A DNA stretch of 64,000 nt. Origin: Alphaproteobacteria bacterium. GTDB lineage: Bacteria; Pseudomonadota; Alphaproteobacteria; Rickettsiales; SXRF01. The stretch is taken from the NCBI GenBank assembly GCA_046344715.1, contig JBKDKX010000015.1:10690-74689 (forward strand), in the 5' to 3' direction. The notes under the pieces are model-generated. The model was given only the letters and a program-made list of their open reading frames with translations, had not been told where the DNA came from and did not search any database. A program made the position numbers and the translations under genes. Below are positions 1 through 64,000 of the stretch, one piece after another. Within the stretch, counting starts at the first letter, position 1. The number at the start of each line of letters is the position of its first letter.

Positions 1-1170
1 GTCACCACGCTGAACCTGCTTAAACTCGTAAATCATGCAGCATTCGCTGATGAAAAGACAGGGAATATTCCTTTGATGCAGGAGGCATTCCGTACGCAGA
101 TGGCCAGCATGGATATGGATGCATTGACGGGCGGTGGCATTGAAAGCCCTGTATTCAAGTTGGTAGATGGCGTGCTTGCTGAGCGTATCGCAAAATCACA
201 ACAAACCATTGCAGAACTGGATGCGTTGCCTTCCACGATGGAGCCGATGGAATTTATGCGTACACGCCAGCGTGCTGAAGCAAGGATTAAAAAATATGAA
301 AAAGATCGCGCCTATTACCAGTCTAATCCTGAAGCCATAAACAAAGCCGTGCGTGAACATCCGCAGGCGCTCACTTCGGGTAAATATCTGCCACTTGGCC
401 GCCTTGCCGTACAGGCGGGCATGATTTCCGGTGATCCGGAAATGGCCAAAGATATGGTGGATGATACGCTGGCCAATGCCGCTGCGCATTCTCTGCTACA
501 TGTGGCTGAGGAGGTGATGAGCACATCCGATGCTGACCTTGCCTTAAATAAGCGTTTTCCGGAGCGCTACCGTTCTAACATCATTGCCAAGGCAACGGAT
601 ACAGCGGTTAGCACTACAGGCATTGAAGAAGTGAAGCTCTTTGATGATGCCACACCGGAACTGGCGCGTATTCAGGCGCTGAAAACTATGCTTTCTGCGC
701 ATTTGCATGAAATGACCAAGCATACGCGTGATGAAAATGGCAACAGCAATCCTCCGTTGGAACAGTTGGCAGATGCGCTTACACAGGTAAAACCACTGGC
801 GCGTAAATACCAATCTGCTGCCATGTCTTTGGCGTATCACTTCCTTGGCGAAGGTGCGGGCCAGGATGATGCGCGTATGCAGAAATTGCGCGAACATCTG
901 GCTGGCATGATGGAAAAAAATGGTATTCCGCTCATGATGCAAAAAGATGAGGCAGATCGCGCGGCAACTGCACTAGCAGAAGAAAGTGCAAAATACCTGC
1001 GTGAAAAAGAAGCAAAAGCTGTTGCCAATGTTAATGCATTGCTTGCTAAAGTTAAGCCGGATGTCGCAAAGGTAATCAGCATGGCGGAGAAATATGCTAA
1101 TGCACCGGCTGATACATTTGTGGAAGCCGCACAACGTCCTGCTGCGACTGCTGTTGGTTTAGGCAAGTAG
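1..1170 (+). CDS. hypothetical helical protein, 5' end outside window
   Basis: Frame open from base 1 to TAG at 1170; no recognisable motif. Confidence 0.75.
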   Translation, partial: VTTLNLLKLVNHAAFADEKTGNIPLMQEAFRTQMASMDMDALTGGGIESPVFKLVDGVLAERIAKSQQTIAELDALPSTMEPMEFMRTRQRAEARIKKYEKDRAYYQSNPEAINKAVREHPQALTSGKYLPLGRLAVQAGMISGDPEMAKDMVDDTLANAAAHSLLHVAEEVMSTSDADLALNKRFPERYRSNIIAKATDTAVSTTGIEEVKLFDDATPELARIQALKTMLSAHLHEMTKHTRDENGNSNPPLEQLADALTQVKPLARKYQSAAMSLAYHFLGEGAGQDDARMQKLREHLAGMMEKNGIPLMMQKDEADRAATALAEESAKYLREKEAKAVANVNALLAKVKPDVAKVISMAEKYANAPADTFVEAAQRPAATAVGLGK

Positions 1171-1173
1171 GAG

Positions 1174-1566
1174 ATGCATATGCGTGTAGTATTTGCAGCA
1201 ACACTGCTTGCGGCGTTTCCTGCCTATGCAGATATTTCGCCTGTTGAAAATCAGTATACTAAAGACCGTGAGCAGGCGATTGCACAGTTTTCACCGGAGC
1301 TTGGCAAGCATTGCTTGAAGGATTTTTCTGATAAAAAGAAAAGGCCTGTGGAACCACTGGGAAGTGCGGCATACAGTGATATGATTTCACGGCAGGTCTA
1401 TAAAACGGTGTTCTGGAATCATTCCGATCGTGGTGTGGCATTTACTTTGCCGGTCAAAGCAGGTGAAGGGACAGCACAAGTATCTGGTGATATTGCCTGC
1501 CTGTATTCGGTGAAAGATGGCAATTTGAAGTTTGAGCTATCACAGCAACTTTTTGGTAAATTCTAG
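1174..1566 (+). CDS. putative secreted protein
   Basis: AGGAG RBS; N-terminal signal peptide ending AYA-D; two Cys. Confidence 0.7.
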   Translation: MHMRVVFAATLLAAFPAYADISPVENQYTKDREQAIAQFSPELGKHCLKDFSDKKKRPVEPLGSAAYSDMISRQVYKTVFWNHSDRGVAFTLPVKAGEGTAQVSGDIACLYSVKDGNLKFELSQQLFGKF

Positions 1567-1570
1567 AGTT

Positions 1571-1735
1571 CGCCATTGCGAGTCCCCGCCTTCGCGGGGA
1601 TAAACTCCGCGAAGCAATCTATTTCTTTTCTTGTCATTTCCGCGAAAGCGGGAATCTTGCTTAAGTAATTCTCCTGCTTTCGCAGGAGTGACAAAGTTGT
1701 GGATTGTTTCGTCGCTTATGCTCCTTGCAATGACG
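1571..1735. repeat. nested palindromic intergenic repeat (RPE/REP-like)
   Basis: Outer arms cgccattgcgag/cttgcaatgacg and cgaagcaatct/ggattgtttcg enclose hairpins tccccgccttcgcgggga, ttccgcgaaagcgggaa and ctcctgctttcgcaggag; lies between convergent genes. Confidence 0.8.
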
Positions 1736-1739
1736 GCTA

Positions 1740-2708
1740 TCAAAAATGCCTGTATCCTGCTTTTTTCAAAGTAAGTTGTGAGCCCTGCGCATCCAGCACG
1801 GAAACTTTATTACCTTTTGTAATTGTACCAATTCTAGTGATTGGAACATGTACTTCCTGTGCTAATGCGGCAATGAGTTTCTCTGCCGATGCAGGTGCAG
1901 TAAAAAGTAGCTCATAATCATCACCGCCAGTAATGATGCGCTCCCACAATTCCGGGTAGCGGCTTACCAGGCGCATGGCAGAATGTGATAGTGGCACAGA
2001 TGGTAAATGGATGGTGGATCCGACCCGTGAGGTGGTGCAGATATGCTCCAAATCTTGCACCAGCCCATCGGAAATATCCATGCAGCTATGGGCGATGCCT
2101 ACCAGTTTCTGGCCAAGCGTTACGCGTGGCTGCGGGAGGAAATAACGCTGCTCTAACTCATCATCACGCTCGAAATTGGGGTTGAGTTCACCGTTGAGCG
2201 ACATCAGGCCGAGTGCGGCATCACCCAATGTACCCGAGACATAAATATCATCGCCAATTTGTGCACCGCTGCGCTTTAGCATTTTTCCTGAATCAATCAG
2301 CCCAAGGGCCGTGAGTGATAATGAAAGCGTACCCAGTGTTTTGGTGGTATCGCCACCGGCAAGGTGAAGTGAAAATTCCTGCTGGTCTTGCTTCAGGCCT
2401 TCGGCGAACCCTTCCACCCAGCGTTCATCCGTGCTTTCAGGCAGGCAGGCGGCAATCAGGTAACAGAGCGGAGTTGCGCCTTTTGCGGCGAGGTCTGAGA
2501 GATTCACCCGCAGTAGTTTTTTTGCAACCAGCGATGCTTCTTCCGTGCCCAGAAAATGAATCCCTTCGCTGATGGTGTCTTTAGTAATGACCAGTTGTTT
2601 GCCAGCGGGTACATCAATCAGTGCAGCATCATCTGTTAAATTCAGGCTGCCGGGAAAACCCGCTGCCAGTGGGGAGAAATAGGTTCGGATGAGGCCGAAC
2701 TCATCCAT
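1740..2708 (-). CDS. thiL: thiamine-monophosphate kinase
   Basis: MDEFGLI, DDAA, NLSDLAAKGA, GGDT, MDISDGL, GGDDYELLFT motifs; follows nusB. Confidence 0.97.
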   Translation of the reverse strand: MDEFGLIRTYFSPLAAGFPGSLNLTDDAALIDVPAGKQLVITKDTISEGIHFLGTEEASLVAKKLLRVNLSDLAAKGATPLCYLIAACLPESTDERWVEGFAEGLKQDQQEFSLHLAGGDTTKTLGTLSLSLTALGLIDSGKMLKRSGAQIGDDIYVSGTLGDAALGLMSLNGELNPNFERDDELEQRYFLPQPRVTLGQKLVGIAHSCMDISDGLVQDLEHICTTSRVGSTIHLPSVPLSHSAMRLVSRYPELWERIITGGDDYELLFTAPASAEKLIAALAQEVHVPITRIGTITKGNKVSVLDAQGSQLTLKKAGYRHF

Positions 2709-3174
2709 AGGTTGCCGCTAAGGTGGAAAGTGCGCCATGCACAAAATCTACTTCCTTGTCAGAAAAGAAGCTGCGTGCCATGCGTGTATATTCATCAATT
2801 ACGATATTGGATTTTATTTCCTTATGGAAAAACATTTCATAAATACCGCATTGCAGGAGGGCAACGAGCAGGTGGCTCATGCGTTCGCGCTTCCAATCAC
2901 TCGTTAGCACTTCATCGAGGCGGGTATTTACTTCATCCATGCGTTCATTCACGCCGGAAAGCAGGGCTTCAAACAAAGGATAATTTGGCTCAAGCGGCAC
3001 GCCCACCATCAGCCGTTGTTCGCTACGGTTGCCGGATAGCTGCTCTTTCAGGGACGCAGTTTCTTTGGCTGCATCACTGGCATCGCCGGTAATCGCACGC
3101 TGGTATAATGCCTGCACAACGGCCATGCGGGCGGCGGATTTTTTTTGCAAAGAAGGGTTTTGTTTAGGCTGCAT
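2701..3174 (-). CDS. nusB: transcription antitermination factor NusB
   Basis: ARMAVVQALYQ, VIDEY, FVHGAL; ribH-nusB-thiL order. Confidence 0.95.
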   Translation of the reverse strand: MQPKQNPSLQKKSAARMAVVQALYQRAITGDASDAAKETASLKEQLSGNRSEQRLMVGVPLEPNYPLFEALLSGVNERMDEVNTRLDEVLTSDWKRERMSHLLVALLQCGIYEMFFHKEIKSNIVIDEYTRMARSFFSDKEVDFVHGALSTLAATYG

Positions 3175-3589
3175 AATGTTTCTTCAGTTCGATTAAACGC
3201 AGGCAGGCTTCGGCCGCATCTTTTCCTTTGTTTCCTTGATGTATACTGGCGCGCACCATGGCTTGTTCGATGGTTTCTACCGTCAGGATGCCGTAGCCGA
3301 TGGCAGCTTTGTGTGTGGTTGCCAGTTCCATGAGGCCGCGTGCGCTTTCACCACACACATAATCATAATGTGTGGTTTCGCCGCGGATGACGCAACCCAG
3401 TGCGATGAAGCCATCGTATTTTTTACTGTCTAAAGCAAAACGAATAGCGGCTGGAATTTCGAATGCGCCGGGCACATGAATTTCTTCAAAGGTCGCACCT
3501 GCTTTGTCCAGTGTTGCTTTTGCCCCTTTAGACAGTTCGTCTGCGATCTCAGTGTAGTATGGAGAGGTAACGATGAGTATATGTGCCAT
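3164..3589 (-). CDS. ribH: lumazine synthase
   Basis: VPGAFEIP, LGCVIRGETTHYDYV, NKG. Confidence 0.97.
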   Translation of the reverse strand: MAHILIVTSPYYTEIADELSKGAKATLDKAGATFEEIHVPGAFEIPAAIRFALDSKKYDGFIALGCVIRGETTHYDYVCGESARGLMELATTHKAAIGYGILTVETIEQAMVRASIHQGNKGKDAAEACLRLIELKKHYAA

Positions 3590-3593
3590 AGAT

Positions 3594-4691
3594 TTATGTC
3601 AGATTGCGTTTGCCGGTGACGCGCAGACCATAGCCTTCAAGGCCTACGATGGGGCGGTCGGAGTTGGTGAGTAGTACCATGTCGCGCACGCCGAGGTCGA
3701 GCAGGATTTGCGCGCCAATACCATAATCGCGCAGGTCGCTTGGCACATAGCCTTCACCTTTGCTGTGTGCGTCGATGCGGCGTTTCACGCTATCTGACAG
3801 GCTGGTGGCGCTCGGCTCGCGGATGAGCAGGAGTACACCGCCTTCTTTAGCAAGTATCTCCAGAGATTTCTGTTTGCTGCTGCCGGATTGCGTATCCCCC
3901 AACACATCGCGCAGCACATCGAGTTTATGCACACGCACGAGTGTGGGTTTGTCGGGTTTGATATCGCCTTTTACCAGTACCACATGCTCAGCGTAATGCA
4001 GCGTGTTAGTGTAAATCATCATGGTAAAATCGCCGCCATACTTGCTCTTAAATGGTGTTTCTACCACGCGCTTAACCAGCTTTTCCGAGCGGCGGCGATA
4101 GGCAATCAAATCGGCAATGGTTGCAATCTTGATGTTGTGCTGTTTGGCAAATTCGATGAGGTCAGGCAGGCGCGCCATGGTGCCATCATCATTCATTATT
4201 TCACAAATCACACCGGAGGGGTTGAGGCCGGCAAGGCGGGCGATATCTACTGCTGCTTCCGTATGGCCTGCGCGCACTAATACACCACCATCCTTGGCAA
4301 TGAGCGGGAAGACGTGGCCGGGTGTGGCAATGTCGCGGGCGTTCTTCGCTGGGTCGATGGCGATCTTGATGGTTTGTGCGCGGTCGGCAGCCGAAATACC
4401 GGTAGTCACACCTTCGCGCGCTTCAATGGAAACAGTAAATGCCGTCTGGTGGCGCGACTGGTTCTCCGGTGACATGAGGTTGAGGCCGAGCTGGCGTGTG
4501 CGTTCTGCCGTGAGAGTGAGGCAGATAAGCCCGCGGCCATGCTTGGCCATGAAGTTCACTGCTTCCGCGTTGGCAAATTGTGCGGGAATAACCAGATCGC
4601 CTTCATTCTCGCGATCTTCGTCATCGACCAGAATGAACATGCGGCCATGCTTTGCGTCTTCAAGTATATCTTCGATGCGTGATAAGGTCAT
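3594..4691 (-). CDS. ribB: DHBP synthase with degenerate GTP cyclohydrolase II C-terminal domain
   Basis: DDEDRENEGD, TTGISAADR, RAGHTEA; C-domain has RDYGIGAQIL but lacks the Zn-binding Cys. Confidence 0.95.
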   Translation of the reverse strand: MTLSRIEDILEDAKHGRMFILVDDEDRENEGDLVIPAQFANAEAVNFMAKHGRGLICLTLTAERTRQLGLNLMSPENQSRHQTAFTVSIEAREGVTTGISAADRAQTIKIAIDPAKNARDIATPGHVFPLIAKDGGVLVRAGHTEAAVDIARLAGLNPSGVICEIMNDDGTMARLPDLIEFAKQHNIKIATIADLIAYRRRSEKLVKRVVETPFKSKYGGDFTMMIYTNTLHYAEHVVLVKGDIKPDKPTLVRVHKLDVLRDVLGDTQSGSSKQKSLEILAKEGGVLLLIREPSATSLSDSVKRRIDAHSKGEGYVPSDLRDYGIGAQILLDLGVRDMVLLTNSDRPIVGLEGYGLRVTGKRNLT

Positions 4692-5266
4692 GACTTAAGC
4701 AGCCTTTCTGCATAACGCGCCATAATGTCAATTTCCAGATTAAGTGTATCACCGATTTTACGGTGTTTAAGAGTGGTATGCTGCCATGTATGTGGGATGA
4801 TGTTCACCCATAAACGGTTGCTTTCCACCTTGTTTACGGTGAGCGATATCCCATCGAGCGTGACAGAACCTTTGGCAGCAATGAAGCGCGAAAAGGCGGC
4901 GGGTACTTCAAGCGTAAGTATTTGTGACCCCCCAGATTCTATCATGCTGGCAATGGCTGCAACGCTGTCTACGTGACCGGTGACAAGGTGCCCATCTAAG
5001 CGATCACCCAGCTTCAGTGAACGCTCAAGATTTACTAAGTCCCCTTTATTCCAGCGCGGAGCGGTGCAGGATAATGTTTCTTGTGAAATATCGGCTGTAA
5101 ACCCACCGGCTACCTTCTCTACCACCGTCAGGCAGCAGCCGTTCACAGCAACTGAATCACCAATGCTCAGATCATCTGCGAACGGGCAGGCAATGGCAAT
5201 ACGCACGTCGCCATGTTTTGCGATGTCGGTGATGGTGCCTGTATGCGTTATGATGCCGGTGAACAT
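4688..5266 (-). CDS. ribE: riboflavin synthase (alpha chain)
   Basis: MFTGII start, GDSVAVNGCCLTV, GHLVTGHVD. Confidence 0.97.
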   Translation of the reverse strand: MFTGIITHTGTITDIAKHGDVRIAIACPFADDLSIGDSVAVNGCCLTVVEKVAGGFTADISQETLSCTAPRWNKGDLVNLERSLKLGDRLDGHLVTGHVDSVAAIASMIESGGSQILTLEVPAAFSRFIAAKGSVTLDGISLTVNKVESNRLWVNIIPHTWQHTTLKHRKIGDTLNLEIDIMARYAERLLKS

Positions 5267-6273
5267 GGTTCAAAAATTTCCAACTGGTCAGGAGGGAAGG
5301 GAATGTAGTCCACTTTTTTCCATTGTTCCAGCAGGTTGAGGGTTTTTTTATCAGCGAACGCATCAAGCCCATCTTCCCCAATGGTAAAGGGGGCTTTGAA
5401 CCAGTAGATGCTATCCACTAAGTAACTGTTTATAAGCGCAGTATTTAATCCTTGCCCAGCCTCCACCAGCAGGCGTGTGATGCCCTTTTCAGTCAATTCC
5501 TCTATGGCGGATTCGAGAGTTGGAGAATCCAAAACCCAGAGAGGTGCAATATTCTTTGACTGTATGAGTTTAGAAGTGGCAGGCAGGCGGTGTTTTCTAT
5601 CCAGTACCACGCGCACAGGTGATTTATGCTCAAGGTTTTGGAGGCGCACAGTAAGAAGCGGGTCATCAGCCAGCACGGTGCCGATCCCGGTAAGCACCGC
5701 ATCAAACTCGCTGCGCAGACCGTGCACTTCGTTACGGGCGGCGTTACCGGTTATCCATTTTTTGCCGCTGTGTGTGGGATAAGCAATTTTTCCATCAGCA
5801 GAGGTTGCAATCTTGAGCGCAATATACGGTCGTTTTTTTTCAACAACGGAAAAGAACCCACGGTTAATTTCTTTCGCTTCCGCTGCGCACATATTTTCTA
5901 CAATTTCAATGCCAGCTTCTTTTAGCTTTGCAATGCCTGCACCATTTACATTTTTATGTGGATCACGGCAGGCGATGACGCAGCGCGCAATACCTGCGCT
6001 AATAATAGCATCAACACATGGGGGAGTTTTGCCGTGATGCGAGCAGGGCTCAAGAGTGACATATAATGTTGCGCCGCGTGCATTAAGATCTGCTTGCGTG
6101 AGCGCTTCGGTTTCTGCATGTGGGCGGCCGCCGCGCGCAGTGCAGCCTTGCCCAATGACCACATTATTTTTTACCACTACTGCACCAACGGATGGGTTTG
6201 GCCATGTCTGGCCGAGGTTGGTTTTGGCAAGCGATAATGCCTGCTGCATATAGGCCATGTCCTGATCAGGCAT
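5248..6273 (-). CDS. ribD: riboflavin deaminase/reductase RibD
   Basis: PNPSVGAV, HAE, TLEPCSHHGKTPPC. Confidence 0.97.
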   Translation of the reverse strand: MPDQDMAYMQQALSLAKTNLGQTWPNPSVGAVVVKNNVVIGQGCTARGGRPHAETEALTQADLNARGATLYVTLEPCSHHGKTPPCVDAIISAGIARCVIACRDPHKNVNGAGIAKLKEAGIEIVENMCAAEAKEINRGFFSVVEKKRPYIALKIATSADGKIAYPTHSGKKWITGNAARNEVHGLRSEFDAVLTGIGTVLADDPLLTVRLQNLEHKSPVRVVLDRKHRLPATSKLIQSKNIAPLWVLDSPTLESAIEELTEKGITRLLVEAGQGLNTALINSYLVDSIYWFKAPFTIGEDGLDAFADKKTLNLLEQWKKVDYIPFPPDQLEIFEPCSPAS

Positions 6274-6281
6274 GGCCTGCC

Positions 6282-6668
6282 TCAGTATTGTTTAGGGAAA
6301 GGTTTGCGCGCGCCGCGCAGCTCAACGTCTGGTACGCCTGATTCAGTTGATGGCGGAATGATAGGCGGGCGTTCGTCTGTAAACGTTCTGGAACGTTTTG
6401 GTTCTGTGCTGTTAGCATCATCCGTATCGTCGTCGTCCTGCGTGAGTTCGCTTTTTTCTGCCTCTATTTCCTGTTGGGTAGAGTCTGTGCTTGCCTCTGT
6501 ATCATTAGTGAAGCACTGCCAGTGGTTGCACCGTTCACCAATCACAGGCATATAACCGCCCACATAGTCTGCCCACCCATGCATGGTCTGGCAGCCAGCA
6601 AGCGAGAGGCAACTTGCCGTGAGGTATACAATGTTACGTATGCTACTCACCTTTGCCACCCAATTCAT
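6282..6668 (-). CDS. putative lipoprotein
   Basis: Lipobox LSLAGC, CNHWQC, acidic tail; fills the nrdR-ribD gap. Confidence 0.6.
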
Positions 6669-7101
6669 CTACGATATTTTCAAAATCTTTTGCCTCACGG
6701 AAATCACGATATACAGAAGCAAAACGAATATACGCAACCGTATCCACTTTTTTGAGTTCTTCCATCACGGCTTTGCCAATGGTATCAGTGGCGATTTCAG
6801 GTTCACCGGAGCTTTCCAGCTTTTGCGCAATGCGTGTGATGATTTGTTCTACCTGTTCGGTACTGACGGGGCGTTTACGCAGTGCAAGCTGAATGGAGCG
6901 CGCCAGCTTGTCGCGGTCGAACATGCGGTGTTCGCCATTCTTTTTGAGTACGGTGAGCTCGCGCAACTGCACACGCTCGAAGGTGGTAAAGCGTGAATTG
7001 CATTCTGGGCAATAACGCCTGCGGCGGATGGTCAGCCCATCTTCGCTTGGGCGCGAATCCTTCACTTGGGTGTCGTCATGTCCGCAGAATGGGCATTTCA
7101 T
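6643..7101 (-). CDS. nrdR: transcriptional repressor NrdR
   Basis: [31 protein letters not shown]. Confidence 0.98.
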
Positions 7102-7104
7102 ACA

Positions 7105-8421
7105 TTACCTCTGGTCTAACCCTGAATAGATAGGAAATTGTTTGCACAGTGCTTCCACTTTTGCGCGCACCTGTTTTTCTACTGCGCTGTTGTCGCCGCC
7201 TTTTGCGAGGCCATCAAGTACATCGCCAATTAAATTGCCTATCTGCTGGAATTCAGCTGTGCCAAATCCGCGAGTTGTACCCGCCGGTGTGCCAAGGCGG
7301 ATACCGGAGGTGATAAAAGGTTTTTCCGTATCAAACGGAATGGCATTTTTATTGCAGGTGAGGCCAGCACGCTCAAGGCTTTCTTCAGCGGCTTTACCGG
7401 TGACGCCTTTCGGGCGGAGGTCAACCAGCATCAAATGGTTATCGGTGCCGCCGGTGGTGATGGCAACGCCACGGCTTACCAGCGTTTTGGCAAGTGTCTG
7501 CGCGTTTTCAATTACCTTCTTGCCGTACTCCTTGAATTCAGGCTTTAGTGCTTCGCCGAATGCAACAGCTTTAGCGGCAATCACATGCATGAGCGGGCCG
7601 CCCTGAATACCGGGGAAAATCGCTGAGTTGAATTTTTTACCGAGGTCAGCATCGTTCGATAAAATCATGCCGCCACGTGGGCCGCGCAGTGTTTTATGCG
7701 TGGTGGTGGTGACGACATGCGCGTGTGGCAACGGGTTCGGATATAAACCTGCAGCAACGAGACCAGCAAAATGTGCCATATCCACCATGAGATATGCACC
7801 CACTTCATCGGCAATTTTACGGAAACGGGCAAAATCAATCACGCGCGGATAAGCAGAATAACCGGCAATGATGAGCTTTGGCTTGTGCTCACGCGCGGCT
7901 TTTTCCATGCTGTCATAATCGAGCGTGAGGTCGGATTCTTTAACACCATATGCAACTGCCTTAAACCATTTACCGGATTGGTTCACCGATGCACCGTGTG
8001 TTAAGTGACCGCCCGCAGCAAGTGACATACCAAGGATGGTATCACCGGGCTGCAGCAGCGCGGTAAACACGCCCTGATTGGCTTGTGAGCCTGAGTTAGG
8101 CTGCACGTTGGCATAAACGCAACCAAATAGCTTGCAGGCACGTTCTATGGCCAATGCTTCCGCTTTATCCACTGCTTCGCAGCCGCCGTAATAACGTTTG
8201 CCCGGGTAGCCTTCAGCATATTTATTGGTGAGCACAGAGCCTTGCACGGCAAGTACGGCACGGCTTACGATGTTTTCTGACGCAATCAGCTCGATCTGTG
8301 TTTGCTGGCGGTGGAGCTCTTCTTCCAGTGTAGCAAATACAGCAGGATCAGCGGTTGAGATATCAGCATCAAAAAATGGATTCATGGTGTGGCTTTCAGA
8401 AAGTTTGCGTTGTGCGGTCAT
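7105..8421 (-). CDS. glyA: serine hydroxymethyltransferase
   Basis: [35 protein letters not shown]. Confidence 0.98.
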
Positions 8422-8436
8422 GGTTTATCCTTGTGG

Positions 8437-8871
8437 TTATGACATTTTGGCGATGCGGCCGGCATGTCTGCCGCCTTCGAAGCCTGTGGTTAAAAATGTT
8501 TTGATGCACTCGCGTGCGGTCTGTTCAGAAATCTGGCGTGCACCAAGGCATAATACATTCGCATTATTATGTTGGCGGGCGAGTGCTGCTTGTTCCACCG
8601 TTGAAACAAGTGCAGCGCGGATATGTTTATGGCGGTTGGCAGCCATGCTCATGCCAATGCCTGAGCCACAAATTAAAATGCCTGCGGAATCTGCATTCTG
8701 TTTTATCCAGTCTGCGAGCTTGTTTGCGTAGTCAGGGTAATCCACGGAACTCGTTTCGTTCGGGCCAAGATCGGTGACCGCGCAGTCGAGCAAGGCCAGA
8801 TCCTGTTTCAGGACTTCCTTGAGTTCGACCCCCGCATGGTCACTTGCGATAGCTACTTTTTTATTATTCAT
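8437..8871 (-). CDS. rpiB: ribose-5-phosphate isomerase B
   Basis: SDHAG, VDYPD, CGSGIG, HNNAN, FEGGRH; start placed at MNNKK. Confidence 0.96.
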   Translation of the reverse strand: MNNKKVAIASDHAGVELKEVLKQDLALLDCAVTDLGPNETSSVDYPDYANKLADWIKQNADSAGILICGSGIGMSMAANRHKHIRAALVSTVEQAALARQHNNANVLCLGARQISEQTARECIKTFLTTGFEGGRHAGRIAKMS

Positions 8872-8990
8872 GGCTCGTTGACTGGCACAATTTAACCGGA
8901 TATACCCAGCAAAGGGCAGGGTACACACTATATATAGTCAGTCTTTCTGCCATGTTCGGGCGTTTTACGCAATAAGAAACTAGTAAATTC

Positions 8991-9737
8991 ATGACTTTGC
9001 TTGATGTTTTGGTCTATTTTCTTGCAGGTTTTATAGGTAGTGCCATTAATTCGGTGGCAGGGGGTGGAACATTCCTTACATTTCCGCTACTTATCATGAA
9101 TGGTATGGGAGCGTTGCAGGCCAATATCATGAGCACGATTGCACTGTGGCCGGGCAGTGTGGCCAGTGCGTTTGCGTATAAGAATGAACGTAATGTTGAT
9201 AAGCAGCAACTTACTAAATTTATTATCATCAGCATATTAGGCAGTATCGTGGGCACAGTTACCTTGCTGCTTACACCAGAGCAGACGTTTGAAAGCCTTG
9301 TGCCGTGGCTGCTCCTGTTTGCTACGCTGCTTTTTACCTTCGGGCGGAATTTTGCATTGCCACAGTCCAGCACGCATCACGGCGCATGGCTGGGATTCTT
9401 ACTGCAATTTGGGATCGCGGTATATGGCGGATATTTTGGCGCAGGTATTGGCATATTGATGCTTGCGATGCTCCAGCTGCAGGGCTTTAGCAATATTCAC
9501 CAGATGAATGCGCTCAAGACTATTCTGGGCAGCACTATCAATGCGGTGGCGGTGCTTTTATTTTTATTTTCAGGGAAAGTGATTTGGCCGGTGGCAATCG
9601 TCATGATTGCCGGTGCTTTAACAGGTGGCTACGCAGGGGCAAAATGTGCACTTAAATTTTCACCGGCTAAAGTGAGAATGGTTGTATGTATCATCGGCTT
9701 TGTGATGACTGGATATTTTTTTGCAAAAGAATTCTGA
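8991..9737 (+). CDS. TauE/SafE family membrane protein
   Basis: NSVAGGG, YGGYFGAGIG; multi-TM. Confidence 0.9.
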   Translation: MTLLDVLVYFLAGFIGSAINSVAGGGTFLTFPLLIMNGMGALQANIMSTIALWPGSVASAFAYKNERNVDKQQLTKFIIISILGSIVGTVTLLLTPEQTFESLVPWLLLFATLLFTFGRNFALPQSSTHHGAWLGFLLQFGIAVYGGYFGAGIGILMLAMLQLQGFSNIHQMNALKTILGSTINAVAVLLFLFSGKVIWPVAIVMIAGALTGGYAGAKCALKFSPAKVRMVVCIIGFVMTGYFFAKEF

Positions 9738-9825
9738 CTTCACGCGAAAAAACCATTGAGTCGCAGCCTGTGCTGGCTATAATCAATCCACATATAAAAA
9801 ACACAATACAGCAAGGGCACGGATT

Positions 9826-10956
9826 ATGAGCAACACGGCGTTTCCAACCTTCGAAAGCAATGAAGTTCCGGCAGCTAAAAACGGGCATGTCATTGTTCTG
9901 GGAAATGAAAAAGGCGGCTGCGGTAAAACCACGACCGCCATGCATCTCATGGTGTCGCTTATGCGCCTTGGCTTTGTGGTTGGTAGCATTGATATTGATG
10001 CGCGCCAGCGTTCACTCTCACGCTACCTTGAAAATCGCCGCCAGACGGCACTCAAAGAAGGTGTTACACTGCCGCAGCCACAACATGTGGTGATTACCCG
10101 CAGCCCATTTAACATTGTGCAGGAAGCGGAAGAAGATGAAAATGAGCGTTTCTCGCAGGCGCTGAACCGCCTGAAAGCAGCCAATGACTTTATCATCATC
10201 GATAGCCCGGGAAGCGATACGTATCTCGCGCGCCTTGCGCATAGTCATGCAGATACGGTGATTACGCCGATTAACGACAGCTTCGTAGATTTGGATGTAC
10301 TGGCCACCGTGGATGGCCAGACGATGAAAATTATCAAACCAAGTATCTATAGCGAGATGATGTGGGAGCAGAAACTCCAGCGCGCCAAGCGTGATGGTGG
10401 CTCCATCGAATGGATTGTGATGCGTAATCGCCTTTCTAACATCGACGCGAAAAATAAACGCTTCATGACACAGGTGATGACCGAGCTTTCTCGCCGCATC
10501 GGGTTCCGTGTGGCGCCCGGATTTTCTGAGCGCGTAATTTTCCGTGAAATGTTCCTGCAGGGCCTTACCGTGCTTGATATTATGGAGCAGGTGGGTTCAA
10601 ACAGCGTTTCCATGTCGCACATCGCCGCGCGCCAGGAAGTGCGCGATTTGCTGAAAACCCTACAATTACCGATTATTGATGACCGCTTGAATCAGGCAAC
10701 ACAATCGGAAAAAGCACCGGAAGCGAAGCCAGTGGTAAAAGCTGAAGTTAAGGCTTTAGAAAAAGTTGAAGAAAAGCCTGTTGAAGCTAAGGTCGAAGAA
10801 AAACCAGAAGTAAAAATTGAAGCAAAAGTTGACGCAAAGCCAGAGATCAGTGTTGAATCCGCAAAAGAAGAAGTAAAGCTGGATGCACCGCGTCGCGAGC
10901 CTGTGTTCTCTTCCGAGAAACGCGAAGAAAAAGAGCTGGTCGAACTCGCATCTTAA
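9826..10956 (+). CDS. mipZ: division plane positioning ATPase MipZ
   Basis: GNEKGGCGKTT, TPINDSFVD, WIVMRNR, ERVIFREMF; E/K/P/V-rich tail. Confidence 0.93.
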   Translation: MSNTAFPTFESNEVPAAKNGHVIVLGNEKGGCGKTTTAMHLMVSLMRLGFVVGSIDIDARQRSLSRYLENRRQTALKEGVTLPQPQHVVITRSPFNIVQEAEEDENERFSQALNRLKAANDFIIIDSPGSDTYLARLAHSHADTVITPINDSFVDLDVLATVDGQTMKIIKPSIYSEMMWEQKLQRAKRDGGSIEWIVMRNRLSNIDAKNKRFMTQVMTELSRRIGFRVAPGFSERVIFREMFLQGLTVLDIMEQVGSNSVSMSHIAARQEVRDLLKTLQLPIIDDRLNQATQSEKAPEAKPVVKAEVKALEKVEEKPVEAKVEEKPEVKIEAKVDAKPEISVESAKEEVKLDAPRREPVFSSEKREEKELVELAS

Positions 10957-10963
10957 AAATTCT

Positions 10964-11049
10964 ATCATTCTCGCCTTGCGCGGGCATCTAGAGAGAAACG
11001 CTCGGTCTTAGCAAGAGTCCCTAGATCCCCGATTAAATCGGGGATGGCA
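10964..11049. repeat. palindromic intergenic repeat
   Basis: tcattctcgccttgcgcgggcatctag...ctagatccccgattaaatcggggatgg; similar architecture to inner unit of 1571-1735. Confidence 0.65.
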
Positions 11050-11068
11050 GTGTTAAGGTAATCCGTAC

Positions 11069-11482
11069 ATGTTTCGCTTTTTGATTTTGGCAATTATAAT
11101 AATAGTTCTGATTGTACTATTATTGTTGCCGCGTTCTCAAGCGAAGGGGTTGCTCAAAGCTGGCGGAGTACTTGGTTTGCTTATCCTTATCTCTCGCCTG
11201 TTCTGTGTACCGCTTGCCACGTTGCTTTTGTATTTGCCCTCTGTGATGCCATCATTCCGGCGGGCATGGGGTGGACAGTCGCAGCAAGCAGGCACGCAGC
11301 AAGCCAGTCAAACGATGACGCGCAAGGAAGCACAGCTTATCCTTGGTGTGCGCGATGGGGCAGGGGAGCAGGAAATTAAAGACGCTCATAAAAAACTCAT
11401 CACCCGCAACCATCCGGATAAAGGCGGCAGTGATTACCTCGCCGCTAAAATCAATGAAGCACGGGATGTATTGCTTAAATAG
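11069..11482 (+). CDS. membrane-anchored DnaJ-domain protein (Pam18/Tim14-like J domain)
   Basis: [29 protein letters not shown]; N-terminal TM segments. Confidence 0.9.
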
Positions 11483-11548
11483 TTGCCGGTGGCTAGTTGC
11501 CAGAAATTATTGTACAGGTAACTGGCAACTGATAACTTACGACTGACT
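11480..11548. repeat. inverted heptamer tandem repeat
   Basis: tagttgc-cggtggc-tagttgc-cag ... taactgg-caactga-taactta-cgactga. Confidence 0.55.
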
Positions 11549-11549
11549 T

Positions 11550-13088
11550 ATGTCCCTCATTAAATCCACAGCAACCATCGGAGGATACACGCTGATTTCG
11601 CGTGTGATGGGGTTTATCCGCGATATTACCATAGCTTCCGGTATCGGCGCGAGTTACCTCTCGGATGCATTTTTTGTGGCATTCAAGCTGCCCAATTTCC
11701 TGCGCCGCCTGTTTGCCGAGGGTGCGTTTAACTCGGCCTTTGTGCCAATGTTTTCTGGCATGCTGGCGGTGGAAGGTAAAGACAAGGCGCGGGATTTTGC
11801 CTCGCAGGCTATGTCGTTCCTGCTCATGGTGCTGTTGATTGTCACCGGTGTTTTCATCCTCATTATGCCGTGGCTTATGTATCTGCTCGCGCCCGGTTTT
11901 GTGAGCGACCCCACCAAGTTTGAGCTCACCATTCTGCTCACGCGTATCACCATGCCGTATATTATTTTTATTTCGCTGGTGTCGCTGCTGGGCGGGATAT
12001 TGAACAGCTCGGATAAATTTGCGGCAGTTGCGGCCACGCCCATCATCATGAATCTCTGCCTTATCTGTGTGCCGTGGTTGATTCAGGACTTCACGCCCAC
12101 ACTGGCGCACGGGCTTGCCATTGCCGTGTTTGTATCGGGCATTGCGCAGTGGCTGTGGCTGGTGCGGTTCTGTCGCCGTCAGAATATGTTGCCAAAATTA
12201 GTGCGCCCGCGTTTATCACCCGAAGTAAAAAAGTTATTACTGCTGATTGCGCCGGCAGCACTGGGGGCAGGGGTGGCGCAGATAAATTTGTTTGTTGATA
12301 TCATCATCGCTTCGCAGTTTGAAAGCGGTGTGTCTTATTTATATTATGCAGATCGCATTAATGAATTGCCACTTGCGGTGATTGGTATTGCGGTGGGCAC
12401 GGCGATTTTACCCATGCTGTCGCGCAAAGTGCGGGAAGGAAAAAAAGATGAAGCCAACCATTCGCACAACCGCGCCATTGAGCTGGCATTATTCTTAAGT
12501 ATTCCCTCAGCTGTGGGGCTTGCGATGGTGGCGGAATCGGTCATCCGTGTGATGTATTTTCGTGGTGCATTCACCTTGTTTGATATGACAGAAACCAGCC
12601 GCGTGCTGGTGGCATTTGCATTTGGCTTGCCAGCCTTTGTGATGATAAAAATATTGGCTCCGGGCTTTTTTGCGAATGAAGACACCAAAACACCGTTCAA
12701 AATTGCCACCTTCTGCATCGTGCTGAATATTGTGCTTAATCTTATGCTGATGGGGCATTTCAAATATGTCGGCATGGCAATGGCAACCACCATCTCCGGC
12801 TGGGTAAATGTTGTGCTGCTTGGCGTGCTGCTTACACGTCGTGGCTGGCTAACCATCGAACCAAAATTGATAAAAGAGCTATGCAAAGTGGTAGTGGCAG
12901 TGGTGGTGATGGTGGCGGGGTTATATGCTGTGGAAGATGCGGTAACGCCATATCTTCAGGAAGGTGAAATCATCCGCGCGCTGGCACTTATTGTATGGGT
13001 GTGCATCGGTGCGGTTGCGTATTTCTTAGTGGCTTACGCGCTGAATATCATCGGTATGCGGGCGCGGCTCAGTATTATAAGAAAGTAA
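11550..13088 (+). CDS. murJ: lipid II flippase MurJ
   Basis: SRVMGFIRD, PNFLRRLFAEGAF, LYYADR. Confidence 0.97.
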   Translation: MSLIKSTATIGGYTLISRVMGFIRDITIASGIGASYLSDAFFVAFKLPNFLRRLFAEGAFNSAFVPMFSGMLAVEGKDKARDFASQAMSFLLMVLLIVTGVFILIMPWLMYLLAPGFVSDPTKFELTILLTRITMPYIIFISLVSLLGGILNSSDKFAAVAATPIIMNLCLICVPWLIQDFTPTLAHGLAIAVFVSGIAQWLWLVRFCRRQNMLPKLVRPRLSPEVKKLLLLIAPAALGAGVAQINLFVDIIIASQFESGVSYLYYADRINELPLAVIGIAVGTAILPMLSRKVREGKKDEANHSHNRAIELALFLSIPSAVGLAMVAESVIRVMYFRGAFTLFDMTETSRVLVAFAFGLPAFVMIKILAPGFFANEDTKTPFKIATFCIVLNIVLNLMLMGHFKYVGMAMATTISGWVNVVLLGVLLTRRGWLTIEPKLIKELCKVVVAVVVMVAGLYAVEDAVTPYLQEGEIIRALALIVWVCIGAVAYFLVAYALNIIGMRARLSIIRK

Positions 13089-13520
13089 TCAGGGTTTCGC
13101 CGGTGGAGATAACTCACCTGCTGGCTTTGCCGGAGTAGATGGAATATCTTTTGCTCGCCCCTCATCTATTTTCTTTTGACGGTTGATTACAGAGTCTATT
13201 TTTTGCTCCGGCGTAAGAGCATCCCATTTATTGGGAGATTTTTTCTGTAGTTCTTGATGTTTGCGCTTTTGTTCTTTTTGCCACTCTCCCTCGGTCATTT
13301 TTTCTAAATCAGCGAGGCGGCGGCGCAAGCGCTCTTTTGCTTCTTCAAGAGTTGCAGGCGGGCGTCTAGGGTCAATCGGCGCATTGGGTTGCGAGGAGTT
13401 TGCATTCTTGCTCGCAGGGGCAGGTGGGGGAGGCAAAGTGTCTGCTTGCTGGGCGATGGTGGAAAGTGCTAAAACAGGTGTCAGCAGGGCAAATATGATT
13501 AGTACAGCGCGTAAATTCAT
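13089..13520 (-). CDS. putative secreted Pro/charge-rich protein
   Basis: Signal peptide, helical WDALTPEQK segment. Confidence 0.65.
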   Translation of the reverse strand: MNLRAVLIIFALLTPVLALSTIAQQADTLPPPPAPASKNANSSQPNAPIDPRRPPATLEEAKERLRRRLADLEKMTEGEWQKEQKRKHQELQKKSPNKWDALTPEQKIDSVINRQKKIDEGRAKDIPSTPAKPAGELSPPAKP

Positions 13521-13537
13521 AAATTTAGATTTTCTAT

Positions 13538-13855
13538 ATGGTGGAAGTTAAAGCAATTTATAGCATGTTTGGCAGCGAGCAAGAAGCACTTTCCGTGGCA
13601 AGAATATTACTGGAAAAAAAGCTGGTTGCCTGCGTCAATGTGTATAATGGCGCAACATCATTGTATCGCTGGAAAGGCGAGATTAACAGCGCCTCAGAAG
13701 TGCTATTTATAGCTAAAACTACCGCAGAAAAGCTTAAAAATGCTATGGATGAAGTAAAGCGCTTGCATTCTTATGAGGTGCCGTGCATTATTGCGTGCCC
13801 AATTGAGGCGGGTTTCCCGCCATATATCCAGTGGATAAAGGATGAAGTGGCCTGA
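13538..13855 (+). CDS. cutA: divalent-cation tolerance protein CutA
   Basis: LVACVN, SLYRWKG, HSYEVPCII. Confidence 0.95.
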   Translation: MVEVKAIYSMFGSEQEALSVARILLEKKLVACVNVYNGATSLYRWKGEINSASEVLFIAKTTAEKLKNAMDEVKRLHSYEVPCIIACPIEAGFPPYIQWIKDEVA

Positions 13856-13876
13856 TTACGGGCAATATCGTTCTGT

Positions 13877-13951
13877 TGGGGCGTAGCCAAGCGGTAAGGC
13901 AGCGGATTTTGATTCCGCCATTCCCAGGTTCGATCCCTGGCGCCCCAGCCA
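13877..13951 (+). tRNA. tRNA-Gln(TTG)
   Basis: Acceptor tggggcg/cgcccca, anticodon arm gcgga-ttTTGat-tccgc, T-loop gttcgat, encoded CCA. Confidence 0.97.
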
Positions 13952-14086
13952 ACATTAAGCTATTGTTTTATAACAATTTTTTAGTTAATAAAATTTCCCC
14001 GAACTACCGTCGGTTGCGTGTATTGATGTCACCGCGAGACTCCTGAAACAGCGAAAATAGCCTGTATTTCTGGTGCTTTCAGGGTC

Positions 14087-14401
14087 ATTCTCTCACTTAC
14101 GAAGTTTTCGTAGTCACGTTTTTCGAGAATCGTCACTTGAGACATTCGGAAAACCATCTTCCCACCCCAAGAGGGAATCGAACAAAAAAGTCTCGATATG
14201 CCAAGATTCGATTCCTATCTTGGCAGCCAACATTTTCCAGTGCTAACTTCTATCCGACCTGAGAGCTATAAAAGACGGCTAGTTCCGCCGTTATTTTGGC
14301 ATTCACCGCCATGGTCGATATCCCTGATTCCCTTATTTTCCCCAAAAATCGCCCTTTAATCTGCCAATTCTCTCACTTGCCAAGTTTTCGTGGTCACGTT
14401 T
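14087..14401. repeat. 35-bp direct repeat pair (14087-14121 and 14367-14401)
   Basis: attctctcactt[a/g]c[g/c]aagttttcgt[a/g]gtcacgttt, 32/35 identical, 280 bp apart. Confidence 0.85.
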
Positions 14402-14552
14402 CCGCGTTTGGGGCCTATTGCTATTCCCTAACAACAGGGAATTTACAGCGAATTATCAAAACAGGACCAGTGGAAAATCCGGCCAACGTCAGAAGAGATC
14501 GGCGTCCCAGTGCCCTCAGCTAACCATAACTTCATTAAGAGCAGGGAATTTA

Positions 14553-15143
14553 TCAGGCTATTTGGGAAGCCCAATATGCATTGCGAAGCTCATTGAATTG
14601 AGCCGCAGCCACTTCATTTAAGACAAGGGCTAAATTTTCACAAAAATCCGAATGAAAGCTGCCGGGATTTTTTTCATGCAAGTATCGCCAATTTTCATAC
14701 GTCTTAGCATATTGTTTAAGCTTATCTTCAAAAGTCAGCCCAAAAGTATCCCGGCTGTGACCGCTCGTTCTTATAAGAAGTTCTGCAAAATTCCTTTTGA
14801 TCTCTTCCTGAGTTTGGGGCGAGAGCAACTCAAATAATTCATCCAGCTTGTGGCCACGCGCCTTTTTAGCCTCAGAATAAAGCAAAGCTTTTAAAAGAAG
14901 TTCAATTGCAAAAGCCAAATTCACTACATCTACAATAAACACTGGTGACTGTTTTGTTGTTAAGCAAGCATTGTTGTGAGACCGTAGCACCCTATATGCA
15001 TTCAAAAACTCCCGGGCATTTTGCAAAGCAGCACTCATTAATGGGGCTCTCTCAGCTTCGCCGATGGGAGATATTTTTGCCTTTATCATTTTACACCTCT
15101 CAACCGTTATTAAAACTTCAAAACTTGCTTCTGGAGATGCCAT
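14553..15143 (-). CDS. HEPN-like domain protein
   Basis: AFAIELLLKALL..RGHKLDELF..YENWRY pattern; true start may be downstream. Confidence 0.65.
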   Translation of the reverse strand: MASPEASFEVLITVERCKMIKAKISPIGEAERAPLMSAALQNAREFLNAYRVLRSHNNACLTTKQSPVFIVDVVNLAFAIELLLKALLYSEAKKARGHKLDELFELLSPQTQEEIKRNFAELLIRTSGHSRDTFGLTFEDKLKQYAKTYENWRYLHEKNPGSFHSDFCENLALVLNEVAAAQFNELRNAYWASQIA

Positions 15144-16648
15144 TCTACTGGCAAGTTCGCCGTTAAGTCCTTCAGGTGCATAGTAGCAGGTTGTGTACCC
15201 GTGAGAATACTCGAGATAATATCCGGTGCGAGCATCATTAAATTCACGATGCGTGAGATGTAGGTCCTGTCTCGACCTTGTTGTTTCGCCAGCTCAGTAA
15301 TAGTAACTTGCCCGCTATCCAGCTGCCGATTCCAGCGATAGGATTTCACCAACGCATTCACCAGTGTATGATTATAGCTGGATTTATTAAACACGCGAAC
15401 CGGTTTTCCTTCTTCATCCAGCACCATTTGTGAGCGGCCGTAGGTTTGGAATTTCGCCCTTACAGTTATCTCGATGCAATTTTCTAGAAGGGTGATATGT
15501 GGAATAAAGCCCGCATAGCTAACATCATTCTCACCCAACCATCCTGCTTGTTCAAAGCTAGCCACCACTTTGATAATGCCAGGGTAATGAAGCCGGACAG
15601 TCAACGTTTCTTCCGTTACCACAATCCTTTCGATGATCTGTTGTGCTATCTCAAGCTGATTTATTGCCGTCAGTTCTGTCCAGTGATTACATAGTTGCCG
15701 CCAGCGATGCTGTAGTTCCTCTGCCATTATGCCGCCATCGCTGCTGCGCCAACAAGCTTGCCAGTGTTTTGGCTGATTTGATAGAAATCGCAGCACATCA
15801 AATACTAGCCCTTCTAGCTCTTTCCCTTTGATGCGATGGCTGGTTTCTTTGCAGAGATAATAGCGGTAATAAATGCTCTTTTCTTTAAGTGTATAGGTTG
15901 GGCTATATGGCGTTCCCGCTGCGCTAAAGCATTTGCTTGCGAGCAAGGTGCCGTGTTTCACGTTGCGAAGTGTACGCTTCTCTCTTCCACCCTTCAATAA
16001 TTGCTGCGCCTTTTCCCACACCTCGATAGGCAAAATTGCGTCATGCTGGCCGTCGTAGGTTTTGTCTTTATGACGTGTCCGGCCGATATAAATCGGGTTA
16101 TTGAGAATTTTGGAGAGCGCCTGATTAGTAAATTTTTGCCCGCCGATCTCAACCCCATGTCTATTGACCCAGCGCTTGTTGGTATGCCCGGTATTATTTA
16201 GGTAAGTCGCAAGTTTATTGGTGGATTGTAGTTCAATATATTTATCAAAAATCTCTCGAAGTAGCGCTACTTCCTGCTCGATCGGTACTAGTTTGCGGTG
16301 ATCAATAGTGTATCCAAGCGGCGGATAACCGCCCATCCACATGCCTTTTTGTTTGGACGCTGCTACTTTATCACGTACGCGCTCACTAATCACTTCACGC
16401 TCAAATTGTGCGAAACTGAGCAAGATATTTAGGGTTAACCGCCCCATCGATGTAGTAGTGTTAAATTGTTGCGTGATAGAAACAAAGGACACCTGATGCG
16501 CATCAAATACATTCACCATCTGAGCGAAATCATTCAGCGAGCGCGATAGCCGGTCAACCTTATAAACGACAATGACATCGACATTACCGGCTTTGATATC
16601 AGCCATCAGCGCCTGTAGGGCAGGGCGGTCCATATTGCCGCCGGTAAT
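15110..16648 (-). pseudogene. large serine recombinase lacking its N-terminal catalytic segment
   Basis: TGGNMDRPAL..VYKVDRLSRS..GRLTLNILLSFAQFEREV; YxRxS nucleophile motif absent, homology begins abruptly near 16648. Confidence 0.85.
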
Positions 16649-16992
16649 CCAGCGCTCGTTCAAGTTCCTCTTTATTATCCAGAACGCGGAAGCGGCGCTG
16701 TGCATCTGGGTGTTCAAACGGACTGACATCAGGTTTAATCGCTTCTGGTTTAAGCAGCTTTCCTGTGGTGGCGTAGTTTAAGAGGGCTTCTGCGGCCTCT
16801 GCCGGAATATGATTGGTAAGATCGAAGAACCTATCTTCCGTGGATTGCTGAACATCTTCGATCCAATCTTCTGGTACGCCGACGTCGAGCAAATCATCCT
16901 TTGTAAGAGCAGTGAATAAAGGTGCTCCAACAGTTTCGGGGGGTTGCGAGGGTGCTGCCTCTCCGGTCTGCACATACACCGGCACGGCAACT
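16645..16992 (-). pseudogene. internal fragment of UvrD/REP-type helicase
   Basis: GVPEDW..PAEAAEALL..PFEHPDAQRRFRV..EELERALDY recalls the linker ahead of the helicase core; both ends broken. Confidence 0.65.
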
Positions 16993-17030
16993 CATACCTA
17001 TAATCCGCGAATTGCGATGGAGACAGCATC

Positions 17031-17366
17031 ATGAAAACGATTGAAGAAGTGCTGGAAATGCTAGAGGCGCGTATTGACCGCCAGACGATTGAGGATTACA
17101 TCACGCGTGAATGGCTGCGACCTGTTTATCAGCCTACAGGGTGGTATTTTGAAGAAATCGATATTGCACGGCTTCAGCTGGTTTGCCATCTCACGCAAGA
17201 TATTGAAGTCAATGACCAAGGCATGGACGTAGTGCTGTCACTACTCGATCAGCTATATGGTATTCGTGCACACACACACAAACTCAATCAAGCTATTGCC
17301 CAACAATCGCCAGAAGTGCAGGCAGAAATCAGGATGGCTATATCTATGAAGGAAGATGACGCATAA
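17031..17366 (+). CDS. cbpM: chaperone modulator CbpM (MerR-like)
   Basis: DIARLQLVCHL..DIEVNDQGMDVVLSLLDQ. Confidence 0.85.
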   Translation: MKTIEEVLEMLEARIDRQTIEDYITREWLRPVYQPTGWYFEEIDIARLQLVCHLTQDIEVNDQGMDVVLSLLDQLYGIRAHTHKLNQAIAQQSPEVQAEIRMAISMKEDDA

Positions 17367-17376
17367 TTGAACACTC

Positions 17377-17967
17377 TTACTTTCCGCTTTCGCCCAGCTG
17401 ACGCACGTCATCAATGTAATGGCCATAGCGTTTTGAGGATTTGGGAGAATGATCGACAACAAGACCGCATATGGTGATGCCGGTGACCTTCATGCCGCAG
17501 AGTTTGAAAAGGGTACGAAGTGCCTTGCTGGTTGGTTGGCCGGAGAACCAGCGATAAATGAAGCGCGGCATACCGCAAGTGATTATGATGTGTACGCTTT
17601 TTCCTTTGAAAACAGGCAGTGCAGTAGGCCAATAGCCCCTATATTCGAAGGCAAAACCTCGTGTGATCGTGCGCTCAAGAAATCCTTTCACCAGTGCAGG
17701 CGGCAAACCCATCCATAATGGAAAGACCAGTACCCAATGCTCAGCCTGCACCATCGCATCGCGCAGCATTTGTAGATCAGGCTCGAGCGGCTGATCTTTG
17801 TTGTATCCTTCATACAGGATGGGATCAAAGGTAAGCGTTGTTAGCGCAATGGATTTCACATCATTCCCTGATACCTTTGCGCCATTTTCATAGGCTTCTG
17901 CAAGCGAAGCACAGAGCGTCTTGCGCTCACGGGCGGGGTGGCCATTTATAATCAGGATTTTCTTCAC
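17377..17967 (-). CDS. NAD(P)H dehydrogenase (flavodoxin-like fold)
   Basis: ILIINGHP, FDPIL, LEPDL, FPLWMG.PPALVKGF; GTG start assumed. Confidence 0.88.
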   Translation of the reverse strand: MKKILIINGHPARERKTLCASLAEAYENGAKVSGNDVKSIALTTLTFDPILYEGYNKDQPLEPDLQMLRDAMVQAEHWVLVFPLWMGLPPALVKGFLERTITRGFAFEYRGYWPTALPVFKGKSVHIIITCGMPRFIYRWFSGQPTSKALRTLFKLCGMKVTGITICGLVVDHSPKSSKRYGHYIDDVRQLGESGK

Positions 17968-17974
17968 TTTGCTA

Positions 17975-18223
17975 TCACGCAGTTTTCTTGGGCGGGATGA
18001 GTGCTGTGTGATCCATCTCTTCGGCAACGATCAAGCTGGCAACTGCGCCCACCGTTCCACCAATCGCCGCGCCAACAATCATACCCGGAATTGCTGCCGT
18101 TGAACCAATCGCCGCACCCACGGCAACTCCAGCCGATGCCACCGAAGCAATCGCCCCAATCGCTCCGTTGTCAAACGGATGATCGGTGTGGTTCTCGAGT
18201 TTTACTTCACTGCTTTTCGCCAT
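17975..18223 (-). CDS. small glycine-zipper membrane protein
   Basis: GAxxG repeats; AGGAG RBS. Confidence 0.6.
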   Translation of the reverse strand: MAKSSEVKLENHTDHPFDNGAIGAIASVASAGVAVGAAIGSTAAIPGMIVGAAIGGTVGAVASLIVAEEMDHTALIPPKKTA

Positions 18224-18330
18224 AAAAACTCCTTATAGGAAGGCTAATACCCCACACTATCCATGCGCTATTGCCAATAAGTATGCGATGCGAAAATGCA
18301 CGGCTGGCGTATGGTTTGCGTAAGGAGTCT

Positions 18331-18870
18331 TTATTTTTTACTGTCGCCCTTCGGCATAAATAGCATGAACTTGGCCAGCGGGAATTTGAAGAGAATGATG
18401 TAGGTTACATGCATCCCCACAAACAGTAGCAACAAATTGGCGAATAGCTCGTGGGTTTCGGTGAGGAATCCTTCTTCTTTCTCGTCGCCACCTTCGCGCC
18501 CATCATCATCCGCATGGGCAGCCGAAACTATCTGAGCATTTGCAAGCCCGATAGATTTACCCTTGTCCATGGCGATGCCGGTGCCTGTAACAGCAAGCAA
18601 GCTTAGCGCAATGCCTAGCATCAAAGTCTTGCTGATGGCGGGATGCGTGAATAGATTATTTGCCTGCAACCCTTCAAATGATGGATAAAAGCGCATCAGG
18701 CCAACCTGACGTTCGCCACTGAGTGCCCAGAGAAGGCGTAAGGTAATGACGATTGCAACGCCGTAACCCAGCCATGCGTGGACAAGGCCAAGTTCACCTG
18801 TTAGATACGCCAATATCGCCAAAGTAGCGAGGGTGGCGTGATACACGCGAATACGTTGCATTATGTTCAT
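18331..18870 (-). CDS. cytochrome b (Ni-hydrogenase b-type/b561 family)
   Basis: RVYH, HAWLGY, RLLW, THE..ANL, MHV heme-ligand His pattern. Confidence 0.82.
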   Translation of the reverse strand: MNIMQRIRVYHATLATLAILAYLTGELGLVHAWLGYGVAIVITLRLLWALSGERQVGLMRFYPSFEGLQANNLFTHPAISKTLMLGIALSLLAVTGTGIAMDKGKSIGLANAQIVSAAHADDDGREGGDEKEEGFLTETHELFANLLLLFVGMHVTYIILFKFPLAKFMLFMPKGDSKK

Positions 18871-18874
18871 AGAA

Positions 18875-20749
18875 TTATCCTGCCTTCTGATCATTCAGAT
18901 CAATTTTTATGCTGTTCCCTAACGTCAACCGCAAAGCATTGGCGATAGCGAGAACATCGATGAATTCCTGTAATAATGCTGCTTGCACGGGGCTGATATA
19001 CCCAGCGGCGGCAAAGCCCATGCCGATGATGGAAAACGCCATGCCACCGATGGCACTTTGCAGCGCAATAAGGCGCAAGCGTGCACTGATATGGATCAAT
19101 TCATCCACCTTCACCAGCGAATTTTCCATGATGACCGCACCTGCGGCTTCGGCCGTCACGCTGCTATGTTGGCCGAAGGCAATGCCCACCGTGGCAGAGG
19201 CGAGGGCAGGGGCATCGTTAATGCCATCACCCATAAACAGCGTCGGCGCTTTGGCGGTTTCAGCACGCACAATCGCCACTTTTTGCTCAGGACTTTGTGA
19301 GGCGAGCGTTTCCTTGATGCCGAGTAACTCCGCCAGATACGTCACTTCCGATTCACGGTCGCCCGACACCAGCATGATTTTATTGAACTGATGCGAAGGC
19401 GCTAAATGGCTGATGAAAGATTTTCCATCCGCACGCGGTGCATCGCGGAAACGGAAGGTGGCAGCGTATTTACCGTCCATCATAATGATGCTCTCAAGCC
19501 CAGCTGCAGTGGGTGGCAATTGTATGCTTGGCTGCAATTGCAGGAGCTTCTTACGGCTGGTAACGGCAATTTCATGCGCCGCTACCATACCCGTCAAACC
19601 TTGCCCCGATTTTTCAGAAACGCTATCCGCCTCCATCAGCGGAAGTTTTTCTTTCGTTGCCGCCTGCATAATGGCGCTCGCCAGCGGGTGCTTGGAGTAG
19701 CGCTCAAGGCTTGCGGCACGCTGCAGAATATCATTCTGCCCCACACCAATGGCTGGCACGATTTCTGTGAGTTCTGGCTTGCCGTAAGTCAGCGTTCCAG
19801 TCTTATCAAAAATCGCTGTGCGGCAGGTGGGCAGGCGTTCCAGCACGGTTGGGTCTTTGATAATAATACCCTGCCGCGCGGCCATAGAAATCGCGCCGAT
19901 GATGGTGATAGGAATCGCGATAATCAGCGGGCAGGGGGTGGCGATCACCAGCACCGCAAGCGCACGCAGCGCATCACCTGTGAAAAACCAAACCATGCCT
20001 GTGACGATAAGCGCGAATATGGCAAACCAGCCACCAAGCTGATCGCCCAAGCGGCGCATGGTCGGGCGTTTTTGCTCCGCTTCTTGCATCACGCCCATGA
20101 TCTGCGCATAGCGTGAATCATGCGCGAGTTTTTCGGCGCGGATGGTGAGCACTGATTCGCCGTTGATTGCGCCCGACAACACCGCAACACCCGGTGCTTT
20201 GGAAACTTGGTAGGGCTCGCCTGTGAGGTAGGATTCGTCCATCGAGCCGTGGCCAACGGTTACCACGCCATCGACTGGCGCGGTTTCATGCGGATAGACC
20301 AGAATTTCATCGCCAATGGCAATATCAGTAAGTGCAATTTCTTCCACTCCATCGCCTTTCTTACGGTGCGCGGAAGCGGGCATACGTTCCGATAATGCGC
20401 GTAGCACGGCAGATGCCTTGCGCATGGCGTACACCTCTAACGCTTGCCCACCCGCGAGCATCAACACAATGAGTGCCGAGGCCAGATATTGCTCAAGTGC
20501 GGCGGCGGCAACCAGTTCAATGCCGCCCAAAAAATCCGCACCCACACTGCCACGGAACATTTTGATAACCACCTGAATCACCAGCGGAATGCCGCCAATG
20601 GTGATGAGAGCAAGCAAGGGAACATCCGAAAGACGCAAACCATACATAAGTTGCGTGTCATTCAGAATAAAATGCAAAGCGATAGCAATCAGTGATGCAA
20701 TCGCAATCACCAGCTGCCATTTTGAGAAAACATGTGTTTCTGTTTTCAT
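18875..20749 (-). CDS. heavy-metal P1B-type ATPase (P1B-5-like)
   Basis: LTGEP, TPCPL, DKTGT, HP, GDGINDAP, QEFID. Confidence 0.93.
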   Translation of the reverse strand: MKTETHVFSKWQLVIAIASLIAIALHFILNDTQLMYGLRLSDVPLLALITIGGIPLVIQVVIKMFRGSVGADFLGGIELVAAAALEQYLASALIVLMLAGGQALEVYAMRKASAVLRALSERMPASAHRKKGDGVEEIALTDIAIGDEILVYPHETAPVDGVVTVGHGSMDESYLTGEPYQVSKAPGVAVLSGAINGESVLTIRAEKLAHDSRYAQIMGVMQEAEQKRPTMRRLGDQLGGWFAIFALIVTGMVWFFTGDALRALAVLVIATPCPLIIAIPITIIGAISMAARQGIIIKDPTVLERLPTCRTAIFDKTGTLTYGKPELTEIVPAIGVGQNDILQRAASLERYSKHPLASAIMQAATKEKLPLMEADSVSEKSGQGLTGMVAAHEIAVTSRKKLLQLQPSIQLPPTAAGLESIIMMDGKYAATFRFRDAPRADGKSFISHLAPSHQFNKIMLVSGDRESEVTYLAELLGIKETLASQSPEQKVAIVRAETAKAPTLFMGDGINDAPALASATVGIAFGQHSSVTAEAAGAVIMENSLVKVDELIHISARLRLIALQSAIGGMAFSIIGMGFAAAGYISPVQAALLQEFIDVLAIANALRLTLGNSIKIDLNDQKAG

Positions 20750-22557
20750 TTCATCATCACATAACTGCCGGGTGCGTCGCAGGTGGGGGGATATTCTTTG
20801 CTGCCAATCCTCGATGGCTTAATTTTGCCCCCCGAATGCGTATCAAGCCAATTCTGCCACTCTTCCCACCACGAACCGTCTTTGGTGGGCGTATTCGTTT
20901 GCCACTGACCGGGAGGTGTATATCGCGCTGACGCTGGCATGGTAGAGATTTGGTAGCTGCGCCCTTTATGCCCAGGTTCGCTCACAATACCTGCATTATG
21001 TCCGCCGCTGGTGAGCACAAACGTCACGTCGCTCTCCGTAAGCAGCAGGATTTTATAGACTGATTTCCACGGTGCCACATGGTCGCGTACAGTGCCGACG
21101 GAGAAAATGGGCGTGCGGATATCCTGCAGCGCTACGGGCTTGCCGCTGACCATAAATCGGCCTTCTGCCAGATTATTTTGCAGAAATAGCTCGCGCAAAT
21201 ATTCGCTATGCATGCGGTACGGCATACGCGTGGCATCGGCATTCCACGCCATTAAATCGAACATCGGCTGGCGCTTGCCCTGCATGTAATCGGTAATCAT
21301 GCGCGACCAAATGAGGTCATTCGTGCGCAGCATTTGAAATGAACCCGCCATTTGGTGTTTATCGAGATAACCTTGCTGCCACATTACATCTTCTAAGAAT
21401 GCCAACTGACTATCATCGACAAATAATCGCAGCTCTCCGGCCTCCTCAAAATCCACCTGAGAGGCGAGGAAAGAAAGGGTTTTAATCGTTTCATCGCTAT
21501 CACGCGCAAGGCTTGCCGCCATCATGGAAAGTAGCGTGCCGCCTAAGCAATAGCCCATCGCGTGAATCTGCGGTGCATGAGTGATAGCTTTTACTGCCTG
21601 TATTGCTTCGCCTAGCCCCGTATGCAGATATTCTTCCAAGCCCACATCACGGTCACACGCATCCGGGTTGCGCCATGAAATCATGAACACCGTGTGGCTT
21701 TTATCCACCAGATATTTCACCAGCGAATTATGCGGTGAAAGATCGAGTATATAATATTTCATGATCCATGCAGGCGTGATGAGTATTGGCTCCGCGAATA
21801 CCTCCGCCGTAGTGGGCTCATATTGTATCAGCTCGATGAGATGATTGCGAAAAACGACTTTCCCTGAGGTGCTGGCGATATTTTCACCCACCACAAATGC
21901 CTCCGCCCCTATGGGTGGTTTATCTGCACGGGTGCGCTCCGCATCATCCAGCCAATTGAGCATTCCATGCCAAAAATTTGCACCGCCTTGCGCTCTTGTG
22001 GTTGATAAAATATCCGGGTTGGTGAGTGGAAAGTTGGAGGGAGACACCACATCCAGCAATTGCCGCGCAATGAATGATGTTACGTTTTGATGATGCAGTG
22101 ATACGCCGCGTACACCAGTAGTCGCCTCATTCCACCATGCTTGCGATAAAAGAAACCCCTGTTCCATTACATTAAACGGCCATTTATGCCAGCCATCACT
22201 GGTGAACCTACGATCTGCTGGCGGCGGAGCAATCGGCGCAGTAGCGTTGCCAGATGCGGCCTGTATTGCATATGCGTTGAACTGGGCATTTTTTTCTAAA
22301 AAGCTCTGCCTCAACATCTGCTGCTTGGATGGAGAAAACAGTATATGTTCAAACCAGTCAAACCCAGCAAGTATGAGTGAGGCGGGCGATATGCCACCAG
22401 TGAATTTTGCAACTGCTGCATGGAGGATGTGATCCAGCATGTAATCATCGGTGGGCTGCGCATAAACGGTACACTCCCCGCCACAACGCCTGCGCGTAGC
22501 ACATTGATTCTTACTTGTGATAAGCTGTAGGGATTTTTTCTTTGAAGCGGTAGCCAT
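20746..22557 (-). CDS. phaC: polyhydroxyalkanoate synthase (class I-type)
   Basis: KYYILDL, lipase box GYCLGG, DHVAPW, SGGHNAG, GSWW, DAPGSYV. Confidence 0.93.
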   Translation of the reverse strand: MATASKKKSLQLITSKNQCATRRRCGGECTVYAQPTDDYMLDHILHAAVAKFTGGISPASLILAGFDWFEHILFSPSKQQMLRQSFLEKNAQFNAYAIQAASGNATAPIAPPPADRRFTSDGWHKWPFNVMEQGFLLSQAWWNEATTGVRGVSLHHQNVTSFIARQLLDVVSPSNFPLTNPDILSTTRAQGGANFWHGMLNWLDDAERTRADKPPIGAEAFVVGENIASTSGKVVFRNHLIELIQYEPTTAEVFAEPILITPAWIMKYYILDLSPHNSLVKYLVDKSHTVFMISWRNPDACDRDVGLEEYLHTGLGEAIQAVKAITHAPQIHAMGYCLGGTLLSMMAASLARDSDETIKTLSFLASQVDFEEAGELRLFVDDSQLAFLEDVMWQQGYLDKHQMAGSFQMLRTNDLIWSRMITDYMQGKRQPMFDLMAWNADATRMPYRMHSEYLRELFLQNNLAEGRFMVSGKPVALQDIRTPIFSVGTVRDHVAPWKSVYKILLLTESDVTFVLTSGGHNAGIVSEPGHKGRSYQISTMPASARYTPPGQWQTNTPTKDGSWWEEWQNWLDTHSGGKIKPSRIGSKEYPPTCDAPGSYVMMK

Positions 22558-22610
22558 TGTTTTTATCCTTGTGATTTTACATGACTATAGCCCAGCACCG
22601 CCAACGTGAT

Positions 22611-22624
22611 TTGATCTAGGGCAA
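22611..22624. promoter_or_regulatory. FNR/FixK-type box upstream of phaC
   Basis: TTGA-TCTAGG-GCAA fits TTG(A/C)-N6-(T/G)CAA; minus-strand TATAGT at 22589-22584 near class II spacing. Confidence 0.6.
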
Positions 22625-22629
22625 GCGGT

Positions 22630-23361
22630 TTACGAAGCCATATATTGCCCGCCATTAATGGAAAATGTTTCCCCCGTGATGTTGCTGGATTCATCCGCCA
22701 CTAAGAACAACACCGCGCGGGCGATTTCTTCCGGCTCCATCAACCTGCCAACGGGCATTTGCGCGATCATAGCTTCAAGAATCGGCGGGGGCATTTTCGC
22801 CACCATATCCGTATCCGTGTAGCCTGGTGCTACGGCATTGACGGTGATACCTTTGGCGGCACTTTCACGCGCAAGCGCTTTGGTGAAGCCGATAATCCCT
22901 GCTTTTGACGCACTGTAATTCGTCTGGCCAATTTGCCCCAACTGCCCATTCACCGAACTGATGCTGACGATGCGCCCGAAATGATGTTCGCGCATGGGGT
23001 TTATCACTGCGCGGCACATATTGAAGCAGGAGGTGAGATTGGTGGTGATGACCGCGTTCCAGTTTTCCGCAGTCATTTTATGCAGCATTCCATCACGCGT
23101 TATGCCTGCATTGTTGATAAGAATGTGAATATTCGTGCCAAAGTCAACGGTGATTTTATCTGCGCCGTTCGCGCATTGATCAAAATCCGTTACATCCCAT
23201 TGGTATGTTCTGACGCCGGTTTCTTGCGCGAATTTCTTTGCCGCTTCCTCGCCCACAAGGTAATTCGCGGCAACATCATATCCCGCCGTCTTTAACGCCT
23301 TGCATATTGCTGCACCAATACCCGTTGTTCCGCCCGTTACCAGTACTAATTTATGGGTCAT
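22630..23361 (-). CDS. phaB: acetoacetyl-CoA reductase
   Basis: TGGTTGIG, NNAGITRD, GQIGQTNYSASKAG; adjacent to phaC. Confidence 0.92.
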   Translation of the reverse strand: MTHKLVLVTGGTTGIGAAICKALKTAGYDVAANYLVGEEAAKKFAQETGVRTYQWDVTDFDQCANGADKITVDFGTNIHILINNAGITRDGMLHKMTAENWNAVITTNLTSCFNMCRAVINPMREHHFGRIVSISSVNGQLGQIGQTNYSASKAGIIGFTKALARESAAKGITVNAVAPGYTDTDMVAKMPPPILEAMIAQMPVGRLMEPEEIARAVLFLVADESSNITGETFSINGGQYMAS

Positions 23362-23741
23362 ACGGATTCGTCAATCATGGCGATGAGCGCCACCTCCACC
23401 TCTTTAGCTATTGCTTCCAGTTTTGGTGAATCGGAAAGCGCTTTCAACATTGCCGTGGGTCTGATCATACCAATTTTTGTTTGACCTTGCTCTGAATAGA
23501 CAGAAACGCGGCACGGCAGTGCCATGTTTAGCTCCATATCTACCATCAGCACTTCTTTTGCACTCTGCGGGTTGCAAATTTCAAGAATCTGACAGGCATT
23601 GGGGAATTCTACGCCCTTCTTTTTTAGCGTTTCCTGAAGATTATGGATATGCAGCACACCAAATTTATGACGCACCACCGCAGTCTGTAAATCGGCTACC
23701 GCCTGTTCAACCGATTTCGATGTTTGTACGATATATTTCAT
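23358..23741 (-). CDS. DUF302 family protein
   Basis: FGVLHIHNLQETL, ILEICNP, ALPCRVSV. Confidence 0.88.
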   Translation of the reverse strand: MKYIVQTSKSVEQAVADLQTAVVRHKFGVLHIHNLQETLKKKGVEFPNACQILEICNPQSAKEVLMVDMELNMALPCRVSVYSEQGQTKIGMIRPTAMLKALSDSPKLEAIAKEVEVALIAMIDESV

Positions 23742-24133
23742 ATAAATTCCTGTGGTGCTTAAATGCTAATCCGTTGCTATGTCGCAAACAGCCTGTTCAT
23801 CCTTAGTAAGCAATTGCTCGATGTAATGCGTGATTTCCTGAGTTGTTGTCGGCAATGCGCTATGCATCAACAATCTTGGCGCAGTCTGCATATGGCGCAC
23901 GGCATTTTCCATGTTAGTGGCAACATCAGCGGCGTAACGAGTTGCGGTTTTCATTCCTATGCTCCTTCGAATGGGGTGGGGAGAGCACCGTGCTATTTCT
24001 CCGCTTAATGGCATTCCTTATATACGCTGAGATATAATGATTTAATGCGTTTGATAGGCATTGCTATAAAGACAGCGTAAGCGTGGAAAAAGCCGTGAAA
24101 AAGCCGTTACGTTTGTTTGTGGTAAAATAGGGA

Positions 24134-25399
24134 AGCGCCCTTGGTGTTGCAGGGGTCCAGCATTTGGCATACGGCTTGAAAACCAACAACACTCTTGAAT
24201 CTTTGAATATTTACAAGACTGGAGCCGGAGCCGAAGGCGCCAGGGCTATAGCTGATGCATTATGCGTAAACCAGACACTGAGTAAGCTTGAGATAAATCG
24301 TAACTATATTGGTGATGAGGGTGCCCGGGCAATGGCGCATATGCTCGAAAATAACCATGGGCTGATTACACTTGATATTGGGTTGAACGATATTACTGAC
24401 AGTGGCGCTAAGTCGCTGACGAATGCGTTATATAACAATAATACACTACTTGAAATTGACTTTAATTGTGCAAGATTTGGTGAAGAAGCCATAGAAGCGA
24501 TGGCAGCCCTGATTGCAGCCAATAAAGCACCTTTATATCTAGACATTAGGGGCAATTTTGCTCCCATGCCTGGGTTGGAGAAAATAGCAAAAGCCTTAGA
24601 AAGCAATGATACAATGTTAAATCTGGACATAAGCAATATGTGGCCAGAACAAGTTCTTGAAAGCTATATTGACTCTTTTGCTGCAGGGCTGCGTACAAAT
24701 CGCACTTTGGCCTCCATAAACATTGATGGAACAAATCCTAGATATAAAACATTCAGTCGTATAGATAACGCGTTGCTCGATAGTAAAAACTATGTTGATG
24801 ACCATTCTGGTTTTAAAAAGTTTACCGTTTGCGATGCAAATAAAAATGCGGCAAAACGCTTGCTTGATAAAATGAGAAAATCACCTGATAAGCTCAGTTT
24901 GGGTGATATCGATGAGATTAAAGAACGATCACAGGCTATAATTTTCCTTATCACTAGATACAATATTAGTCGGGATGGTGTGATTGAAACTGTTGGTTTA
25001 TTTGCAGCAGCACAAGATCGTGCGCGCGAATTAGGTACGGAAATTAAACTACCTGCTTATTGGCAAAAGAGAATTGATGCATTTAAGGAGCCAGTAACTC
25101 GTAGCAATAAGCCATACCCTCTCAAGGCAGATCGCACTCTCACGCTTGCCCGCCTTCAGGAAACAAAGGCCGATGGAAGAACTAACCTACAGATATTCGC
25201 CGAGCAGGGGCAATTGGGGGATGTATTCACAGCCGAGATATGGCAGGGCCGCAAGGATGAGATGGACAAAGCATGGCAGCTGGTAAAGCCGCAGCACCAA
25301 AACCAGGTGAACATTGAATTGGTACGTCAGCAGATAGATGCATTTAACCTGCGCGACCGTTTCCGTCGCGATGGGGACGATGTAGCGCAGGGGTTTTGA
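24134..25399 (+). pseudogene. ribonuclease-inhibitor-like LRR protein, apparently 5'-truncated
   Basis: ~28-aa repeats NxTLxxLxIxxNxIGDxGAxxxAxxL; repeat pattern runs back to an in-frame TAG near 24130 with no good start. Confidence 0.7.
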
Positions 25400-25785
25400 G
25401 GAGCATGAATTGAATTCATATACTGATCTAAAGTAGAAACGATTCTGCTGAGCGGAAATCGGATCTCCGACCCGTAATTACCAAACTAATGGATGGCCTG
25501 AGTATAGGAGTAGCTAGTATTACGCAATCTTCTTAATAAAAGTGCCGAACGGGTCTGGGACTCTGTGTCCAATGTGACTAGTTGGACTTATAACGACCGA
25601 TAGTCAATAAATTCAATGGCATACTGAGAGCGTTTGCGCTAATCATGCTACTGCACAGCCAAGTCCATAATATTGATATTTACCATTGGGATATCTACTC
25701 GCGGTGAAAATGCTTGGCATAAGGCCTATATTGTATTAGAAAGTGCCTCCCTTGCGGCCTTCGCGTCGTAGAGGTTTTTTGGTGA

Positions 25786-25862
25786 CGCGGGGTGGAGCAG
25801 CCCGGTAGCTCGTTAGGCTCATAACCTAAAGGTCGTCAGTTCAAATCTGGCCCCCGCAACCA
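25786..25862 (+). tRNA. initiator tRNA-fMet(CAT)
   Basis: C1/A72 mismatch, anticodon arm ttagg-ctCATaa-cctaa, T-loop gttcaaat, CCA. Confidence 0.96.
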
Positions 25863-27489
25863 TTCCGGCTTTAAATGAGCCGCCCAGAGCCAGTTTAAAA
25901 AGATTCTCAGAGTTGTAGCGAAGTTCAGCTTCTAAGTACTCATTTGAATTCGGTATTAATCGAATTTGCCCCATTAAGCCCTTCAAACACTGCCGCGCTT
26001 GGGTGACGTCTGTATAAAGGGCTTGGCCTAATCCGGCGACCAGTGCCTTATAACGCTCCACTGCGCGTGGCAGAACGGTAGTAATGATCTCTGCAGCCTT
26101 CGCATTGGCCTGTAGTTCTCTTTTAGCCCGAGCATACTCAGCTTCTGCATTCTGCAAGGCTTCCTTGGTGGTAGGGGTAATGATACCAGCCTGTATCGCC
26201 TTCATGATGTTAGCGATTTGCTCTTCTGCTTCCTTGGCTTTACGCTTTTGTGTGTCCACGTCCGGTTTCCGTGCGTTCTGCCTATTCTGTAAATCTTCTG
26301 TAATAATAGAAAGAAATACCTCCATCGCTTCGTCAGAAAGTAAGTCTTGGCGGATTATATCAAGTAAGCTGCCCTCAAGTATTTTACGCGATAAGCGCAG
26401 CCGGTTGGAACATGCCGCATCGCCACGGTTTATGTTAGTAGAGCACCCATAAGAGGTGCTGCTGTAGACGGTATAGCTCGCCCCGCAACAGCCACATTGT
26501 ATCAAGCCAGAAAATAAATACTTACCACTATGCGAGCGCGTTCTGGGATTATCCATCACTTCCCTAAGTTGATTAGATCGCTCGCGGATTTCCTTATGCC
26601 GTGCCTGCACCACGTCCCATAATGGCTGTGGCACAATGCGTAGTTCCGGCATTTCGGTTATCACCCATTCCTTTGCTTCGCGCTTGGTACGCCTGCGCTT
26701 TCCAGTATCGGGGTCTTTTCGCCATTCTGAACGGTTCCAAATATAACGGCCAATATAGAGCTGGTTATTTAAAAGCCCCGTGCCGTCATTATGGTCGCCA
26801 TAGATGGCGCTCGCCGCCCATGTAGAACCGCGTGTTGAAGATACGCCGAGGCGGTTCAGCTTATCAGCAATCCGCTTTGGGCTATCACCACCCGCAAACC
26901 ACTCGTACATTTGCTGCACCCACTTAGCTTCATCCGGGTCTATTTCACGCCTAACGGCTATGATCTCCGGCCTGCCATTGGGGTCCTTGCGTATTGGGTC
27001 TTCAATCGGCACGCGCTTATAACCATAGGTTCGCCCGCCTGCGCTGTATCCGCCCATTGCCTTGCCATACATTCCTCGATGTGTCTTTTCGCGTAAGTCG
27101 TCGAGGTACATCTCGTTCATCAGCCCGCGCATCGTGGACTGAATCTTCTCACCTTTGGTTGCTGAGTCATATCCGTCCGATACGCCAACGATGCGTAGGC
27201 CTTGGAACTTGAACCGGCGAATAACTTGCTTCATTTCCACATCGTCGCGTGAGAGCCGGGAGAGATCATCCACCAACAGCACTTTAAATTCGCGCCGCTC
27301 TGCCGCTGCAAGCATCGCCTCAAAGCCGGGACGGTTTTTGCTGGTCCCTGATATAGCCTTGTCATCGAATTGTGTGGCTAGCGTCATCCCGCATCGCTCG
27401 GCATAGCGAGTACAGTTGCGAACTTGGTCATCAATTGAGCTTTCACTCTGTTTATCACTGCTAAAACGCGCATATATAACTGTCTTCAT
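25819..27489 (-). CDS. large serine integrase
   Basis: YARFSS nucleophile, SRLSRD, recombinase domain, CGCCG..YGC..C zinc ribbon, coiled coil; GGAGG before MKTVIY; 3' end overlaps tRNA antisense. Confidence 0.95.
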   Translation of the reverse strand: MKTVIYARFSSDKQSESSIDDQVRNCTRYAERCGMTLATQFDDKAISGTSKNRPGFEAMLAAAERREFKVLLVDDLSRLSRDDVEMKQVIRRFKFQGLRIVGVSDGYDSATKGEKIQSTMRGLMNEMYLDDLREKTHRGMYGKAMGGYSAGGRTYGYKRVPIEDPIRKDPNGRPEIIAVRREIDPDEAKWVQQMYEWFAGGDSPKRIADKLNRLGVSSTRGSTWAASAIYGDHNDGTGLLNNQLYIGRYIWNRSEWRKDPDTGKRRRTKREAKEWVITEMPELRIVPQPLWDVVQARHKEIRERSNQLREVMDNPRTRSHSGKYLFSGLIQCGCCGASYTVYSSTSYGCSTNINRGDAACSNRLRLSRKILEGSLLDIIRQDLLSDEAMEVFLSIITEDLQNRQNARKPDVDTQKRKAKEAEEQIANIMKAIQAGIITPTTKEALQNAEAEYARAKRELQANAKAAEIITTVLPRAVERYKALVAGLGQALYTDVTQARQCLKGLMGQIRLIPNSNEYLEAELRYNSENLFKLALGGSFKAGMVAGARFELTTFRL

Positions 27490-27577
27490 AATTACCTCCA
27501 TGTGAACAACCGTCCAGCTTATATGGACAGGTGGGAATCGAAAGAGAAATGGTGGGCTAGTAATATAAGAGAGGTTT

Positions 27578-27620
27578 TAAGGGTTAGTGGGTTATAACCT
27601 AATAACCCCTTTAACCCTTA
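27578..27620. repeat. GGGTTA/TAACCC inverted repeat cluster (candidate origin or terminator)
   Basis: taagggtta (27578-86)/taaccctta (27612-20) and gggttat (27589-95)/ataaccc (27602-08). Confidence 0.6.
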
Positions 27621-29306
27621 TCCTGTAGCTTAACGCCGTCCCGCTTTTGCACCTGTTTTGATGCCGGAACATATTTGCCGTCTGGCGTACGTAATATGAT
27701 TCCATCGCGCACCATACGATTTAACGTCTTTCCAATACCACCCTGCTTACGATCAGTTTCTTGTGCAATTTCACGGGAACTCATCGGACGTCCCACCTGC
27801 ACCATAGCAAGCACGATCTCCTGATGTGTGCTGCTTATACGTAGTGGTACAGCATCGCCATGCGCTGTCCAAACTCCTTCATCAAAGGTCAGTGCTATTT
27901 CCTGTTCCACAACGTCACGACCACTTACATGCAATGATGCTTGAGCATTATTACGTTCACGAATCAGTACAAAATTAGTATCGGCTGAACCAGATATGCC
28001 ATTGGTTCCAGAAATCATCTCAAACGGATCATCAGAACCTTGTTTGCGCACATGATGTACCACCACAATTGCTATTGCAAAGCGGTCAGCAATTTTCTTC
28101 AGTGCGGAAACAGCCTCATAATCCTCATAGTATGAACCGCCACCTTTCGGTGTATTTCTGACCTTGGCAAAAGTGTCGATGAAGACTGCTTTGCAAGCTG
28201 GATTCTTCGCAAGCCTTCGTTCAAGCGCAAGTAGGCCTTGTTCATCCACAGACTTCCAAGTTATATGGAATTCCAACCGCCGCGCATCTTCGCGGGCAAG
28301 GTTCGGCGCAACCTTTTTTAATCGATCCTTTAATCGACGCTCAGAGTCCTCAAGAGCTAAATACAGAACCTCAGCAGCCTCGGTATCGTAAAAATTAAGT
28401 GCTCTTCGGCCAGAAGCAATGGCCACCACCAGCGCAAGTACAAGCCAACTCTTGCCGATCTTCGGTTTGCCCGCTAAAAATGTCAATCCTACTGGAATTA
28501 AGCCGGGTATTACCCAACGTATAGGCTCAATATCTTTTAGCAAAAGTTCGTCAGCAGAAATGCCTGTGCCTAGAAAAAGAGGCACTCTTTCAAGATTAGC
28601 GAATGCTTGTTTTGCCTTTTTCCCATGCAATTTTATAAAGTCATCTACGCCAACCTTCATTACTCCTGCGGGACGCGGTAAATCTATCCGAAAAGGGTTT
28701 GCGCCGTAGTTTACTAAAGCATCACGTAACGCATCCAAGGCCGCTTGTACGTTTTTCTTATACATCGGCATCAAACACGATAATGGTTTTACGATTTACC
28801 AGTTTGATATGGTTAAAATCGCTGATGACTTCTGATGATTCATCTTCTTTCGATTTCCAACCCCATACACCGCTCAAGCCAATTGCCGGACTGCCGAGCA
28901 ATGTAAGCGCAGCAGCCTTCTTTTCGCCTTCAACAATATATAAATCATCGCTGTTTACTGCGATTTTCGACCAATCGCAGAATGGTGGGAAATAAAATCT
29001 AGGTTTAGTGCCAGTAAGCTGTAAGTATTTTACAGACTTTTTCGCTCCTTGCGGTGTATATTCTTCAAGCAGTTTATATCGGCAAAATCCATTAAGCTTA
29101 CCGTCAGGGTCAAAATATGGGATTTCGTACGCCCATACTTTTGGTAGATTTTTAGGCGCAGGTTTATTTAATTTGATGTAAGCATTGCGAAATATACTTG
29201 CCATTTCGTCGGGGGATACATCACGAATTTGCATAACCTCGGCTGCTTTTTGATCCAGACAGCTATTCTTCAAATCATCAAGTGTTGGTTTCCTAAATTT
29301 AGTCAT
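27611..29306 (-). pseudogene. DUF3854-type primase fused to RepA/AAA_25 helicase, frameshifted near 28760
   Basis: ORF1 has VEGEKKA and ends at TOPRIM motif FDADV*; ORF2 continues KNVQAA..KVGVDDF then GKPKIGKS, YLALED, FIDT, VVHH. Confidence 0.8.
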
Positions 29307-29467
29307 AATTGTTCCTTTGCGTTGGTGATACGCGCAGCTTCATGCTCACGCGCAAGATGACCTCCATCGCTTGACAACGGTTCTTCCAATGCACGGAGTT
29401 CGTCGAAATATTGTTCGACCGCTACCCGTGCTAGTAATCTAATTATGTTGCGAAGTTCTGGCGTCAT
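29303..29467 (-). CDS. 54-aa protein (not in ORF track), candidate recombination directionality factor
   Basis: MTPELRNIIRLLARVAVEQYFDEL...; ATGA overlap with primase start. Confidence 0.6.
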   Translation of the reverse strand: MTPELRNIIRLLARVAVEQYFDELRALEEPLSSDGGHLAREHEAARITNAKEQL

Positions 29468-29528
29468 GTCCCGCATATACGTGACAAAACAACTTATGAA
29501 AACGCCCTATCAGGATACCTAAAAGGTA

Positions 29529-30179
29529 TCAGAATCTAAGCCAATATCCCTTAGCAAACGCTAAAGTGCGCCGCATGGCGGCTTCCGTAATGCTATTTTC
29601 CCCGCCAAATATTTCTGCCATCACTTTTATTGAAACGCCTTCATTGTCAGCATCAAGGATACGTAGCAGAAGCGCTGGTGATCTCCCGTTCTTATTATTC
29701 TTTCTCTTGTCACGTTTGCGGCGCTCTGCAGAAGAATGCGTGCTCTTTGCATATTTTTCGTAAACTGCTTTTATGTATGCCAGTTGCGGTTTTATCGGGT
29801 GATTTCCATCCACACTAAAAATGAACCCGCCGAGCGGCTTACTTAAAGCCATCGCTTCATAATGTAAAAGCTGCTTTGTTTGATCGTGCTTAAGGAAATC
29901 AATTAAATGACAGGGCTGTGTATATTTAGGAGCAGCTTCTTGACTGGGGTCATGCCAATCATACAGCTCATATTTCATAAACCCATAAGGCTTTCGATTA
30001 AGCCAGTCCTTACGGTAATTCGGATCGCGTCTTAGGAATTCCCATCTTAGCCCATTCTCTTTTAGGCGTTCCACGTATTCATATTGTTGGGGCTTATCCC
30101 AATCGCATACATTCCATTTAGCGCGGTTCTTAGCCGCTTCTTTAGGGGGGAGTAGTTTTCGCATTCCTGCCTTAGCCAT
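29529..30179 (-). CDS. DUF6499/DUF2285 (FseA-like) transcriptional regulator
   Basis: WEFLRRDPNYRKDW and LLRILDA..G.S...A..FG helix-turn-helix. Confidence 0.7.
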   Translation of the reverse strand: MAKAGMRKLLPPKEAAKNRAKWNVCDWDKPQQYEYVERLKENGLRWEFLRRDPNYRKDWLNRKPYGFMKYELYDWHDPSQEAAPKYTQPCHLIDFLKHDQTKQLLHYEAMALSKPLGGFIFSVDGNHPIKPQLAYIKAVYEKYAKSTHSSAERRKRDKRKNNKNGRSPALLLRILDADNEGVSIKVMAEIFGGENSITEAAMRRTLAFAKGYWLRF

Positions 30180-30187
30180 GCTAATAA

Positions 30188-30424
30188 TTATCTCTTCATA
30201 AGTCTCTTTAGGATTGCTATCGGATCAGCGCTGAGTAACTTGGCAATCTCAAGGAACTCGATGAGATCAAGCCTACGCTCCCCTAATTCATATTTGGCTA
30301 CGAATGATTGTGGCTTCCCAAGTAATTTGGCCAATTCCTGCTGTGTATAGCCAGCTTTCTGCCTAGCTGAATGTAGCAGACCGCATAACTTCTTTACCTC
30401 TTTGGAATGTATTGTCTTTTTCAC
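30188..30424 (-). CDS. XRE HTH, controller-protein/QseC-like
   Basis: RQKAGYTQQELAKLLGKPQSFVAKYELGERRLDLIEF. Confidence 0.9.
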   Translation of the reverse strand: MKKTIHSKEVKKLCGLLHSARQKAGYTQQELAKLLGKPQSFVAKYELGERRLDLIEFLEIAKLLSADPIAILKRLMKR

Positions 30425-30467
30425 TATGGCTGCACAAATCTCTTGATGTGAACAGCCAAAGGAATTA

Positions 30468-30498
30468 ATCCTAAAATAGAATTATCCCAAAATAGGAT
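30468..30498. promoter_or_regulatory. tandem palindromic operators
   Basis: atcctaaaatagaat (30468-82) and atcccaaaataggat (30484-98), 16-bp period, in the divergent intergenic region. Confidence 0.7.
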
Positions 30499-30511
30499 AT
30501 TTAGGAGTAAT

Positions 30512-30982
30512 GTGTTGCCAGATAACGTAGACAAATTAGATGGCAAAGCATTAATGGATGCCTATCGATTTGTCCGCATCGGAAGCATAATAGCCCCTAA
30601 CCCAGTAACATTCTCAATCGAAATTCATTTAACTGAGGCTTTGTCATGGGAAAAAGCGATTTACATATTCGTATTTAATAATGAGATTGTGCGCGTGGGA
30701 TCGTCCAAAGGGCGACTCGGAAGGCGAATGAAAGAATGGTGTCGCTGCGTTACCAATGCGCTTCACAGAGTAAATGGACTGCCTGCCAAAAAAACAGTCA
30801 CACCCGATTGGGAAGCTCGTGGATGGAGCAAACTTTTAAATGCTCATGGCAGTGGGGAAATTTATGCCCGCGAAGCCACCGAAGTCACCACTCCGGTGGG
30901 CTCATTTAGGGCATATATGGACGAAGAAAGTATCCTCATAAATCGCCATAAGCCCAAAATGAATAGGCACAAAAATCGCTAG
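30512..30982 (+). CDS. GIY-YIG-like nuclease
   Basis: AIYIF..IVRVGSS..LGRRM..E.ILI..P.MN pattern. Confidence 0.6.
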   Translation: MLPDNVDKLDGKALMDAYRFVRIGSIIAPNPVTFSIEIHLTEALSWEKAIYIFVFNNEIVRVGSSKGRLGRRMKEWCRCVTNALHRVNGLPAKKTVTPDWEARGWSKLLNAHGSGEIYAREATEVTTPVGSFRAYMDEESILINRHKPKMNRHKNR

Positions 30983-31046
30983 GTTTTCGGTAGCAGCAGT
31001 TTTTGCATTATAGCTTTAGCTATTTTGAGATGGTCTCTAAAATTAA

Positions 31047-32384
31047 TTATGCTACTTCAAAAAGTTTGTAATTTTCAGAGGCTAAGACTGATAAGGATAA
31101 ATACGCTTTTTCGTCACCTTCAATGAATTTAATAATTTTGTTTAATACCATACCCATCGCACGCGCCATTAGAGGGGGGATTGCATTACCTACTTGCGCA
31201 CAGCGGGATACATCCAATTTTCTTCTCTCACCATTTAAAGTATATCGACCATAAAAATGGAAATCATCAGGAAAAGACTGAATCCGCGCCATTTCCCTAA
31301 TGCTGACATTTCGTGGGTACAAGTAATGGATAATTTCATCTGGATGTGTAGTTAGCGTAGAGCATGGTTTTTTGGGGTCTAACAAAAATTTCTTGTCTGT
31401 TTTAGTGCCACTTGCGAGCAAGAATTCTTTACTGAGCCTACCTTTCGGCTGAGTTTTGTGCGCGGCAATATAAAGACTACGAACTTTTGGCCCATGCTGT
31501 GAAAAACGATGGGAATTTGGGATCGATTTATTAGAAATACCCCTTCGCATTAGCTTCGCATATGTGCTTTTCGCTGGTAAGTATGTTGTGGATGGGAATT
31601 TAGGAGAGTCAGGACAAACAACTTCTGTGGCATTAGCCAAATCATGTAATGCTTCTTCAATATTTACTGGCCTATCTAAGGGTAAATTTAGCTCTCTTCG
31701 CTGTTCTAGAGATACCGATGCAAAGTAATTCTCGATAAGATTTTTAACATTAGATATGTCTTTTAGTTGTTTCTTGATTCCAACTATTACAACGCGTTTG
31801 CGCTCTTGCGGAACCCCATAGTCAGATGATTTAATTGTTGTAAATCCTGACGAATAACCTAGTTCCCGCAAACGCGCTAAAACTAAAGTTGCTACACTTT
31901 CTTTTAGCTGTCCTGGGCGTGCCTTAAAAGGGCGCGCAATTCCTTCTACATTTTCAATCATAACCAACGGTGGTTCAACGAGCTCAACGAGCTCAAGCAT
32001 CTTAAATGCTAATTCGTTCCTAGGGTCATCGCCATTGCGTAAACCACCAACTGAAAAACCTTGGCAGGGTGGTCCCCCGCAGATTAGAGAAATTTTCCCA
32101 TTAAGGCCCTTTAACTTTTTTCTAATACCCTCATCATTCAATAAATTCTCAATAGTATAATTTTGTTTTGGGAGCCAATTTGGCCATTTTTCAAAGTGCC
32201 CATAAGGCGCATCTGCGCACATCATATTCTTAGAGATAGTCTCAAATGCCATTGCATCTTTCTCGATGGCAAATATACCTTCCCATCCAGATTGTAATAA
32301 CCCTAAAGACAATCCTCCACAGCCAGCGAAGGCATCTATATATGTCTTTTTATTCAATAATTTTATTAGGTCTTCATTTTCCAT
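31047..32384 (-). CDS. DNA cytosine-C5 methyltransferase
   Basis: FAGCGG, GGPPCQGFS, ENV, PQ.R.R, SIREMARIQSFPD, QVGNA. Confidence 0.96.
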   Translation of the reverse strand: MENEDLIKLLNKKTYIDAFAGCGGLSLGLLQSGWEGIFAIEKDAMAFETISKNMMCADAPYGHFEKWPNWLPKQNYTIENLLNDEGIRKKLKGLNGKISLICGGPPCQGFSVGGLRNGDDPRNELAFKMLELVELVEPPLVMIENVEGIARPFKARPGQLKESVATLVLARLRELGYSSGFTTIKSSDYGVPQERKRVVIVGIKKQLKDISNVKNLIENYFASVSLEQRRELNLPLDRPVNIEEALHDLANATEVVCPDSPKFPSTTYLPAKSTYAKLMRRGISNKSIPNSHRFSQHGPKVRSLYIAAHKTQPKGRLSKEFLLASGTKTDKKFLLDPKKPCSTLTTHPDEIIHYLYPRNVSIREMARIQSFPDDFHFYGRYTLNGERRKLDVSRCAQVGNAIPPLMARAMGMVLNKIIKFIEGDEKAYLSLSVLASENYKLFEVA

Positions 32385-32453
32385 ATATAGCCACTACTTT
32401 AGGTTATCTATACTATATATAGCAGAAAAAGAAATGGGGTTTTAGAAATATCT

Positions 32454-33236
32454 TCACTTCTTGTTTTGAGTATCTAACAACTTATTCAAGTAATCGTGTA
32501 CATCAACCCCTGCCTTAAGAGCTGTATTTCTTAACCATTCAATATTCTCACTTGATATTCTTATAGGCGCGAATTTTTCAGGATATGCCCAACTGCATTT
32601 GAAACAATCTAGTTTACAACCTCGGCACGCGGTACTTTTAAAATTATTGCATTCCCCGCACAAAGGTTGCCAATTTTCTGAACTGTCGCCACCGCCCCGT
32701 ACTCGTGGAATTTTATGGTCTTGGTCAAACCTAACTTCAGGTTCTTTCCTCCCGCATACTGCACAAGAAAACTGATACTTACTTAGAACCGCAGACCAAT
32801 CCGCGTCAGATAATTTTACTCGTGGAATTCTTTTTGGAGAAAGTGCTAAATTTATAAGTTGGTATGTATTCCCTTGCCTTGCAATACCCGTGAGACCTTC
32901 CTCCCCCTGTAGTTCACGGACACGTCTAAACACATCAACATAAGGTTTATATACTGTGGTTTGATCGTGTTGGGATAATCTAAATTTATCTACTGCAGCA
33001 CGAAATTGTTCCGTTTTTATGTGGGGGCCGGGAATCTTATGCCCTGATGGCCAGAGAGTTTCTAACATTACTTTATAATATTGGCGGTTTGCTTTACTTA
33101 GCGAAACAAATTCTTTGACAACACCTTCAATCCAAGCGTCCCTTTCCTTGTCATTGGCAGAAGGCGTTCTATCAGGGGCCACAAGCTCTAGAAACTTTTG
33201 CCTTCCTTTGCTTTTTTTAGGTGAATTTTCTGACAT
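32454..33236 (-). CDS. HNH endonuclease, probable restriction endonuclease
   Basis: CAVCG..DHKIP..GG..NWQPLCGECNNFK; co-oriented upstream of the MTase. Confidence 0.85.
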   Translation of the reverse strand: MSENSPKKSKGRQKFLELVAPDRTPSANDKERDAWIEGVVKEFVSLSKANRQYYKVMLETLWPSGHKIPGPHIKTEQFRAAVDKFRLSQHDQTTVYKPYVDVFRRVRELQGEEGLTGIARQGNTYQLINLALSPKRIPRVKLSDADWSAVLSKYQFSCAVCGRKEPEVRFDQDHKIPRVRGGGDSSENWQPLCGECNNFKSTACRGCKLDCFKCSWAYPEKFAPIRISSENIEWLRNTALKAGVDVHDYLNKLLDTQNKK

Positions 33237-33415
33237 TTTGATAGGTTATGTGATTTAAGATATTACCCTGTTTATCACACCAATCTGAAATTGGTAGCTC
33301 AGTTGCCGTGTAAGCACAGTATTTTAATCCAAGACGAAACATTGGACGCTAGAAGAAAAGGGATTATGCTAAAAAACCTATTGTAATAGGATGAAATTTC
33401 TCAGAGTAAAATGCA

Positions 33416-33500
33416 ATGTCTAGTATTAAACTTAAAAATGTAGAAATAGACTATTTTCGTTCTATTAAGTAGTTATATTTCGATTTTCCAGAAAGTAAGC
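33416..33500 (+). pseudogene. remnant of ABC/SMC-type (AAA_15/OLD-like) ATPase N-terminus
   Basis: MSSIKLKNVEIDYFRSIK*LYFDFPE; in-frame TAG, no Walker A follows. Confidence 0.5.
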
Positions 33501-33649
33501 GGAAACGAAAACCTAAAGTATGCAATGCGGAACGTACAATAATTTCTGGCTTCGTATTCTTTGAGCGAATACGGGACATAATCCAGCTTCGATAATTAGG
33601 GGATTTCATGCTTACCATGCAATGTTTAGGTCAATCGCTAATATGAAGA

Positions 33650-34765
33650 TTAAGATAGAAGCTCACGGATAGCTTTACCCCTCAATTCGCGTTGAGCCTT
33701 ACGCCCAACGCTTTCGCGTGCTGCAAGTGTATAATCATCAGGCACCTGTCTTGAGAATTCCAACAGCCGTTTCCGAGCTTCGTCCTGAGGTAATTGCCTT
33801 AACGTAGCATTGCGGCTCAGTTCGACGGCCAAGCTAAAGAAATTAGCTTTATTCCACCACATCGATGAATCCGGAATATCAATTCCAGAAATAAATTCGG
33901 CGCTATCATTAATTGCAGTGATGACTTCATCATGTTCAGGAAAATCTTGTGCTTTTTCATCAAGATATTTTCTTACTCTATCATTACGCTGATAATAGCC
34001 ATCCATAAATGTACACATCAGGTTGAGTGTAAACATTAATGGTACTTTCCGATCAAATTCGAATGCGGTAAAAATGGATTTAGCTCTAACCAATTTAGAA
34101 AAGGGGCCATCTGCAGTTTGAATAACCCATTCCCAAGTTTTTTCATCGATTCCAGGATCTTTGCTGAATAAATTGCTTGCCAGTACTTCTAGATTACCAT
34201 CTTCGCTACCAACATCACCAAGTTCATCACTGTCTGAAACCTCATTGGAGATTTCTCCAGAGAGGGCTCGCGCTACTAACATAAATTCAGATGCAGAATA
34301 TTCTGAAGCTAATTTTTCGATAGCGGAGAGTGAGTAAAATGTTCTATTAAGCCTACGAAACACATCTTTTAGGCGTTCATCACCTGCATCCAGGTCAAAA
34401 TCAATTACAGGAACTTCATACTTCAAAAATATTTCACGTTCTGATGTAGTAAGATCTTTAAAAACTTTTCCATCAACAGTTAGGTTGCCATTAATAAATT
34501 CGCGAATTGTATTAAGGCGTTGCTGGCCATCTACTACAGCTTGGCTAGCTTGCATAGTATCCAAATCAATTGGCCCTCTAGCCAAAAAAATTTGGGGAAA
34601 TGGGTAGCCTTTTAAGATCGTATCAATAAAGTCGCGTTTATGGGTATCGCGCCAAACAAGGTTTCTTTGGAAATATGGCGATAAAGTAAGGCGTGCACTG
34701 CGCATTGCTGACACTAAGTCAATAATTTCCCTGGAACGCACAGTGTATTTTAAATCATTTTGCAT
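33650..34765 (-). CDS. DUF262 (GmrSD-N/ParB-Srx-like) protein
   Basis: PYFQRNLVW, VVDGQQRL, VFRRLN; no HNH/DUF1524 motif seen. Confidence 0.9.
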   Translation of the reverse strand: MQNDLKYTVRSREIIDLVSAMRSARLTLSPYFQRNLVWRDTHKRDFIDTILKGYPFPQIFLARGPIDLDTMQASQAVVDGQQRLNTIREFINGNLTVDGKVFKDLTTSEREIFLKYEVPVIDFDLDAGDERLKDVFRRLNRTFYSLSAIEKLASEYSASEFMLVARALSGEISNEVSDSDELGDVGSEDGNLEVLASNLFSKDPGIDEKTWEWVIQTADGPFSKLVRAKSIFTAFEFDRKVPLMFTLNLMCTFMDGYYQRNDRVRKYLDEKAQDFPEHDEVITAINDSAEFISGIDIPDSSMWWNKANFFSLAVELSRNATLRQLPQDEARKRLLEFSRQVPDDYTLAARESVGRKAQRELRGKAIRELLS

Positions 34766-34767
34766 AT

Positions 34768-35358
34768 CTACCCCATCAAAGTTGAAAGTGCGCTATCTTG
34801 TTTCCAGCAGAATGCATACTCATTCATATATACTGCTAAAGTAATTCGATTAAATGTCGCGGTATGTTTACGGCTTATCTGTCCTTCAAACTGCTTATGT
34901 AATTGGCTAAGCTGAGATTTAGGCATAACCTTAATTCTAATCATGCCGCGCTTAAGTATTTGTTCTTTAAATAGCTCAATCTGCTCAACACTCATGACCC
35001 CAAAAGGCGTGGAATCTGTAAAGCTACGAGTTGCTTTTACTATATCGATCCAAAGCTTTTGAAAAAGATCCGTATTTACGCACGCAACATCAAGATCAGA
35101 GATGGCCAGTTCAAAAAGCTTATCCTTGTATATGCTAAACCCTAATTGTGCAGAACCACAAAAATGAATACTTGAGTATGGAATTTTAAAATATTGGGAA
35201 ATCTCTGTCTTGATATCGAATTCTTTTTCCCTTTGCCGACTTAGCGAAGCAGGCCTTTCTTCTATGAACAGACGGCGTGCACGCATCTCTCGATCTGCAT
35301 ACCTAGCACCTATCGACCGAACCTGTTTCTTTAATTGTTCAAGCACTGTTTCCATCAT
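34768..35358 (-). CDS. Pol-beta-like nucleotidyltransferase-fold protein
   Basis: hGS (CGSAQLGFS) followed by SDLDV; 2 bp from the DUF262 start. Confidence 0.7.
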   Translation of the reverse strand: MMETVLEQLKKQVRSIGARYADREMRARRLFIEERPASLSRQREKEFDIKTEISQYFKIPYSSIHFCGSAQLGFSIYKDKLFELAISDLDVACVNTDLFQKLWIDIVKATRSFTDSTPFGVMSVEQIELFKEQILKRGMIRIKVMPKSQLSQLHKQFEGQISRKHTATFNRITLAVYMNEYAFCWKQDSALSTLMG

Positions 35359-35720
35359 TCGAAAACTCTAGTCGAGCGCAAAGCAATTGTACATCCTTGA
35401 AAGATTACGAAATGAAGTTAAAAATAGTTGGCCAAGCGGTTAACACTTATCTATTTTGGAATGGTAAAGTGCCTTCGACTGACGTTTAATATCATCAAAA
35501 ATCGTCATCGGGTTGGACAGCGCTATGACTGATAATACAGTCAGGAAACATTCAAACCCCAATGCCACCATTCTTGTTAATACAAGAAAGAAACAAGATA
35601 AAAGCCCCACTGTTAATACAATGGGAAAACAGTTAAAATGGTGGGCTTCAAGCAAAGGTTAAGGAGCGTTACCCAGTGGTCGCCCTAGAAGTCCCATAAA
35701 CCGACATTGGAGTCCTTTAG

Positions 35721-35835
35721 CTAGGCGGGTCTAGGTAGGCATCGCTTAACCTTAAACTCGACCTGCTGTCCTTTTATGGGAATCCGCACTATAAGGGCTG
35801 GGGGTTCGGTATTAATGTTTGAGCTAAATCGCGCC
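35721..35835 (-). repeat. internal copy of element right end / integrase tail
   Basis: cttttatgggaatccg..ctataag.gctgg..tattaa.gtttgagctaaatcgcgcc shared with 39123-39231. Confidence 0.88.
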
Positions 35836-36139
35836 GCCACATCCCAAGAATTTTGTTCTAAATCTGAGTTTTAAAAGCCATTTAAAGTTAGAACAAAAGC
35901 GCGTGCCCACATTGTGTTAGATGCTGAAGGCCGTGACGTTTGCTGCTGTACTAAGATTTTACTGCTCGGATTTCACTTTTTGTGTTATTTTTCTAATAAT
36001 TCTAGTAACTTAGATTACCTTAAGGGAGTGCAAATATTCTAAAATTCTTTACGCAAAATAATTACTTTACTTTTCTTAACCTCATAATAGGCTACTATCT
36101 ATCCCCTGTAGATAAAAAAAAATATAATAGGAGAAAGTT

Positions 36140-39088
36140 ATGACAAATGGAATATCGAGTGAGTTAAGCAGAGCCTTAGATTTGATTAAAGATAGAAAGG
36201 CATGGCCGTCTTCTGCAGCATTCGACAGCCACTTTTCTAATGCAGGGGTAGCTTCCAAATTTGAGCATGCCGCCCAGAAGGGCGATCTGTACGCAGCAGA
36301 ACGTATGTACCGTGTCTATAATGATTGGAACCAAAAATTAGATTCATATAGCGGCCAATATGGGTCTTCATACTACGTACATGTGTACACTATCGATTCA
36401 GAGGCAGCAGAAAGAATTCGTGGAAAAACTCTATCTGAAGTAGCACTTGATTATCCGTCAAATGCGTATTTCCAATCTGGAAGAAGACAACTGCAATGGA
36501 GACCACTTAGTGCTCTTGACATGTGTGTTTACCAAACAACTTATGATGCAAGAACTAAACACTCGTTTATACCCGACCACTATTCATTAAGAACTGATAG
36601 TGAGTCAGAAAAACCAGAGGTATATTTAGGAAGTAGTAAAATTACCACGGAACTAAGCGGTCTATCTGTGGCGGCTGCGTCTGGTAGCGCGGCAGCTGCT
36701 GATATACTTGGTAAATTCTATGATGTTGGTAGCATTACGTACGCAGCGTTTCTCCGCAATAAAAGAGCTGGCAATCCACATTACAACAGCCAAAAATCAG
36801 GTTATTATTCACGTCTACACAACTTCCTCACCGGCAAAAATGATGCGATGTATGGGGAGTACGTTGATGCACGCCTGAAAGACCCCGAAGGTATGTATGA
36901 TGTGGCGGAAGCGATTATCACAAATCAACATGTACGAAAATCATACAATCAGAAGAATGGCATAGCTGGCGATTCTGACCAAGGCGCACGAGATATACTT
37001 AAAAATGCAGCAAACCTTGGTTATGCCAATGCTGCGTGGCGGTTGGCGCGTCTGCATCATGAGCAATATATCATGACTGATAGCAAAACCGAGCTACAGC
37101 AATTGTTCCATTGGTATAAAAAAGCGGCAGAGCTTGGTAATAAGGAAGCAAGTCATCATATTGCGTATTTCAAGGCGCAGTTTCCAGATATTGAAGCCAC
37201 CGCAGCTTCGCTGGATAAGGTAGCAGTAAGCAACCCAACATCTGACTATCTGGCAAAACGCCCCGATGCTCTGGGTGAAGTGGTGATACCGGAGGCGGAT
37301 ATTGCATTCTTAAAATCACATAATCCAGATATAAAGGGAAGCCTGACCACAGCATCTAGCCTGCTTGATAAACAGCTCGGTGAAATGGACAAGTTTATGT
37401 CTGCGCTACAGGCAAAAATAAAAGTCTTGTTGGATAACGCAACACGTCTTGCCGAAGCGCAAGCTGCTATCGCCGGACGTGAAGACCAGATTCATCAACG
37501 CGTACAGGCACTTCATGAGATGAGAATGATACTGGCCGATGATAAAGGTCGAGGGGCTGAAGGTTGGGTATCAGGTGCAAATACCTTATTAATTACAGCA
37601 AACCCCAAGTTGGCTATTTTAGATGGACTCATGCGCTCGACTTTAGAAAAAGTAGGTACGTCTAACCAAGGAGGGTCTTTTGAAAATTATTTAAAGGCTC
37701 AGCGAATCAAGGTGGAGCTAGTGCGTGAGGAAGTAGCTAATATTGACCAAGCCATTGCGGCCACAAGGGGCACAGCACTGGTTAAAAGTATTCAAAAAGA
37801 CGAAGTGTCACAACGTCGTCTGCTTTCGGCATACCTGAAAAAGACACTTATTGACCAAGGGTTAAAGAATATTGCCTCACTAGAACCAATTGCAAAACAA
37901 CACGGCTTTAATTCGGTTGACCATTTAATCTCAGTAAGTGCCAATATTGCAGGTGACCAAGGAATGCTTGCAGGCGCATTGGGTGCATTTGTGCGTGGAT
38001 TTGCAGATACTAAGGATATGGAAACAATCATTGCACACGCTAACCGCCACACACTAGGCGGCAAAGAGTCTGAATTTAAGGTGACAAATGCTATAGTAAA
38101 TTTTGTTGAGCAGGTTATTAAACCAAATATAGACCAATATTCTTCCCTTGCATCACGCGTGGATGTGCTTAAAGCCGAAGGTGTTGATTTTGTGCAAAAC
38201 CCTAACGCCACACTTGCCACCAGAGACTACAAAAATCCGACCTTTGTCAAAACGTTGCTTGAAACTGAGTATAGCGTTTCAGGAAGCGCAGAAGTGGCAA
38301 AAATGTTTGACCACTCCATGCACAGGCATGGCAAACATGTCATTTATGACCCAACAGCGGATGGGGTGCAACACACCAAAAAAACCATAGATTTGGTTGA
38401 GCCGGATGAGGTCAGGGAATATAGCGATCTCGTGGCACAAAAAAGCAAACGTGGTGACAGGACACTTCCTCCTATGCCAAGCTTATTTACAAGAACCTGC
38501 GCAAATGAATACCTCACCCCATTGACAAAAAAACATGCTGAATCGACTAAATTTCATGATAGGCCGGATGCAGCACTTGCCTATGTAACTGCTACCCATG
38601 TGGTCGCAGATTTTATCGATAAGATGTCATTAAGCCCTCTGGCCAAATATAGGGCGACCCTAAAAGATAAATCATTAGTGGATAATGTTATTGCCCAGAC
38701 ATTCTTTGATTTCTTCAGCAGCATGGGTGTTGCACACAAAGCTAATTTTGCCGCTGGGTTTCAAGATGTAGAACGAAAATTTGGTAGTGGTGATTTTACC
38801 AAAGCAAGTTCAGATCTGGGACGGGAAATATCAAAAGATATGCTTGCACAATATGACGTATATGCAAAGTTGCTTGAAGCAAATTTAAAGAAGTCTCTCT
38901 CTGACAGCATTGCCCCAGAAGCAAGGCAATTACTGGCACAACTTGATGCCCTAGAAAAAGAAGGAGTTTCTATTGTAAAGCCTGAGATCATCAAAAATCA
39001 TGCCAGCCAGTATCTTGATGAATTGCGTACGCGAGAGATGGCGTTTGAGAATATGAGTCCGGCTGCACGCAGCTTGAGGGGAAAATAA
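36140..39088 (+). CDS. 982-aa Sel1-like repeat protein
   Basis: LKNAANLGYANAAWRLA, WYKKAAELGNKEASHHIA; AGGAG RBS; coiled-coil middle. Confidence 0.8.
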   Translation: MTNGISSELSRALDLIKDRKAWPSSAAFDSHFSNAGVASKFEHAAQKGDLYAAERMYRVYNDWNQKLDSYSGQYGSSYYVHVYTIDSEAAERIRGKTLSEVALDYPSNAYFQSGRRQLQWRPLSALDMCVYQTTYDARTKHSFIPDHYSLRTDSESEKPEVYLGSSKITTELSGLSVAAASGSAAAADILGKFYDVGSITYAAFLRNKRAGNPHYNSQKSGYYSRLHNFLTGKNDAMYGEYVDARLKDPEGMYDVAEAIITNQHVRKSYNQKNGIAGDSDQGARDILKNAANLGYANAAWRLARLHHEQYIMTDSKTELQQLFHWYKKAAELGNKEASHHIAYFKAQFPDIEATAASLDKVAVSNPTSDYLAKRPDALGEVVIPEADIAFLKSHNPDIKGSLTTASSLLDKQLGEMDKFMSALQAKIKVLLDNATRLAEAQAAIAGREDQIHQRVQALHEMRMILADDKGRGAEGWVSGANTLLITANPKLAILDGLMRSTLEKVGTSNQGGSFENYLKAQRIKVELVREEVANIDQAIAATRGTALVKSIQKDEVSQRRLLSAYLKKTLIDQGLKNIASLEPIAKQHGFNSVDHLISVSANIAGDQGMLAGALGAFVRGFADTKDMETIIAHANRHTLGGKESEFKVTNAIVNFVEQVIKPNIDQYSSLASRVDVLKAEGVDFVQNPNATLATRDYKNPTFVKTLLETEYSVSGSAEVAKMFDHSMHRHGKHVIYDPTADGVQHTKKTIDLVEPDEVREYSDLVAQKSKRGDRTLPPMPSLFTRTCANEYLTPLTKKHAESTKFHDRPDAALAYVTATHVVADFIDKMSLSPLAKYRATLKDKSLVDNVIAQTFFDFFSSMGVAHKANFAAGFQDVERKFGSGDFTKASSDLGREISKDMLAQYDVYAKLLEANLKKSLSDSIAPEARQLLAQLDALEKEGVSIVKPEIIKNHASQYLDELRTREMAFENMSPAARSLRGK

Positions 39089-39122
39089 TCCGCCCTTAAT
39101 GTTGCTTTGAGCGTCTTTAGGC

Positions 39123-39241
39123 TTAACCCATTCGGTTAACTCTAACCTTGCTTTGTTGCCCTTTTATGGGAATCCGGACTATAAGTGCTGGAGGCTCGTT
39201 AGGGTTATTAAAGTTTGAGCTAAATCGCGCCCCCGCAACCA
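39123..39241 (-). other. attR with in-frame alternative integrase C-terminal tail
   Basis: Minus strand reads VAGARFSSNFNNPNEPPALIVRIPIKGQQSKVRVNRMG* in the integrase frame across the att core. Confidence 0.8.
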
Positions 39242-39308
39242 ACACCACAGACAATCTCCGAGGATTGGCAAAAATCACACAATCTTCTGGTGCCGCATTT
39301 TCAGGATG

Positions 39309-41528
39309 TTACGCGGGGGTAAAAAACACTTTGACCCGCATTGTCTCTGCTTTAATAGCGGTGAGCATCTCCAGTTTTTGGGTATCGTTGTGCTCGAAAT
39401 TAGCTTCGGCACGTTTGCAGAGATGATGTAGTTGCGTTGCGCCTAAGTTGCCTGAGGATCCTTTGAAGCGGTGGGCAGCAGATTTCCACGCATCATTTTT
39501 ATCTGCGCCCATGCTTTGTTCCAGAATTACAATCATCTCCTGCGCTTGTTCTAAAAACAGATCAGCGAGCGCCTTTTCTTCCGCAGGGTCACCATCGGTA
39601 AACAGGCGAAGCTGCTCCATATCAACAGGTTCTTCTTTGGTTTCCTGTGATACAGCAATTTCTGGTTTTGCAGCGTTGATAATGGATTTGGTTTCATCCA
39701 GCACAAACCACGCTTCTATAGTTTTCTTCAAATGTTCGGCACGCAATGGTTTGCTCAAATAATCATCCATACCAGCATTTAGGCATTTCTCACGGTCGCC
39801 CATCATTGCGTTGGCGGTCATGGCAATAATCGGAACATGGGTAAGCCCAGAAGACTCACGCACACGAATCTCCTGCGTTGCGATGTATCCATCCATCTTA
39901 GGCATTTGACAGTCCATAAAAATCATATGATACCTGTTGCTATCATATTTCATTACCGCTTCAAAACCGTCCTCAGCTTTATCGATATGGCGGAAGCCAA
40001 ATTTACGCAGCAGCTTCTCAGCAAATACCTGATTCACAGGGTAATCTTCCACCAGCAACACATGTGCTTCACTGATATGAATCTTTCCAACACAATGGTG
40101 GCTTAAGTTTCTTAAGCTCTCAATCGTTACTGCTTCATCTATTGGGCTTGCAGGATTATAGGGAATAGCAAACCAGAAGGTAGAGCCTTTACCTAAAGCA
40201 CTTTCGACACCGATTTCACCTCCCATGAGTTGAACAAGTTGTTTAGTGATAGCAAGTCCTAAACCTGTGCCGCCATACTGGCGTGTGACTGTACTATCGG
40301 CCTGCGTAAATTTTTCAAAGATTTCGCTGAGTTTCTCAGAGGGAATACCCATGCCGGTATCCTCCACCGTAACATACAGCCTGTCGCCATTTTTGTGCTC
40401 CTGTATGCTTGCCTTGATTCGCACATGTCCCTGCGCGGTAAATTTAATAGCATTGCCAACAAGATTCATAAGGATCTGGCGAACACGCCCTGGATCTCCC
40501 CAGATATGTGTGGGCACTTGCGAATCTGCGCTTACCACCAGATCAACACCTTTCTTTTCCGCCTGTGGACGCAGTAAGTTACCGGTTTTATGCAATGTAT
40601 CGATAAATCCAAACGCGATATTCTCAAGCGCGAGCGCGCCTGCCTCAATCTTTGAGAAATCAAGAATATCATTGAGTAGCATCAGCAGATTCTCGCCGGA
40701 GCTATTAATAGTGGAAACAAATTCTTTTTGCTCAGCATCAAGTGGGGTATCTGCAAGTAATTGTGCCATTCCTAGCACGCCATTCATCGGCGTACGAAGT
40801 TCATGGCTCATATTGGCAAGGAAGTCGCCCTTTGCCTTGTTGGCCGCTTCCGCCTTTTCTAAACTTTCCTTCAAATCGCGGGTGGCTGCTTCTGCCTTCA
40901 TGTTGGCGCGCTTAAGCTGCAACCACATGTTTTTCTCTTTGAGTTCTTCTTGTTTCTTTGCGGTAATATCGCGTTCAATGGCAGCGAAGTGTGTTACTAT
41001 GCCATCGGTATTCCTGACCGGTACAATACTAATGTCTAACCAGTAATTTGTACCATCTTTACTAACATTAAGCAGCTCGTCCTTAAATGGTTTTCCTTCG
41101 AGCAATGCCGCTTTCATTGCATCAAGCGTTTCGCGCTTTGTAAATTCACTTTGCAGAAAGCGTGGTGATTTTCCAATGGCTTCATCTGCGGTATAACCGG
41201 AGATTTTTGTGAATGCTTCATTGACATACATAATCTCTGGGCCTGGATTTTTTAGATCTGCATTTGTAATGATAATGCTGTCATTAGCGCTTTTTAATAC
41301 TGTTTCAAGCAATGCTGCTCTTTCACGCAGTGTCGCTGCCAGACGTATTTGCGGACGAAACACAAATATTGTCATAATAATAAGGAATGCAACGGCTCCC
41401 ATAAAAGCGATGTGACTAATGATATCGGTTAATGTTTCTGGTGGATCAATGATGATATGCAGGACGGCAGTTCCCAATACCAGGGCAAGGGAAAAATAAA
41501 ATATTGGAACGGTATATTTTGTCTGCAT
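39309..41528 (-). CDS. hybrid histidine kinase (TM-PAS-HisKA-HATPase-REC-HPt)
   Basis: MSHELRTP, NLVGNAIKF, GTGLGL, MDCQMP, AHRFKGSS; start placed at MQTKY. Confidence 0.95.
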   Translation of the reverse strand: MQTKYTVPIFYFSLALVLGTAVLHIIIDPPETLTDIISHIAFMGAVAFLIIMTIFVFRPQIRLAATLRERAALLETVLKSANDSIIITNADLKNPGPEIMYVNEAFTKISGYTADEAIGKSPRFLQSEFTKRETLDAMKAALLEGKPFKDELLNVSKDGTNYWLDISIVPVRNTDGIVTHFAAIERDITAKKQEELKEKNMWLQLKRANMKAEAATRDLKESLEKAEAANKAKGDFLANMSHELRTPMNGVLGMAQLLADTPLDAEQKEFVSTINSSGENLLMLLNDILDFSKIEAGALALENIAFGFIDTLHKTGNLLRPQAEKKGVDLVVSADSQVPTHIWGDPGRVRQILMNLVGNAIKFTAQGHVRIKASIQEHKNGDRLYVTVEDTGMGIPSEKLSEIFEKFTQADSTVTRQYGGTGLGLAITKQLVQLMGGEIGVESALGKGSTFWFAIPYNPASPIDEAVTIESLRNLSHHCVGKIHISEAHVLLVEDYPVNQVFAEKLLRKFGFRHIDKAEDGFEAVMKYDSNRYHMIFMDCQMPKMDGYIATQEIRVRESSGLTHVPIIAMTANAMMGDREKCLNAGMDDYLSKPLRAEHLKKTIEAWFVLDETKSIINAAKPEIAVSQETKEEPVDMEQLRLFTDGDPAEEKALADLFLEQAQEMIVILEQSMGADKNDAWKSAAHRFKGSSGNLGATQLHHLCKRAEANFEHNDTQKLEMLTAIKAETMRVKVFFTPA

Positions 41529-41538
41529 AACTACCCTG

Positions 41539-42393
41539 TTACATTGACTGCTTGCGATGGTGCAGCGCGCCATTTCTAATATACTGGCGCATTTTTTCTT
41601 TCTTGAAAGGCTTGGCTATGAAACCAGAGGCACCGCTTGCAAGTGCTGTGGTGACATTATCCAGATAGCTGTTTGAGCTAAACATTACCACATAGGCATC
41701 TTTATCGCTTGCCATGATTTGATGCAGCACATCAAAACCGCTGGCATCTGGCAGGCCTATATCAAGAAATACAATATCTGGCGCGTGCAGAAGATAATTA
41801 GCAACCGCGTCATGGGCGTTAGCTGCAGTAATTATTGCATAATTTTCCTTGAAAGCACTGGCTGTAATGCGTCGTGTCAGTGGGTCATCCTCAACCACCA
41901 TAATGTGAAGCGGCATACGTGCCTTGCGGAGTTTCTTTGCTTCAGCAAAAATTGCTTCAAGTGCCGCCGTTTCACCAAAGTTATGGGTGTTGGCTTTTTG
42001 GAGTGCGGGCCGCGAAGCATCTGTTTTGGTTAACAACAGCTCGCGTACATTTTTCCAGTCTGTTGACATGTCATAGAATGTACATCCTGAAGTGGTACCT
42101 TCCGATAGTGATGCGGCATTAATAAATTCATCGGCAATTGCGTATAGCTGTGCATCCTGTAGGTCGCGGCTTATGAAGAGAACGTCATTGTCAGCACAAT
42201 GCACCAGGTCGCAATCAATATCGGTATGTGTCTTTTTGATCTGCGAAATGATGGCTGTGCGGCAGCCAGCAATGTTTTCTTCATTATGGCCAATGTGCAG
42301 GCAATGCCAGGCTTCCAGGCTTTTATGGTCTTTGCTGATTGCTGTCGTCAGATTATGAATAAAGGATGTAGTATTTTCGGTATGTATGCGCAC
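41539..42393 (-). CDS. response regulator, unknown N-domain plus C-terminal REC
   Basis: VVEDD, FLDIGLPD, FIAKPF. Confidence 0.88.
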   Translation of the reverse strand: MRIHTENTTSFIHNLTTAISKDHKSLEAWHCLHIGHNEENIAGCRTAIISQIKKTHTDIDCDLVHCADNDVLFISRDLQDAQLYAIADEFINAASLSEGTTSGCTFYDMSTDWKNVRELLLTKTDASRPALQKANTHNFGETAALEAIFAEAKKLRKARMPLHIMVVEDDPLTRRITASAFKENYAIITAANAHDAVANYLLHAPDIVFLDIGLPDASGFDVLHQIMASDKDAYVVMFSSNSYLDNVTTALASGASGFIAKPFKKEKMRQYIRNGALHHRKQSM

Positions 42394-42399
42394 GTTAAG

Positions 42400-43272
42400 T
42401 TACTCCTTTGCCTGTTGGATGGTTGGGCAACGCTCAATGTATTGAAATAGCTTTTCTTTGGTGAATGGCTTGGCAATAAAGCCTTTTGCGCCCTTGCTCA
42501 TTGCCTGCGTAATATTCTCGCGGTCACAATTACCGCTGAGCATAATCACATGAGCATCAGGATCGAGTGCTATAATTTTTTCAAGCAACTCATGCCCCGT
42601 CACGTCTGGTAAGTTAATATCAAGAAAAAGCAGGTCTGGTGCTATTCTGGCATAGGTATCGAGAGCGTAATTTGCTTCTCCAAGTCCTGTGAGTGAATAT
42701 TGTTTCTGGAGCACATTTTCTACCAGCCTGCGTGAGAATGTATCATCCTCGATCATCATCAGCTCAGGCTTTGTACGGCTTGCACGGCGACTTTTGATAG
42801 CGTCTGATTTTATATTGGCACTACCATTTAATATAGCCTGACGCTTGCGTTCCTGTTGTTGTTGTTCAAGGAGTTTACGTTTTTCCTGATCTGTTCTTCT
42901 TTGAATTTCTAGTTTTTTTTCAACAACCCGTAATAATTTACTTATATGCAGCGATACTTCATAAAAATTGACCCAATCGTCGTTGGCCGGTTTATTAAGA
43001 TAGGTAGCAATGGTTACTATAAATTCCCTGCCGTCTTTAACAGGAATAGATGGTGCGAGGATGAAGATATCTCCATCCCCGCATAAGTAAATCTGAACAT
43101 CGATTGCTAAAAAATAGCGCTGTGCCAGTTCAAACACTTTTTCATTCATGTCTGCTGGTTTTTGGCTATCCATCAGGTTAAAATGGATACAACGCGATGT
43201 TTTGGGGTCAGCTCTGAGAATTCCCAGTGCTGCTTCTAATTTCCCCTCTGCTTGTTCATCGATAAGTATCAT
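42400..43272 (-). CDS. response regulator, unknown N-domain plus C-terminal REC
   Basis: MIEDD, FLDINLPD, FIAKPF. Confidence 0.88.
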   Translation of the reverse strand: MILIDEQAEGKLEAALGILRADPKTSRCIHFNLMDSQKPADMNEKVFELAQRYFLAIDVQIYLCGDGDIFILAPSIPVKDGREFIVTIATYLNKPANDDWVNFYEVSLHISKLLRVVEKKLEIQRRTDQEKRKLLEQQQQERKRQAILNGSANIKSDAIKSRRASRTKPELMMIEDDTFSRRLVENVLQKQYSLTGLGEANYALDTYARIAPDLLFLDINLPDVTGHELLEKIIALDPDAHVIMLSGNCDRENITQAMSKGAKGFIAKPFTKEKLFQYIERCPTIQQAKE

Positions 43273-43427
43273 AATGTTTTCAACCTATGGCTTCATTATT
43301 GCAAGTTTTTATCTCATGTCATAATCGATAAGTATCAATAGGTTAAGAAATTGAGGCGATGATAAATTCTCAAAATACCGTTCGATTTTGAGAATAAAAT
43401 GTGCTATATTCCTAGAATGCTACGAAC

Positions 43428-44822
43428 ATGAGGGCAAAGGTGACTATCACTATCCTGATTGCAGAAGATGACCCCATACAAAGCAAAATGCTTGCTATGT
43501 TACTTGGTAAAAAACTGGGCTACAGGGTGCTGACTGCCTCTAATGGCACAGAGGCAGTAGATCGCGTGCAGGCAAGTAGCGTGGGCGAAATCAACGCGGT
43601 GCTGCTGGACATCAATATGCCAGTGATGGACGGATTTGAAGCATTAAAAAACATCCGCAAATACCGCCCTGATATTCCCGTACTGATGCTCACCGGTAGC
43701 GATGACACAAATGTTGCCGTAAAAGCCATTAAGGAGGGCGCAAGTGATTTTATTGTCAAACCGCCAGATCCAACCCATCTCGATATTGCTATTAAAAATG
43801 CTATCCGGCTTTCTGCGCTCTCGCAAGAGCTTGCAAAGCTTAAACGTGACAAGGAAGGTGCAACTGCTTTTACTGATTTAATAGGCAATAATGGAGGGCT
43901 GGCATCTGTTGTTGCCTATGGGCGCAAAGCGGCGGCCAGTGATGTTCCGGTATTGCTTATGGGAGAAACAGGCGTAGGTAAGGAATTGTTTGCGCGCACC
44001 ATTCATGGCGAGAGCAAGCGGGTAGGGGCACCCTTTGTGTCAATTAATTGCGGCGCTGTATCGCATAATATCGAACAAACACTTTTTGGCGTGGCAAACC
44101 CCGCTGCTCCCAATCAGATCGGAAAACTTCGCGCCGCAGAAGGTGGAACGCTATTCCTTGATGATATCACAGAACTTTCTCCTGATGCACAGGTACGGTT
44201 ATTGCGCGTCTTGCAACAAAGGGAGATAGAGCCACAAGGCGGTGGCAGGCCGATTAAAGTGAATGTACGGATTATTTCTGCCACGGATCGCGACATCAAG
44301 CGCGATGTGCAAACGGGCCGTTTCCGTGAAGATTTGTATTTCCGGCTGAATGTATTGCCCATTACCATTCCGTCCCTGCGTGAGCATAAAGAAGATATAT
44401 TGCCACTGGCAGAGTATTTTATTCAGCGCATTGCCATTTCTGACCGCTTAACACCCAAAACTCTAGATGCGGATGCGGCTGATTACCTGATGCATCACGC
44501 ATGGCCAGGCAATGTCCGTGAACTAGAAGGGCTCATTCACCGTGCACTAGTACTTTCTGATGCAGATTCAATAGATCGCACTCTGCTAGAGCAGATTCAT
44601 GAATCTGCTACCTCCGCAAAACCGATGGAACGCCGTGCGCCTGCGGCGCTCCATATCAATATGCGCAATGCAGACGGCAGCTTCAAAACCATGGACGAAA
44701 TTGAGGCAGAAGTGCTGCGTACCACGCTGGCGCATTTTGAGAATAACATCACCCGCGCTTCGGATATCCTTGGCATTGCTAAATCCACCTTTTACCGGAA
44801 AATAAAAGCTGCTAGTAATTAG
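43428..44822 (+). CDS. NtrC-family REC-AAA+-Fis regulator lacking GAFTGA
   Basis: GETGVGKE, FREDLYFRL, WPGNVREL, Fis HTH; GAFTGA loop replaced. Confidence 0.92.
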   Translation: MRAKVTITILIAEDDPIQSKMLAMLLGKKLGYRVLTASNGTEAVDRVQASSVGEINAVLLDINMPVMDGFEALKNIRKYRPDIPVLMLTGSDDTNVAVKAIKEGASDFIVKPPDPTHLDIAIKNAIRLSALSQELAKLKRDKEGATAFTDLIGNNGGLASVVAYGRKAAASDVPVLLMGETGVGKELFARTIHGESKRVGAPFVSINCGAVSHNIEQTLFGVANPAAPNQIGKLRAAEGGTLFLDDITELSPDAQVRLLRVLQQREIEPQGGGRPIKVNVRIISATDRDIKRDVQTGRFREDLYFRLNVLPITIPSLREHKEDILPLAEYFIQRIAISDRLTPKTLDADAADYLMHHAWPGNVRELEGLIHRALVLSDADSIDRTLLEQIHESATSAKPMERRAPAALHINMRNADGSFKTMDEIEAEVLRTTLAHFENNITRASDILGIAKSTFYRKIKAASN

Positions 44823-44849
44823 CAATTATTGCAATCAGCAGGAGAGTAT

Positions 44850-45218
44850 ATGGCGCAGAGTTTATTTGAGCGTATCGGCGGTGAAGCAGCAGTGAAAGCC
44901 ACTGTCATCAAAATGTATGACAAAATTCTGGATGATGAGGAACTTGCACCTTTCTTTGATAATATCGATGTTGATAAATTGCGTTTAAGCCAATCGGCTT
45001 TCGTGACGTATGCATTTGGTGGTCCAAACCACTATTCTGGAAAAGGATTGCGTACTGCCCACGCTGGAGCAGTATCACGTGGGCTTTCTGACCGTCACTT
45101 TGATCTGGTTGCCAAACACCTGAAATCTGCCATGCAGGAACTAAATGTACCCACCGACCTTATCGACGAGGCGCTGGCCATCGTAGGCTCCACCCGAAAA
45201 GATGTGCTGGGGCAGTAG
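44850..45218 (+). CDS. group I truncated hemoglobin
   Basis: SLFERIGG, LAPFF, FGGP..YSG..LRTAH, HF; GGAG RBS. Confidence 0.92.
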   Translation: MAQSLFERIGGEAAVKATVIKMYDKILDDEELAPFFDNIDVDKLRLSQSAFVTYAFGGPNHYSGKGLRTAHAGAVSRGLSDRHFDLVAKHLKSAMQELNVPTDLIDEALAIVGSTRKDVLGQ

Positions 45219-45252
45219 CTGTAGAACATCATTTGAGGTATCTACGGAGTTC

Positions 45253-45825
45253 TTAACTGTTGGCTCTTTCCAGCGCTTTCTCAATAGCCTTTTTAACACG
45301 GTCACTTTCCGGTGATGTAGTCGAATTAAAATAATCGACCAGCTCGCCTTTGCGATTAATAAGGTATTTATGGAAATTCCACTTTGGCGCAGTGCCAAAA
45401 CCAAGCTGTTTCTTTGCCCACTGATAAAATGGGTGTGCAGTATCACCCGATACAATTTCTTTAGAGGTCATGGGAAAAGTTACGCCATAATTAAGCTTGC
45501 AGAAATTGGCGATTTCCTGGCTGCTGCCTGGTTCTTGCTCACCAAAATCATTGCTTGGCACCCCAATAACTACCAGGCCTTTTTCCTCATATGTAGTATA
45601 GAGCTTTTCCAAGCCTTCATATTGTGAAGTGAAGCCGCAACGTGAAGCAGTATTCACAATCAGAAGCACTTTACCTTTGAACTGTTCAAGCGGCATGGGC
45701 TCTTCTCCCATGAGTGTTTTGAATGAGAATTCGTAGGCGCTTTTATGTGTAGCTTCAGCTTTAGCAGGCGATTGAAACAGTGAAAACATAAGTGATCCTA
45801 TCAGTGTGTAGATGATTATTTTCAT
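45253..45825 (-). CDS. glutathione peroxidase (signal peptide)
   Basis: VNTASRCGFT, PSNDFG.QEPG, KWNFHKYL. Confidence 0.95.
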   Translation of the reverse strand: MKIIIYTLIGSLMFSLFQSPAKAEATHKSAYEFSFKTLMGEEPMPLEQFKGKVLLIVNTASRCGFTSQYEGLEKLYTTYEEKGLVVIGVPSNDFGEQEPGSSQEIANFCKLNYGVTFPMTSKEIVSGDTAHPFYQWAKKQLGFGTAPKWNFHKYLINRKGELVDYFNSTTSPESDRVKKAIEKALERANS

Positions 45826-45831
45826 AGTCCA

Positions 45832-46941
45832 TCATGCCGCTGCCTGAGAAAGGAAAGGGTAATCCGTATAACCCTTTTCTGCGCCGCCATAGAATGTTGC
45901 GCGGTTATATTTGTTGAGTGCCACGCCTGATTTTATACGTTCCGGCAGGTCTGGGTTGGCAATGTAAATCCGGCCAAAAGCTACTGCATCTGCCGCAGCG
46001 GATGCAATCGCCTCTTTAGCACTTTCAGGCGTATATCCACCGGCGGAAATAAATACGCCACTAAATGATTTCCTGAAGAGGCTGGAGGCAGACGGAGCAT
46101 CTTGCGCTACAGCATCGCTGCCACCCGCGCTGGTTGCGCGTGGCTCTATCAGATGCGCATAAGCAATGCCGCGTTTGCTTAATTGCTCCAGCACGTAGGT
46201 AAAAAGCGCCACGGGATCACTATCGCTCATGTCATTAAACGTACCGTAAGGCGATAGGCGCACACCCACGCGGCCTTTTCCCCACACATTAGTTACGGCA
46301 TCAGTCACTTCCAAGAGCAGGCACGCACGATTTTCAATACTGCCGCCATAATTATCCGTACGCTTGTTGCTGCCGTCTTGCAGGAACTGGTCTAGCAAGT
46401 AGCCATTAGCGCCATGAACTTCTACCCCATCAAAACCTGCTGCCTTAGCATTTTGAGCGGCCTCTTTATAATTGGCAACAATCCCTGCAAGTTCTGAAGT
46501 TTCAAGTGCACGCGGAGTTTCATAATCAGCCTGCTTCCAATCGGCTGTGAACACTTTACCAGTGGGCTTGATAGCGGAAGGAGCCACCGGCATGCCACGA
46601 TTCGGTTGGTGCGATGAGTGTGAAATCCGTCCTACATGCCACAATTGTAGGAATATCTTGCCGCCTTTTGCGTGCACCGCATCCGTAACCATTTTCCAGC
46701 CTTGCACCTGTTCATTAGAATGAATACCTGGCGTTCCCGGATAGCCCTGGCCTTGTTGTGAAATTTGCGTAGCTTCGGAAATAATCAATCCGGCACTGGC
46801 ACGCTGCGCATAATACTCCGCATTAAGCGCATATGGAATATTGCCCGGTTGCTTACTGCGCATACGGGTGAGCGGCGCCATGATGATGCGGTTTTGCAAG
46901 GTGATATCGCCGAGTTGTAATGTGTCAAATAAAGTAGGCAT
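45832..46941 (-). CDS. nemA: alkene reductase / old yellow enzyme
   Basis: MAPLTR, QLWHVGR, HGANGYL, ANPDLP. Confidence 0.93.
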   Translation of the reverse strand: MPTLFDTLQLGDITLQNRIIMAPLTRMRSKQPGNIPYALNAEYYAQRASAGLIISEATQISQQGQGYPGTPGIHSNEQVQGWKMVTDAVHAKGGKIFLQLWHVGRISHSSHQPNRGMPVAPSAIKPTGKVFTADWKQADYETPRALETSELAGIVANYKEAAQNAKAAGFDGVEVHGANGYLLDQFLQDGSNKRTDNYGGSIENRACLLLEVTDAVTNVWGKGRVGVRLSPYGTFNDMSDSDPVALFTYVLEQLSKRGIAYAHLIEPRATSAGGSDAVAQDAPSASSLFRKSFSGVFISAGGYTPESAKEAIASAAADAVAFGRIYIANPDLPERIKSGVALNKYNRATFYGGAEKGYTDYPFLSQAAA

Positions 46942-46951
46942 AGAGTTCTCC

Positions 46952-48775
46952 TTAACGATTAGTGGGTGATTTAACAAAATTCTCAAGCGTATCCGCCTGT
47001 AAAATTGTTTCCAGTTCCAGACGGCGAGTTTTTGAAAAGTTTACAAGAGCGTTTTGATCTTCAAAAAAACCAAAAGATTCGCGTAATGTCTCTTCATCAT
47101 GTGTTCGGAAGTGCTCGGATTTCTGCATGACTTCCTCCTTAGGCCTACCCATCCAGACCATAATCTCACGAGCCATATCGAGCGATGAATCAAAAAGCTC
47201 ACGCTTGAAGAAATATACGCCCAATTTGTATAAATCATAAGAGTGCTGGCGATTACGTGCACGGGCAAAAATGGTGAGTGCGGGAAACTCTTCCTTGACC
47301 ATGCGTATAATGGCAAGGCTTGTCTCTACATCATCCACTGCAACCACAATTGCGGAGGAAGTTTCAGCCCCAGCGACGCGCAATAAGTCAAGCCTAGCTG
47401 CATCACCGAAATAGCCCTTAAATCCAAATTTACGGATCAATTCAATCTGGTTGGGGTCTTTTTCCAGCACGGTCACTTTGACGTTTTGCGCCATCAAAAA
47501 ACGGCCCACAACCTGACCAAAGCGTCCAAATCCTGCAATGATGATAGGAGATTGCTCTACCACACGATCAAACGTATGTTCAGAAAGCACGCTCATAAAA
47601 TGCGGCACTATCTTGCGCGTATACCATATCATCATCAGCGGTGTCAGCGTCATGGAGAGCGCTACGATCAGTGTTAGTTGTGCGGATAGTTCCGGCGTTA
47701 GTATCGCAAGCCCACCGGCAAATTGAAACAGCACAAATGCAAATTCACCACCTTGTGCTAGTGCAAGCGCGCCACCGATACTTTGCATGGAATCAAAACC
47801 AAAAAAACGGAGCAGGGCAATCAATATTAACGCTTTAAATAACATTAGACCAAGCACGGCAAACATAATCATAAGTGGATCACGTGCAAGTAAGGTAAAA
47901 TCAATGCCAATTCCTACCGAAATAAAAAACAACCCAAGTAACAAGCCTTTAAATGGCTCGATATCAGTTTCAATAGTACGGCGATATTCTGAACCTGCCA
48001 GCACAAGGCCAGCGATGAATGCCCCAAGCGCTGGTGAAATACCCAGCATATGCATAAGCAGCGTGATCCCGACCACGAGTGCGAGCGAAAGTGCGGTAAA
48101 CACTTCGCGCTGATTGCTTTTGGCAACCGCACGAAATACATGCGGCGAAGCATATCTGCCAGCAAAAATCAATAAAGCGATGACAGCACTCACGATTAAT
48201 GCCTGCATGAATGCTGGCAAATGCGTGATCATACCAGCATGTGCCACTCCTTCACCCCCACCTTGCATTGTCAACAGCGGAATGATGACGAGAATAGGAA
48301 TCACCGCCATATCCTGAAACAATAGCACGGAAAAAGACGATTCCCCCATCGGAGTATTGAGCAAATTTCTCTCTTTTAAAATTTGCAATACCATCGCCGT
48401 TGACGAAAGCGAAAGTGCCATGCCAATTACCAAACTTATCTGCCAGCTATATCCAAGCAGCACCCCAATGCCAGACAGTGCGGCGGTCGTGACCAACACT
48501 TGCAACCCACCAAGCCCAAGAATGGCGTGGCGCATACGCCACAATATTGCGGGCTCCAACTCCAAGCCGATGACAAACAACATCATCACTACCCCGAATT
48601 CCGAAATGTGTCGGATATACTCGCTATTTTCAACCATTCCGAAAACATGTGGGCCGATGACAATACCCGCACAAATATAGCCAAGCACCGCGCCGAGTTT
48701 GAACCGACTTAGCAGCGATACAGTAACGCACGCTGCAATCAGATAAATGAAAATTTCGGAAAGAGCGTTAGTCAT
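46952..48775 (-). CDS. kefB: glutathione-regulated K+ efflux antiporter KefB/KefC
   Basis: LSLSSTA, LLFQD, QGGEFAFV, KTN domain GFGRFGQ. Confidence 0.88.
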   Translation of the reverse strand: MTNALSEIFIYLIAACVTVSLLSRFKLGAVLGYICAGIVIGPHVFGMVENSEYIRHISEFGVVMMLFVIGLELEPAILWRMRHAILGLGGLQVLVTTAALSGIGVLLGYSWQISLVIGMALSLSSTAMVLQILKERNLLNTPMGESSFSVLLFQDMAVIPILVIIPLLTMQGGGEGVAHAGMITHLPAFMQALIVSAVIALLIFAGRYASPHVFRAVAKSNQREVFTALSLALVVGITLLMHMLGISPALGAFIAGLVLAGSEYRRTIETDIEPFKGLLLGLFFISVGIGIDFTLLARDPLMIMFAVLGLMLFKALILIALLRFFGFDSMQSIGGALALAQGGEFAFVLFQFAGGLAILTPELSAQLTLIVALSMTLTPLMMIWYTRKIVPHFMSVLSEHTFDRVVEQSPIIIAGFGRFGQVVGRFLMAQNVKVTVLEKDPNQIELIRKFGFKGYFGDAARLDLLRVAGAETSSAIVVAVDDVETSLAIIRMVKEEFPALTIFARARNRQHSYDLYKLGVYFFKRELFDSSLDMAREIMVWMGRPKEEVMQKSEHFRTHDEETLRESFGFFEDQNALVNFSKTRRLELETILQADTLENFVKSPTNR

Positions 48776-48852
48776 TCCAACCGCCGTCAACTGTCAAACG
48801 TACAATTTTACCTGTAAGTAGGAGTGAAGACATAAAAAAGATTCTTTCATTG

Positions 48853-49605
48853 TTATAACAAGCGGGTTAAGCGCAACGCTAGTCCATAAGGTAGAAGACA
48901 GAGTAATTTTAGCCACAGCGTAAAACGTTTGGGAAAATGAATCTCAAATCCATTTGACTGTAAACCTGTGGCAATTTCTTTTGCAGCTTGTTCTGGAGTA
49001 ATAATCATTGGCATCGTAAAATCATTCTTGTCAGTGAGTGGTGTACGCACAAATCCGGGGCTTATCAGTTTAACGTCGATATGCTGTGGGCATTCGGCAT
49101 GAAGGCTTTCGGCAAGGTTCGCTATTGCTGCTTTGGTGGCGCTGTAAGGCTGCCCACCCGGCAAACCAATATAACCCGCTACGCTACCGCATAGCGTAAT
49201 TTGCCCGTGCGACTGTTCTTTTAGAATTGGCAGCACGGCGTGAATCACATGGATTGCACCCAGAATATTCACCTCTAGCATGTTACGAGTGATGGTAAGA
49301 TCAAGCGAACTGAGTTTCATGGGCGTATAAGCTGCCGACATGAAAATCACCCGGTCAATACGGCCAACCGCCGCACGAATAGCCTGTGCGGTTCGTGTCG
49401 TCATGTCGCTATCCGTTACATCCAGAGGAAATACCAGTGGTGAACCAGCAAGATCAATTTTTAGATGATCAAGTTCCTCTTTCCGCCGCGCAGAAATTAC
49501 AACACGCGCTCCTGCACCTGCAAGCTCAATCGCAAGTGCTTTGCCGATGCCGCTGCTTGCACCGATGACCCAGATCACTTCGTCTTTGAAGAGTGCTTTT
49601 TTCAT
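48853..49605 (-). CDS. SDR oxidoreductase
   Basis: GASSGIG, YSATK, PGFVRTPLT. Confidence 0.92.
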   Translation of the reverse strand: MKKALFKDEVIWVIGASSGIGKALAIELAGAGARVVISARRKEELDHLKIDLAGSPLVFPLDVTDSDMTTRTAQAIRAAVGRIDRVIFMSAAYTPMKLSSLDLTITRNMLEVNILGAIHVIHAVLPILKEQSHGQITLCGSVAGYIGLPGGQPYSATKAAIANLAESLHAECPQHIDVKLISPGFVRTPLTDKNDFTMPMIITPEQAAKEIATGLQSNGFEIHFPKRFTLWLKLLCLLPYGLALRLTRLL

Positions 49606-50138
49606 GGCTCTTGCTTCTGCATGAAGATAGTGAGTTCGGAGACTGTTATGCCGAATTTCTTTAGGTAGGAGCGGTTGATGAGCACGCCATCGTTCATCTG
49701 CCACATCCAGTCATCAAAACGGATGCGGTAGGTGGTGTCGTCTACAGGCAAATCCATTACATAATTCCAGCGTGCCGCGTTACCTGAAACTGCACCGGTT
49801 GCTTTATCTATAATATCGGCAGCAGTGCCTTCATAGGTTCCATCAGCCAGTTTCTTGATTGTCCACACTCGCTCTTGTTTCTTGCCGTCATAATAAGTGA
49901 ACTTTTCTGTGAGCGTTCCTGTATCGCCTTTCCACGTGCCAACCATATCAATATCGAACTGGCTAACCACGCGTCCACGCCAATCCTGAACAATACCCCA
50001 CGCCTTCACGGGACCATTAAAATATTCCTTGATATCAACTTTTGGAGTGGTTTCTTTATAGAAATCAAGGCTGTTTCCTCCGCAACTACTGAGCATGATG
50101 AGAACTCCAATCAGGGTTATTTTCCGTAGAAATGTCAT
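49602..50138 (-). CDS. DUF3833 lipoprotein
   Basis: LSSC lipobox, YFNG..AWG, FDDWM, KFGI. Confidence 0.88.
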   Translation of the reverse strand: MTFLRKITLIGVLIMLSSCGGNSLDFYKETTPKVDIKEYFNGPVKAWGIVQDWRGRVVSQFDIDMVGTWKGDTGTLTEKFTYYDGKKQERVWTIKKLADGTYEGTAADIIDKATGAVSGNAARWNYVMDLPVDDTTYRIRFDDWMWQMNDGVLINRSYLKKFGITVSELTIFMQKQEP

Positions 50139-51411
50139 GAGAATGATCCTTTGTTTTAATGAAAAGTCGATACATAAGAGCTGCGGCTAACAACTTGATC
50201 ACGCATGGAATCAGAGCATAAGCGATGCTGAGGCTTAGTAATGCGGATGATGAGTTGGATAATGCAGGTGTAAATCCTGCTGCATCAAGCAATGGAAAGG
50301 CTATAGCCGAAGCAAGTGCCAGCGCGGCCTTTGAAAGTAAGGTGAGTATAGAAAATTGTGTAGCTGTGTTGTCTTGCGCGCTGCTTTGGTGAATATTATC
50401 GGCAAGGATAGATGGTGGAAGTGCAAGGTCAGCCCCAAGCGCGATGCCAGAGATCAGACAAATCAGCCCATAAGCAAACACATCTCCTTCATTCAGAAAG
50501 AATGCCCAGACAAAACTGACGATTGCAAGCAAGGTTGCAAATAACCATGCGTGGTATTTACCTCGTTTTTCAGCAAGGCGTTTCCATAGCGGCATGGCGA
50601 GAGCGCCGGAGAGGAAATAGAGTAAAAGAAACAGGCCTAGATAATCTTCTGCATTCAACCTATCTCGTACGAAAAAGATTACTAATATTGCAGGAATGCT
50701 TGATGCAAGAACGCTTAAACCGTATACTAAAAACAAGCGTCGTGTTTTTGCTGGTAGGGCGCTAAGTGTTTGAAATATATTGGACTGCGCTTTAGATGTT
50801 CGCCTAATAACGCTAGAATGTTTTGAGAACCAGCCATAAAAAAACGATAAGGCAAGAAACATAATTACAAAAAGAATGACGGTGAAGGCAGAATAAACGT
50901 ACTCTTCTGGCACTGCTTCTTTAAGCAGCGGGGGCAGGCTCACCGCCAGCAGCAAACCGATGAGGCCGAATGCTTCACGCGTTGCACTGATACGGGTTTG
51001 ATCGGGGCTATGGTTTGTCCATAACGCACCTAGTGATGCAAGATTAATGCTGAGAACGCTAAATGCTGTAACAGCGAGCGCCATCGAAATAGTAAACCAA
51101 GAGACTGCGTATTCATTTTTTGGATGAAACAACGCAAAAATACTGACTACCAGCACCACCGTACTTACCAGCATAACCGTAAATGCCTTATGCGAAAAGC
51201 GATCACTCAGTGTACCAATGATCGGGTCTTGAATGGCGTCGAATAATCGTAAAGCAAGCAGTACAATACCTAGAACAGTAAGGGAAACCCCGTGCTCTGC
51301 CGCATAAAAATCTGGAGCCAGTACATAAAGCGGAAATCCTGCAAATGCGATAGGTAAAGCCAGAAAACCATATTGCATCAAGGCGGTTTTCTGAATGGCT
51401 GCGGTGGTCAT
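50086..51411 (-). CDS. MFS_2/GPH transporter
   Basis: RLFDAIQDP.IG.LSD; multi-TM. Confidence 0.88.
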   Translation of the reverse strand: MTTAAIQKTALMQYGFLALPIAFAGFPLYVLAPDFYAAEHGVSLTVLGIVLLALRLFDAIQDPIIGTLSDRFSHKAFTVMLVSTVVLVVSIFALFHPKNEYAVSWFTISMALAVTAFSVLSINLASLGALWTNHSPDQTRISATREAFGLIGLLLAVSLPPLLKEAVPEEYVYSAFTVILFVIMFLALSFFYGWFSKHSSVIRRTSKAQSNIFQTLSALPAKTRRLFLVYGLSVLASSIPAILVIFFVRDRLNAEDYLGLFLLLYFLSGALAMPLWKRLAEKRGKYHAWLFATLLAIVSFVWAFFLNEGDVFAYGLICLISGIALGADLALPPSILADNIHQSSAQDNTATQFSILTLLSKAALALASAIAFPLLDAAGFTPALSNSSSALLSLSIAYALIPCVIKLLAAALMYRLFIKTKDHSHDISTENNPDWSSHHAQ

Positions 51412-51923
51412 GAATGCCCCAGCAGTGCTTTGCGTAAAGCGGGCTCGGAAGTTTTTTCGTTTAACCAAATATCGAAGAAGAGCTTGCCGAATAGCGGGTC
51501 TTTAACAACACCTATGTGTTCTCCATTATGGTAAAAATCGGTGGTTTTTTTACTAGTAAATAGTGCTGTAAGCTCTGTTCCATCTTTCACGTTTGGAAAA
51601 ATTGCCAGCATCTGTTTGCGCCAATCTTCAAGCATATCATTATCTGAAAAACCTTGTTTTTTTATCTCTTCGGCAGAGCGGTCGGCAATATCAGCTCCCT
51701 CAATCTCGCGGAAATAGCGGATAGAAAGTGCATGTGGTTTTTCGGGATGCCACTGGCCATTTGGCGCATAGAGCGTAGCGTCATAGACATCCCAAAATAC
51801 AACAGACAGCCTGCCTTCACCTACTTTTTTTGCATTAGGAATCTGCTGCATGATTGTTTCAGATGCAAAGGCGGGGGTAGCAAACCAAAATGCCAGAGTT
51901 ATGATAAGAATACTACGCCGCAT
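51408..51923 (-). CDS. chalcone-isomerase-like protein
   Basis: VGEG..FWDVYDA.LY, FFDIWL..TSEP.LR..LLG. Confidence 0.85.
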   Translation of the reverse strand: MRRSILIITLAFWFATPAFASETIMQQIPNAKKVGEGRLSVVFWDVYDATLYAPNGQWHPEKPHALSIRYFREIEGADIADRSAEEIKKQGFSDNDMLEDWRKQMLAIFPNVKDGTELTALFTSKKTTDFYHNGEHIGVVKDPLFGKLFFDIWLNEKTSEPALRKALLGHS

Positions 51924-53073
51924 GCTGCAACTCTACTTGCATCACGTCAGTGCGTCCTACATTGAAACTGGCGATGCAGCATGTGAGATAAAACCGCCAC
52001 ATGCGTATAAATGCATTATCAAAGCCTAAATTTTTTACGTCTGTGAGTTTTGCCTCAAAATTATTTAGCCAGTGCTGTAATGTCAGCGCGTAATCTTTTC
52101 CAAAGCCATAAGAATCAGTCATTCTAAGACCAGCTTTTGCAGCCTCCTGCTTGAAGCGCGTGGGCGATGGCAACATACCTCCTGGGAAGATATAGGTACG
52201 GATCATATCTCCACCGCGGCGATAGCTCTCAAAATATTCATCCTTGATAGTAATGGTCTGGATGACCGCTTTTCCTTTGCTTGCAAGTAATTCCTGCAAT
52301 TTACCAAAATAGGTTGGCCAGTATTTCTCGCCCACTGCCTCGAACATTTCGATGGAAACGATATTGTCGTATTTACCCTGCTGGATACGATAGTCCTCAA
52401 GGGCAATCGTAGCATCTTTTCCCACACGTTTATGGGCGTATTCATGTTGTGCGCTGGAAATGGTTAGTCCTTTAATGGCGTAATCATTTTTCTGAAGTGC
52501 GCGCTCGGCAAATCCACCCCAGCCACAGCCAACCTCCAGCAATGAACCTGAATTCGGCAATCTGCTAAGGATGCGGTCATATTTATTGTGCTGCGCTTTT
52601 ACGAACGGTTGGTCTGACGCCTCAAACAGAGCGGAAGAGTAAGTCATGCTCTCATCAAGCCAAAGTTTATAAAAATCATTTCCAAGATCATAATGCGCCT
52701 GAATATTCTTCTTGCTGCCATTTAGCGTATTACGGGTAAACAGATAGGAAATGCGGGCAGCAATACGCCCAAAAACACCGCCGTAAATATAACTGTTCAG
52801 AGCTTTTTCGTTTTGCAGCCCCATGGTCATGAGTGCCACCAGATCATCGCTATCCCACCAGCCATCGCGGTAGGCTTCTGCAAATCCTGTATCCCCCTTG
52901 CTTGCGAATTGACGAATCACACGCCAGTCATGCAAATGAAGGGTCGCATGTGCGCCCGGCTGTTTGCCATAAAAAGAATATTGTTTACCATCCGGCGTGG
53001 TAACATGCATTGCACCAAACTCGATATGTTCGAGTGATTTTAAGAATTGCATGGTGATAGTTTTTTCTAACAT
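51913..53073 (-). CDS. cfa: cyclopropane-fatty-acid synthase family methyltransferase (UfaM-like)
   Basis: HYDLGNDFY, MTYS, EVGCGWG, SIEMFEAVG, YIFPGG. Confidence 0.93.
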   Translation of the reverse strand: MLEKTITMQFLKSLEHIEFGAMHVTTPDGKQYSFYGKQPGAHATLHLHDWRVIRQFASKGDTGFAEAYRDGWWDSDDLVALMTMGLQNEKALNSYIYGGVFGRIAARISYLFTRNTLNGSKKNIQAHYDLGNDFYKLWLDESMTYSSALFEASDQPFVKAQHNKYDRILSRLPNSGSLLEVGCGWGGFAERALQKNDYAIKGLTISSAQHEYAHKRVGKDATIALEDYRIQQGKYDNIVSIEMFEAVGEKYWPTYFGKLQELLASKGKAVIQTITIKDEYFESYRRGGDMIRTYIFPGGMLPSPTRFKQEAAKAGLRMTDSYGFGKDYALTLQHWLNNFEAKLTDVKNLGFDNAFIRMWRFYLTCCIASFNVGRTDVMQVELQHAA

Positions 53074-53119
53074 ACGTGTTCCTTATCATTTTCTTTCCAA
53101 CCAGTTTTTTGCTTGTATC

Positions 53120-53881
53120 TTACCTTTTGGTAAGGTGACGTGTACTACTTACCTTTTCATCATGCTGCGGCGGTTTTACAATATAGCGTATCCCTTTACC
53201 CACAAGTTTGATAGCCTGCCAGTGAATCAGTGCGATAACCTTTAATGTCACCAGCGGGTGCGACCAGAAGGCGCGCCTGAGAGATGTAGCATTTAGCGGG
53301 CAGAACTTACCTGTAAGTGATGTGATGAGCTGTTTGTTATTCTCCTTATTGAAGTAATCAATCCAGATACCTAGCTGTTCACCCGTAAGTGCAAAACGAA
53401 ATTTGTAGCTGCCTTCGCGCGGCAAAAACGGAGAAACATGAAAGAGTTTATCGGCTTCCAGCCATTCATCTGGCGGGATAGGTGCATGGTCAGCCCGCGC
53501 ACACAGATAGCTATGTTGTTCTCCGAAGGTGTTGTGGACTTCACAAATCGCCGCGCGTAGCTTTTTATCTCCGTCTAGGCAGAGAAAAAAACTCACTGGG
53601 TTGAATACGTAGCCCAGCACACGCGGCATGGTAATTAAGGTAATGTGTTTTATAGATTGATTTAGTCCGTAATCGGCAAGAATTTGTCTTGCCCACGCCT
53701 GAATATCACTGCCATCACGTGCCCCATGGTCCTTTTCATGAAACGAGATCATACGGCTAGGAAGCGGCGTTACAGGCATCGGCAATACAAGATAATATAC
53801 GCCGTAAGTGAATTGGTTAACTTTTGGGAATAACCGCTTATGCATCACTTTAGCAGTGTAAATCTGTGGTGTTAGATCCAT
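53120..53881 (-). CDS. DUF1365 protein (UfaO-like)
   Basis: PRVLGYVFNPVSF, EVHNTFGE, K.FHVSPF, IHWQA. Confidence 0.92.
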   Translation of the reverse strand: MDLTPQIYTAKVMHKRLFPKVNQFTYGVYYLVLPMPVTPLPSRMISFHEKDHGARDGSDIQAWARQILADYGLNQSIKHITLITMPRVLGYVFNPVSFFLCLDGDKKLRAAICEVHNTFGEQHSYLCARADHAPIPPDEWLEADKLFHVSPFLPREGSYKFRFALTGEQLGIWIDYFNKENNKQLITSLTGKFCPLNATSLRRAFWSHPLVTLKVIALIHWQAIKLVGKGIRYIVKPPQHDEKVSSTRHLTKR

Positions 53882-55161
53882 ACGGGCTCAACACCCATCT
53901 GTTTTGCCATAGCCACGCTACTTCCAAGCCCATCTTCATGAAATCCATAACGCTGATACGCCCCGCAGAACCACAATCTATCACGGCCTTGAATGGTTGG
54001 GATTTCTGCTTGTGCGCGTATTGCTGCTTCATCGAATATGGGATGTTCAAAATTTGCCTCGTCATGCACCAGATCTTTCGCAGGCTCACGGCTGGGGTTT
54101 AGCGTTACGATAAGTGGCGTTTTTGTCGCGAGTGGTTGCAGGTTATTCATCCAGTAACTTAAGCTAACATTAGGGTTATCGTCGGTTTTTGTTTCTGATA
54201 AATACACCCAGCTTGCCCATGCGCTTTTGTTTTTCGGCATAAAACTGACATCGCTATGTAGTACCATGCGGTTAGGCTGGTAACTGAATTGCCTAAGTAT
54301 TCGTGTTGCATCGGTAGAGGGATTTTGTAGCATAGCAAGTGCCTGATCTGCATGGCATGCAAATACAACCTGATCGAACAATGTGCTTCTGCCTTGCGTG
54401 TCATAAACCATCACGCCATCTGCCATGCGCTCAACCTTCGTTACACCACAATTAAGCTGAATGCGGTCTTTAAGAGGAGCCATAAGTCGTGCGATATATT
54501 CCTTGCTGCCACCTTGCACCGTATACCATTGCGGTTGGTCGTTTAAAGACAATAAACCATGGTTCTCAAAAAATCGAATAAAGCTGCTGGCAGGAAAATC
54601 AAACATCTGCGCGAGTGGAGTGCTCCAAATACATGCACCCATGGGCAGTAGAAAATACCGCCGATACCAATCGCCCATACCAAGTGCATCAAGACACGCA
54701 CCAAGTGAAATAGAAGGATCTTTCTCAAGATATTCTTTCGCCTGCTTATTAAAGCGGAGTACGTCACGGATCATCCCCCAGAACTGAGGCTTCAGAAGAT
54801 TGCGCTTTTGGGCAAATATATTGCTAAGGTGTTGTGTGCCATATTCCAGCCAACCACCCTCAATACTAGCGCCGAATGACATATCGCTTTTAGCAATCGG
54901 CACATCATAATGTTCAAAAAGCTTGGTGAGCAGTGGGTAATTGCGCTTATTAAATACAATAAAGCCGGTATCGACAGGAATGATTCCATCTGGCGTGAAT
55001 ACATTCACTGTGCGGCTATGTCCGCCGATGGAATTGTTCTTCTCATAGACGGTAATCTCATGGTGTGGATGCAGAATTGATGCCGCACCCATGCCCGATA
55101 TGCCGGTACCAATAATAGCAATGCGTTGTTTTGTAGATTTATTTTTCATGAGAAACACCAT
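53872..55161 (-). CDS. FAD-dependent oxidoreductase (UfaD-like)
   Basis: IGTGISG, VDTGFIVFN, FFENHGLL, YGFHEDG. Confidence 0.92.
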   Translation of the reverse strand: MVFLMKNKSTKQRIAIIGTGISGMGAASILHPHHEITVYEKNNSIGGHSRTVNVFTPDGIIPVDTGFIVFNKRNYPLLTKLFEHYDVPIAKSDMSFGASIEGGWLEYGTQHLSNIFAQKRNLLKPQFWGMIRDVLRFNKQAKEYLEKDPSISLGACLDALGMGDWYRRYFLLPMGACIWSTPLAQMFDFPASSFIRFFENHGLLSLNDQPQWYTVQGGSKEYIARLMAPLKDRIQLNCGVTKVERMADGVMVYDTQGRSTLFDQVVFACHADQALAMLQNPSTDATRILRQFSYQPNRMVLHSDVSFMPKNKSAWASWVYLSETKTDDNPNVSLSYWMNNLQPLATKTPLIVTLNPSREPAKDLVHDEANFEHPIFDEAAIRAQAEIPTIQGRDRLWFCGAYQRYGFHEDGLGSSVAMAKQMGVEPVWI

Positions 55162-55216
55162 GCCGTTTGTCTTCTTTCATCCGCATTGCCTGATACTAAA
55201 CTATTGGTAAGGTTAC

Positions 55217-56215
55217 CTATAGTTTTACCCTAACGCGTAAGCCAGGATGATTATCTTCCAGCGCAATACTTCCCTGATGTAGATCAATAATCGCTTTTGC
55301 CAGGCTAAGTCCAAGCCCGTTTCCTTCTGTGCTACGGCTGGCATCGGAGCGATAAAACCGCCTGAATACCAGTTCTTTTTCTGCATCCGCAATACCTGTG
55401 CCGCGATCGGCGATAATCACCTCGGATGGGGTAGCAGAGATGATCACATCGCTGCCAACGGGCGAGAATTTGATGGAGTTGCTCACGATATTTGCAAACA
55501 TCTGAAACAATAAGTGCCGGTCACCATTGATAGTAATATCAGATGATTTTTTGTGAAGGACTTGAATATTTTTCTCTTCAGCCACAGGCTCAAAAAGTTC
55601 TACCACATCACCCAGTAGCGCATGTAGATCTACTTCTTCAAATGCTTGATAACGCGTGCCCTTTTCGATGTTAGAAATGCGAAGTAATGAGTTGAAAACA
55701 ACCAGTATCTGATCTGCTTCGGTTAGCAAATCTTCCATATCATTCTCATTAACATCGCGCGATTTCATGTCCTCAATTTGATTGCGCAGGTGGGTGAGGG
55801 GGGTGCGCAAATCATGTGCTATATTGTTGCTGACTTCACGAATACCATCCATCAGTGCTTCGTTTCGATCTAAAAAATGATTCAACAGCTGTGCCAAATT
55901 GCTCAAATCATCCCACTTAGTATTTATTTGAATCCGCTGCGATAAATCCCCCGTATCTATAATGTCGCGCGCTGTTTGTGCAATGGTGTTAATACGGTTT
56001 ACCACAAAATGGCTGATAATAAAGCTCACCAGCACTACCAAGGACATCAATACGATGACAATTATGCCGGCGATGGTTGCATGCCCGCTGTCAAACATCA
56101 CATGGCTGACGATTGCCACAGAAACGCCAAGCAGTAGCGTAAATAATACTGCCATTTTGAAGCTGGAGCTTTGCCAGTAGCGCCTAGTAGTTATCTTCGA
56201 TGATATATCCCGCAC
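55217..56215 (-). CDS. HAMP sensor histidine kinase
   Basis: AHDLRTP, NSIKF, GNGLGL; two TMs with a very short loop; start uncertain. Confidence 0.9.
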   Translation of the reverse strand: MRDISSKITTRRYWQSSSFKMAVLFTLLLGVSVAIVSHVMFDSGHATIAGIIVIVLMSLVVLVSFIISHFVVNRINTIAQTARDIIDTGDLSQRIQINTKWDDLSNLAQLLNHFLDRNEALMDGIREVSNNIAHDLRTPLTHLRNQIEDMKSRDVNENDMEDLLTEADQILVVFNSLLRISNIEKGTRYQAFEEVDLHALLGDVVELFEPVAEEKNIQVLHKKSSDITINGDRHLLFQMFANIVSNSIKFSPVGSDVIISATPSEVIIADRGTGIADAEKELVFRRFYRSDASRSTEGNGLGLSLAKAIIDLHQGSIALEDNHPGLRVRVKL

Positions 56216-56864
56216 CGCGCACCGTCTTTATAATTTTGTTGTTTGTATCTCCCAACTTTTTACGCAAGCGACTGATGTGCACATCAATCACGCCTGTTTG
56301 CGGGTCAAAATGATAATCCCAAACTGATTCCAGCAACATCGTGCGTGTGACTACCTGTCCTTTGAATTTGAGTAAATATTCTAGCAGCCGGAATTCTCGC
56401 GTTTGCAGATCTATTACCTTACCTGCGCGTGTGACTTTGCGTGCTAGCAAATCCATTTCCATATCGCCAGCTGTGAGAGTGGTATTTTTACCGGAAGCGG
56501 GGATGTTGCTGCGTTTCCCAAGTGCTTCAACACGCGCCAGCAGCTCAGCAAAGGCGAACGGCTTAACAAGATAATCATCACTGCCCGAGCGAATACCTAT
56601 CACACGGTCATCTACATCCCCAAGCGCGCTTAAAATAAGTACCGGAACCAGATTGCCGCTACCGCGCAATGTCTTAATCAGCGAAAGACCATCCATCTTA
56701 GGTAACATGCGGTCAACTACTAGCACTTCATAGCGTTCTGAGCCCGCGAGGTAGAGTCCTTCCTCGCCGTCATGTGCATGATCCACGCTGTGGCCTGCCT
56801 CTTTCAGTCCCTTTTGTACATAGGCGGCCACTTTGGGGTCGTCTTCAACAATAAGAATGCGCAT
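56184..56864 (-). CDS. OmpR-family response regulator
   Basis: VEDD, DRMLP, KPF, IDVHISRLR, TVRGAGY. Confidence 0.95.
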   Translation of the reverse strand: MRILIVEDDPKVAAYVQKGLKEAGHSVDHAHDGEEGLYLAGSERYEVLVVDRMLPKMDGLSLIKTLRGSGNLVPVLILSALGDVDDRVIGIRSGSDDYLVKPFAFAELLARVEALGKRSNIPASGKNTTLTAGDMEMDLLARKVTRAGKVIDLQTREFRLLEYLLKFKGQVVTRTMLLESVWDYHFDPQTGVIDVHISRLRKKLGDTNNKIIKTVRGAGYIIEDNY

Positions 56865-57052
56865 AAAAACACTAACGTTCGGCTTAATTATGTATCTGAT
56901 TTTCCTTTTTAATTATAAAATCAAGCTGCCGCAAGATCAGATATGCTTGCCTGAGTATTTACTATACTTATATCACTTCGCGTAATTAGTAAAAGTTGTG
57001 CTGTTCTTACAACGTGTTATAAGCGTTTTACACAATCATAAAGTAAAATCTC

Positions 57053-58024
57053 ATGATCGACCCAGCACTCATCACCACCAACCTCACCAGCCCCGCTGTA
57101 CTCTGCTTCGTGATCGGTGCGTTTGCAGCACTGGTGAAAAGTGACCTGCGCGTACCGCCGCAAGTGCACGAAACCATATCCATGTATCTGCTATTTGCAA
57201 TTGGGTTGAAAGGCGGCATTGCCCTTTCTACGACCAGTATCGATGCAGTGTTGTATCCGATAGTAGCTACATTGGCATTGGGCATGATAACGCCGATAAT
57301 TGCGTATATACTCGCGCGGAAATTCGGTAAGCTGGATGTTATTAATGCTGCGGCGTTGGCCGCACATTTTGGCTCAGTATCGGCGGTGACCTTCATGGCA
57401 TCGCTCAATTTTGCTGAACAATCCGGTATTGGCTATGAAGGTTTCCTGACCGCGCTGCTCGTGGTAATGGAAATTCCGGGTATTGTCATTGCTTTGGCGC
57501 TCGCCGGGATGCTTTCCAGTGGAGAAAAGGTGCATCTTGGGCATGTAGTGCAGGAGGCGTTGACGGGAAAAAGCGTGATTCTGCTGGCAGGTGGATTGAT
57601 TGTCGGCTTACTGGGGGATCGTGCTGGAGTGAACGCCATTACCACTGTATTTATCACACCATTTCAGGGCGTACTGGTATTTTTCCTGCTGGAGATGGGC
57701 GTAGTCGCTGCATCGCGACTGAAAGAGGTAAAGTTATCGCTGCCGTTTATGCTGATGTTTGGAACCGCCGTCCCCATGCTTTTCGGAATGCTTGGCGCGG
57801 TTGCTGGTATGTTGGCGGGGCTATCGCAGGGAGGCACAGCTATCCTTGCCACAATGGCAGCGAGTGCTTCTTATATTGCAGCGCCCGCTGCGGTAAAAAT
57901 GGCGTTACCGGACGCAAATCCTGGCCTTTATCTTACCACCGCCATCAGCATCACGCTGCCGTTTAACATCATCATCGGCATACCGCTGTACTTTACGCTG
58001 GCGAAATGGCTGGTGATTACTTGA
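57053..58024 (+). CDS. sbtA: SbtA-family sodium-dependent bicarbonate transporter
   Basis: YLLFAIGLKGG, GSVSAVTF, FLLEMG, ASASYIAAPAA. Confidence 0.9.
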   Translation: MIDPALITTNLTSPAVLCFVIGAFAALVKSDLRVPPQVHETISMYLLFAIGLKGGIALSTTSIDAVLYPIVATLALGMITPIIAYILARKFGKLDVINAAALAAHFGSVSAVTFMASLNFAEQSGIGYEGFLTALLVVMEIPGIVIALALAGMLSSGEKVHLGHVVQEALTGKSVILLAGGLIVGLLGDRAGVNAITTVFITPFQGVLVFFLLEMGVVAASRLKEVKLSLPFMLMFGTAVPMLFGMLGAVAGMLAGLSQGGTAILATMAASASYIAAPAAVKMALPDANPGLYLTTAISITLPFNIIIGIPLYFTLAKWLVIT

Positions 58025-58517
58025 TAATGCTTTTTAGCATCCAGATAGCTTTTTGGTGAATTTGGATACGGGCAATGGCGATATCTTCGGATTCTTCGTC
58101 ATCAATGTCATCGGCCAGTTCTTTGGCAATCTGCGCGGATTTTACCACTGCCTCATGCAGCTTTATCAAGTTATGAATCATCTGATTTGCAGCGGCGTCT
58201 TTGTTTTTTATTTTCAAAATTGGATTGGAGAGCTTCGCCACATTTTCCAGAATGTCACTGTAATGGTTGGGGAGCGCATATGCATCAAGCGCGCGGATAC
58301 GTTCGGCGATTTCATCAATCGCGGCAAATAACTCCGTATATTGCTGCTCAAACAAACCATGCAGGCTGATGAATTTTGGTCCTTCGACATTCCAGTGATA
58401 GTTATGCTTAAGCAGAAAGAGCGCATAGGTGTCCTTGAGCACATTCTGCAACGCATCGGCGACGGTTTGTGTTGCTGGCTGCGGTTTCTTTTTTGCGAGT
58501 GTCTTGCTTGTCATCAT
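58017..58517 (-). CDS. dps: Dps ferritin-like protein
   Basis: HNYHWNV, LH.LFE, DEIAERI, K..WML. Confidence 0.95.
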   Translation of the reverse strand: MMTSKTLAKKKPQPATQTVADALQNVLKDTYALFLLKHNYHWNVEGPKFISLHGLFEQQYTELFAAIDEIAERIRALDAYALPNHYSDILENVAKLSNPILKIKNKDAAANQMIHNLIKLHEAVVKSAQIAKELADDIDDEESEDIAIARIQIHQKAIWMLKSIIK

Positions 58518-58545
58518 CCTTCTCCTTATGTGTGTTGTGTATCTT

Positions 58546-59175
58546 TTATTTTTTGATTTCTATCATTACTTCGTTTCGTCTTAGAAACGGTAGTGTCCAC
58601 GGTGGATTAAAGAAAGCGTACGTGGCTTCCGATAGTGGCTCAAGTTTTTTATCCTTAATGAATGCGTTTAGCTGATGGGTATATTCTTTGAGGCTATCTT
58701 CGCCCGCCATACCCGAAAAACGGATGACCGCAAAACGTTTGCTTGGAACTTCGTGCAACGTTACGGCCTCATTATTAGGCTTTGGTAATGTATCCATTGT
58801 GTAGCTGGCAGGCATCACAAAACGTACTTTCCAACGATTGCCAGTGCCCTCCTGTATGACCGGAGCTGTCATGGCGATTTTTTCGGCAGGTTGCTGAATA
58901 ACCGGAGAGGTCATGGCAACATTTTGTTTCGGCGCGTTATTACCAAAGATATAATCGGCAATCACGCTAAAACCCTGATTAATCGCGTCTGTGCGCTCAC
59001 CGGATACTTCCGCTTCGGCCACAATCATTGGCGCATAGTCACGGATTTGCATATCGCCGTGCGATTCTACCACCTCATATTTCGCCTGTTCGACATTACT
59101 CACAATCGGCCCCCATGCGGCCATACCAACGGCAGCGACACCTGCAATAATCCACCACATATGTTTTTTCCTCAT
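58546..59175 (-). CDS. SOUL heme-binding protein
   Basis: YIFG.N, IAMTAPV, FVMP, PPWTLPFLRRNEV. Confidence 0.92.
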   Translation of the reverse strand: MRKKHMWWIIAGVAAVGMAAWGPIVSNVEQAKYEVVESHGDMQIRDYAPMIVAEAEVSGERTDAINQGFSVIADYIFGNNAPKQNVAMTSPVIQQPAEKIAMTAPVIQEGTGNRWKVRFVMPASYTMDTLPKPNNEAVTLHEVPSKRFAVIRFSGMAGEDSLKEYTHQLNAFIKDKKLEPLSEATYAFFNPPWTLPFLRRNEVMIEIKK

Positions 59176-59870
59176 ATAGTCGTTTCCTCCAGCCGATAGC
59201 CGATTCCTGGTTCGTTAATGATAAATTGGTCACGTGCTGGGTCTTTCTCAAGTTTCTGGCGAAGTTGTGCGATGTAGATTCGAAGATATTGATTGTCATC
59301 GTTATAGGCTTCGCCCCATACCTGCTGCATCAAATATTTGTGGGTAAGTAGTTTGCCTGCGTTCATCGCCAGCACTTTCAGCAGGTTAAATTCCTTAGGC
59401 GAAAGTTTGATACGCTCACCACGTAGCGAAACAATCCGTTTCATGAGATCAATATGTAAATCGCCGATGGTAATGGTGGTTTCTTCTGCCTCTGCAACAA
59501 TGGCATCACGCAAAGCCGCGCGAAGCCGCGCCAGAAGTTCGCCTGTGCCGAAAGGTTTGGTGACATAATCATTAGCCCCTAAGTCAAAGGCTTTTACTTT
59601 TTCTTCCTCTCCGTTACGTACGGACAAAACAATAATAGGTAACTTGGCCCATTCACGAATGGAATGAATGACTTCGGTACCATCCATATCCGGCAACCCT
59701 AAATCCAGAAGCACCGCATCAGGCTTAATCGAGGTGGCAAGGCGAATACCTTCATTGCCTGTTTCAGCGGGGATGACGGCGTAATCATGTGAAGTAAGTG
59801 TGATAGTTAGGAATTTCCGTATTTGCGGATCATCCTCAATCACCAGTATTTTGGGTTGCGTGGTTCTCAT
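59172..59870 (-). CDS. kdpE: KdpE-like response regulator
   Basis: LDLGLPDMDG, YLRIYIAQLRQKLE.DP, EPGIGYR. Confidence 0.88.
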   Translation of the reverse strand: MRTTQPKILVIEDDPQIRKFLTITLTSHDYAVIPAETGNEGIRLATSIKPDAVLLDLGLPDMDGTEVIHSIREWAKLPIIVLSVRNGEEEKVKAFDLGANDYVTKPFGTGELLARLRAALRDAIVAEAEETTITIGDLHIDLMKRIVSLRGERIKLSPKEFNLLKVLAMNAGKLLTHKYLMQQVWGEAYNDDNQYLRIYIAQLRQKLEKDPARDQFIINEPGIGYRLEETTI

Positions 59871-60643
59871 GAGTCAACTTCTTCTGTTTCTTGTTCAATA
59901 TCTATAGGGATTAGCACCTCTTTTGGTAAGGCAATCCGTACACAAGCACCTTTGCCATCATGTGGATCAATGGCAGAAATCGTACCGCCATGCGCCTCAA
60001 TAATACTACGGCAAATATATAGTCCAAGACCCGTTCCGGCAATTTTACGGTCACCGTGCTTGGAGCGGTAAAATTTCACGAAAATCGCTTCACGTTCTGA
60101 TTCTGGAATGCCTTCACCGTCATCGTCGATGTCTATCGTTGCGCCATTTTCATTAAAAGATGCAATGACTTTTACCTCCCCCTCGGAAGGACCATATTTG
60201 ATCGCGTTTTCCAGAAGATTCAGGAAAACCAGTTCCATGAGTGCTGAATTCACATTGAGTATAGGGAAACTCCGTTCTGTGTGAATGGAGAAACGCTGTT
60301 TGCCAATCAGCGGATGCAGAGATTTAAGAGCACTTGCCAATATATCGCGTAAGACCACCGGCTCTTTGCGTATGGTTTCCAATCCTGATTCAAGGCGGCT
60401 GATTTCCATCAGGTTATTGATGAAACGATTAAGCTTTTGGGCTTCTTCTAGTGCACCTGCCACCACCTCGCGGCTTTCGAAATGTTGCTGTATATGTTCC
60501 ATGTCCTTCAGGGAGCTGAGTGCGCCAATGACTGTAACCAATGGTGTTTTAAAGTCATGCGATACGGAAGAAAGCAGAGCGGAGAGGAACTTTTCCCGCT
60601 CTGCTTCTTGAATTTTTCTTTCCTGTTCTTTTTCTGGGGTCAT
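59867..60643 (-). CDS. KdpD-like histidine kinase core without sensor domains
   Basis: ALLSSVSHDFKTPL, NLLENAIKY, GTGLGL; no TM segment. Confidence 0.85.
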   Translation of the reverse strand: MTPEKEQERKIQEAEREKFLSALLSSVSHDFKTPLVTVIGALSSLKDMEHIQQHFESREVVAGALEEAQKLNRFINNLMEISRLESGLETIRKEPVVLRDILASALKSLHPLIGKQRFSIHTERSFPILNVNSALMELVFLNLLENAIKYGPSEGEVKVIASFNENGATIDIDDDGEGIPESEREAIFVKFYRSKHGDRKIAGTGLGLYICRSIIEAHGGTISAIDPHDGKGACVRIALPKEVLIPIDIEQETEEVDS

Positions 60644-60925
60644 GCGGCGGCCTTGTTATTGTTTTTTATCGATATTATACTCTGAGTCGCCATTTGGCGA
60701 GCGTTATTCATCCGCCCTGAGTTCAGTTTAGGAGTGTATGCCAATACGTGCCAAATCGCTGTAATGACAGGATATTAACTGTGTCTAAAACGCGTAGTCG
60801 CGTTGTAAAAATTCTGTATATGTGCGTTTACTCTTTTTCAGCAGCTTTTGGTTCCAGTCGGTACAGATTTTCTACGACCAGGCTTGTTATATTCACCTCA
60901 AGTTTAAGAGCAAAAAGGAGGTAGC

Positions 60926-61096
60926 ATGAATGACCAAGACTCATACGGTTTGTACTGCGCGATGTTGCTACAAGAATACCAGCAGCATGGAACTGCCCTA
61001 AACGGCATTGATCCATCCATTGTGGACGCATGCCAACATTATCTGGATGCAAGCAGTCAAAGTTACCACGAAAACAACAAGGAGGGGTATTTATGA
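60926..61096 (+). CDS. 56-aa protein (not in ORF track)
   Basis: AGGAGGT RBS; MNDQDSYGLYCAMLL...; ATGA overlap with next gene. Confidence 0.6.
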   Translation: MNDQDSYGLYCAMLLQEYQQHGTALNGIDPSIVDACQHYLDASSQSYHENNKEGYL

Positions 61097-61377
61097 AATG
61101 CGTGAAAAGTTTTAGCCGTTCGGTACGTCAGGAAATTAACCGGATTTCTGTCTCGCTCAAACAGATGGAATTCCGAATCCTGCGTATGCGGGGATTTCTT
61201 AAACGAAAATTGCGTGAAGAAATACAGGAACTAAAGCGCATGAAAGACGCTATTCTCCGCAGGCTATCGGAGCTTACGGCAGAGGCGCGTCTGCATATGC
61301 CTACCATGCAATCTATCCGCGATGACATTGCAATGCTGCATGAACGTTGCCGTAAACTGAAAACACAACATTTATAG
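61093..61377 (+). CDS. small basic coiled-coil protein
   Basis: GGAGG RBS before MKCVKSF. Confidence 0.55.
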   Translation: MKCVKSFSRSVRQEINRISVSLKQMEFRILRMRGFLKRKLREEIQELKRMKDAILRRLSELTAEARLHMPTMQSIRDDIAMLHERCRKLKTQHL

Positions 61378-61386
61378 GCGGCTAAC

Positions 61387-61614
61387 ATGATTCTGCCTCT
61401 GGGATACATATCACCGGACACTGGATACCAGTTCCCGAATTTTTACGGGATTGGCTACGGTGTTGGTGGACGTATCGCGCCGAGGCAACCGGTGGTGGGC
61501 GCGCTGCCACCGGTTAGATCGGAAGTAAGAGATATGGTGTCGTTAAGCCCTGCCGCCCAGCGGATTCTTGATCAGGCAGAGCGATTGAACAAAATGAGTA
61601 CAGGAGAGGAGTAA
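61387..61614 (+). CDS. small hypothetical protein
   Basis: Operon spacing; C-terminal DMVSLSPAA. Confidence 0.5.
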   Translation: MILPLGYISPDTGYQFPNFYGIGYGVGGRIAPRQPVVGALPPVRSEVRDMVSLSPAAQRILDQAERLNKMSTGEE

Positions 61615-61617
61615 CCT

Positions 61618-61836
61618 ATGACAGCCATTAACTGTCCCGTATGCCATGCGCCGTTCCAAGAAATCGTTAAAGAAAGCGTGCTGATAGACGTATGCACAGA
61701 ATGCCGTGGAATATGGCTTGATCGTGGCGAACTGGACAAATTACTCGACATCGCGCACGAAAAGAACGAGCATCAAGTCGCCCGTTGGTTTGATGATGAC
61801 AATTATTATCCTAAAGGTAATAAAAAAAGAAATTAA
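61618..61836 (+). CDS. zinc-ribbon (zf-TFIIB-like) protein
   Basis: CPVC..IDVCTECRGIWLDRGELDKL. Confidence 0.88.
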   Translation: MTAINCPVCHAPFQEIVKESVLIDVCTECRGIWLDRGELDKLLDIAHEKNEHQVARWFDDDNYYPKGNKKRN

Positions 61837-61855
61837 TACAAAAGGAACTCATTAA

Positions 61856-62839
61856 ATGGAATTTCTCTTTGATGTCGTGATGGGTAAGCCCATCTGGATG
61901 TGGGCTACTTTCATGAGCATCGTTGGTGTTCTGCTTGCATTTGATTTAGGTGTACTTCATCGCAAGCAGCGCGAAATAAGCATCAAAGAGAGTCTTTGGC
62001 TCAGTACATTTTATATCGCTATTGCACTCGCCTTCGGTGCATGGGTGTGGCAAAGCCTCGGCGCGCAAAGTGGCAAAGAATATTTGACCGGATTCATCGT
62101 CGAGAAAACGCTGGCGATGGACAATGTGTTCATTATTTCGTTGATTTTTACCTATTTCGCCATTCCGCATAAATATCAACATCGCGTACTTTTCTGGGGC
62201 ATTCTCGGCGTGATAGTACTTCGTGCTATTATGATAGGGCTCGGCGCAACGCTGGTTTCCGAGTTTAGCTGGATTCTTTATATTTTCGCCGCATTCCTGA
62301 TTATTACCGGCGTCAAAATGCTCTGTATTGGGGATAAGCTGCCGAATATAGAAGATAATCCGCTATTGAAATTCCTACGCCGCAACATGCGTGTGACCAA
62401 CGAGCTGCATGGGCAGAAATTCACCGTGCAACTGGTAGATCAAAATACGGGTAAAAAAGCGATATACATGACGCCACTCATGGTTGCACTTATATTAATC
62501 GAGTTCGTTGACCTGATTTTTGCCGTAGATAGCGTTCCCGCCATTTTTACCATCACGCTTGACCCGTATATTGTTTATACGAGCAATATCTTTGCTATTC
62601 TTGGGTTGCGCGCGCTTTATTTCGCGTTGGCGGCGATTATTCACCGCTTTAAGTACCTCAAGACTGCGTTGGCATGGGTGCTTATTTTCATCGGTTCAAA
62701 AACCTTCATCGCTGATGCGCTGGATATGGAAAAGTTCCCCGCCAACATTTCACTGGGCGTCACCTTCGCTATTATATTAGCCGGTGTGCTAGTATCTCTC
62801 TATAAAACCCGAAACAACAAAACGATAACAACCCACTAA
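61856..62839 (+). CDS. TerC/Alx family membrane protein
   Basis: EKTLAMDNVF, QHRVLFWGILG, DLIFAVDSVPA, NIFAILGLRALYF. Confidence 0.94.
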   Translation: MEFLFDVVMGKPIWMWATFMSIVGVLLAFDLGVLHRKQREISIKESLWLSTFYIAIALAFGAWVWQSLGAQSGKEYLTGFIVEKTLAMDNVFIISLIFTYFAIPHKYQHRVLFWGILGVIVLRAIMIGLGATLVSEFSWILYIFAAFLIITGVKMLCIGDKLPNIEDNPLLKFLRRNMRVTNELHGQKFTVQLVDQNTGKKAIYMTPLMVALILIEFVDLIFAVDSVPAIFTITLDPYIVYTSNIFAILGLRALYFALAAIIHRFKYLKTALAWVLIFIGSKTFIADALDMEKFPANISLGVTFAIILAGVLVSLYKTRNNKTITTH

Positions 62840-62861
62840 CACCCAATATAAGGAGAATCTT

Positions 62862-63608
62862 ATGTTAGACGCTAAAAACTTACTTGCTAATATCGATACA
62901 AACGGCCTGGTCGGCAAAATGCTCGGCGGTATGGCAACCAAAAATTTCGCTGCCGGATTGCTGACTGGTGGTGTTGCAACCTCGCTGCTTGGTGGTGGCA
63001 AAGACACGGTAGAAACTGTGGCAAAAGTCGGTGGTCTTGCCTTACTGGGCACTCTCGCTTACAAAGCTTTCGGAAATTATCAGGAACAGAAAGCGGCAGG
63101 AGGCAATGCCAGCGTTGTTAATGCGGTGAAAATCTCTGCTACAGGCATGGCAACACAGGCGAGCAGCATCGTCTCTGGCCTGCTTGCGGGGGGAAATCAG
63201 GCGCAAAATCTGCCTTTGGCCGCGCCTGCCGCCCCTGCCAATGCTGATCTCCCGCTTGCTATTATCCGCGCTATGATTGGTGCAGCCAAGGCGGATGGGC
63301 ATATGGATGCGGCCGAAAGCCAGAAAATCATCGGTCAATTAGAATCTGTTGGCATCGGCACTCAGGAAAAGGCTCTGTTAATGCAGGAAATGGCCAATAC
63401 ACAGGATGTACAAAACATCGCGGCGGCCGCAAAAACACCACAGGAAGCCGCACAACTTTATCTTGCTGCCTTGTTGGTATGTGACAGCCAGTGCGCGGCA
63501 GAACAGCAATATCTTGCATCACTTGCATCGTCCTTGAAACTAGAACCGGCCTTCACCGCAAGTTTACAACAAGAATTACTCGCTATGTCCCAGCAAAAAG
63601 CTGCTTAA
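62862..63608 (+). CDS. DUF533 (TerB-like) protein
   Basis: GGLALLG.LAYKA, RAMIGAAKADGH.D..E, E.QYL..LA. Confidence 0.88.
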   Translation: MLDAKNLLANIDTNGLVGKMLGGMATKNFAAGLLTGGVATSLLGGGKDTVETVAKVGGLALLGTLAYKAFGNYQEQKAAGGNASVVNAVKISATGMATQASSIVSGLLAGGNQAQNLPLAAPAAPANADLPLAIIRAMIGAAKADGHMDAAESQKIIGQLESVGIGTQEKALLMQEMANTQDVQNIAAAAKTPQEAAQLYLAALLVCDSQCAAEQQYLASLASSLKLEPAFTASLQQELLAMSQQKAA

Positions 63609-63615
63609 TCTGTCG

Positions 63616-64000
63616 ATGAAGAAAAATAACGTAAGAACGTTCGTGGAGGCTTCGTGGTTTACCAAAACCATTATGACCCTCATCATCATCAACGCCGTGA
63701 TTCTGGGGATGGAAACATACTCTGGGGTCATGGCGGTGTATGGCAGCACGCTCAAAGCTATCGATCACGCAATACTTTGGGTTTTCGTCGTTGAGCTGGG
63801 GTTGCGTCTAGCCGCATACCGCTTGAGCTTTTTCCGTGACCCTTGGAGCTTATTTGATACAGCCGTCGTCGCCATCGCCTTCATGCCTGCTAATGAAGCA
63901 TTTGCTGTACTGCGGGCTGCCAGAGTGTTGCGCGTCTTACGGCTGATCTCCATATTCCCACGGTTGAAGCGTGTGGTGGAAGGGCTGATAACTGCCATTC
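63616..64000 (+). CDS. voltage-gated ion channel (BacNav-like), 3' end outside window
   Basis: INAVILGMET, FVVEL.LR, FFRDPWSLFD, S4 segment LRAARVLRVLRL. Confidence 0.9.
   Translation, partial: MKKNNVRTFVEASWFTKTIMTLIIINAVILGMETYSGVMAVYGSTLKAIDHAILWVFVVELGLRLAAYRLSFFRDPWSLFDTAVVAIAFMPANEAFAVLRAARVLRVLRLISIFPRLKRVVEGLITAI

What the first reader, a model, noticed from the sequence alone, without database searches (positions are those of the whole stretch)
25819..39241. Integrase C-terminus is swapped by its own recombination: tRNA-antisense tail when integrated, element-encoded tail when excised
Seen: the att core (gcccccgcaacca, 25850-62 and 39229-41) lies inside the integrase ORF. When integrated the protein ends MVAGARF-ELTTFRL*, read from the tRNA-fMet antisense strand. 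Joining the ends at the core keeps the frame and gives MVAGARF-SSNFNNPNEPPALIVRIPIKGQQSKVRVNRMG* (stop at 39123-25); ARF is retained with different codons (gcc aga ttt vs gcg cga ttt). Inference: the two isoforms could differ in stability or directionality, making a recombination-state switch. Known precedent for att sites inside genes: SSV-type integrases and the repressor of mycobacteriophage BPs.
Basis: partly seen in the sequence, partly recalled or inferred. Interest (0 to 1): 0.85.

Follow-up and report, generated by a model that had tools for sequence, protein, structure and literature searches.

The report
Serine integrase tail swapped by integration
A mobile island sits in this bacterium's only initiator-tRNA gene, and the enzyme that moves it ends in different amino acids when the island is inserted or free; the free-form ending is kept as protein in related islands, so it probably matters.

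Summary
A 13,379-bp island (25863-39241) lies in the 3' end of the only initiator-type tRNA-Met gene and is bounded by an exact 13-bp repeat. Its only recombinase is a large serine recombinase (LSR, 25819-27501, minus strand). The LSR reading frame crosses the att core. The integrated form (560 aa) ends ARFELTTFRL*, read from the tRNA antisense. The excised junction stays in frame and gives 585 aa.

New here:
- Dyad symmetry of five attP sites puts the crossover between codons Gly550 and Ala551.
- 82 of the 120 best homologues end in initiator-tRNA antisense.
- The element-side arm recurs in other genomes of the order. Sixteen copies keep the same frame open, with whole-codon indels and substitutions concentrated at third codon positions (p about 1e-4). 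Six of them end in -AA.

The tail therefore looks like selected coding sequence. I read it as an integrase C-terminal module, possibly a degron, that integration removes.

Limits:
- Excision was not seen in public contigs.
- Three more distant islands carry unrelated tails.
- This window's own outer tail has lost the conserved end.

The closest precedent is phage Mx8 intP/intX, which is a tyrosine integrase. I rate this a new variant of a known kind.

The parts
25786..25862 (+). tRNA-Met(CAT), initiator type (C1 opposite A72). It is the integration target (B arm plus core). By the inferred crossover, its last 11 nt are supplied by the island.
   Evidence: ARAGORN. It is the only one of four tRNA(CAT) genes in the assembly with C1/A72. 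The only other DNA hit in the genome is 74% identical. That C1/A72 marks initiators is recalled knowledge.
25850..25862 (.). attL copy of the 13-bp identity GCCCCCGCAACCA. The inferred crossover dinucleotide is CC at 25851-25852.
   Evidence: The dyad centre lies at offset 2 in 5 of 5 attP reconstructions.
25819..27501 (-). Large serine recombinase, integrated isoform, 560 aa. Residues 1-550 are island-encoded. Residues 551-560 (ARFELTTFRL) are read from the tRNA antisense (25822-25851), and the stop is at 25819-25821.
   Evidence: Catalytic-domain invariants Y10, R12 and S14 appear in alignment A3. The AF2 model has mean pLDDT 80.6, with residues 540-560 below 50.
25863..25890 (.). P' half-site of attP, lying inside the recombinase's last codons (FKAGM...). 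The inverted-repeat element CTTTAA is at 25869-25874, 17 nt from the centre.
   Evidence: Read from the sequence. Symmetry scan. The same ACTTTAA element occurs in relic junctions L063 and L069.
39208..39228 (.). P half-site of attP. TTAAAG is at 39208-39213, 17 nt from the centre. On the minus strand this stretch encodes RFSSNFN, most of the tail's first block ARFSSNFN (its Ala codon, 39228-39230, runs two bases into the core).
   Evidence: This block is conserved without codon periodicity (p=0.26), which points to a DNA-site constraint.
39229..39241 (.). attR copy of the 13-bp identity.
39123..39230 (-). Element-encoded tail of the excised isoform: 35 codons (ARFSSNFNNPNEPPALIVRIPIKGQQSKVRVNRMG) plus stop TAA at 39123-39125.
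   Evidence: Homologous tails occur in 16 copies.
35742..35844 (+). Inner relic copy of the same element-side arm, 79-89% identical to 39132-39240, with a degenerate core (GCCGCCACATCC). On the minus strand it still reads ARFSSNINTEPPALIVRIPIKGQQVEFKVKRCLPRPA*. A weaker third half-site-like copy lies at 35880-35914.
   Evidence: (families D1, D2). A stop lies just upstream, so it is not fused to anything now.
27611..35358 (-). Island cargo and maintenance genes: AAA_25 protein (27611-28774), DUF3854 (28758-29306), Trans_reg_dom protein (29529-30179), HTH_3 (30188-30424), C5 DNA methyltransferase (31047-32384), HNH endonuclease (32454-33236), GmrSD_N/DUF262 protein (33650-34765), 196-aa ORF (34768-35358). 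A 156-aa ORF without a family (30512-30982) lies on the + strand.
36140..39088 (+). 982-aa ORF with no Pfam family, between the inner relic arm and the outer arm. It is probably what remains of a second element once inserted in tandem.
   Evidence: The tandem origin is inferred.

Best explanation
This is a composite 13.4-kb island inserted by a large serine recombinase (LSR) into the 3' end of the only initiator-tRNA gene. The whole attP site lies inside the 3' end of the LSR's own reading frame. The P' half-site encodes residues of about 543-550 (..FKAGMVAG). The crossover dinucleotide falls between the Gly550 and Ala551 codons. The P half-site encodes ARFSSNFN. About 27 further codons follow on the far end of the island.

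Recombination therefore rewrites the enzyme's C-terminus. The free circle encodes a 585-aa form that carries the element's own tail. The inserted island encodes a 560-aa form whose last 10 residues and stop codon come from the tRNA antisense. This part is shown by sequence.

I infer that the long form is the form under selection. Its tail behaves as coding sequence in related elements. The consensus is ARFSSNFN, then a linker of 1-5 codons, then PPALIVQIPIKGQQ, then G(D/E)IVV(R/K)R.LP.AA.

The most likely role, at about 30%, is a C-terminal ssrA-like degradation or regulatory signal. It would make integrase from a free or newly arrived element short-lived or differently regulated, and integration would remove it. 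After integration the gene also runs head-on into a tRNA gene. This is an integration-state switch of the Mx8 / BPs kind, here in a serine recombinase.

In this particular window the switch is probably decaying. The outer tail has lost the conserved ending through a small deletion, and the inner arm has a degenerate core.
For: Geometry
- The exact 13-bp repeat and the in-frame junction are confirmed.
- The same 13-mer bounds 3 other islands with homologous LSRs, of 11,965, 37,597 and 36,043 bp.
- The best dyad centre sits two identity bases in from the left in 5 of 5 attP reconstructions: 11, 14, 21, 18 and 14 complementary positions of 28. Random centres give 7.1 +/- 2.3. This falls on the codon 550/551 boundary.

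Family habit
- 72 of the 120 best homologues end ..FE(L/P)xxF(G/R)L* and 10 more end ..GGRI*. Both are initiator-tRNA antisense read in two frames.
- ARAGORN finds tRNA-Met in 16 of the 36 LSR-homologue loci scanned. Searches show LSR ORFs that read into it.

Tail as coding sequence
- The element-side arm of this window matches 29 of 400 genomes of the order at E<=0.01.
- 12 of 19 distinct genome copies and 4 of 5 metagenome copies keep the frame open through the conserved block.
- Linker lengths are 1, 2, 3 or 5 whole codons in 16 of 16 copies.
- In the block PPALIVQIPIKGQQ, 56% of column entropy is at codon position 3 (column shuffle p=1e-4).
- Eight independent pairs differ at codon positions 1/2/3 by 31/16/51 (binomial p=1e-4).
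- The two copies inside this window differ at 6 sites in that 14-codon block, all at codon position 3 and with identical residues; by eye the adjacent Glu codon adds a seventh synonymous change.
- The tail frame has the highest synonymous share (0.40) and 0 stops in 11 copies. The + strand frame that shares third positions has 0.29 and 2 stops.

Natural junctions
- Two relic junctions in other genomes (L063, L069) join an LSR 3' remnant (..KVRMVAG) in frame to this tail.

Ending
- 6 of 16 tails stop at one homologous place with -LAA, -IAA or -RAA. Two more stop there with -PA or -VA.
- The host has an alpha-type tmRNA (227 bits). Its only ANDN-containing frame ends ..VAVRAAA* (I assigned the tag frame by eye).

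Structure
- AF2 models residues 540-560 as disordered, below pLDDT 50, which suits a stretch whose sequence is dictated by DNA sites.

Precedents
- For Mx8, the attP site lies inside int and integration makes a new 3' end (PMC6070905, passages).
- For BPs, an ssrA-like tag is lost on integration, and Int also carries a C-terminal proteolysis signal (PMC4557955, passages).
Against: - No direct evidence of excision or of the long protein was obtained (see Tried and rejected).
- The tails of the three more distant complete islands are unrelated to this one and to each other: 15, 33 and 37 residues beyond the swap, and one is in another frame. The G031-type arm was found only in G031 itself, plus one chance-level 30-nt match (E=7.7e-4), among 401 genomes.
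- No protein of 91 to 2000 residues in the 5.8-billion-protein collection scored E<=10 against this tail. No LSR fused to it has therefore been predicted anywhere.
- 7 of 19 genome copies are cut by early stops or frameshifts. All 16 full copies, apart from L063 and L069, sit in attR-type or relic contexts, not behind an intact LSR. The selection I infer acted in their past.
- This window's outer tail ends ..SKVRVNRMG*, not -AA. 10 of 16 tails do not end in -AA.
- The first 8 tail residues show no codon periodicity (p=0.26). Their conservation can be explained by the DNA site.
- That a terminal -AA is read by ClpXP in this host is recalled knowledge about other bacteria, not something tested here.
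Confidence: 0.6

Rival explanations
1. The read-through is incidental. attP happens to abut the end of the recombinase gene, so the ORF runs on into whatever lies beyond the crossover until a stop turns up. The tails would then have no function, and the conservation of the element-side arm would reflect DNA-level constraints (the recombinase half-site, perhaps binding sites for a directionality factor) or recent spread.
For: Four complete islands carry four unrelated tails of 15-37 residues, close to the mean random run of about 21 codons (the expectation is my arithmetic). The first 24 nt of the tail are the P half-site and show no periodicity. Residues 540-560 are modelled as disordered. No fused long form was found among predicted proteins. 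This window's own tail has lost the conserved end.
Against: Beyond the half-site, substitutions concentrate at codon position 3 (p=1e-4 in two tests). All 16 linker indels are whole codons. Eight of 16 copies share the same stop position. LSR att sites are about 40-50 bp (abstract of bioRxiv 10.1101/2025.05.02.651858 in the listing), yet conservation reaches about 100 nt from the core.
Confidence: 0.22
2. The conserved arm encodes something other than the recombinase tail. Candidates are a small + strand ORF (39148..39426 in this window, MLCCPFMGIRTISAGG...), a small peptide started at the TTG or GTG in the attR core, or a structured RNA.
For: The + strand frame shares its third positions with the tail frame. 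It is open in this window and has a raised synonymous share (0.29). A TTG or GTG codon precedes VAG at several attR sites.
Against: The + frame has 2 stops in 11 copies and a lower synonymous share than the tail frame. By eye, copy L065 lacks its ATG and has TGA in that frame. Rfam gives no match at E<=1 over 35500-39500. RNAalifold finds only 6 and 11 pairs, at -4.6 and -5.9 kcal/mol. The only part upstream of the tail that is conserved across contexts is the core itself, which continues the recombinase frame.
Confidence: 0.06
3. In this genome the island is a fixed, decaying composite that no longer excises. The swap would then be a historical feature of the family and not a working switch in this cell.
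For: An inner relic arm with 4 mismatches in its core shows tandem insertion followed by decay. The outer tail carries an 11-nt deletion relative to the inner copy, which removes the conserved ending. Relic arms without any LSR are common in relatives.
Against: The LSR ORF is intact and keeps the family's invariant residues. Both 13-bp cores and both half-sites of the outer pair are intact.
Confidence: 0.35

Closest known systems
Myxococcus phage Mx8 integrase, intP converted to intX (Tojo 1996 and Magrini 1999, seen only as reference-list entries; review PMC6070905, passages read)
   Same: attP lies inside the integrase coding sequence. Integration creates a recombinant int gene with a new 3' end. 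The review says the event does not inactivate the integrase but modifies its specificity. That Mx8's target is a tRNA gene is recalled, not read.
   Different: Mx8 Int is a tyrosine recombinase; this enzyme is a large serine recombinase with a simple, dyad-symmetric attP. By recall, Mx8 replaces a long C-terminal segment. Here only the last 35 codons are exchanged for 10, at a predicted disordered end.
Integration-dependent immunity of mycobacteriophage BPs (PMC4557955, passages read; Broussard 2013 seen only as its citation)
   Same: attP lies inside a coding sequence. Integration removes a C-terminal extension (33 residues in BPs) that carries an ssrA-like degradation tag. The integrase there also carries a C-terminal proteolysis signal.
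   Different: In BPs the gene that is cut is the repressor, not the integrase, and its integrase is not said there to change on integration. Here the degron reading rests only on -AA endings in 6 of 16 tails, and no repressor is involved.
SSV-type archaeal virus integrases
   Same: The att site lies inside the integrase gene.
   Different: By recall, integration splits that gene into two separated parts. Here 550 of 560 residues stay in one piece and only the tail changes. Those integrases are tyrosine recombinases.
Mesorhizobium 'C089B-type' nickel islands and IMEs at tRNA-Met that carry a serine recombinase (PMC10990125, one passage read; PMC8627217, passages read)
   Same: [quoted passage not shown] Both hosts are Alphaproteobacteria. 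Islands of this kind are therefore already described.
   Different: The passages I read say nothing about the recombinase ORF crossing the att site or about a changed C-terminus. I did not test whether that recombinase belongs to this family.

Membership tests
Large serine recombinase (serine integrase) | N-terminal resolvase-type catalytic domain with a serine nucleophile | tested here: met
   PF00239 at E=1.2e-29 over residues 8-148. Y10, R12 and S14 are invariant in 43 aligned homologues.
Large serine recombinase (serine integrase) | Recombinase domain and zinc-ribbon domain with an inserted coiled coil | tested here: met
   PF07508 at 3.3e-20 and PF13408 at 2.8e-9. The AF2 model has two long helices at 390-437 and 443-489 after the zinc ribbon.
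Large serine recombinase (serine integrase) | Short, imperfectly dyad-symmetric attP centred on the crossover dinucleotide | tested here: met
   The same centre is the best centre in 5 of 5 attP reconstructions. It is strong in G031 (21/28) and G048 (18/28) and weak in this window (11/28, tied with another centre).
Large serine recombinase (serine integrase) | attP x attB integration without cofactors; excision needs a directionality factor | not testable with these tools
   No assay was possible, and no directionality factor was identified in the island.
Mx8-type integrase with attP inside int | The att core lies inside the integrase ORF, and integration gives the gene a new 3' end | tested here: met
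   82 of 120 homologues end in tRNA antisense.
Mx8-type integrase with attP inside int | Tyrosine recombinase | tested here: not met
   The enzyme is a serine recombinase. It works like Mx8 in this respect but is not a member of that family.
Mx8-type integrase with attP inside int | The prophage form has altered activity | not testable with these tools
   This needs biochemistry or genetics.
BPs-type integration-dependent degron switch | [quoted passage not shown] | tested here: inconclusive
   -LAA, -IAA or -RAA occurs at one homologous stop in 6 of 16 tails. The host tmRNA tag frame ends -AAA. This window's outer tail ends -RMG and its inner relic ends -RPA.
BPs-type integration-dependent degron switch | The gene cut by attP is the immunity repressor | tested here: not met
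   The gene crossed by attP is the recombinase itself.
SSV-type split integrase | Integration separates the int gene into two parts at the two ends of the provirus | tested here: not met
   Codons 1-550 stay contiguous at attL. Only 35 tail codons lie at attR.

The most novel reading that the evidence does not exclude
A whole clade of serine integrases that target the initiator tRNA senses its own recombination state through its C-terminus. The free-element isoform would carry a conserved peptide of about 36-40 residues ending in an ssrA-like -AA. That peptide would make the enzyme short-lived or gate its activity. Integration would cut it off at a codon boundary and replace it with tRNA-antisense residues. 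The result would be a self-limiting pulse of integrase without any repressor, evolved independently of the BPs and Mx8 systems and built entirely into a 50-bp att site that doubles as coding sequence.
Probability: 0.3. Interest if true: 0.85.

Novelty: new variant of a known kind. Interest (0 to 1): 0.7.

Why it matters
Serine integrases are prized genome-engineering tools because their att sites are short and the reaction runs one way. How their amount and direction are controlled in natural elements is less well known.

This case shows an att site that is at once a recombinase binding site, the end of the recombinase's own coding sequence, and the supplier of the last 11 bases of an essential tRNA. 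If the conserved free-form tail controls stability or activity, it would be a compact control module that removes itself. That is a regulatory logic so far described for a tyrosine integrase (Mx8) and a phage repressor (BPs), but not found for serine integrases in my searches.

It also matters for annotation. 82 of the 120 closest database proteins carry a C-terminus that exists only in the integrated state. The native ends of these enzymes, and their attP sites, can be read straight from the gene's last codons.

Tried and rejected
Excision evidence. The look-up of sequencing runs listed 19 freshwater-metagenome runs, all kept as contigs; no RNA holder was listed. Read laying of X1, X5, X9 and X11 on 25500-39500 gave no joints. 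Contigs cover the integrated junctions: X1 record 8 spans 25833-39500, X5 record 17 spans attL, and X11 record 16 spans attR. Contigs drop rare variants, so this says nothing about rare circles or empty sites.

Fused long form. A search with the 51-aa attR ORF for longer proteins found none at E<=10; this is weak evidence. Scans of metagenome contigs and genome contigs with the tail alignment found 5 and 6 loci. None has an intact LSR fused to the tail.

Empty site. The right flank was not found by DNA search in three same-genus genomes, so no empty attB was recovered.

Far ends. For 8 of 12 oriented islands no far-end repeat was found in 18-40 kb, even when 2 mismatches were allowed.

Tail identity. 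The tail has no Pfam family (0 of 12 members) and no meaningful match to the Protein Data Bank (best E=0.35).

RNA readings. Rfam and RNAalifold gave nothing convincing.

tmRNA. ARAGORN found no tmRNA in the genome. The Rfam alpha_tmRNA model did.

Inner relic. Its right flank aligns only weakly with the LSR 3' end (score 27, gapped). I therefore call it a relic site, not a proven relic attP.

Binding test. Complex prediction (LSR residues 1-550 plus tail) was sent six times and never answered, so there is no verdict.

Paper supplements are closed; the SI tables of PMC10990125 and PMC8627217 may name the recombinases.
Full report
WHAT IS THERE

The window holds a tRNA-Met(CAT) gene at 25786-25862. 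Its last 13 bases, GCCCCCGCAACCA, recur exactly at 39229-39241. Between the two copies lie 13,379 bp of island DNA.

The first island gene, 25819..27501 on the minus strand, is a large serine recombinase (LSR): Resolvase, Recombinase and Zn_ribbon_recom domains. The rest encodes an AAA_25 protein, a DUF3854 protein, two regulators, a C5 methyltransferase with an HNH nuclease, a GmrSD_N protein and a 982-aa ORF with no family. No tyrosine-recombinase Pfam family was hit among the 12 island ORFs scanned.

The tRNA is the initiator type. It is the only one of the assembly's four tRNA(CAT) genes with C1 opposite A72 (the rule is recalled). It has no close second copy.

The LSR ORF runs across the core into the tRNA antisense and ends ...MVAGARFELTTFRL*. 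Its TGA is the complement of the anticodon loop. When a script joins the island's ends at the core, the frame continues for 35 codons and stops at 39123-39125. That gives 585 instead of 560 residues.

WHERE THE SWAP HAPPENS

I rebuilt attP for four complete islands (this one, G030, G031, G048) and took one relic junction (L069). In all five the best dyad centre lies two bases inside the left edge of the 13-bp identity: 11, 14, 21, 18 and 14 complementary positions of 28, against 7.1 +/- 2.3 for random centres.

In this window TTAAAG (39208-39213) and CTTTAA (25869-25874) each sit 17 nt from that centre. The centre falls exactly between the GGG codon of Gly550 and the GCN codon of Ala551. Three consequences follow:
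- Residues up to ..MVAG are always island-encoded.
- The last 11 bases of the tRNA are supplied by the island. This explains why the identity extends mainly to one side.
- Residues of about 543-558 are encoded by the two attP half-sites.

AF2 models residues 540-560 as disordered. The crossover position is inferred from symmetry and was not mapped.

A FAMILY HABIT

Of the 120 best database homologues, 72 end ..FE(L/P)xxF(G/R)L* and 10 end ..GGRI*. Both are initiator-tRNA antisense in two frames. Twenty-four have the VAG motif followed by another tail, and 14 are truncated or otherwise different.

In genome searches, 7 of 61 relatives and 35 of 401 genomes of the class hold a homologue. ARAGORN finds tRNA-Met in 16 of the 36 loci scanned, and a tRNA-Glu in one. 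The LSR ORFs read into the tRNA. Titles of matching public records name Alphaproteobacteria and 'Rickettsiales' MAGs.

Islands at tRNA-Met with a serine recombinase and a 14-bp repeat have been described in Mesorhizobium (PMC10990125, passage).

IS THE FREE-FORM TAIL MORE THAN READ-THROUGH?

Across the family, the answer is not obviously yes. The three other complete islands have unrelated tails of 15-37 residues. No predicted protein of 91 to 2000 residues carries this tail.

The element-side arm of this window is not unique, however. It has a second, degenerate copy inside the island (35742-35844), and it matches 29 of 400 genomes of the order.

Of 19 distinct genome copies, 12 keep the tail frame open through a conserved block and 7 are cut by stops or frameshifts. 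Four of 5 further metagenome copies are also open. The 16 open copies read ARFSSNFN, then a linker of 1, 2, 3 or 5 whole codons, then PPALIVQIPIKGQQ, then G(D/E)IVV(R/K)R.LP.AA.

The first block is the P half-site and shows no codon periodicity (p=0.26). The second block does:
- 56% of column entropy is at position 3 (shuffle p=1e-4).
- Eight independent pairs differ by 31/16/51 at positions 1/2/3 (p=1e-4).
- The window's two copies differ at six sites in that 14-codon block, all at codon position 3 and with identical residues; by eye the adjacent Glu codon adds a seventh synonymous change.

The + strand frame that shares third positions does worse: synonymous share 0.29 against 0.40, and 2 stops against 0. 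No RNA family or consensus fold fits.

Two relic junctions in other genomes join an LSR 3' remnant in frame to this tail. A 71%-identical LSR in G765 belongs to an element that ends in the same kind of arm.

I conclude that the tail was translated and selected as the end of the recombinase in the free or attP configuration.

WHAT THE TAIL MAY DO

Eight of 16 tails stop at one homologous position, six of them with -LAA, -IAA or -RAA. The host has an alpha-type tmRNA whose tag frame ends -AAA (I assigned the frame by eye). By recalled knowledge, terminal Ala-Ala marks ssrA-type substrates of ClpXP.

In phage BPs an ssrA-like tag on the virally encoded repressor is removed by integration, and Int also carries a C-terminal proteolysis signal (PMC4557955, passages). 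In Mx8 the new int 3' end changes the enzyme's behaviour (PMC6070905, passage).

My preferred mechanism, at about 30%, is a degron or regulatory peptide that integration removes. A further 30-35% goes to some other function of the tail. About 22% goes to no function.

THIS WINDOW IN PARTICULAR

The island is a composite. An inner relic arm with a degenerate core separates the LSR-bearing part from the 982-aa gene. The outer tail has an 11-nt deletion relative to the inner copy and has lost the conserved ending. The LSR and the outer att pair look intact. Public contigs show only the integrated form, which is not evidence of absence.

NOVELTY

The principle is known for a tyrosine integrase (Mx8) and, for a repressor, in BPs. 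My literature searches turned up no report of a serine integrase whose attP lies inside its own ORF, or of a conserved recombination-dependent tail.

VERDICT

I rate it a new variant of a known kind, with interest 0.7.

Noticed in passing
window 35742-35914: An inner copy of the island's right-end arm has a degenerate core, and a weaker half-site-like copy lies 70 nt further on. The island looks like two elements inserted in tandem, with the second reduced to the 982-aa gene. Similar stacked relic arms occur in G048 (two copies downstream of its island) and G482 (two copies 144 nt apart).
   Followed up: partly
window 36140-39088 (+): A 982-aa ORF has no Pfam family at E<=0.01. It is the only gene between the inner and outer arms.
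   Followed up: no
window 31047-35358 (-): Defence-type cargo: a C5 cytosine methyltransferase next to an HNH endonuclease, then a GmrSD_N (DUF262) protein and a 196-aa ORF without a family.
   Followed up: no
window 25786-25862: The initiator tRNA's anticodon stem reads TTAGG/CCTAA, so it has two rather than three consecutive G:C pairs next to the loop. G031 and G048 have the same form; G030 has TCAGG/CCTGA. That three G:C pairs are the usual initiator hallmark is recalled knowledge.
   Followed up: no
G000:C23:82326-82400: A second tRNA(CAT), with T1:A72, ends in 12 of the 13 core bases (..ACCCCCGCAACCA). It could serve as a secondary target for this recombinase family.
   Followed up: no
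L050 (G272:C21): A 35%-identical LSR reads into the antisense of a tRNA-Glu(CTC) gene instead of tRNA-Met (..VASPTGFEPVLPT). The habit of ending inside a tRNA has apparently been carried over to another target.
   Followed up: no
proteins P0010, P0011, P0027, P0031, P0033; locus L014: Some homologues carry the ..K.R(L/M)VAG motif twice, 10-20 residues apart, before the tRNA-antisense end. P0011 has an SSNF-containing spacer like this window's tail. They look like in-frame fossils of a collapsed tandem site.
   Followed up: no
L012 / L021 (G048:C1): In G048 the LSR reads into a 3' fragment of the tRNA only (ARAGORN finds no gene), with a 410-aa ORF that by eye resembles a phage-type (tyrosine) integrase immediately beyond it (no domain search was run). 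Elements of two recombinase classes seem to be stacked at one tRNA.
   Followed up: partly
L094 (G765:C78): A 71%-identical LSR ends ..KVRMVAGAAIEPEK* with no tRNA beside it. A second LSR fragment with tRNA-Met lies at a contig end (L095). This is probably a tandem array in which one recombinase carries the short tail of a neighbour's arm.
   Followed up: partly
window 24164-25399 (+): A 411-aa protein with LRR_6 repeats lies just upstream of the tRNA. The genome is 2.08 Mb and came from freshwater metagenomes. This would suit a host-associated lifestyle, but I did not examine it.
   Followed up: no

Follow-up and report, generated by a model that had tools for sequence, protein, structure and literature searches.

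PD-T4-2, Dazbog and Menshen, all of them validated systems, are described as containing DUF262 without DUF1524, which is proposed to be their DNA sensor (PMC12065111; PMC10952713). Nuclease-less DUF262 proteins are thereby validated components of anti-phage systems, but the mechanisms by which they act are unsolved. PD-T4-2, an anti-phage system of E. coli, is a two-gene module that pairs a DUF262 protein devoid of a nuclease with a separate, small enzyme, and is described as carrying a HEPN domain alongside a DUF262 without DUF1524 (PMC10952713). In Menshen (NsnABC), NsnA is described as a ParB-DUF262 domain followed by a helical DNA-binding "ParBDB" domain, without a nuclease, and is likewise proposed to sense DNA (PMC12065111). 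The GmrSD-like TgvAB/GrwAB of Vibrio cholerae provides a precedent for a nuclease-less DUF262 protein that needs a partner protein, in that case a second DUF262 protein carrying DUF1524 (PMC12409362). In the type VII HEPN-MNT toxin-antitoxin systems (HepT-MntA), the small nucleotidyltransferase MntA is reported to AMPylate its partner HepT (PMC7641770; PMC11586414).

Here we analyze a locus in which a nuclease-less DUF262 protein is encoded directly after a small nucleotidyltransferase-like protein. Within the window (the whole stretch of DNA analyzed, 64,000 nucleotides), the pair is laid out as follows.

34768..35358, minus strand: gene A, from the ORF listing, a 196-aa divergent minimal nucleotidyltransferase-like protein
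34766..34767, minus strand: spacer of 2 bp (A stop codon, two bases, then the ATG of B)
33650..34765, minus strand: gene B, from the ORF listing and PF03235, a 371-aa nuclease-less GmrSD-type DUF262 protein

We propose, with a probability of about 0.45, that the A-B pair is a conflict module of two genes, self-contained and horizontally mobile, whose most likely role is anti-phage (abortive-infection or restriction-like).

The ORF list and the junction sequence bear out the two-ORF layout and 2-bp gap of the original prediction, and the motifs that it named are present (GS at residues 68-69 and S-D-L-D at 87-90 of A; FQRN, DGQQR at 79-83 and F..LN at 136-140 of B). A second ATG one codon into gene A gives a 195-aa form. 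At E <= 0.001, relatives of A number 175 among 90%-identity clusters and 192 among 50%-identity clusters, and those of B number 939, so that both are real genes rather than chance ORFs. These relatives are currently annotated only as "hypothetical protein" (A family) and "DUF262 domain-containing protein" (B family). Spacing between A and B, with the longest-ORF start taken for B, ranges from -11 to +7 bp in 15 of 18 other loci; the spacings of -35, -49 and -104 in the other three arise because B has an upstream in-frame start. The order is fixed, A then B, with a near-zero spacer, and the pair is co-transcribed.

Neighborhood conservation, a check suggested by the original prediction, came out in favor of the pairing in both directions. 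Starting from A, B lies directly downstream in 25/26 testable loci, down to 20-30% identity. This holds for 11/11 genome loci with DNA downstream of A, for 12/12 viral-contig loci with A at 20-30% identity, where the next gene is a full-length B, and for two of three further A matches in the 400-genome sample; the exception is a divergent A-like protein (L077/L078) with no B within the 3.3 kb searched. Starting from B, A lies upstream in 8/8 testable loci with a full-length B, and is absent at 8/8 loci whose match is confined to the generic DUF262 domain. In chromosomal islands and prophages, conservation of the pair extends from an identity of about 70% to one of about 20%. Orthologous pairs occur, for instance, in Croceicoccus ponticola (L002) and Bradyrhizobium iriomotense (L001). 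Identities of A and B co-vary (Mantel r 0.91, a value reached by 0/5000 permutations), with B always the more conserved (mean pairwise identity of 42% for B vs 31% for A). Across loci, no third gene is conserved as a neighbor among ORFs of at least 80 aa, and neither flank recurs at the other loci, nor does a 71-aa ORF (35440-35655) located upstream of A. A and B are thus inherited as a unit, as a conserved and self-contained pair. The alternative that two unrelated genes happen to be adjacent, or that the ORFs are spurious, is refuted by the pairing in both directions, the co-divergence and the many full-length relatives of each protein; we found nothing to support it and give it next to no weight. 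An apparent A-B fusion in one locus (L023) was rejected because it differs from the near-identical L024, in which the genes are separate, only by homopolymer lengths at the junction.

Structure prediction of an A-B complex gave a median score of 0.43 (runs of 0.48, 0.00 and 0.43) against 0.00 for the best control, which lends weak support to a direct contact. Of 80 solved complexes, 58 reached this mark, as did 2 of 110 mismatched pairs, and scores of 0.60 or below came from only 7 of the 80 solved complexes plus both mismatches that passed. Runs agreed on at least 0% of contacts, with a partner pLDDT of at least 83.

Gene B encodes the following parts.

34298..34717, minus strand: residues 17-156, ParB/Srx-like DUF262 NTP-binding domain (PF03235 GmrSD_N, E 3.4e-22)
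34517-34531, minus strand: DGQQR motif (residues 79-83), within the DUF262 domain
34169..34237, minus strand: residues 177-199, acidic, variable, disordered linker (pLDDT below 50; length varies in the alignment)
33653..34168, minus strand: residues 200-371, helical C-terminal domain, counterpart of the BrxU/SspE middle domain, without a nuclease motif

Mean column identity over the full length of B is 62% among 38 relatives. DGQQR (D79-R83) is invariant in all 38 and kept in 12/12 of the distant viral-contig partners. B has two domains in common with GmrSD, BrxU and SspE, the DGQQR-bearing DUF262 NTPase domain at the N terminus and a helical domain after it, and ends where their DUF1524 (His-Me) nuclease would start. 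In agreement with this, the model of B matches BrxU (Z 9.2, 271 residues aligned) and SspE (Z 8.3, 295 aligned), with a large rmsd in both cases that stems from a different domain orientation, and aligns to residues 1-419 of the BrxU chain and 1-528 of SspE, not to their C-terminal parts. A structure search of the Atlas matched the C-terminal part of B to the equivalent region of DUF262+HNH proteins (TM 0.71-0.78). The absence of a nuclease from B, as first read from the sequence, therefore holds: alongside the PF03235 match, Pfam reports no nuclease family (no DUF1524, no HNH), and the fold ends before the nuclease. The only histidine among the invariant columns of the 38 relatives is H42, in the N-terminal domain, and the C-terminal half has none, which sets B apart from the type IV restriction nucleases. 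Neither Pfam nor PADLOC finds a HEPN match in B, and Pfam finds no known receptor or effector domain.

The original prediction could match the pair to no named system, and indeed neither protein fits one in PADLOC-DB 2.0.0 (2023). Searches of article texts in the literature found no pair of DUF262 with a nucleotidyltransferase or MNT. Against the PADLOC model of PD-T4-2_A, B scores E 1.6e-14 over residues 12-93 only, and we attribute this match to the shared DUF262 core because it is limited to that segment. The partner in PD-T4-2 is a HEPN protein, whereas here it is the nucleotidyltransferase-like A, which has no PADLOC match and no invariant histidine; no PD-T4-2_B (HEPN) partner and no full-length PD-T4-2_A match were found. 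NsnA of Menshen has the same two-part build as B and matches it at E 1.5e-19, with B residues 3-148 on profile positions 42-192 of 385, the DUF262 part only. Menshen differs in its partners: here the partner gene lies upstream and encodes a nucleotidyltransferase, and in no locus does a gene for the NsnB ABC-ATPase or the NsnC effector lie beside the pair. As for Dazbog (DzbAB), no Dzb model of PADLOC-DB 2.0.0 matches either protein at E <= 0.01, and none matches any of 76 A relatives at E <= 0.1. Finally, in contrast to TgvAB/GrwAB, A-B lacks any nuclease.

In A, the presumed nucleotide and metal site is located as follows.

35089..35157, minus strand: GS...S-D-x-D core of A, codons 68-90, presumed nucleotide and metal site

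Residues G68, S69, S75, S87, D88 and D90 are invariant in 76/76 diverse relatives. In the AF2 model (pLDDT 95.5), the two motifs fall where a nucleotidyltransferase would place them: GS, matching hG[GS], sits at the turn from strand 64-67 into helix 68-72, and S87, D88 and D90, matching [DE]h[DE]h, lie at the start of strand 89-94. The nearest folds of A and its sole profile-profile match are MNT proteins. Alignment of A with 19 MNT proteins by hhalign gave E 3.5e-4, at a probability of only 37%, precisely over the GS/SDxD stretch. The best fold matches are 1no5_B (Z 5.6, rmsd 3.6, 93 aligned) and 8xeh_E (Z 4.8), followed by 5yep (5yep_A, Z 4.3), 1ylq and 1wot; these MNT matches (Z 5.6-3.8) all lie below Z 6 and are interleaved with unrelated folds, so that they may reflect a common arrangement only. 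A structural neighbor of A in the Atlas carries the name "Nucleotidyltransferase" (TM 0.75/0.86).

Pfam assigns no family to A even at E 10, nor does A match PF01909 or PF18765 above threshold; in the genome to which the window belongs, PF01909 has no match. Among the 76 relatives of A, weak Pfam matches to nucleotidyltransferase-fold families occur (MdcG in four, Polbeta in three, NTP_transf_2 in two; best E 0.0099). Foldseek, a check that the original prediction had called for, returned nothing at E <= 0.001 for the A model in the PDB or among BFVD viral structures. A profile of the 76 relatives retrieved only chance-level matches from PDB sequences (best, a protein disulfide-isomerase at E 0.033; 1no5 at E 0.74), and NCBIfam and PHROGs gave nothing meaningful. 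No longer or fused version of A was found, which is weak evidence, and longer A-like proteins (P0384, P0385 and others) have no Pfam domain. As to the third catalytic carboxylate, no acid is invariant among the 36 close or 76 diverse relatives: position 143 is D/E in 25/36 close and 42/76 diverse members and K here, and position 180 is D/E in 36/36 and 60/76, respectively. Judged on conserved residues and predicted structure, the data support a nucleotidyltransferase-like A, as originally proposed, that would hold the core of a Pol-beta-type enzyme: the invariance of GS/SDxD is complete, and the MNT fold and profile matches are weak.

The kinship of A with MNT proteins brings in the main rival to an anti-phage module in which B acts on A. 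As in type VII toxin-antitoxin systems, A might nucleotidylylate B, or B titrate A, holding B, as a growth-inhibiting NTPase/DNA-binding protein, inactive until phage infection or loss of the element released it. In HEPN-MNT as in A-B, two tightly coupled genes form an operon on mobile DNA, led by the gene for a small nucleotidyltransferase; in A-B, this gene overlaps or abuts its partner. In fold, A comes closest to MNT antitoxins (1no5_B, 8xeh_E, 5yep_A), among them a chain of a HEPN-MNT complex, and the MNT profile alignment covers its GS/SDxD core. The stronger conservation of B and the weakly supported contact between the two proteins (0.43 against 0.00 for controls) would fit as well. 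Yet the partner here is DUF262 rather than HEPN, and B has no recognizable toxic domain, with no HEPN, no nuclease and H42 as its sole invariant histidine. A itself departs from MNT proteins: at 196 aa it is twice the size of an MNT (about 95-120 aa), MNTs lack its three additional N-terminal helices and the 8-residue insert that lies between its GS and SDxD, the third Asp that is invariant in 19/19 MNTs has no conserved counterpart in it, and PF01909 does not detect it. We consider this toxin-antitoxin arrangement unlikely.

In the original prediction, the nucleotidyltransferase would make a nucleotide product or modification that the DUF262 protein senses or removes. Such a signaling or guard arrangement, with B sensing, binding or removing the signal or modification through its NTP pocket, would account for the intact pocket motifs of B (FQRN, DGQQR and F..LN) and for the nucleotidyltransferase core that A keeps, and one of the 76 A relatives weakly matches a PADLOC oligonucleotide-cyclase model (E 0.0028). 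However, A is unlike the CD-NTases of CBASS: it has no PADLOC Cyclase match, and no CD-NTase is among the top 50 VIA matches. B would have to be the effector, yet it has no receptor or effector domain, and the pocket of solved DUF262 relatives is reported to hydrolyze ordinary NTPs (PMC10952713). Nothing in our data shows a signaling nucleotide, and we regard this direction of action as improbable. We favor B acting upstream of A, or A modifying B, because A is nearest to protein-modifying MNTs and B corresponds to the sensor half of GmrSD-type proteins.

We further examined the genomic context of the pair. The features around it in the window are as follows.

25786..35844, no strand assigned: integrative island of about 10 kb at tRNA-Met (from the tRNA, repeats and Pfam matches)
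25786-25862: tRNA-Met, the integration site of the island
25819-27501: large serine recombinase, carried by the tRNA-Met island
31047-32384, minus strand: C5 cytosine methylase (PF00145; Pfam and PADLOC matches)
32454-33236, minus strand: HNH endonuclease (PF01844; Pfam and PADLOC matches)
33454..33609, minus strand: truncated vsr remnant of 52 codons (PF03852 Vsr, E 6e-10, profile positions 6-43 of 74)
35742-35844 and 39132-39241: degenerate att-like copies (repeats)

The island carries AAA_25 and DUF3854 replication-type genes, regulators, a restriction-modification module and, last, the A-B pair. The vsr remnant sits between B and the HNH gene, and neighbors in the window include a 982-aa protein without a PADLOC match. 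Between 31 and 35 kb, GC content is 0.38-0.39, compared with about 0.46-0.50 in other parts of the window, and the pair itself has 0.396 against 0.476 for the remainder; with the HNH and C5 methylase genes alongside, this agrees with the initial description of AT-rich cargo next to a restriction-modification module. The pair is AT-richer than its flanks in 24/24 loci. Integrases are the commonest neighbor family (7 of 150 ORFs scanned) and 5/10 of the immediate neighbors in viral loci. Known defense genes do not consistently adjoin the pair, and neighboring ORFs gave single matches to MADS, PDC-S36 and HKD+Snf2 models. A link to C5 methylation was rejected: the methylase adjoins here, yet PF00145 is found on just 2/150 neighbor ORFs. 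The pair is rare, present in 3/400 sampled genomes of the phylum and in 0/40 relatives. No match was found for A in PLSDB plasmids, for the L016 homolog in INPHARED phages, or for the L016 pair DNA in complete E. coli genomes. These observations support the view that the pair travels on mobile, AT-rich cargo.

Residence on mobile elements also suits a role outside immunity, in the maintenance, partition, replication or DNA modification of the carriers, for instance as a ParB-like DNA clamp with a nucleotidyltransferase acting on element DNA or an element protein. B has its fold in common with the CTP switches ParB, KorB and Noc (Z 6-7), and ParB CTP/CDP complexes match it at Z 7.1-7.3. Prophages or islands carry the pair in every case, with integrases and repressors beside it, and in the window it shares its island with the replication-type genes AAA_25 and DUF3854. 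But the carriers are mutually unrelated, no element gene co-occurs with the pair, and BrxU and SspE match B more closely than ParB does. The pair also occupies variable cargo positions and is AT-shifted even relative to its carriers (24/24 loci), so that accessory cargo fits better than a core element function. We think an element-serving role has little likelihood.

Turning to the anti-phage reading, the pair would be a defense module carried as cargo by prophages and integrative islands. B would be the sensor, a ParB-like NTP-dependent switch binding foreign or modified DNA, by analogy with NsnA, for which such a role is proposed, and with the same two domains of BrxU and SspE. The enzyme A would stand in the position taken by DUF1524/HNH, HEPN or OLD-type effectors in sister DUF262 systems. 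B would activate A, probably by direct contact, and the activated A would transfer a nucleotide (NMP) to a macromolecular target, RNA/tRNA or protein, halting growth of the phage or the cell. MenT and AbiEii are Pol-beta-fold nucleotidyltransferases that act as growth-arresting effectors in toxin-antitoxin and abortive-infection systems, with partners unrelated to DUF262. We propose an output of this kind, growth arrest, for A; Pfam and fold searches gave no sequence or fold match between A and these proteins. Defense, toxicity and enzyme activity of the pair are what we infer from these comparisons, and the nearest structural relatives of A, antitoxin-type MNTs, fit the type VII alternative as well. 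The full chain of events, with a ParB-type switch on foreign or modified DNA directly turning on a dedicated minimal nucleotidyltransferase that nucleotidylylates RNA or protein of the host or the phage and so aborts infection, is a tentative proposal that we think rather unlikely to hold in its entirety.

A-B is the simplest case of a nuclease-less DUF262 protein, with one sensor-type protein and one small enzyme. If the pair defends its host, a nucleotidyltransferase would join the known outputs of ParB-like NTP switches, and the pair would offer a compact system for asking what DUF262 senses. If A modifies B, the enzyme-antitoxin logic of type VII systems would extend beyond HEPN toxins. 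If the proposed mechanism is true, A-B would represent a new class of immune module, in which the sensor half of type IV restriction has been rewired from DNA cutting to NMP transfer, and would join the DUF262, HEPN and MNT modules into one exchangeable toolkit.

The original prediction described a nucleotidyltransferase (NTase)-like gene, here A, followed by a gene for a DUF262 protein, here B. We found both open reading frames (ORFs) at the claimed coordinates on the minus strand, with every quoted motif present in their products. The junction reads as the stop codon of A, two bases and the ATG of B. The AT-rich setting was also borne out, with a GC content of 0.38-0.39 over 31-35 kb vs ~0.46-0.50 elsewhere in the window, as was the adjoining restriction-modification module, represented by HNH endonuclease and C5 DNA methylase genes downstream of the pair. 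The features of the locus are as follows.

34768-35358, minus strand, gene A, ORF of 196 aa
33650-34765, minus strand, gene B, ORF of 371 aa
33454-33609, minus strand, vsr remnant between B and the HNH gene (PF03852, E 6e-10, profile positions 6-43 of 74)
25786-25862, tRNA-Met
39222-39241, repeat of the 3' 20 nt of tRNA-Met, 90% (block 39132-39241)
35742-35844, degenerate copy of the same ~100-nt block

A-B forms the final cargo of a ~10-kb island at tRNA-Met. Because the 3' end of the tRNA gene recurs and a degenerate copy of the block lies in between, the sequence suggests two islands stacked in tandem at one tRNA gene. Besides A-B and the module of methylase, HNH gene and vsr remnant, the first has regulators, replication-type genes (AAA_25 and DUF3854) and a large serine recombinase. 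The sole content of the second (35.84-39.24 kb) is a 982-aa protein (36140-39088, plus strand) with no Pfam or PADLOC match. The 52 codons of the vsr remnant, beside the C5 methylase module, correspond to the N-terminal third of the Vsr mismatch endonuclease, and this truncation may mark the insertion point of A-B or a deletion. Divergent to an HTH regulator and adjoining the methylase, a 156-aa ORF (30512-30982, plus strand) matches PHROG 1111 'endonuclease' (E 1.6e-5) and no Pfam family. Gene A was not found in 40 relatives, including three of the same genus.

The association of the two genes, a check set by the original prediction, was recovered whether loci were searched from A or from B. 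Among 13 loci with A in species-representative genomes, B directly follows A in all 11 that have DNA downstream (one of these, L012, looks degraded); in the other two, the contig ends. Twelve IMG/VR viral contigs encode A relatives at 20-30% identity (global alignment), and each has a full-length B homologue with DGQQR immediately downstream. Starting from B, we obtained 17 viral loci, nine of them matched over the full length; A lies upstream in 8/8 of the full-length loci with upstream DNA and is absent from the eight loci matching the generic DUF262 domain only. Evenly sampling 400 further genomes from the phylum gave three matches to A, two of them A-B pairs. The third (locus L078, genome G397) encodes a 390-aa double-NTase-like protein (5877-7049, plus strand) that resembles A in its N-terminal half and has another GS...DxD-like stretch in the C-terminal one. 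We found no B within the 3.3 kb searched and saw no DUF262 gene near it; its 12-kb surroundings were read by eye. The next ORF (6932-7876, plus strand), which looks putatively Fic-like from a motif, overlaps its gene, and the two may form a different NTase-centred pair.

A always precedes B, at a spacing of -11 to +7 bp in 15/18 loci (longest-ORF start for B); the values of -35, -49 and -104 at the other three come from an in-frame start farther upstream. B is always more conserved than A (mean 42% vs 31%), and their pairwise identities correlate across 20 loci (r 0.91; Mantel, 0/5000 permutations); since related loci share history, this correlation demonstrates that the two are co-inherited as a unit and no more than that. 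No conserved third neighbour, small ORF or flank was found across loci. A search for longer or fused forms of A found none, which is weak evidence. One 628-aa A-B fusion, in viral contig L023 (4704-6590), was rejected: in the near-identical L024 (4704-5737), where homopolymer lengths differ at the junction, A and B are separate genes and a ribosome-binding site is clear; the fusion is most likely an assembly error.

At 22 loci, 162 ORFs lie within 4.5 kb of the pair; we scanned 150 of them, leaving out five ORFs of L024 as a near-duplicate and seven shorter than 100 aa. The commonest families were phage integrase (7), integrase N domain (3) and CI repressor (3), with two each of Psu, C5 methylase and CII; PADLOC returned a few methylases and single matches to MADS, PDC-S36 and HKD+Snf2 models. 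Integrases make up 5/10 immediate neighbours examined in seven viral loci, and A-B has a lower GC content than the DNA flanking it in 24/24 loci, by a mean of 15 GC points. With the queries used, the family gave no match in PLSDB plasmids, INPHARED phages or complete E. coli genomes. Altogether, the unit is exactly A and B, mobile and co-inherited. It may possibly serve a non-immune function of its carrier element.

No Pfam family matches protein A, even at E 10; PADLOC and PHROG give no match, and NCBIfam none that is useful. A nevertheless represents a genuine, well-conserved family, with 192 clusters at 50% identity (E <= 0.001) and 175 relatives among 90%-identity clusters, all ~190-200 aa long and unnamed. 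Across 76 diverse members (22-56% identity to the window protein), the sole invariant columns are G68, S69, S75, S87, D88 and D90, which form the GS...DxD signature of Pol-beta-type nucleotidyltransferases; G73, F82, A92, F119, G138, P146, Y177, K186 and Q187 are near-invariant. No third catalytic carboxylate is conserved in the 36 close or 76 diverse members: position 143 is D/E in 25/36 and 42/76, respectively, and K in the window protein, while position 180 is D/E in 36/36 and 60/76.

The AF2 model of A is very confident (pLDDT 95.5, pTM 0.90), with GS where a strand turns into a helix and SDxD opening the next strand. Foldseek gave no significant match in PDB or BFVD. An independent VIA search placed minimal nucleotidyltransferases (MNTs) on top, at low scores and with unrelated folds interleaved.

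HI0073, 1no5_B: Z 5.6, rmsd 3.6, 93 aligned
8xeh_E, chain of a HEPN-MNT complex: Z 4.8
5yep, 1ylq and 1wot, next in order

We also built a profile from 19 genuine MNT ORFs of the relatives' genomes; hhalign matched A residues 50-94 (E 3.5e-4, probability 37%) to the MNT core of helix, strand, GS and SDxD, and A has an insert of 8 residues in this alignment. The commonest three Pfam families among the 76 relatives are NTase-fold (MdcG 4, Polbeta 3, NTP_transf_2 2; all weak), and one structural neighbour cluster in the ESM Atlas is named 'Nucleotidyltransferase' (TM 0.75/0.86). The C-terminal regions of Rhs-type proteins, also among the Atlas neighbours (TM 0.52), are a lead only. Because the third carboxylate is not conserved, we describe A as a divergent minimal-NTase-like protein with an NTase core and putative catalysis. 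The MNT family PF01909 has 11 matches in one relative (G014, ~2.1 Mb) and none in the window's own genome or its three congeners.

Residues 17-156 of B match PF03235 GmrSD_N (E 3.4e-22). PADLOC matches (NsnA 1.5e-19, PD-T4-2_A 1.6e-14, then HEC-05 and HEC-06) are all confined to this shared DUF262 domain. In 38 sequences the family is conserved over its full length (mean column identity 62%), every DUF262 nucleotide-site motif is invariant, and H42 is the sole invariant His. The AF2 model (pLDDT 78) starts with an alpha/beta domain and ends in a helical one, the two being joined by a disordered acidic linker (177-199). VIA comparison of Foldseek candidates gave BrxU (Z 9.2, model 7-371 vs chain 1-419) and SspE (Z 8.3, chain 1-528), where the rmsd is large because domain orientation differs, followed by the CTP-switch domains of ParB, KorB and Noc (Z 6-7). 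The ESM Atlas matches residues 200-371 to the corresponding part of ~400-440-aa GmrSD_N+HNH proteins (TM 0.71-0.78). B therefore corresponds to the sensor/NTPase half plus middle domain of a GmrSD-type enzyme, lacking any nuclease. One viral homologue (L035, 2980-4488, plus strand; 502 aa) has a C-terminus ~130 aa longer than the family, with no Pfam match.

A retains an NTase core; B retains the full DUF262 NTP site together with a GmrSD-type middle domain, and has no effector domain. The main rival is a MntA/HepT-like arrangement in which A would nucleotidylylate B; the nearest folds of A and the gene order favour it, but B has no toxic domain. In SspE and BrxU, NTPs are bound and hydrolysed by the DUF262 domain, which acts with the middle domain in sensing DNA and controlling the nuclease (PMC10952713, PMC12065111, PMC12409362). 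Nuclease-less DUF262 proteins with separate partners are described for PD-T4-2 (HEPN; PMC10952713), Menshen (ABC ATPase and nuclease/RNase; PMC12065111), Dazbog (PMC10952713, PMC12065111) and TgvAB/GrwAB (PMC12409362). On the reading that we find most likely, B would be a DNA-sensing NTP switch and A an enzymatic output in place of the nuclease. A might then transfer NMP onto RNA or protein; MenT and AbiEii are effector NTases of this kind. The reverse direction favoured by the original prediction, a product of A sensed by B, is also possible. Complex prediction for A-B gave a median of 0.43 (runs 0.48, 0.00 and 0.43) vs 0.00 for the best control, in a range (<=0.60) that is more often wrong than right unless contact is likely beforehand; the mark used is reached by 58/80 solved complexes and 2/110 mismatches. 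Direct contact is weakly supported by these models.

Within PADLOC-DB 2.0.0 (2023 release) the pair matches no named system: there is no model for A or any of its 76 relatives, and the matches of B cover the shared domain only. The main texts of the searchable literature gave no pairing of DUF262 with a nucleotidyltransferase. We rate A-B as a new variation on a known kind, the DUF262-centred two-component conflict systems.

Follow-up and report, generated by a model that had tools for sequence, protein, structure and literature searches.

The two diverged repeats that flank a 3.4-kb segment in the 64-kb window (the whole stretch of DNA analysed here) are probably the far ends, each made up of a recombinase-binding arm (P arm) and a C-terminal coding tail, of two related elements inserted by a large serine recombinase (LSR) and stacked at the 3' end of an initiator tRNA gene. 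The observations behind this reading are the anatomy of the island, a reading frame common to recombinase and tails, coding-type conservation of the tails, the presence of tails, some of them in arrays, in further genomes, and one natural ORF in which an LSR end runs into a tail. The first-pass annotation, made from the same DNA, had taken the repeats for two copies of an integrase tail around a captured gene, added by successive integrations of related elements or by a secondary-site event. The tail copies and the stacking of related elements are supported here; the integrase is not a tyrosine integrase, and the Pfam domains identify it as an LSR.

Anatomy of the composite island

The composite island is 13.4 kb long and lies at the initiator tRNA-fMet gene, its integration target and the sole canonical initiator tRNA gene that ARAGORN detects in the assembly (Table 1). 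The 2.08-Mb assembly contains the 13-nt core of the tRNA 3' end just twice, as exact copies at the two ends of the island. A 48-bp imperfect palindrome (TTTAAAG..CTTTAAA), read from the sequence, is centred in this core, and conservation across 23 joints ends no more than 1 nt from the palindrome centre; the crossover is therefore predicted at about 25851/25852.

Table 1. Features of the island and its flanks (positions within the window).
Feature	Position	Strand	Details and evidence
Initiator tRNA-fMet gene	25786..25862	+	Anticodon CAT, C1:A72 mismatch; ARAGORN and sequence reading
LSR, P0001	25819..27501	-	560 aa as integrated; Pfam, translation, AlphaFold2 model
attL core gcccccgcaacca	25850..25862	+	Exact 13-nt repeat of 39229-39241
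Replication-type module	27611..29306	-	AAA_25 protein (27611-28774) and DUF3854/Toprim-like protein (28758-29306); Pfam
Two regulator-like genes	29529..30424	-	Trans_reg_dom (29529-30179) and HTH_3 (30188-30424); Pfam
Type II restriction-modification pair	31047..33236	-	C5 cytosine methylase (31047-32384) and HNH endonuclease (32454-33236); Pfam, PADLOC
DUF262/GmrSD_N-like protein and family-less protein	33650..35358	-	33650-34765 and 34768-35358 (196 aa); Pfam; PADLOC NsnA 1.5e-19
Tail A	35721..35834	-	37 codons and stop; 23-nt binding arm (P arm) at 35812-35834
Inner joint, variant half-site	35835..35845	-	ggatgtggcg.. replacing ggttgcgggg..; boundary between 10-kb LSR element and 3.4-kb segment
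Degenerate extra P-arm copy	35882..35904	-	Core-less, 5 mismatches in 23; about 70 nt from tail A
"Captured" gene	36140..39088	+	982-aa protein; no Pfam or PADLOC family
Tail B	39123..39230	-	35 codons and stop; P arm at 39208-39230; in frame with LSR across core
attR core	39229..39241	+	Displaced copy of tRNA 3' end; chromosomal flank beyond
Flanking hybrid histidine kinase	39309..41573	-	PAS, HisKA, HATPase_c, receiver and Hpt domains; Pfam

Among the genes between the cores, the replication-type module is syntenic with that of an island in another genome of the order (G358; 47-85% identity, tblastx), and PADLOC assigns the restriction-modification pair to MTase_II (1.6e-77) and REase_II (1e-14). 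Neither a tyrosine recombinase nor a second Resolvase-domain protein was found among the island ORFs scanned with Pfam. The 982-aa protein shows weak Sel1/TPR-like repeats around residues 264-342, and its matches in the Atlas are leads only, all <0.9. The hybrid histidine kinase gene lies outside the island and has syntenic counterparts in two further genera of the family (tblastx). The DNA of the three other species of the same genus is too diverged to align the locus.

Two tails at different joints

On the minus strand, positions 35834..35724 (copy A) translate as ARFSSNINTEPPALIVRIPIKGQQVEFKVKRCLPRPA and positions 39230..39126 (copy B) as ARFSSNFNNPNEPPALIVRIPIKGQQSKVRVNRMG, each followed by a stop, as had been quoted. 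A repeat search recovers the pair as a 70-nt block of 79% identity and a 35-nt block of 89% identity, 3390-3396 nt apart, and the 23-nt arm beside the core occurs twice in the window at three or fewer mismatches (0 and 1; none expected from 100 shuffles). Over the 15 codons of EPPALIVRIPIKGQQ, A and B show seven synonymous and no non-synonymous differences (11.7 synonymous and 33.3 non-synonymous sites; Fisher p ~2e-5), with a chance of 1.4e-4 that seven differences in 45 nt would all fall on the 15 third positions. The sole indel is 6 bp, or two codons, so that the silent-only divergence pointed out in the first-pass annotation is real. Tail B stops 4-5 residues before the usual ..KRxLPxAA end.

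Copy A consists of the 23-nt binding arm and the tail joined to a half-site of non-tRNA sequence: as already noted from the letters, it adjoins gccgccacatccc and not the tRNA end gcccccgcaacca, and of the 11 positions of this inner joint beside the predicted crossover, 4 depart from the tRNA-type half-site. Because copy A sits at such a half-site, the island divides into a 10-kb LSR element and a recombinase-less 3.4-kb segment, in agreement with the claim that the repeats bracket a separate segment. This arrangement is not an assembly artefact, and the suspicion of a chimera can be dismissed: contigs from four runs, each from a different study, span the inner junction without a single difference (35619-36175, 35566-36711), and three of these runs also cover the outer junction (39112-39704, 39003-39776). 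The contigs of the four runs, in which rare forms would have been dropped, contain no excision product, circle or empty-site junction; the single joint listed in them, 40679/40801, falls inside the kinase gene. The idea that the element has two alternative excision ends is doubtful, given that neither kind of product appears in these contigs, that the inner joint departs from the tRNA-type half-site, and that inner excision would leave the sole canonical initiator tRNA with a wrong 3' end. The workable excision would instead release the whole island through attL and the outer attR.

Several observations make it unlikely that the 13.4 kb form a single element in which the inner copy is an internal end duplication or a product of homologous recombination and the 982-aa gene is ordinary cargo. 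A and B differ at 38% of their synonymous sites, more than a recent internal duplication would allow; the element carrying the closest LSR (71% identity, G358) is 9.5 kb long, with one tail at a core and no inner copy; and recombinase-less segments bounded by tails lie directly beside the tRNA in other genomes (L057, L064, L065). The single-element explanation would nevertheless accommodate the presence of only one LSR, an inner half-site that is not tRNA-like and hence cannot have restored a tRNA, and the recurrence of the inner layout, with its extra P-arm copy about 70 nt away, in five genomes from two families, as though it were carried along within an element.

Coding signature of the tails

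The tails were compared across 17 copies from 13 genomes, a set found by tblastn in the tail frame and hence biased towards that frame. Past the binding arm, these copies give pS 0.66, pN 0.26 and dN/dS 0.21, and nucleotide differences at the three codon positions of 0.30/0.21/0.58, compared with 0.07/0.04/0.17 within the arm. The first-pass annotation had proposed codon-level selection on a start-less peptide, to be refuted by a dN/dS near 1 over more copies. Past the arm the coding-type pattern stands, but it does not extend to the whole tail: the low variation at all three positions indicates that the first eight codons (ARFSSNFN) of each copy are kept as DNA, as the recombinase-binding arm, and not by codon-level selection. 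The tail frame is stop-free in all 17 copies, compared with none of the 17 in three other frames and two in a fourth; the tails stop at similar places, and 5/17 end in ..AA.

One frame complicates this picture. The antisense frame that shares wobble positions with the tail frame is open in 13/17 copies with a dN/dS of 0.29, and wobble changes that discriminate between the two favour the tail frame by only 169 versus 48 pair-sites, in 6 versus 5 columns. Together with the clear DNA-level constraint on the first 23 nt, this might suggest that the conservation is not protein-coding in the tail frame and reflects a gene or an RNA on the other strand, or the attachment site alone. We consider this very improbable, as the antisense frame contains stops in 4/17 copies and lacks a conserved start (M in 6/17), an Rfam scan of 35000-40000 at E <= 1 returned no family, and period-3 variation at 45-110 nt from the core lies beyond what a serine-recombinase site of about 50 bp can account for. 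Resemblance to the tRNA past the core argues in the same direction, being at chance in local alignments of 15/17 copies, and an origin of the tail from tRNA was rejected for this reason; the exceptions are a 10-nt match in tail B (reached by 3/300 shuffles) and one other copy (9/300).

Alternatively, the tail could be a small gene of its own whose product, a peptide of about 40 aa, is made from the right junction, with the codon straddling the core as its start. The base after the tRNA end does give xTG (x = A, G or T) at 11/11 outer tRNA-type joints, and in the window tail B follows closely behind the kinase gene, in the same orientation. Yet the frame stays open and the conserved residues are retained in inner copies, which have no start and are closely preceded by stops, and the flanks where a promoter and ribosome site would lie are unrelated between genomes (35% aligned identity), leaving little probability for such a gene.

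The recombinase gene and its attachment site

P0001 contains the Resolvase (PF00239, 1.2e-29), Recombinase (PF07508, 3.3e-20) and Zn_ribbon_recom (PF13408, 2.8e-9) domains, and its catalytic domain carries the motif YARFSSDKQ at residues 10-18, in which Y10, R12, S14 and Q18 do not vary across 18 homologues. The AlphaFold2 model (mean pLDDT 75) adds long helices at residues 372-509 to the catalytic, recombinase and zinc-ribbon domains, so that the coiled-coil insertion typical of LSRs is predicted as well. As integrated, the gene reads across the 13-nt core into the antisense strand of the tRNA, which supplies the last 10 residues, ARFELTTFRL, and the stop; 20 of 24 fetched LSR homologues likewise end in antisense-tRNA residues. 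The LSR frame (..KAGMVAG/ARFELTTFRL, then stop) and the frame of tail B (..VAG/ARFSSNF..) are identical relative to the core, so joining the island ends would give an LSR with a 35-residue tail. At the loci examined, core and arm are contiguous in the LSR frame at 11/11 joints with a tRNA-type core. A stretch predicted to be disordered (pLDDT <50 at residues 542-560, past the last helix at 531-538) contains the crossover, and both forms of the enzyme would thus retain all folded domains.

A natural counterpart of the joined form is P0049, a metagenome ORF of 107 aa that matches LSR profile positions 514-551 (hhalign 97.6%, E 2.9e-12) and is 64% identical to P0008 over 36 aa, after which the LSR C-terminus runs in frame into a tail. 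The contig of this ORF is 1157 nt long, and residues 1-36 show no likeness to LSRs; P0049 may represent a fossil and not a live circle. P0044 similarly matches LSR positions 535-553 and continues into a tail. A profile search of 1.84 billion representatives yielded 12 matches (seven ORFs of 47-110 aa and five long repeat proteins), none of them a full-length LSR with a tail, and a word-based search found no LSR-tail combination in longer proteins. The frame shared at attL and attR, together with P0049, points to an attP core inside the integrase ORF, with integration altering the C-terminus.

We therefore propose a model of two stacked elements in which the attachment site lies inside the recombinase gene. 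In the circular form, the ORF would continue past the 13-nt core for about 35 more codons, the tail; integration would cut the LSR gene at the core, so that the chromosomal copy ends in 10 antisense-tRNA residues while the tail remains start-less at the opposite end of the island. Unit 1 (10 kb, ~25852-35834) would comprise the LSR, the replication module, the restriction-modification pair, the DUF262 gene and tail A, and the recombinase-less unit 2 (3.4 kb, ~35835-39230) the 982-aa gene and tail B. The tail would be translated only from the excised form, where it may modulate the circle-made enzyme in its integration competence or turnover, and the silent differences between A and B would have accumulated while both tails belonged to active elements.

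Occurrence in other genomes and metagenomes

Tails are present in 16/401 genomes of the order, in two families, and stacking recurs, with 2-3 tails on one contig in six of these 16. In most cases a tail has no LSR with it: an LSR at E <= 1e-40 was found in only 4/16 tail-bearing genomes, in three of them on the same contig as a tail. Upstream of inner joints, apparently decayed LSR codons (..LEL..) turned out to be the extra P-arm copy in another reading frame, and hhalign comparison of two inner joints with the LSR profile lent no support to a C-terminal LSR remnant (probabilities of 1% and 6%). The P-arm pattern had 0 matches in viral contigs; in metagenome contigs it marked five loci, all of them lacking an upstream LSR, while a tail query of genome contigs returned one locus, an orphan tail in a genome for which the P0001 search found no LSR.

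A further-reaching version of the stacked-element model is possible, although we regard it as tentative. The tail might act as a state switch, the conserved 35-residue module of the circle enzyme permitting integration or marking the enzyme for turnover and the chromosomal form differing in this respect. Recombinase-less segments might at the same time be distinct hitchhiking cassettes, with a conserved inner half-site of their own and an extra P arm, that dock behind LSR elements already in place, at their far end, to build an integron-like array at the initiator tRNA, moved in blocks. The island does not match integron cassettes proper, which have an IntI tyrosine integrase and attC sites bounding each cassette: its scanned ORFs include no tyrosine recombinase, and its repeats vary with a coding-type period of 3.

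Relation to known systems

Attachment sites within integrase genes have been described for tyrosine recombinases. According to excerpts of PMC4383910 (its ref. 24, Tojo et al. 1996, by title), the ORFs of Mx8 IntP/IntX and of SSV-type archaeal integrases cross attP, and integration into a tRNA gene alters the C-terminus. The island shares this att-spanning layout and the change of the recombinase C-terminus on integration, but its enzyme is an LSR, and unlike in those systems only a tail of about 35 residues would be swapped while the folded domains stay intact. We found no published description of an att-spanning tail layout for serine recombinases. Mycobacteriophage BPs, known for its integration-dependent immunity, has a tyrosine integrase. 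Its attP lies inside a gene as well, and the integrated and free proteins differ at the C-terminus, the longer free form carrying an ssrA-like degradation tag (available part of PMC4557955). The two C-termini are a common feature, and the ..AA ending of some tails recalls that tag; the gene split in BPs is the repressor and here it is the recombinase, and a role of the tail as degron is a guess.

With regard to stacking, SCC elements, which target rlmH, and the ssrA islands of Dehalococcoides offer the closest parallels. The consulted sections of PMC3146451 describe the latter, which depend on the CcrB-like serine recombinase DsiB, as tandem units downstream of one small-RNA gene, each bounded by the gene's 3'-end repeat with a conserved motif alongside; the recombinase lies beside attL on the reverse strand, and many units lack an integration module and are read as cis-mobilizable. 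The same sections make no mention of a coding tail or att-spanning gene (PMC3146451). Serial units, a recombinase beside attL and recombinase-less units are likewise found in our island, where the inner repeat is a variant and not exact; the target, however, is tRNA-fMet rather than ssrA or rlmH, and the island ORFs scanned include no paired small serine recombinase (DsiA/CcrA). Prochlorococcus tycheposons are also cargo elements stacked at tRNA genes, with partial tRNAs, degenerate remnants and, in many cases, replication genes (bioRxiv 10.1101/2020.12.28.424599, in part). They resemble the island in their stacking, cargo and replication genes, but mostly use tyrosine recombinases, with an LSR in 27/937, and the portion of the preprint consulted does not mention a recombinase gene spanning attP.

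Serine integrases are valued as simple one-way genome-engineering tools whose direction is believed to be dictated by a separate directionality factor. A reaction that rewrites the C-terminus of its own enzyme would, if true, be a new and testable coupling of enzyme form to integration state. Start-less tails could also serve as annotation markers, each recording one past insertion and together delimiting defence and accessory units beside the initiator tRNA. In 2014 the Islander authors stated that no serine recombinase was known to have a tRNA gene as its target (excerpt of PMC4383910); the natural family outlined here, if real, would extend the target range of serine integrases to tRNA genes. 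Among plasmids and phages, the best relatives of the LSR are 30-36% identical, and an LSR copy on a Bradyrhizobium plasmid, although tail-less, has an antisense-tRNA ending beside a tRNA 3' fragment.

A serine recombinase gene across the tRNA attachment site

The large serine recombinase (LSR) gene of the island ends inside the initiator tRNA gene, whose antisense strand supplies the final codons (..KAGMVAG ARFELTTFRL stop), and the minus strand read in the same frame from the second core gives ..VAG ARFSSNFNNPNEPPALIVRIPIKGQQSKVRVNRMG stop. Because the frame is the same at both cores, core x core recombination would yield a circle whose recombinase gene runs on into tail B, the outer of two start-less coding ends, and has 550 + 35 residues compared to 560. 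The core region of this predicted circle is an imperfect 48-bp palindrome (TTTAAAG .. CTTTAAA) with its centre, read by eye, in a GGGGG run, and conservation among 23 joints from many genomes breaks no more than one base from that centre. In an AlphaFold2 model of the LSR, residues 542-560 are disordered and follow the last hairpin (510-529) and helix (531-538), so that the exchange of tails is predicted to leave all folded domains intact.

Features of the island and its attachment sites
Feature	Position	Details
Initiator tRNA gene	25786-25862	No other canonical initiator tRNA in the 2.08-Mb assembly
Large serine recombinase, 560 aa	27501 to 25819	Strand opposite the tRNA; Resolvase, Recombinase, Zn_ribbon_recom domains
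13-nt core gcccccgcaacca	25850-25862 and 39229-39241	Exact repeat; no further copy in the genome
AAA_25 protein and DUF3854/Toprim-like protein	Between island ends	Domain searches
Two regulator-like genes	Between island ends	
C5 methylase with HNH endonuclease	Between island ends	
DUF262/GmrSD_N protein and 196-aa partner	Between island ends	
Tail A, including arm	35721-35834	
Inner joint	35835-35845	Not tRNA-like
982-aa gene	36140-39088	
Tail B	After the 982-aa gene	Read in the LSR frame from the second core

The proposed link between tail and recombinase rests on the common frame, on the antisense-tRNA endings, and on the protein P0049. Tail and LSR have a common frame at 11/11 tRNA-type joints, and antisense-tRNA residues end 20 of the 24 fetched LSR homologues. 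P0049, a 107-aa metagenome ORF on a 1157-nt contig that may be a fossil, matches LSR profile positions 514-551 with its residues 37-74 (hhalign 97.6%, E 2.9e-12; 64% identity to the protein P0008 in the LSR-like part) and then continues directly into a tail within one ORF; P0044 is similar in make-up but shorter. A full-length LSR with a tail was absent among the 1.84 billion representatives covered by a profile search and among the longer proteins of a word-indexed collection.

Several further observations concern the ends of these genes. The tail start ARFSS equals five residues of the LSR catalytic motif YARFSSDKQ (39216-39230 (-) and 27462-27476 (-), respectively), and the arm, a 23-nt stretch beside the core that presumably binds the recombinase, matches the 5' end of the LSR gene in 12 of its initial 13 nt, a likeness that may be due to chance or reflect a binding site within the recombinase's own gene. 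In two LSR homologues (P0015 and P0020, ending ..VAGDRNGLNLTDPIKVRLVAGARFELTTFRL and ..VASGRGSNFNAHEDDALKARVVAGAGFEPAAFRL), the antisense-tRNA ending is preceded, within the ORF, by a short segment that is tail-like or duplicates the core and that resembles the scar of a past recombination event. The conjugative plasmid pBb323S2b of Bradyrhizobium barranii encodes a recombinase with 35% identity (locus L090, 20004-21700) that ends ..VAGIGFEPMTFRL and adjoins a tRNA 3' fragment, with no intact tRNA within 41.6 kb. Elements of this clade seem to carry the antisense-tRNA ending along with them. The source assembly also has, on another contig, a divergent initiator-like tRNA (anticodon CAT; C23:82326-82400) that starts TGCGGGG, ends ..CCCCCGCAACCA, has an unusual D arm, and has 12/13 core bases in common with the island's target.

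Tails as conserved, probably coding sequence

The positions and translations reported for both tail copies in the first-pass annotation were confirmed. A repeat search pairs the copies over two blocks, one of 70 nt (79% identity) and one of 35 nt (89%), at a spacing of 3390-3396 nt, and the junction-proximal 23 nt occur twice in the 64-kb window (0 and 1 mismatch) and not at all in shuffles. The differences within EPPALIVRIPIKGQQ are indeed all silent (7 synonymous, 0 non-synonymous; Fisher p ~2e-5), with a probability of 1.4e-4 that all seven fall on third positions, and the single 6-bp indel corresponds to two codons. An assembly chimera had been named as a possible source of the arrangement; it is contradicted by four runs, each of a different study, whose contigs match the inner junction at every base and, for three of the runs, include the outer junction as well.

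Tails are present in 16/401 genomes of the order, belonging to two families (7/40 and 8/40 genomes), and six of the 16 have two to three on one contig. Substitutions were analyzed in 17 copies from 13 genomes; the search that recovered these copies itself used the tail frame, which biases the set towards it. Beyond the arm, the dN/dS ratio, proposed earlier as a check over more copies, is 0.21 (pS 0.66, pN 0.26), with differences by codon position of 0.30/0.21/0.58. Variation is low at all three positions of the first eight codons (0.07/0.04/0.17), which is what a DNA arm bound by a protein should show. All 17 copies keep the tail frame open, with similar stop positions, and five tails end ..AA. 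The coding reading is tempered by the antisense frame with the same wobble positions, which has a dN/dS of 0.29 and is open in 13 copies, with stops in the other 4 and no conserved start; discriminating wobble changes favor the tail frame by 169 to 48, yet come from only 6 vs. 5 columns.

Two probable stacked units and a conserved inner joint

The suggestion that the copies bracket a separate segment holds, in that start-less recombinase tails appear to delimit two stacked units; the feature is real and its initial interpretation largely correct. Among the genomes searched, G358 has the recombinase nearest to this LSR (71% identity). It lies in a 9.5-kb element that shares the replication genes (AAA_25 and DUF3854/Toprim-like) and has a Dsr1-like defence gene and one tail at a core. 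We therefore interpret the island as an LSR element of 10 kb followed by a unit of 3.4 kb without a recombinase. The 982-aa protein of this second unit has no family in Pfam and PADLOC searches and contains weak Sel1/TPR-like repeats (PDB 6deh_A, E 2.9e-5, residues 268-342). Relatives 25-31% identical to it are encoded in 8 more of the 401 genomes, two of which also have tails (G050 and G358), with relatives and tails on different contigs.

Of the arm, tail A retains 22/23 nt, and it finishes in the ..KRxLPxxA that is usual for tails. On the left side of the predicted crossover, its joint reads ggatgtggc in place of ggttgcggg. Twelve joints are without a tRNA-type core, nine of them inner; the same G-to-C change is found in 6/9 inner joints and a core-less extra arm copy ~70 nt away in 6/12. 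These features recur in five genomes of two families, a pattern that is not random decay. Since 38% of synonymous sites differ between tails A and B while the arms are nearly identical, the tails most likely diverged in separate active elements before arriving here.

Two alternative excision ends had also been envisaged. The contigs of the four runs contain no circle or empty-site junction, and recombination of attL with the inner site would join the tRNA body to gccacatccc, without the acceptor 3' strand and CCA, so that use of the inner end would probably break the tRNA and be costly to the host. For the same loss of the tRNA 3' end, the 3.4-kb unit is unlikely ever to have been directly on the tRNA with its present half-site.

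Comparison with known systems

In Mx8 IntP/IntX and the SSV integrases, attP lies inside the integrase gene and tRNA-gene integration alters the C-terminus (PMC4383910); the LSR has the same layout, but those enzymes are tyrosine recombinases. For one gene of phage BPs, a C-terminal degradation tag distinguishes the free from the integrated form (PMC4557955). The stacking resembles that of the Dehalococcoides ssrA islands, in which units, many without a recombinase, are stacked behind one small-RNA gene with a serine recombinase beside attL, and which have been compared with SCC (PMC3146451). Tycheposons stack similarly, and 27/937 have a large serine recombinase (bioRxiv 10.1101/2020.12.28.424599). 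A full-text search of openly available articles, without their supplements, yielded no case of a serine recombinase whose gene spans attP at a tRNA, nor is one mentioned in the consulted passages of PMC12884075. The feature is of interest mainly for a serine recombinase gene that spans its att site and for the conserved inner joints.

Additional features of the region

A terminator-like hairpin with a T run (35605-35626 (-)) lies ~95 nt past the tail A stop, on the same strand as the tail, and has no counterpart after tail B. A second LSR-like ORF (15110-16729 (-), 539 aa, Resolvase and Recombinase domains) is found ~1.2 kb from a tRNA-Gln (13877-13951 (+)), with a 196-aa ORF in between, and is a further candidate for a tRNA-linked element. 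In G194 (locus L061), which belongs to another genus, a syntenic kinase/response-regulator block is flanked by a core (3409-3421) and, 6.9 kb away, a tail plus core (10193-10303). Its counterpart here, the presumed chromosomal flank at 39225-45218, may itself be an old cassette.
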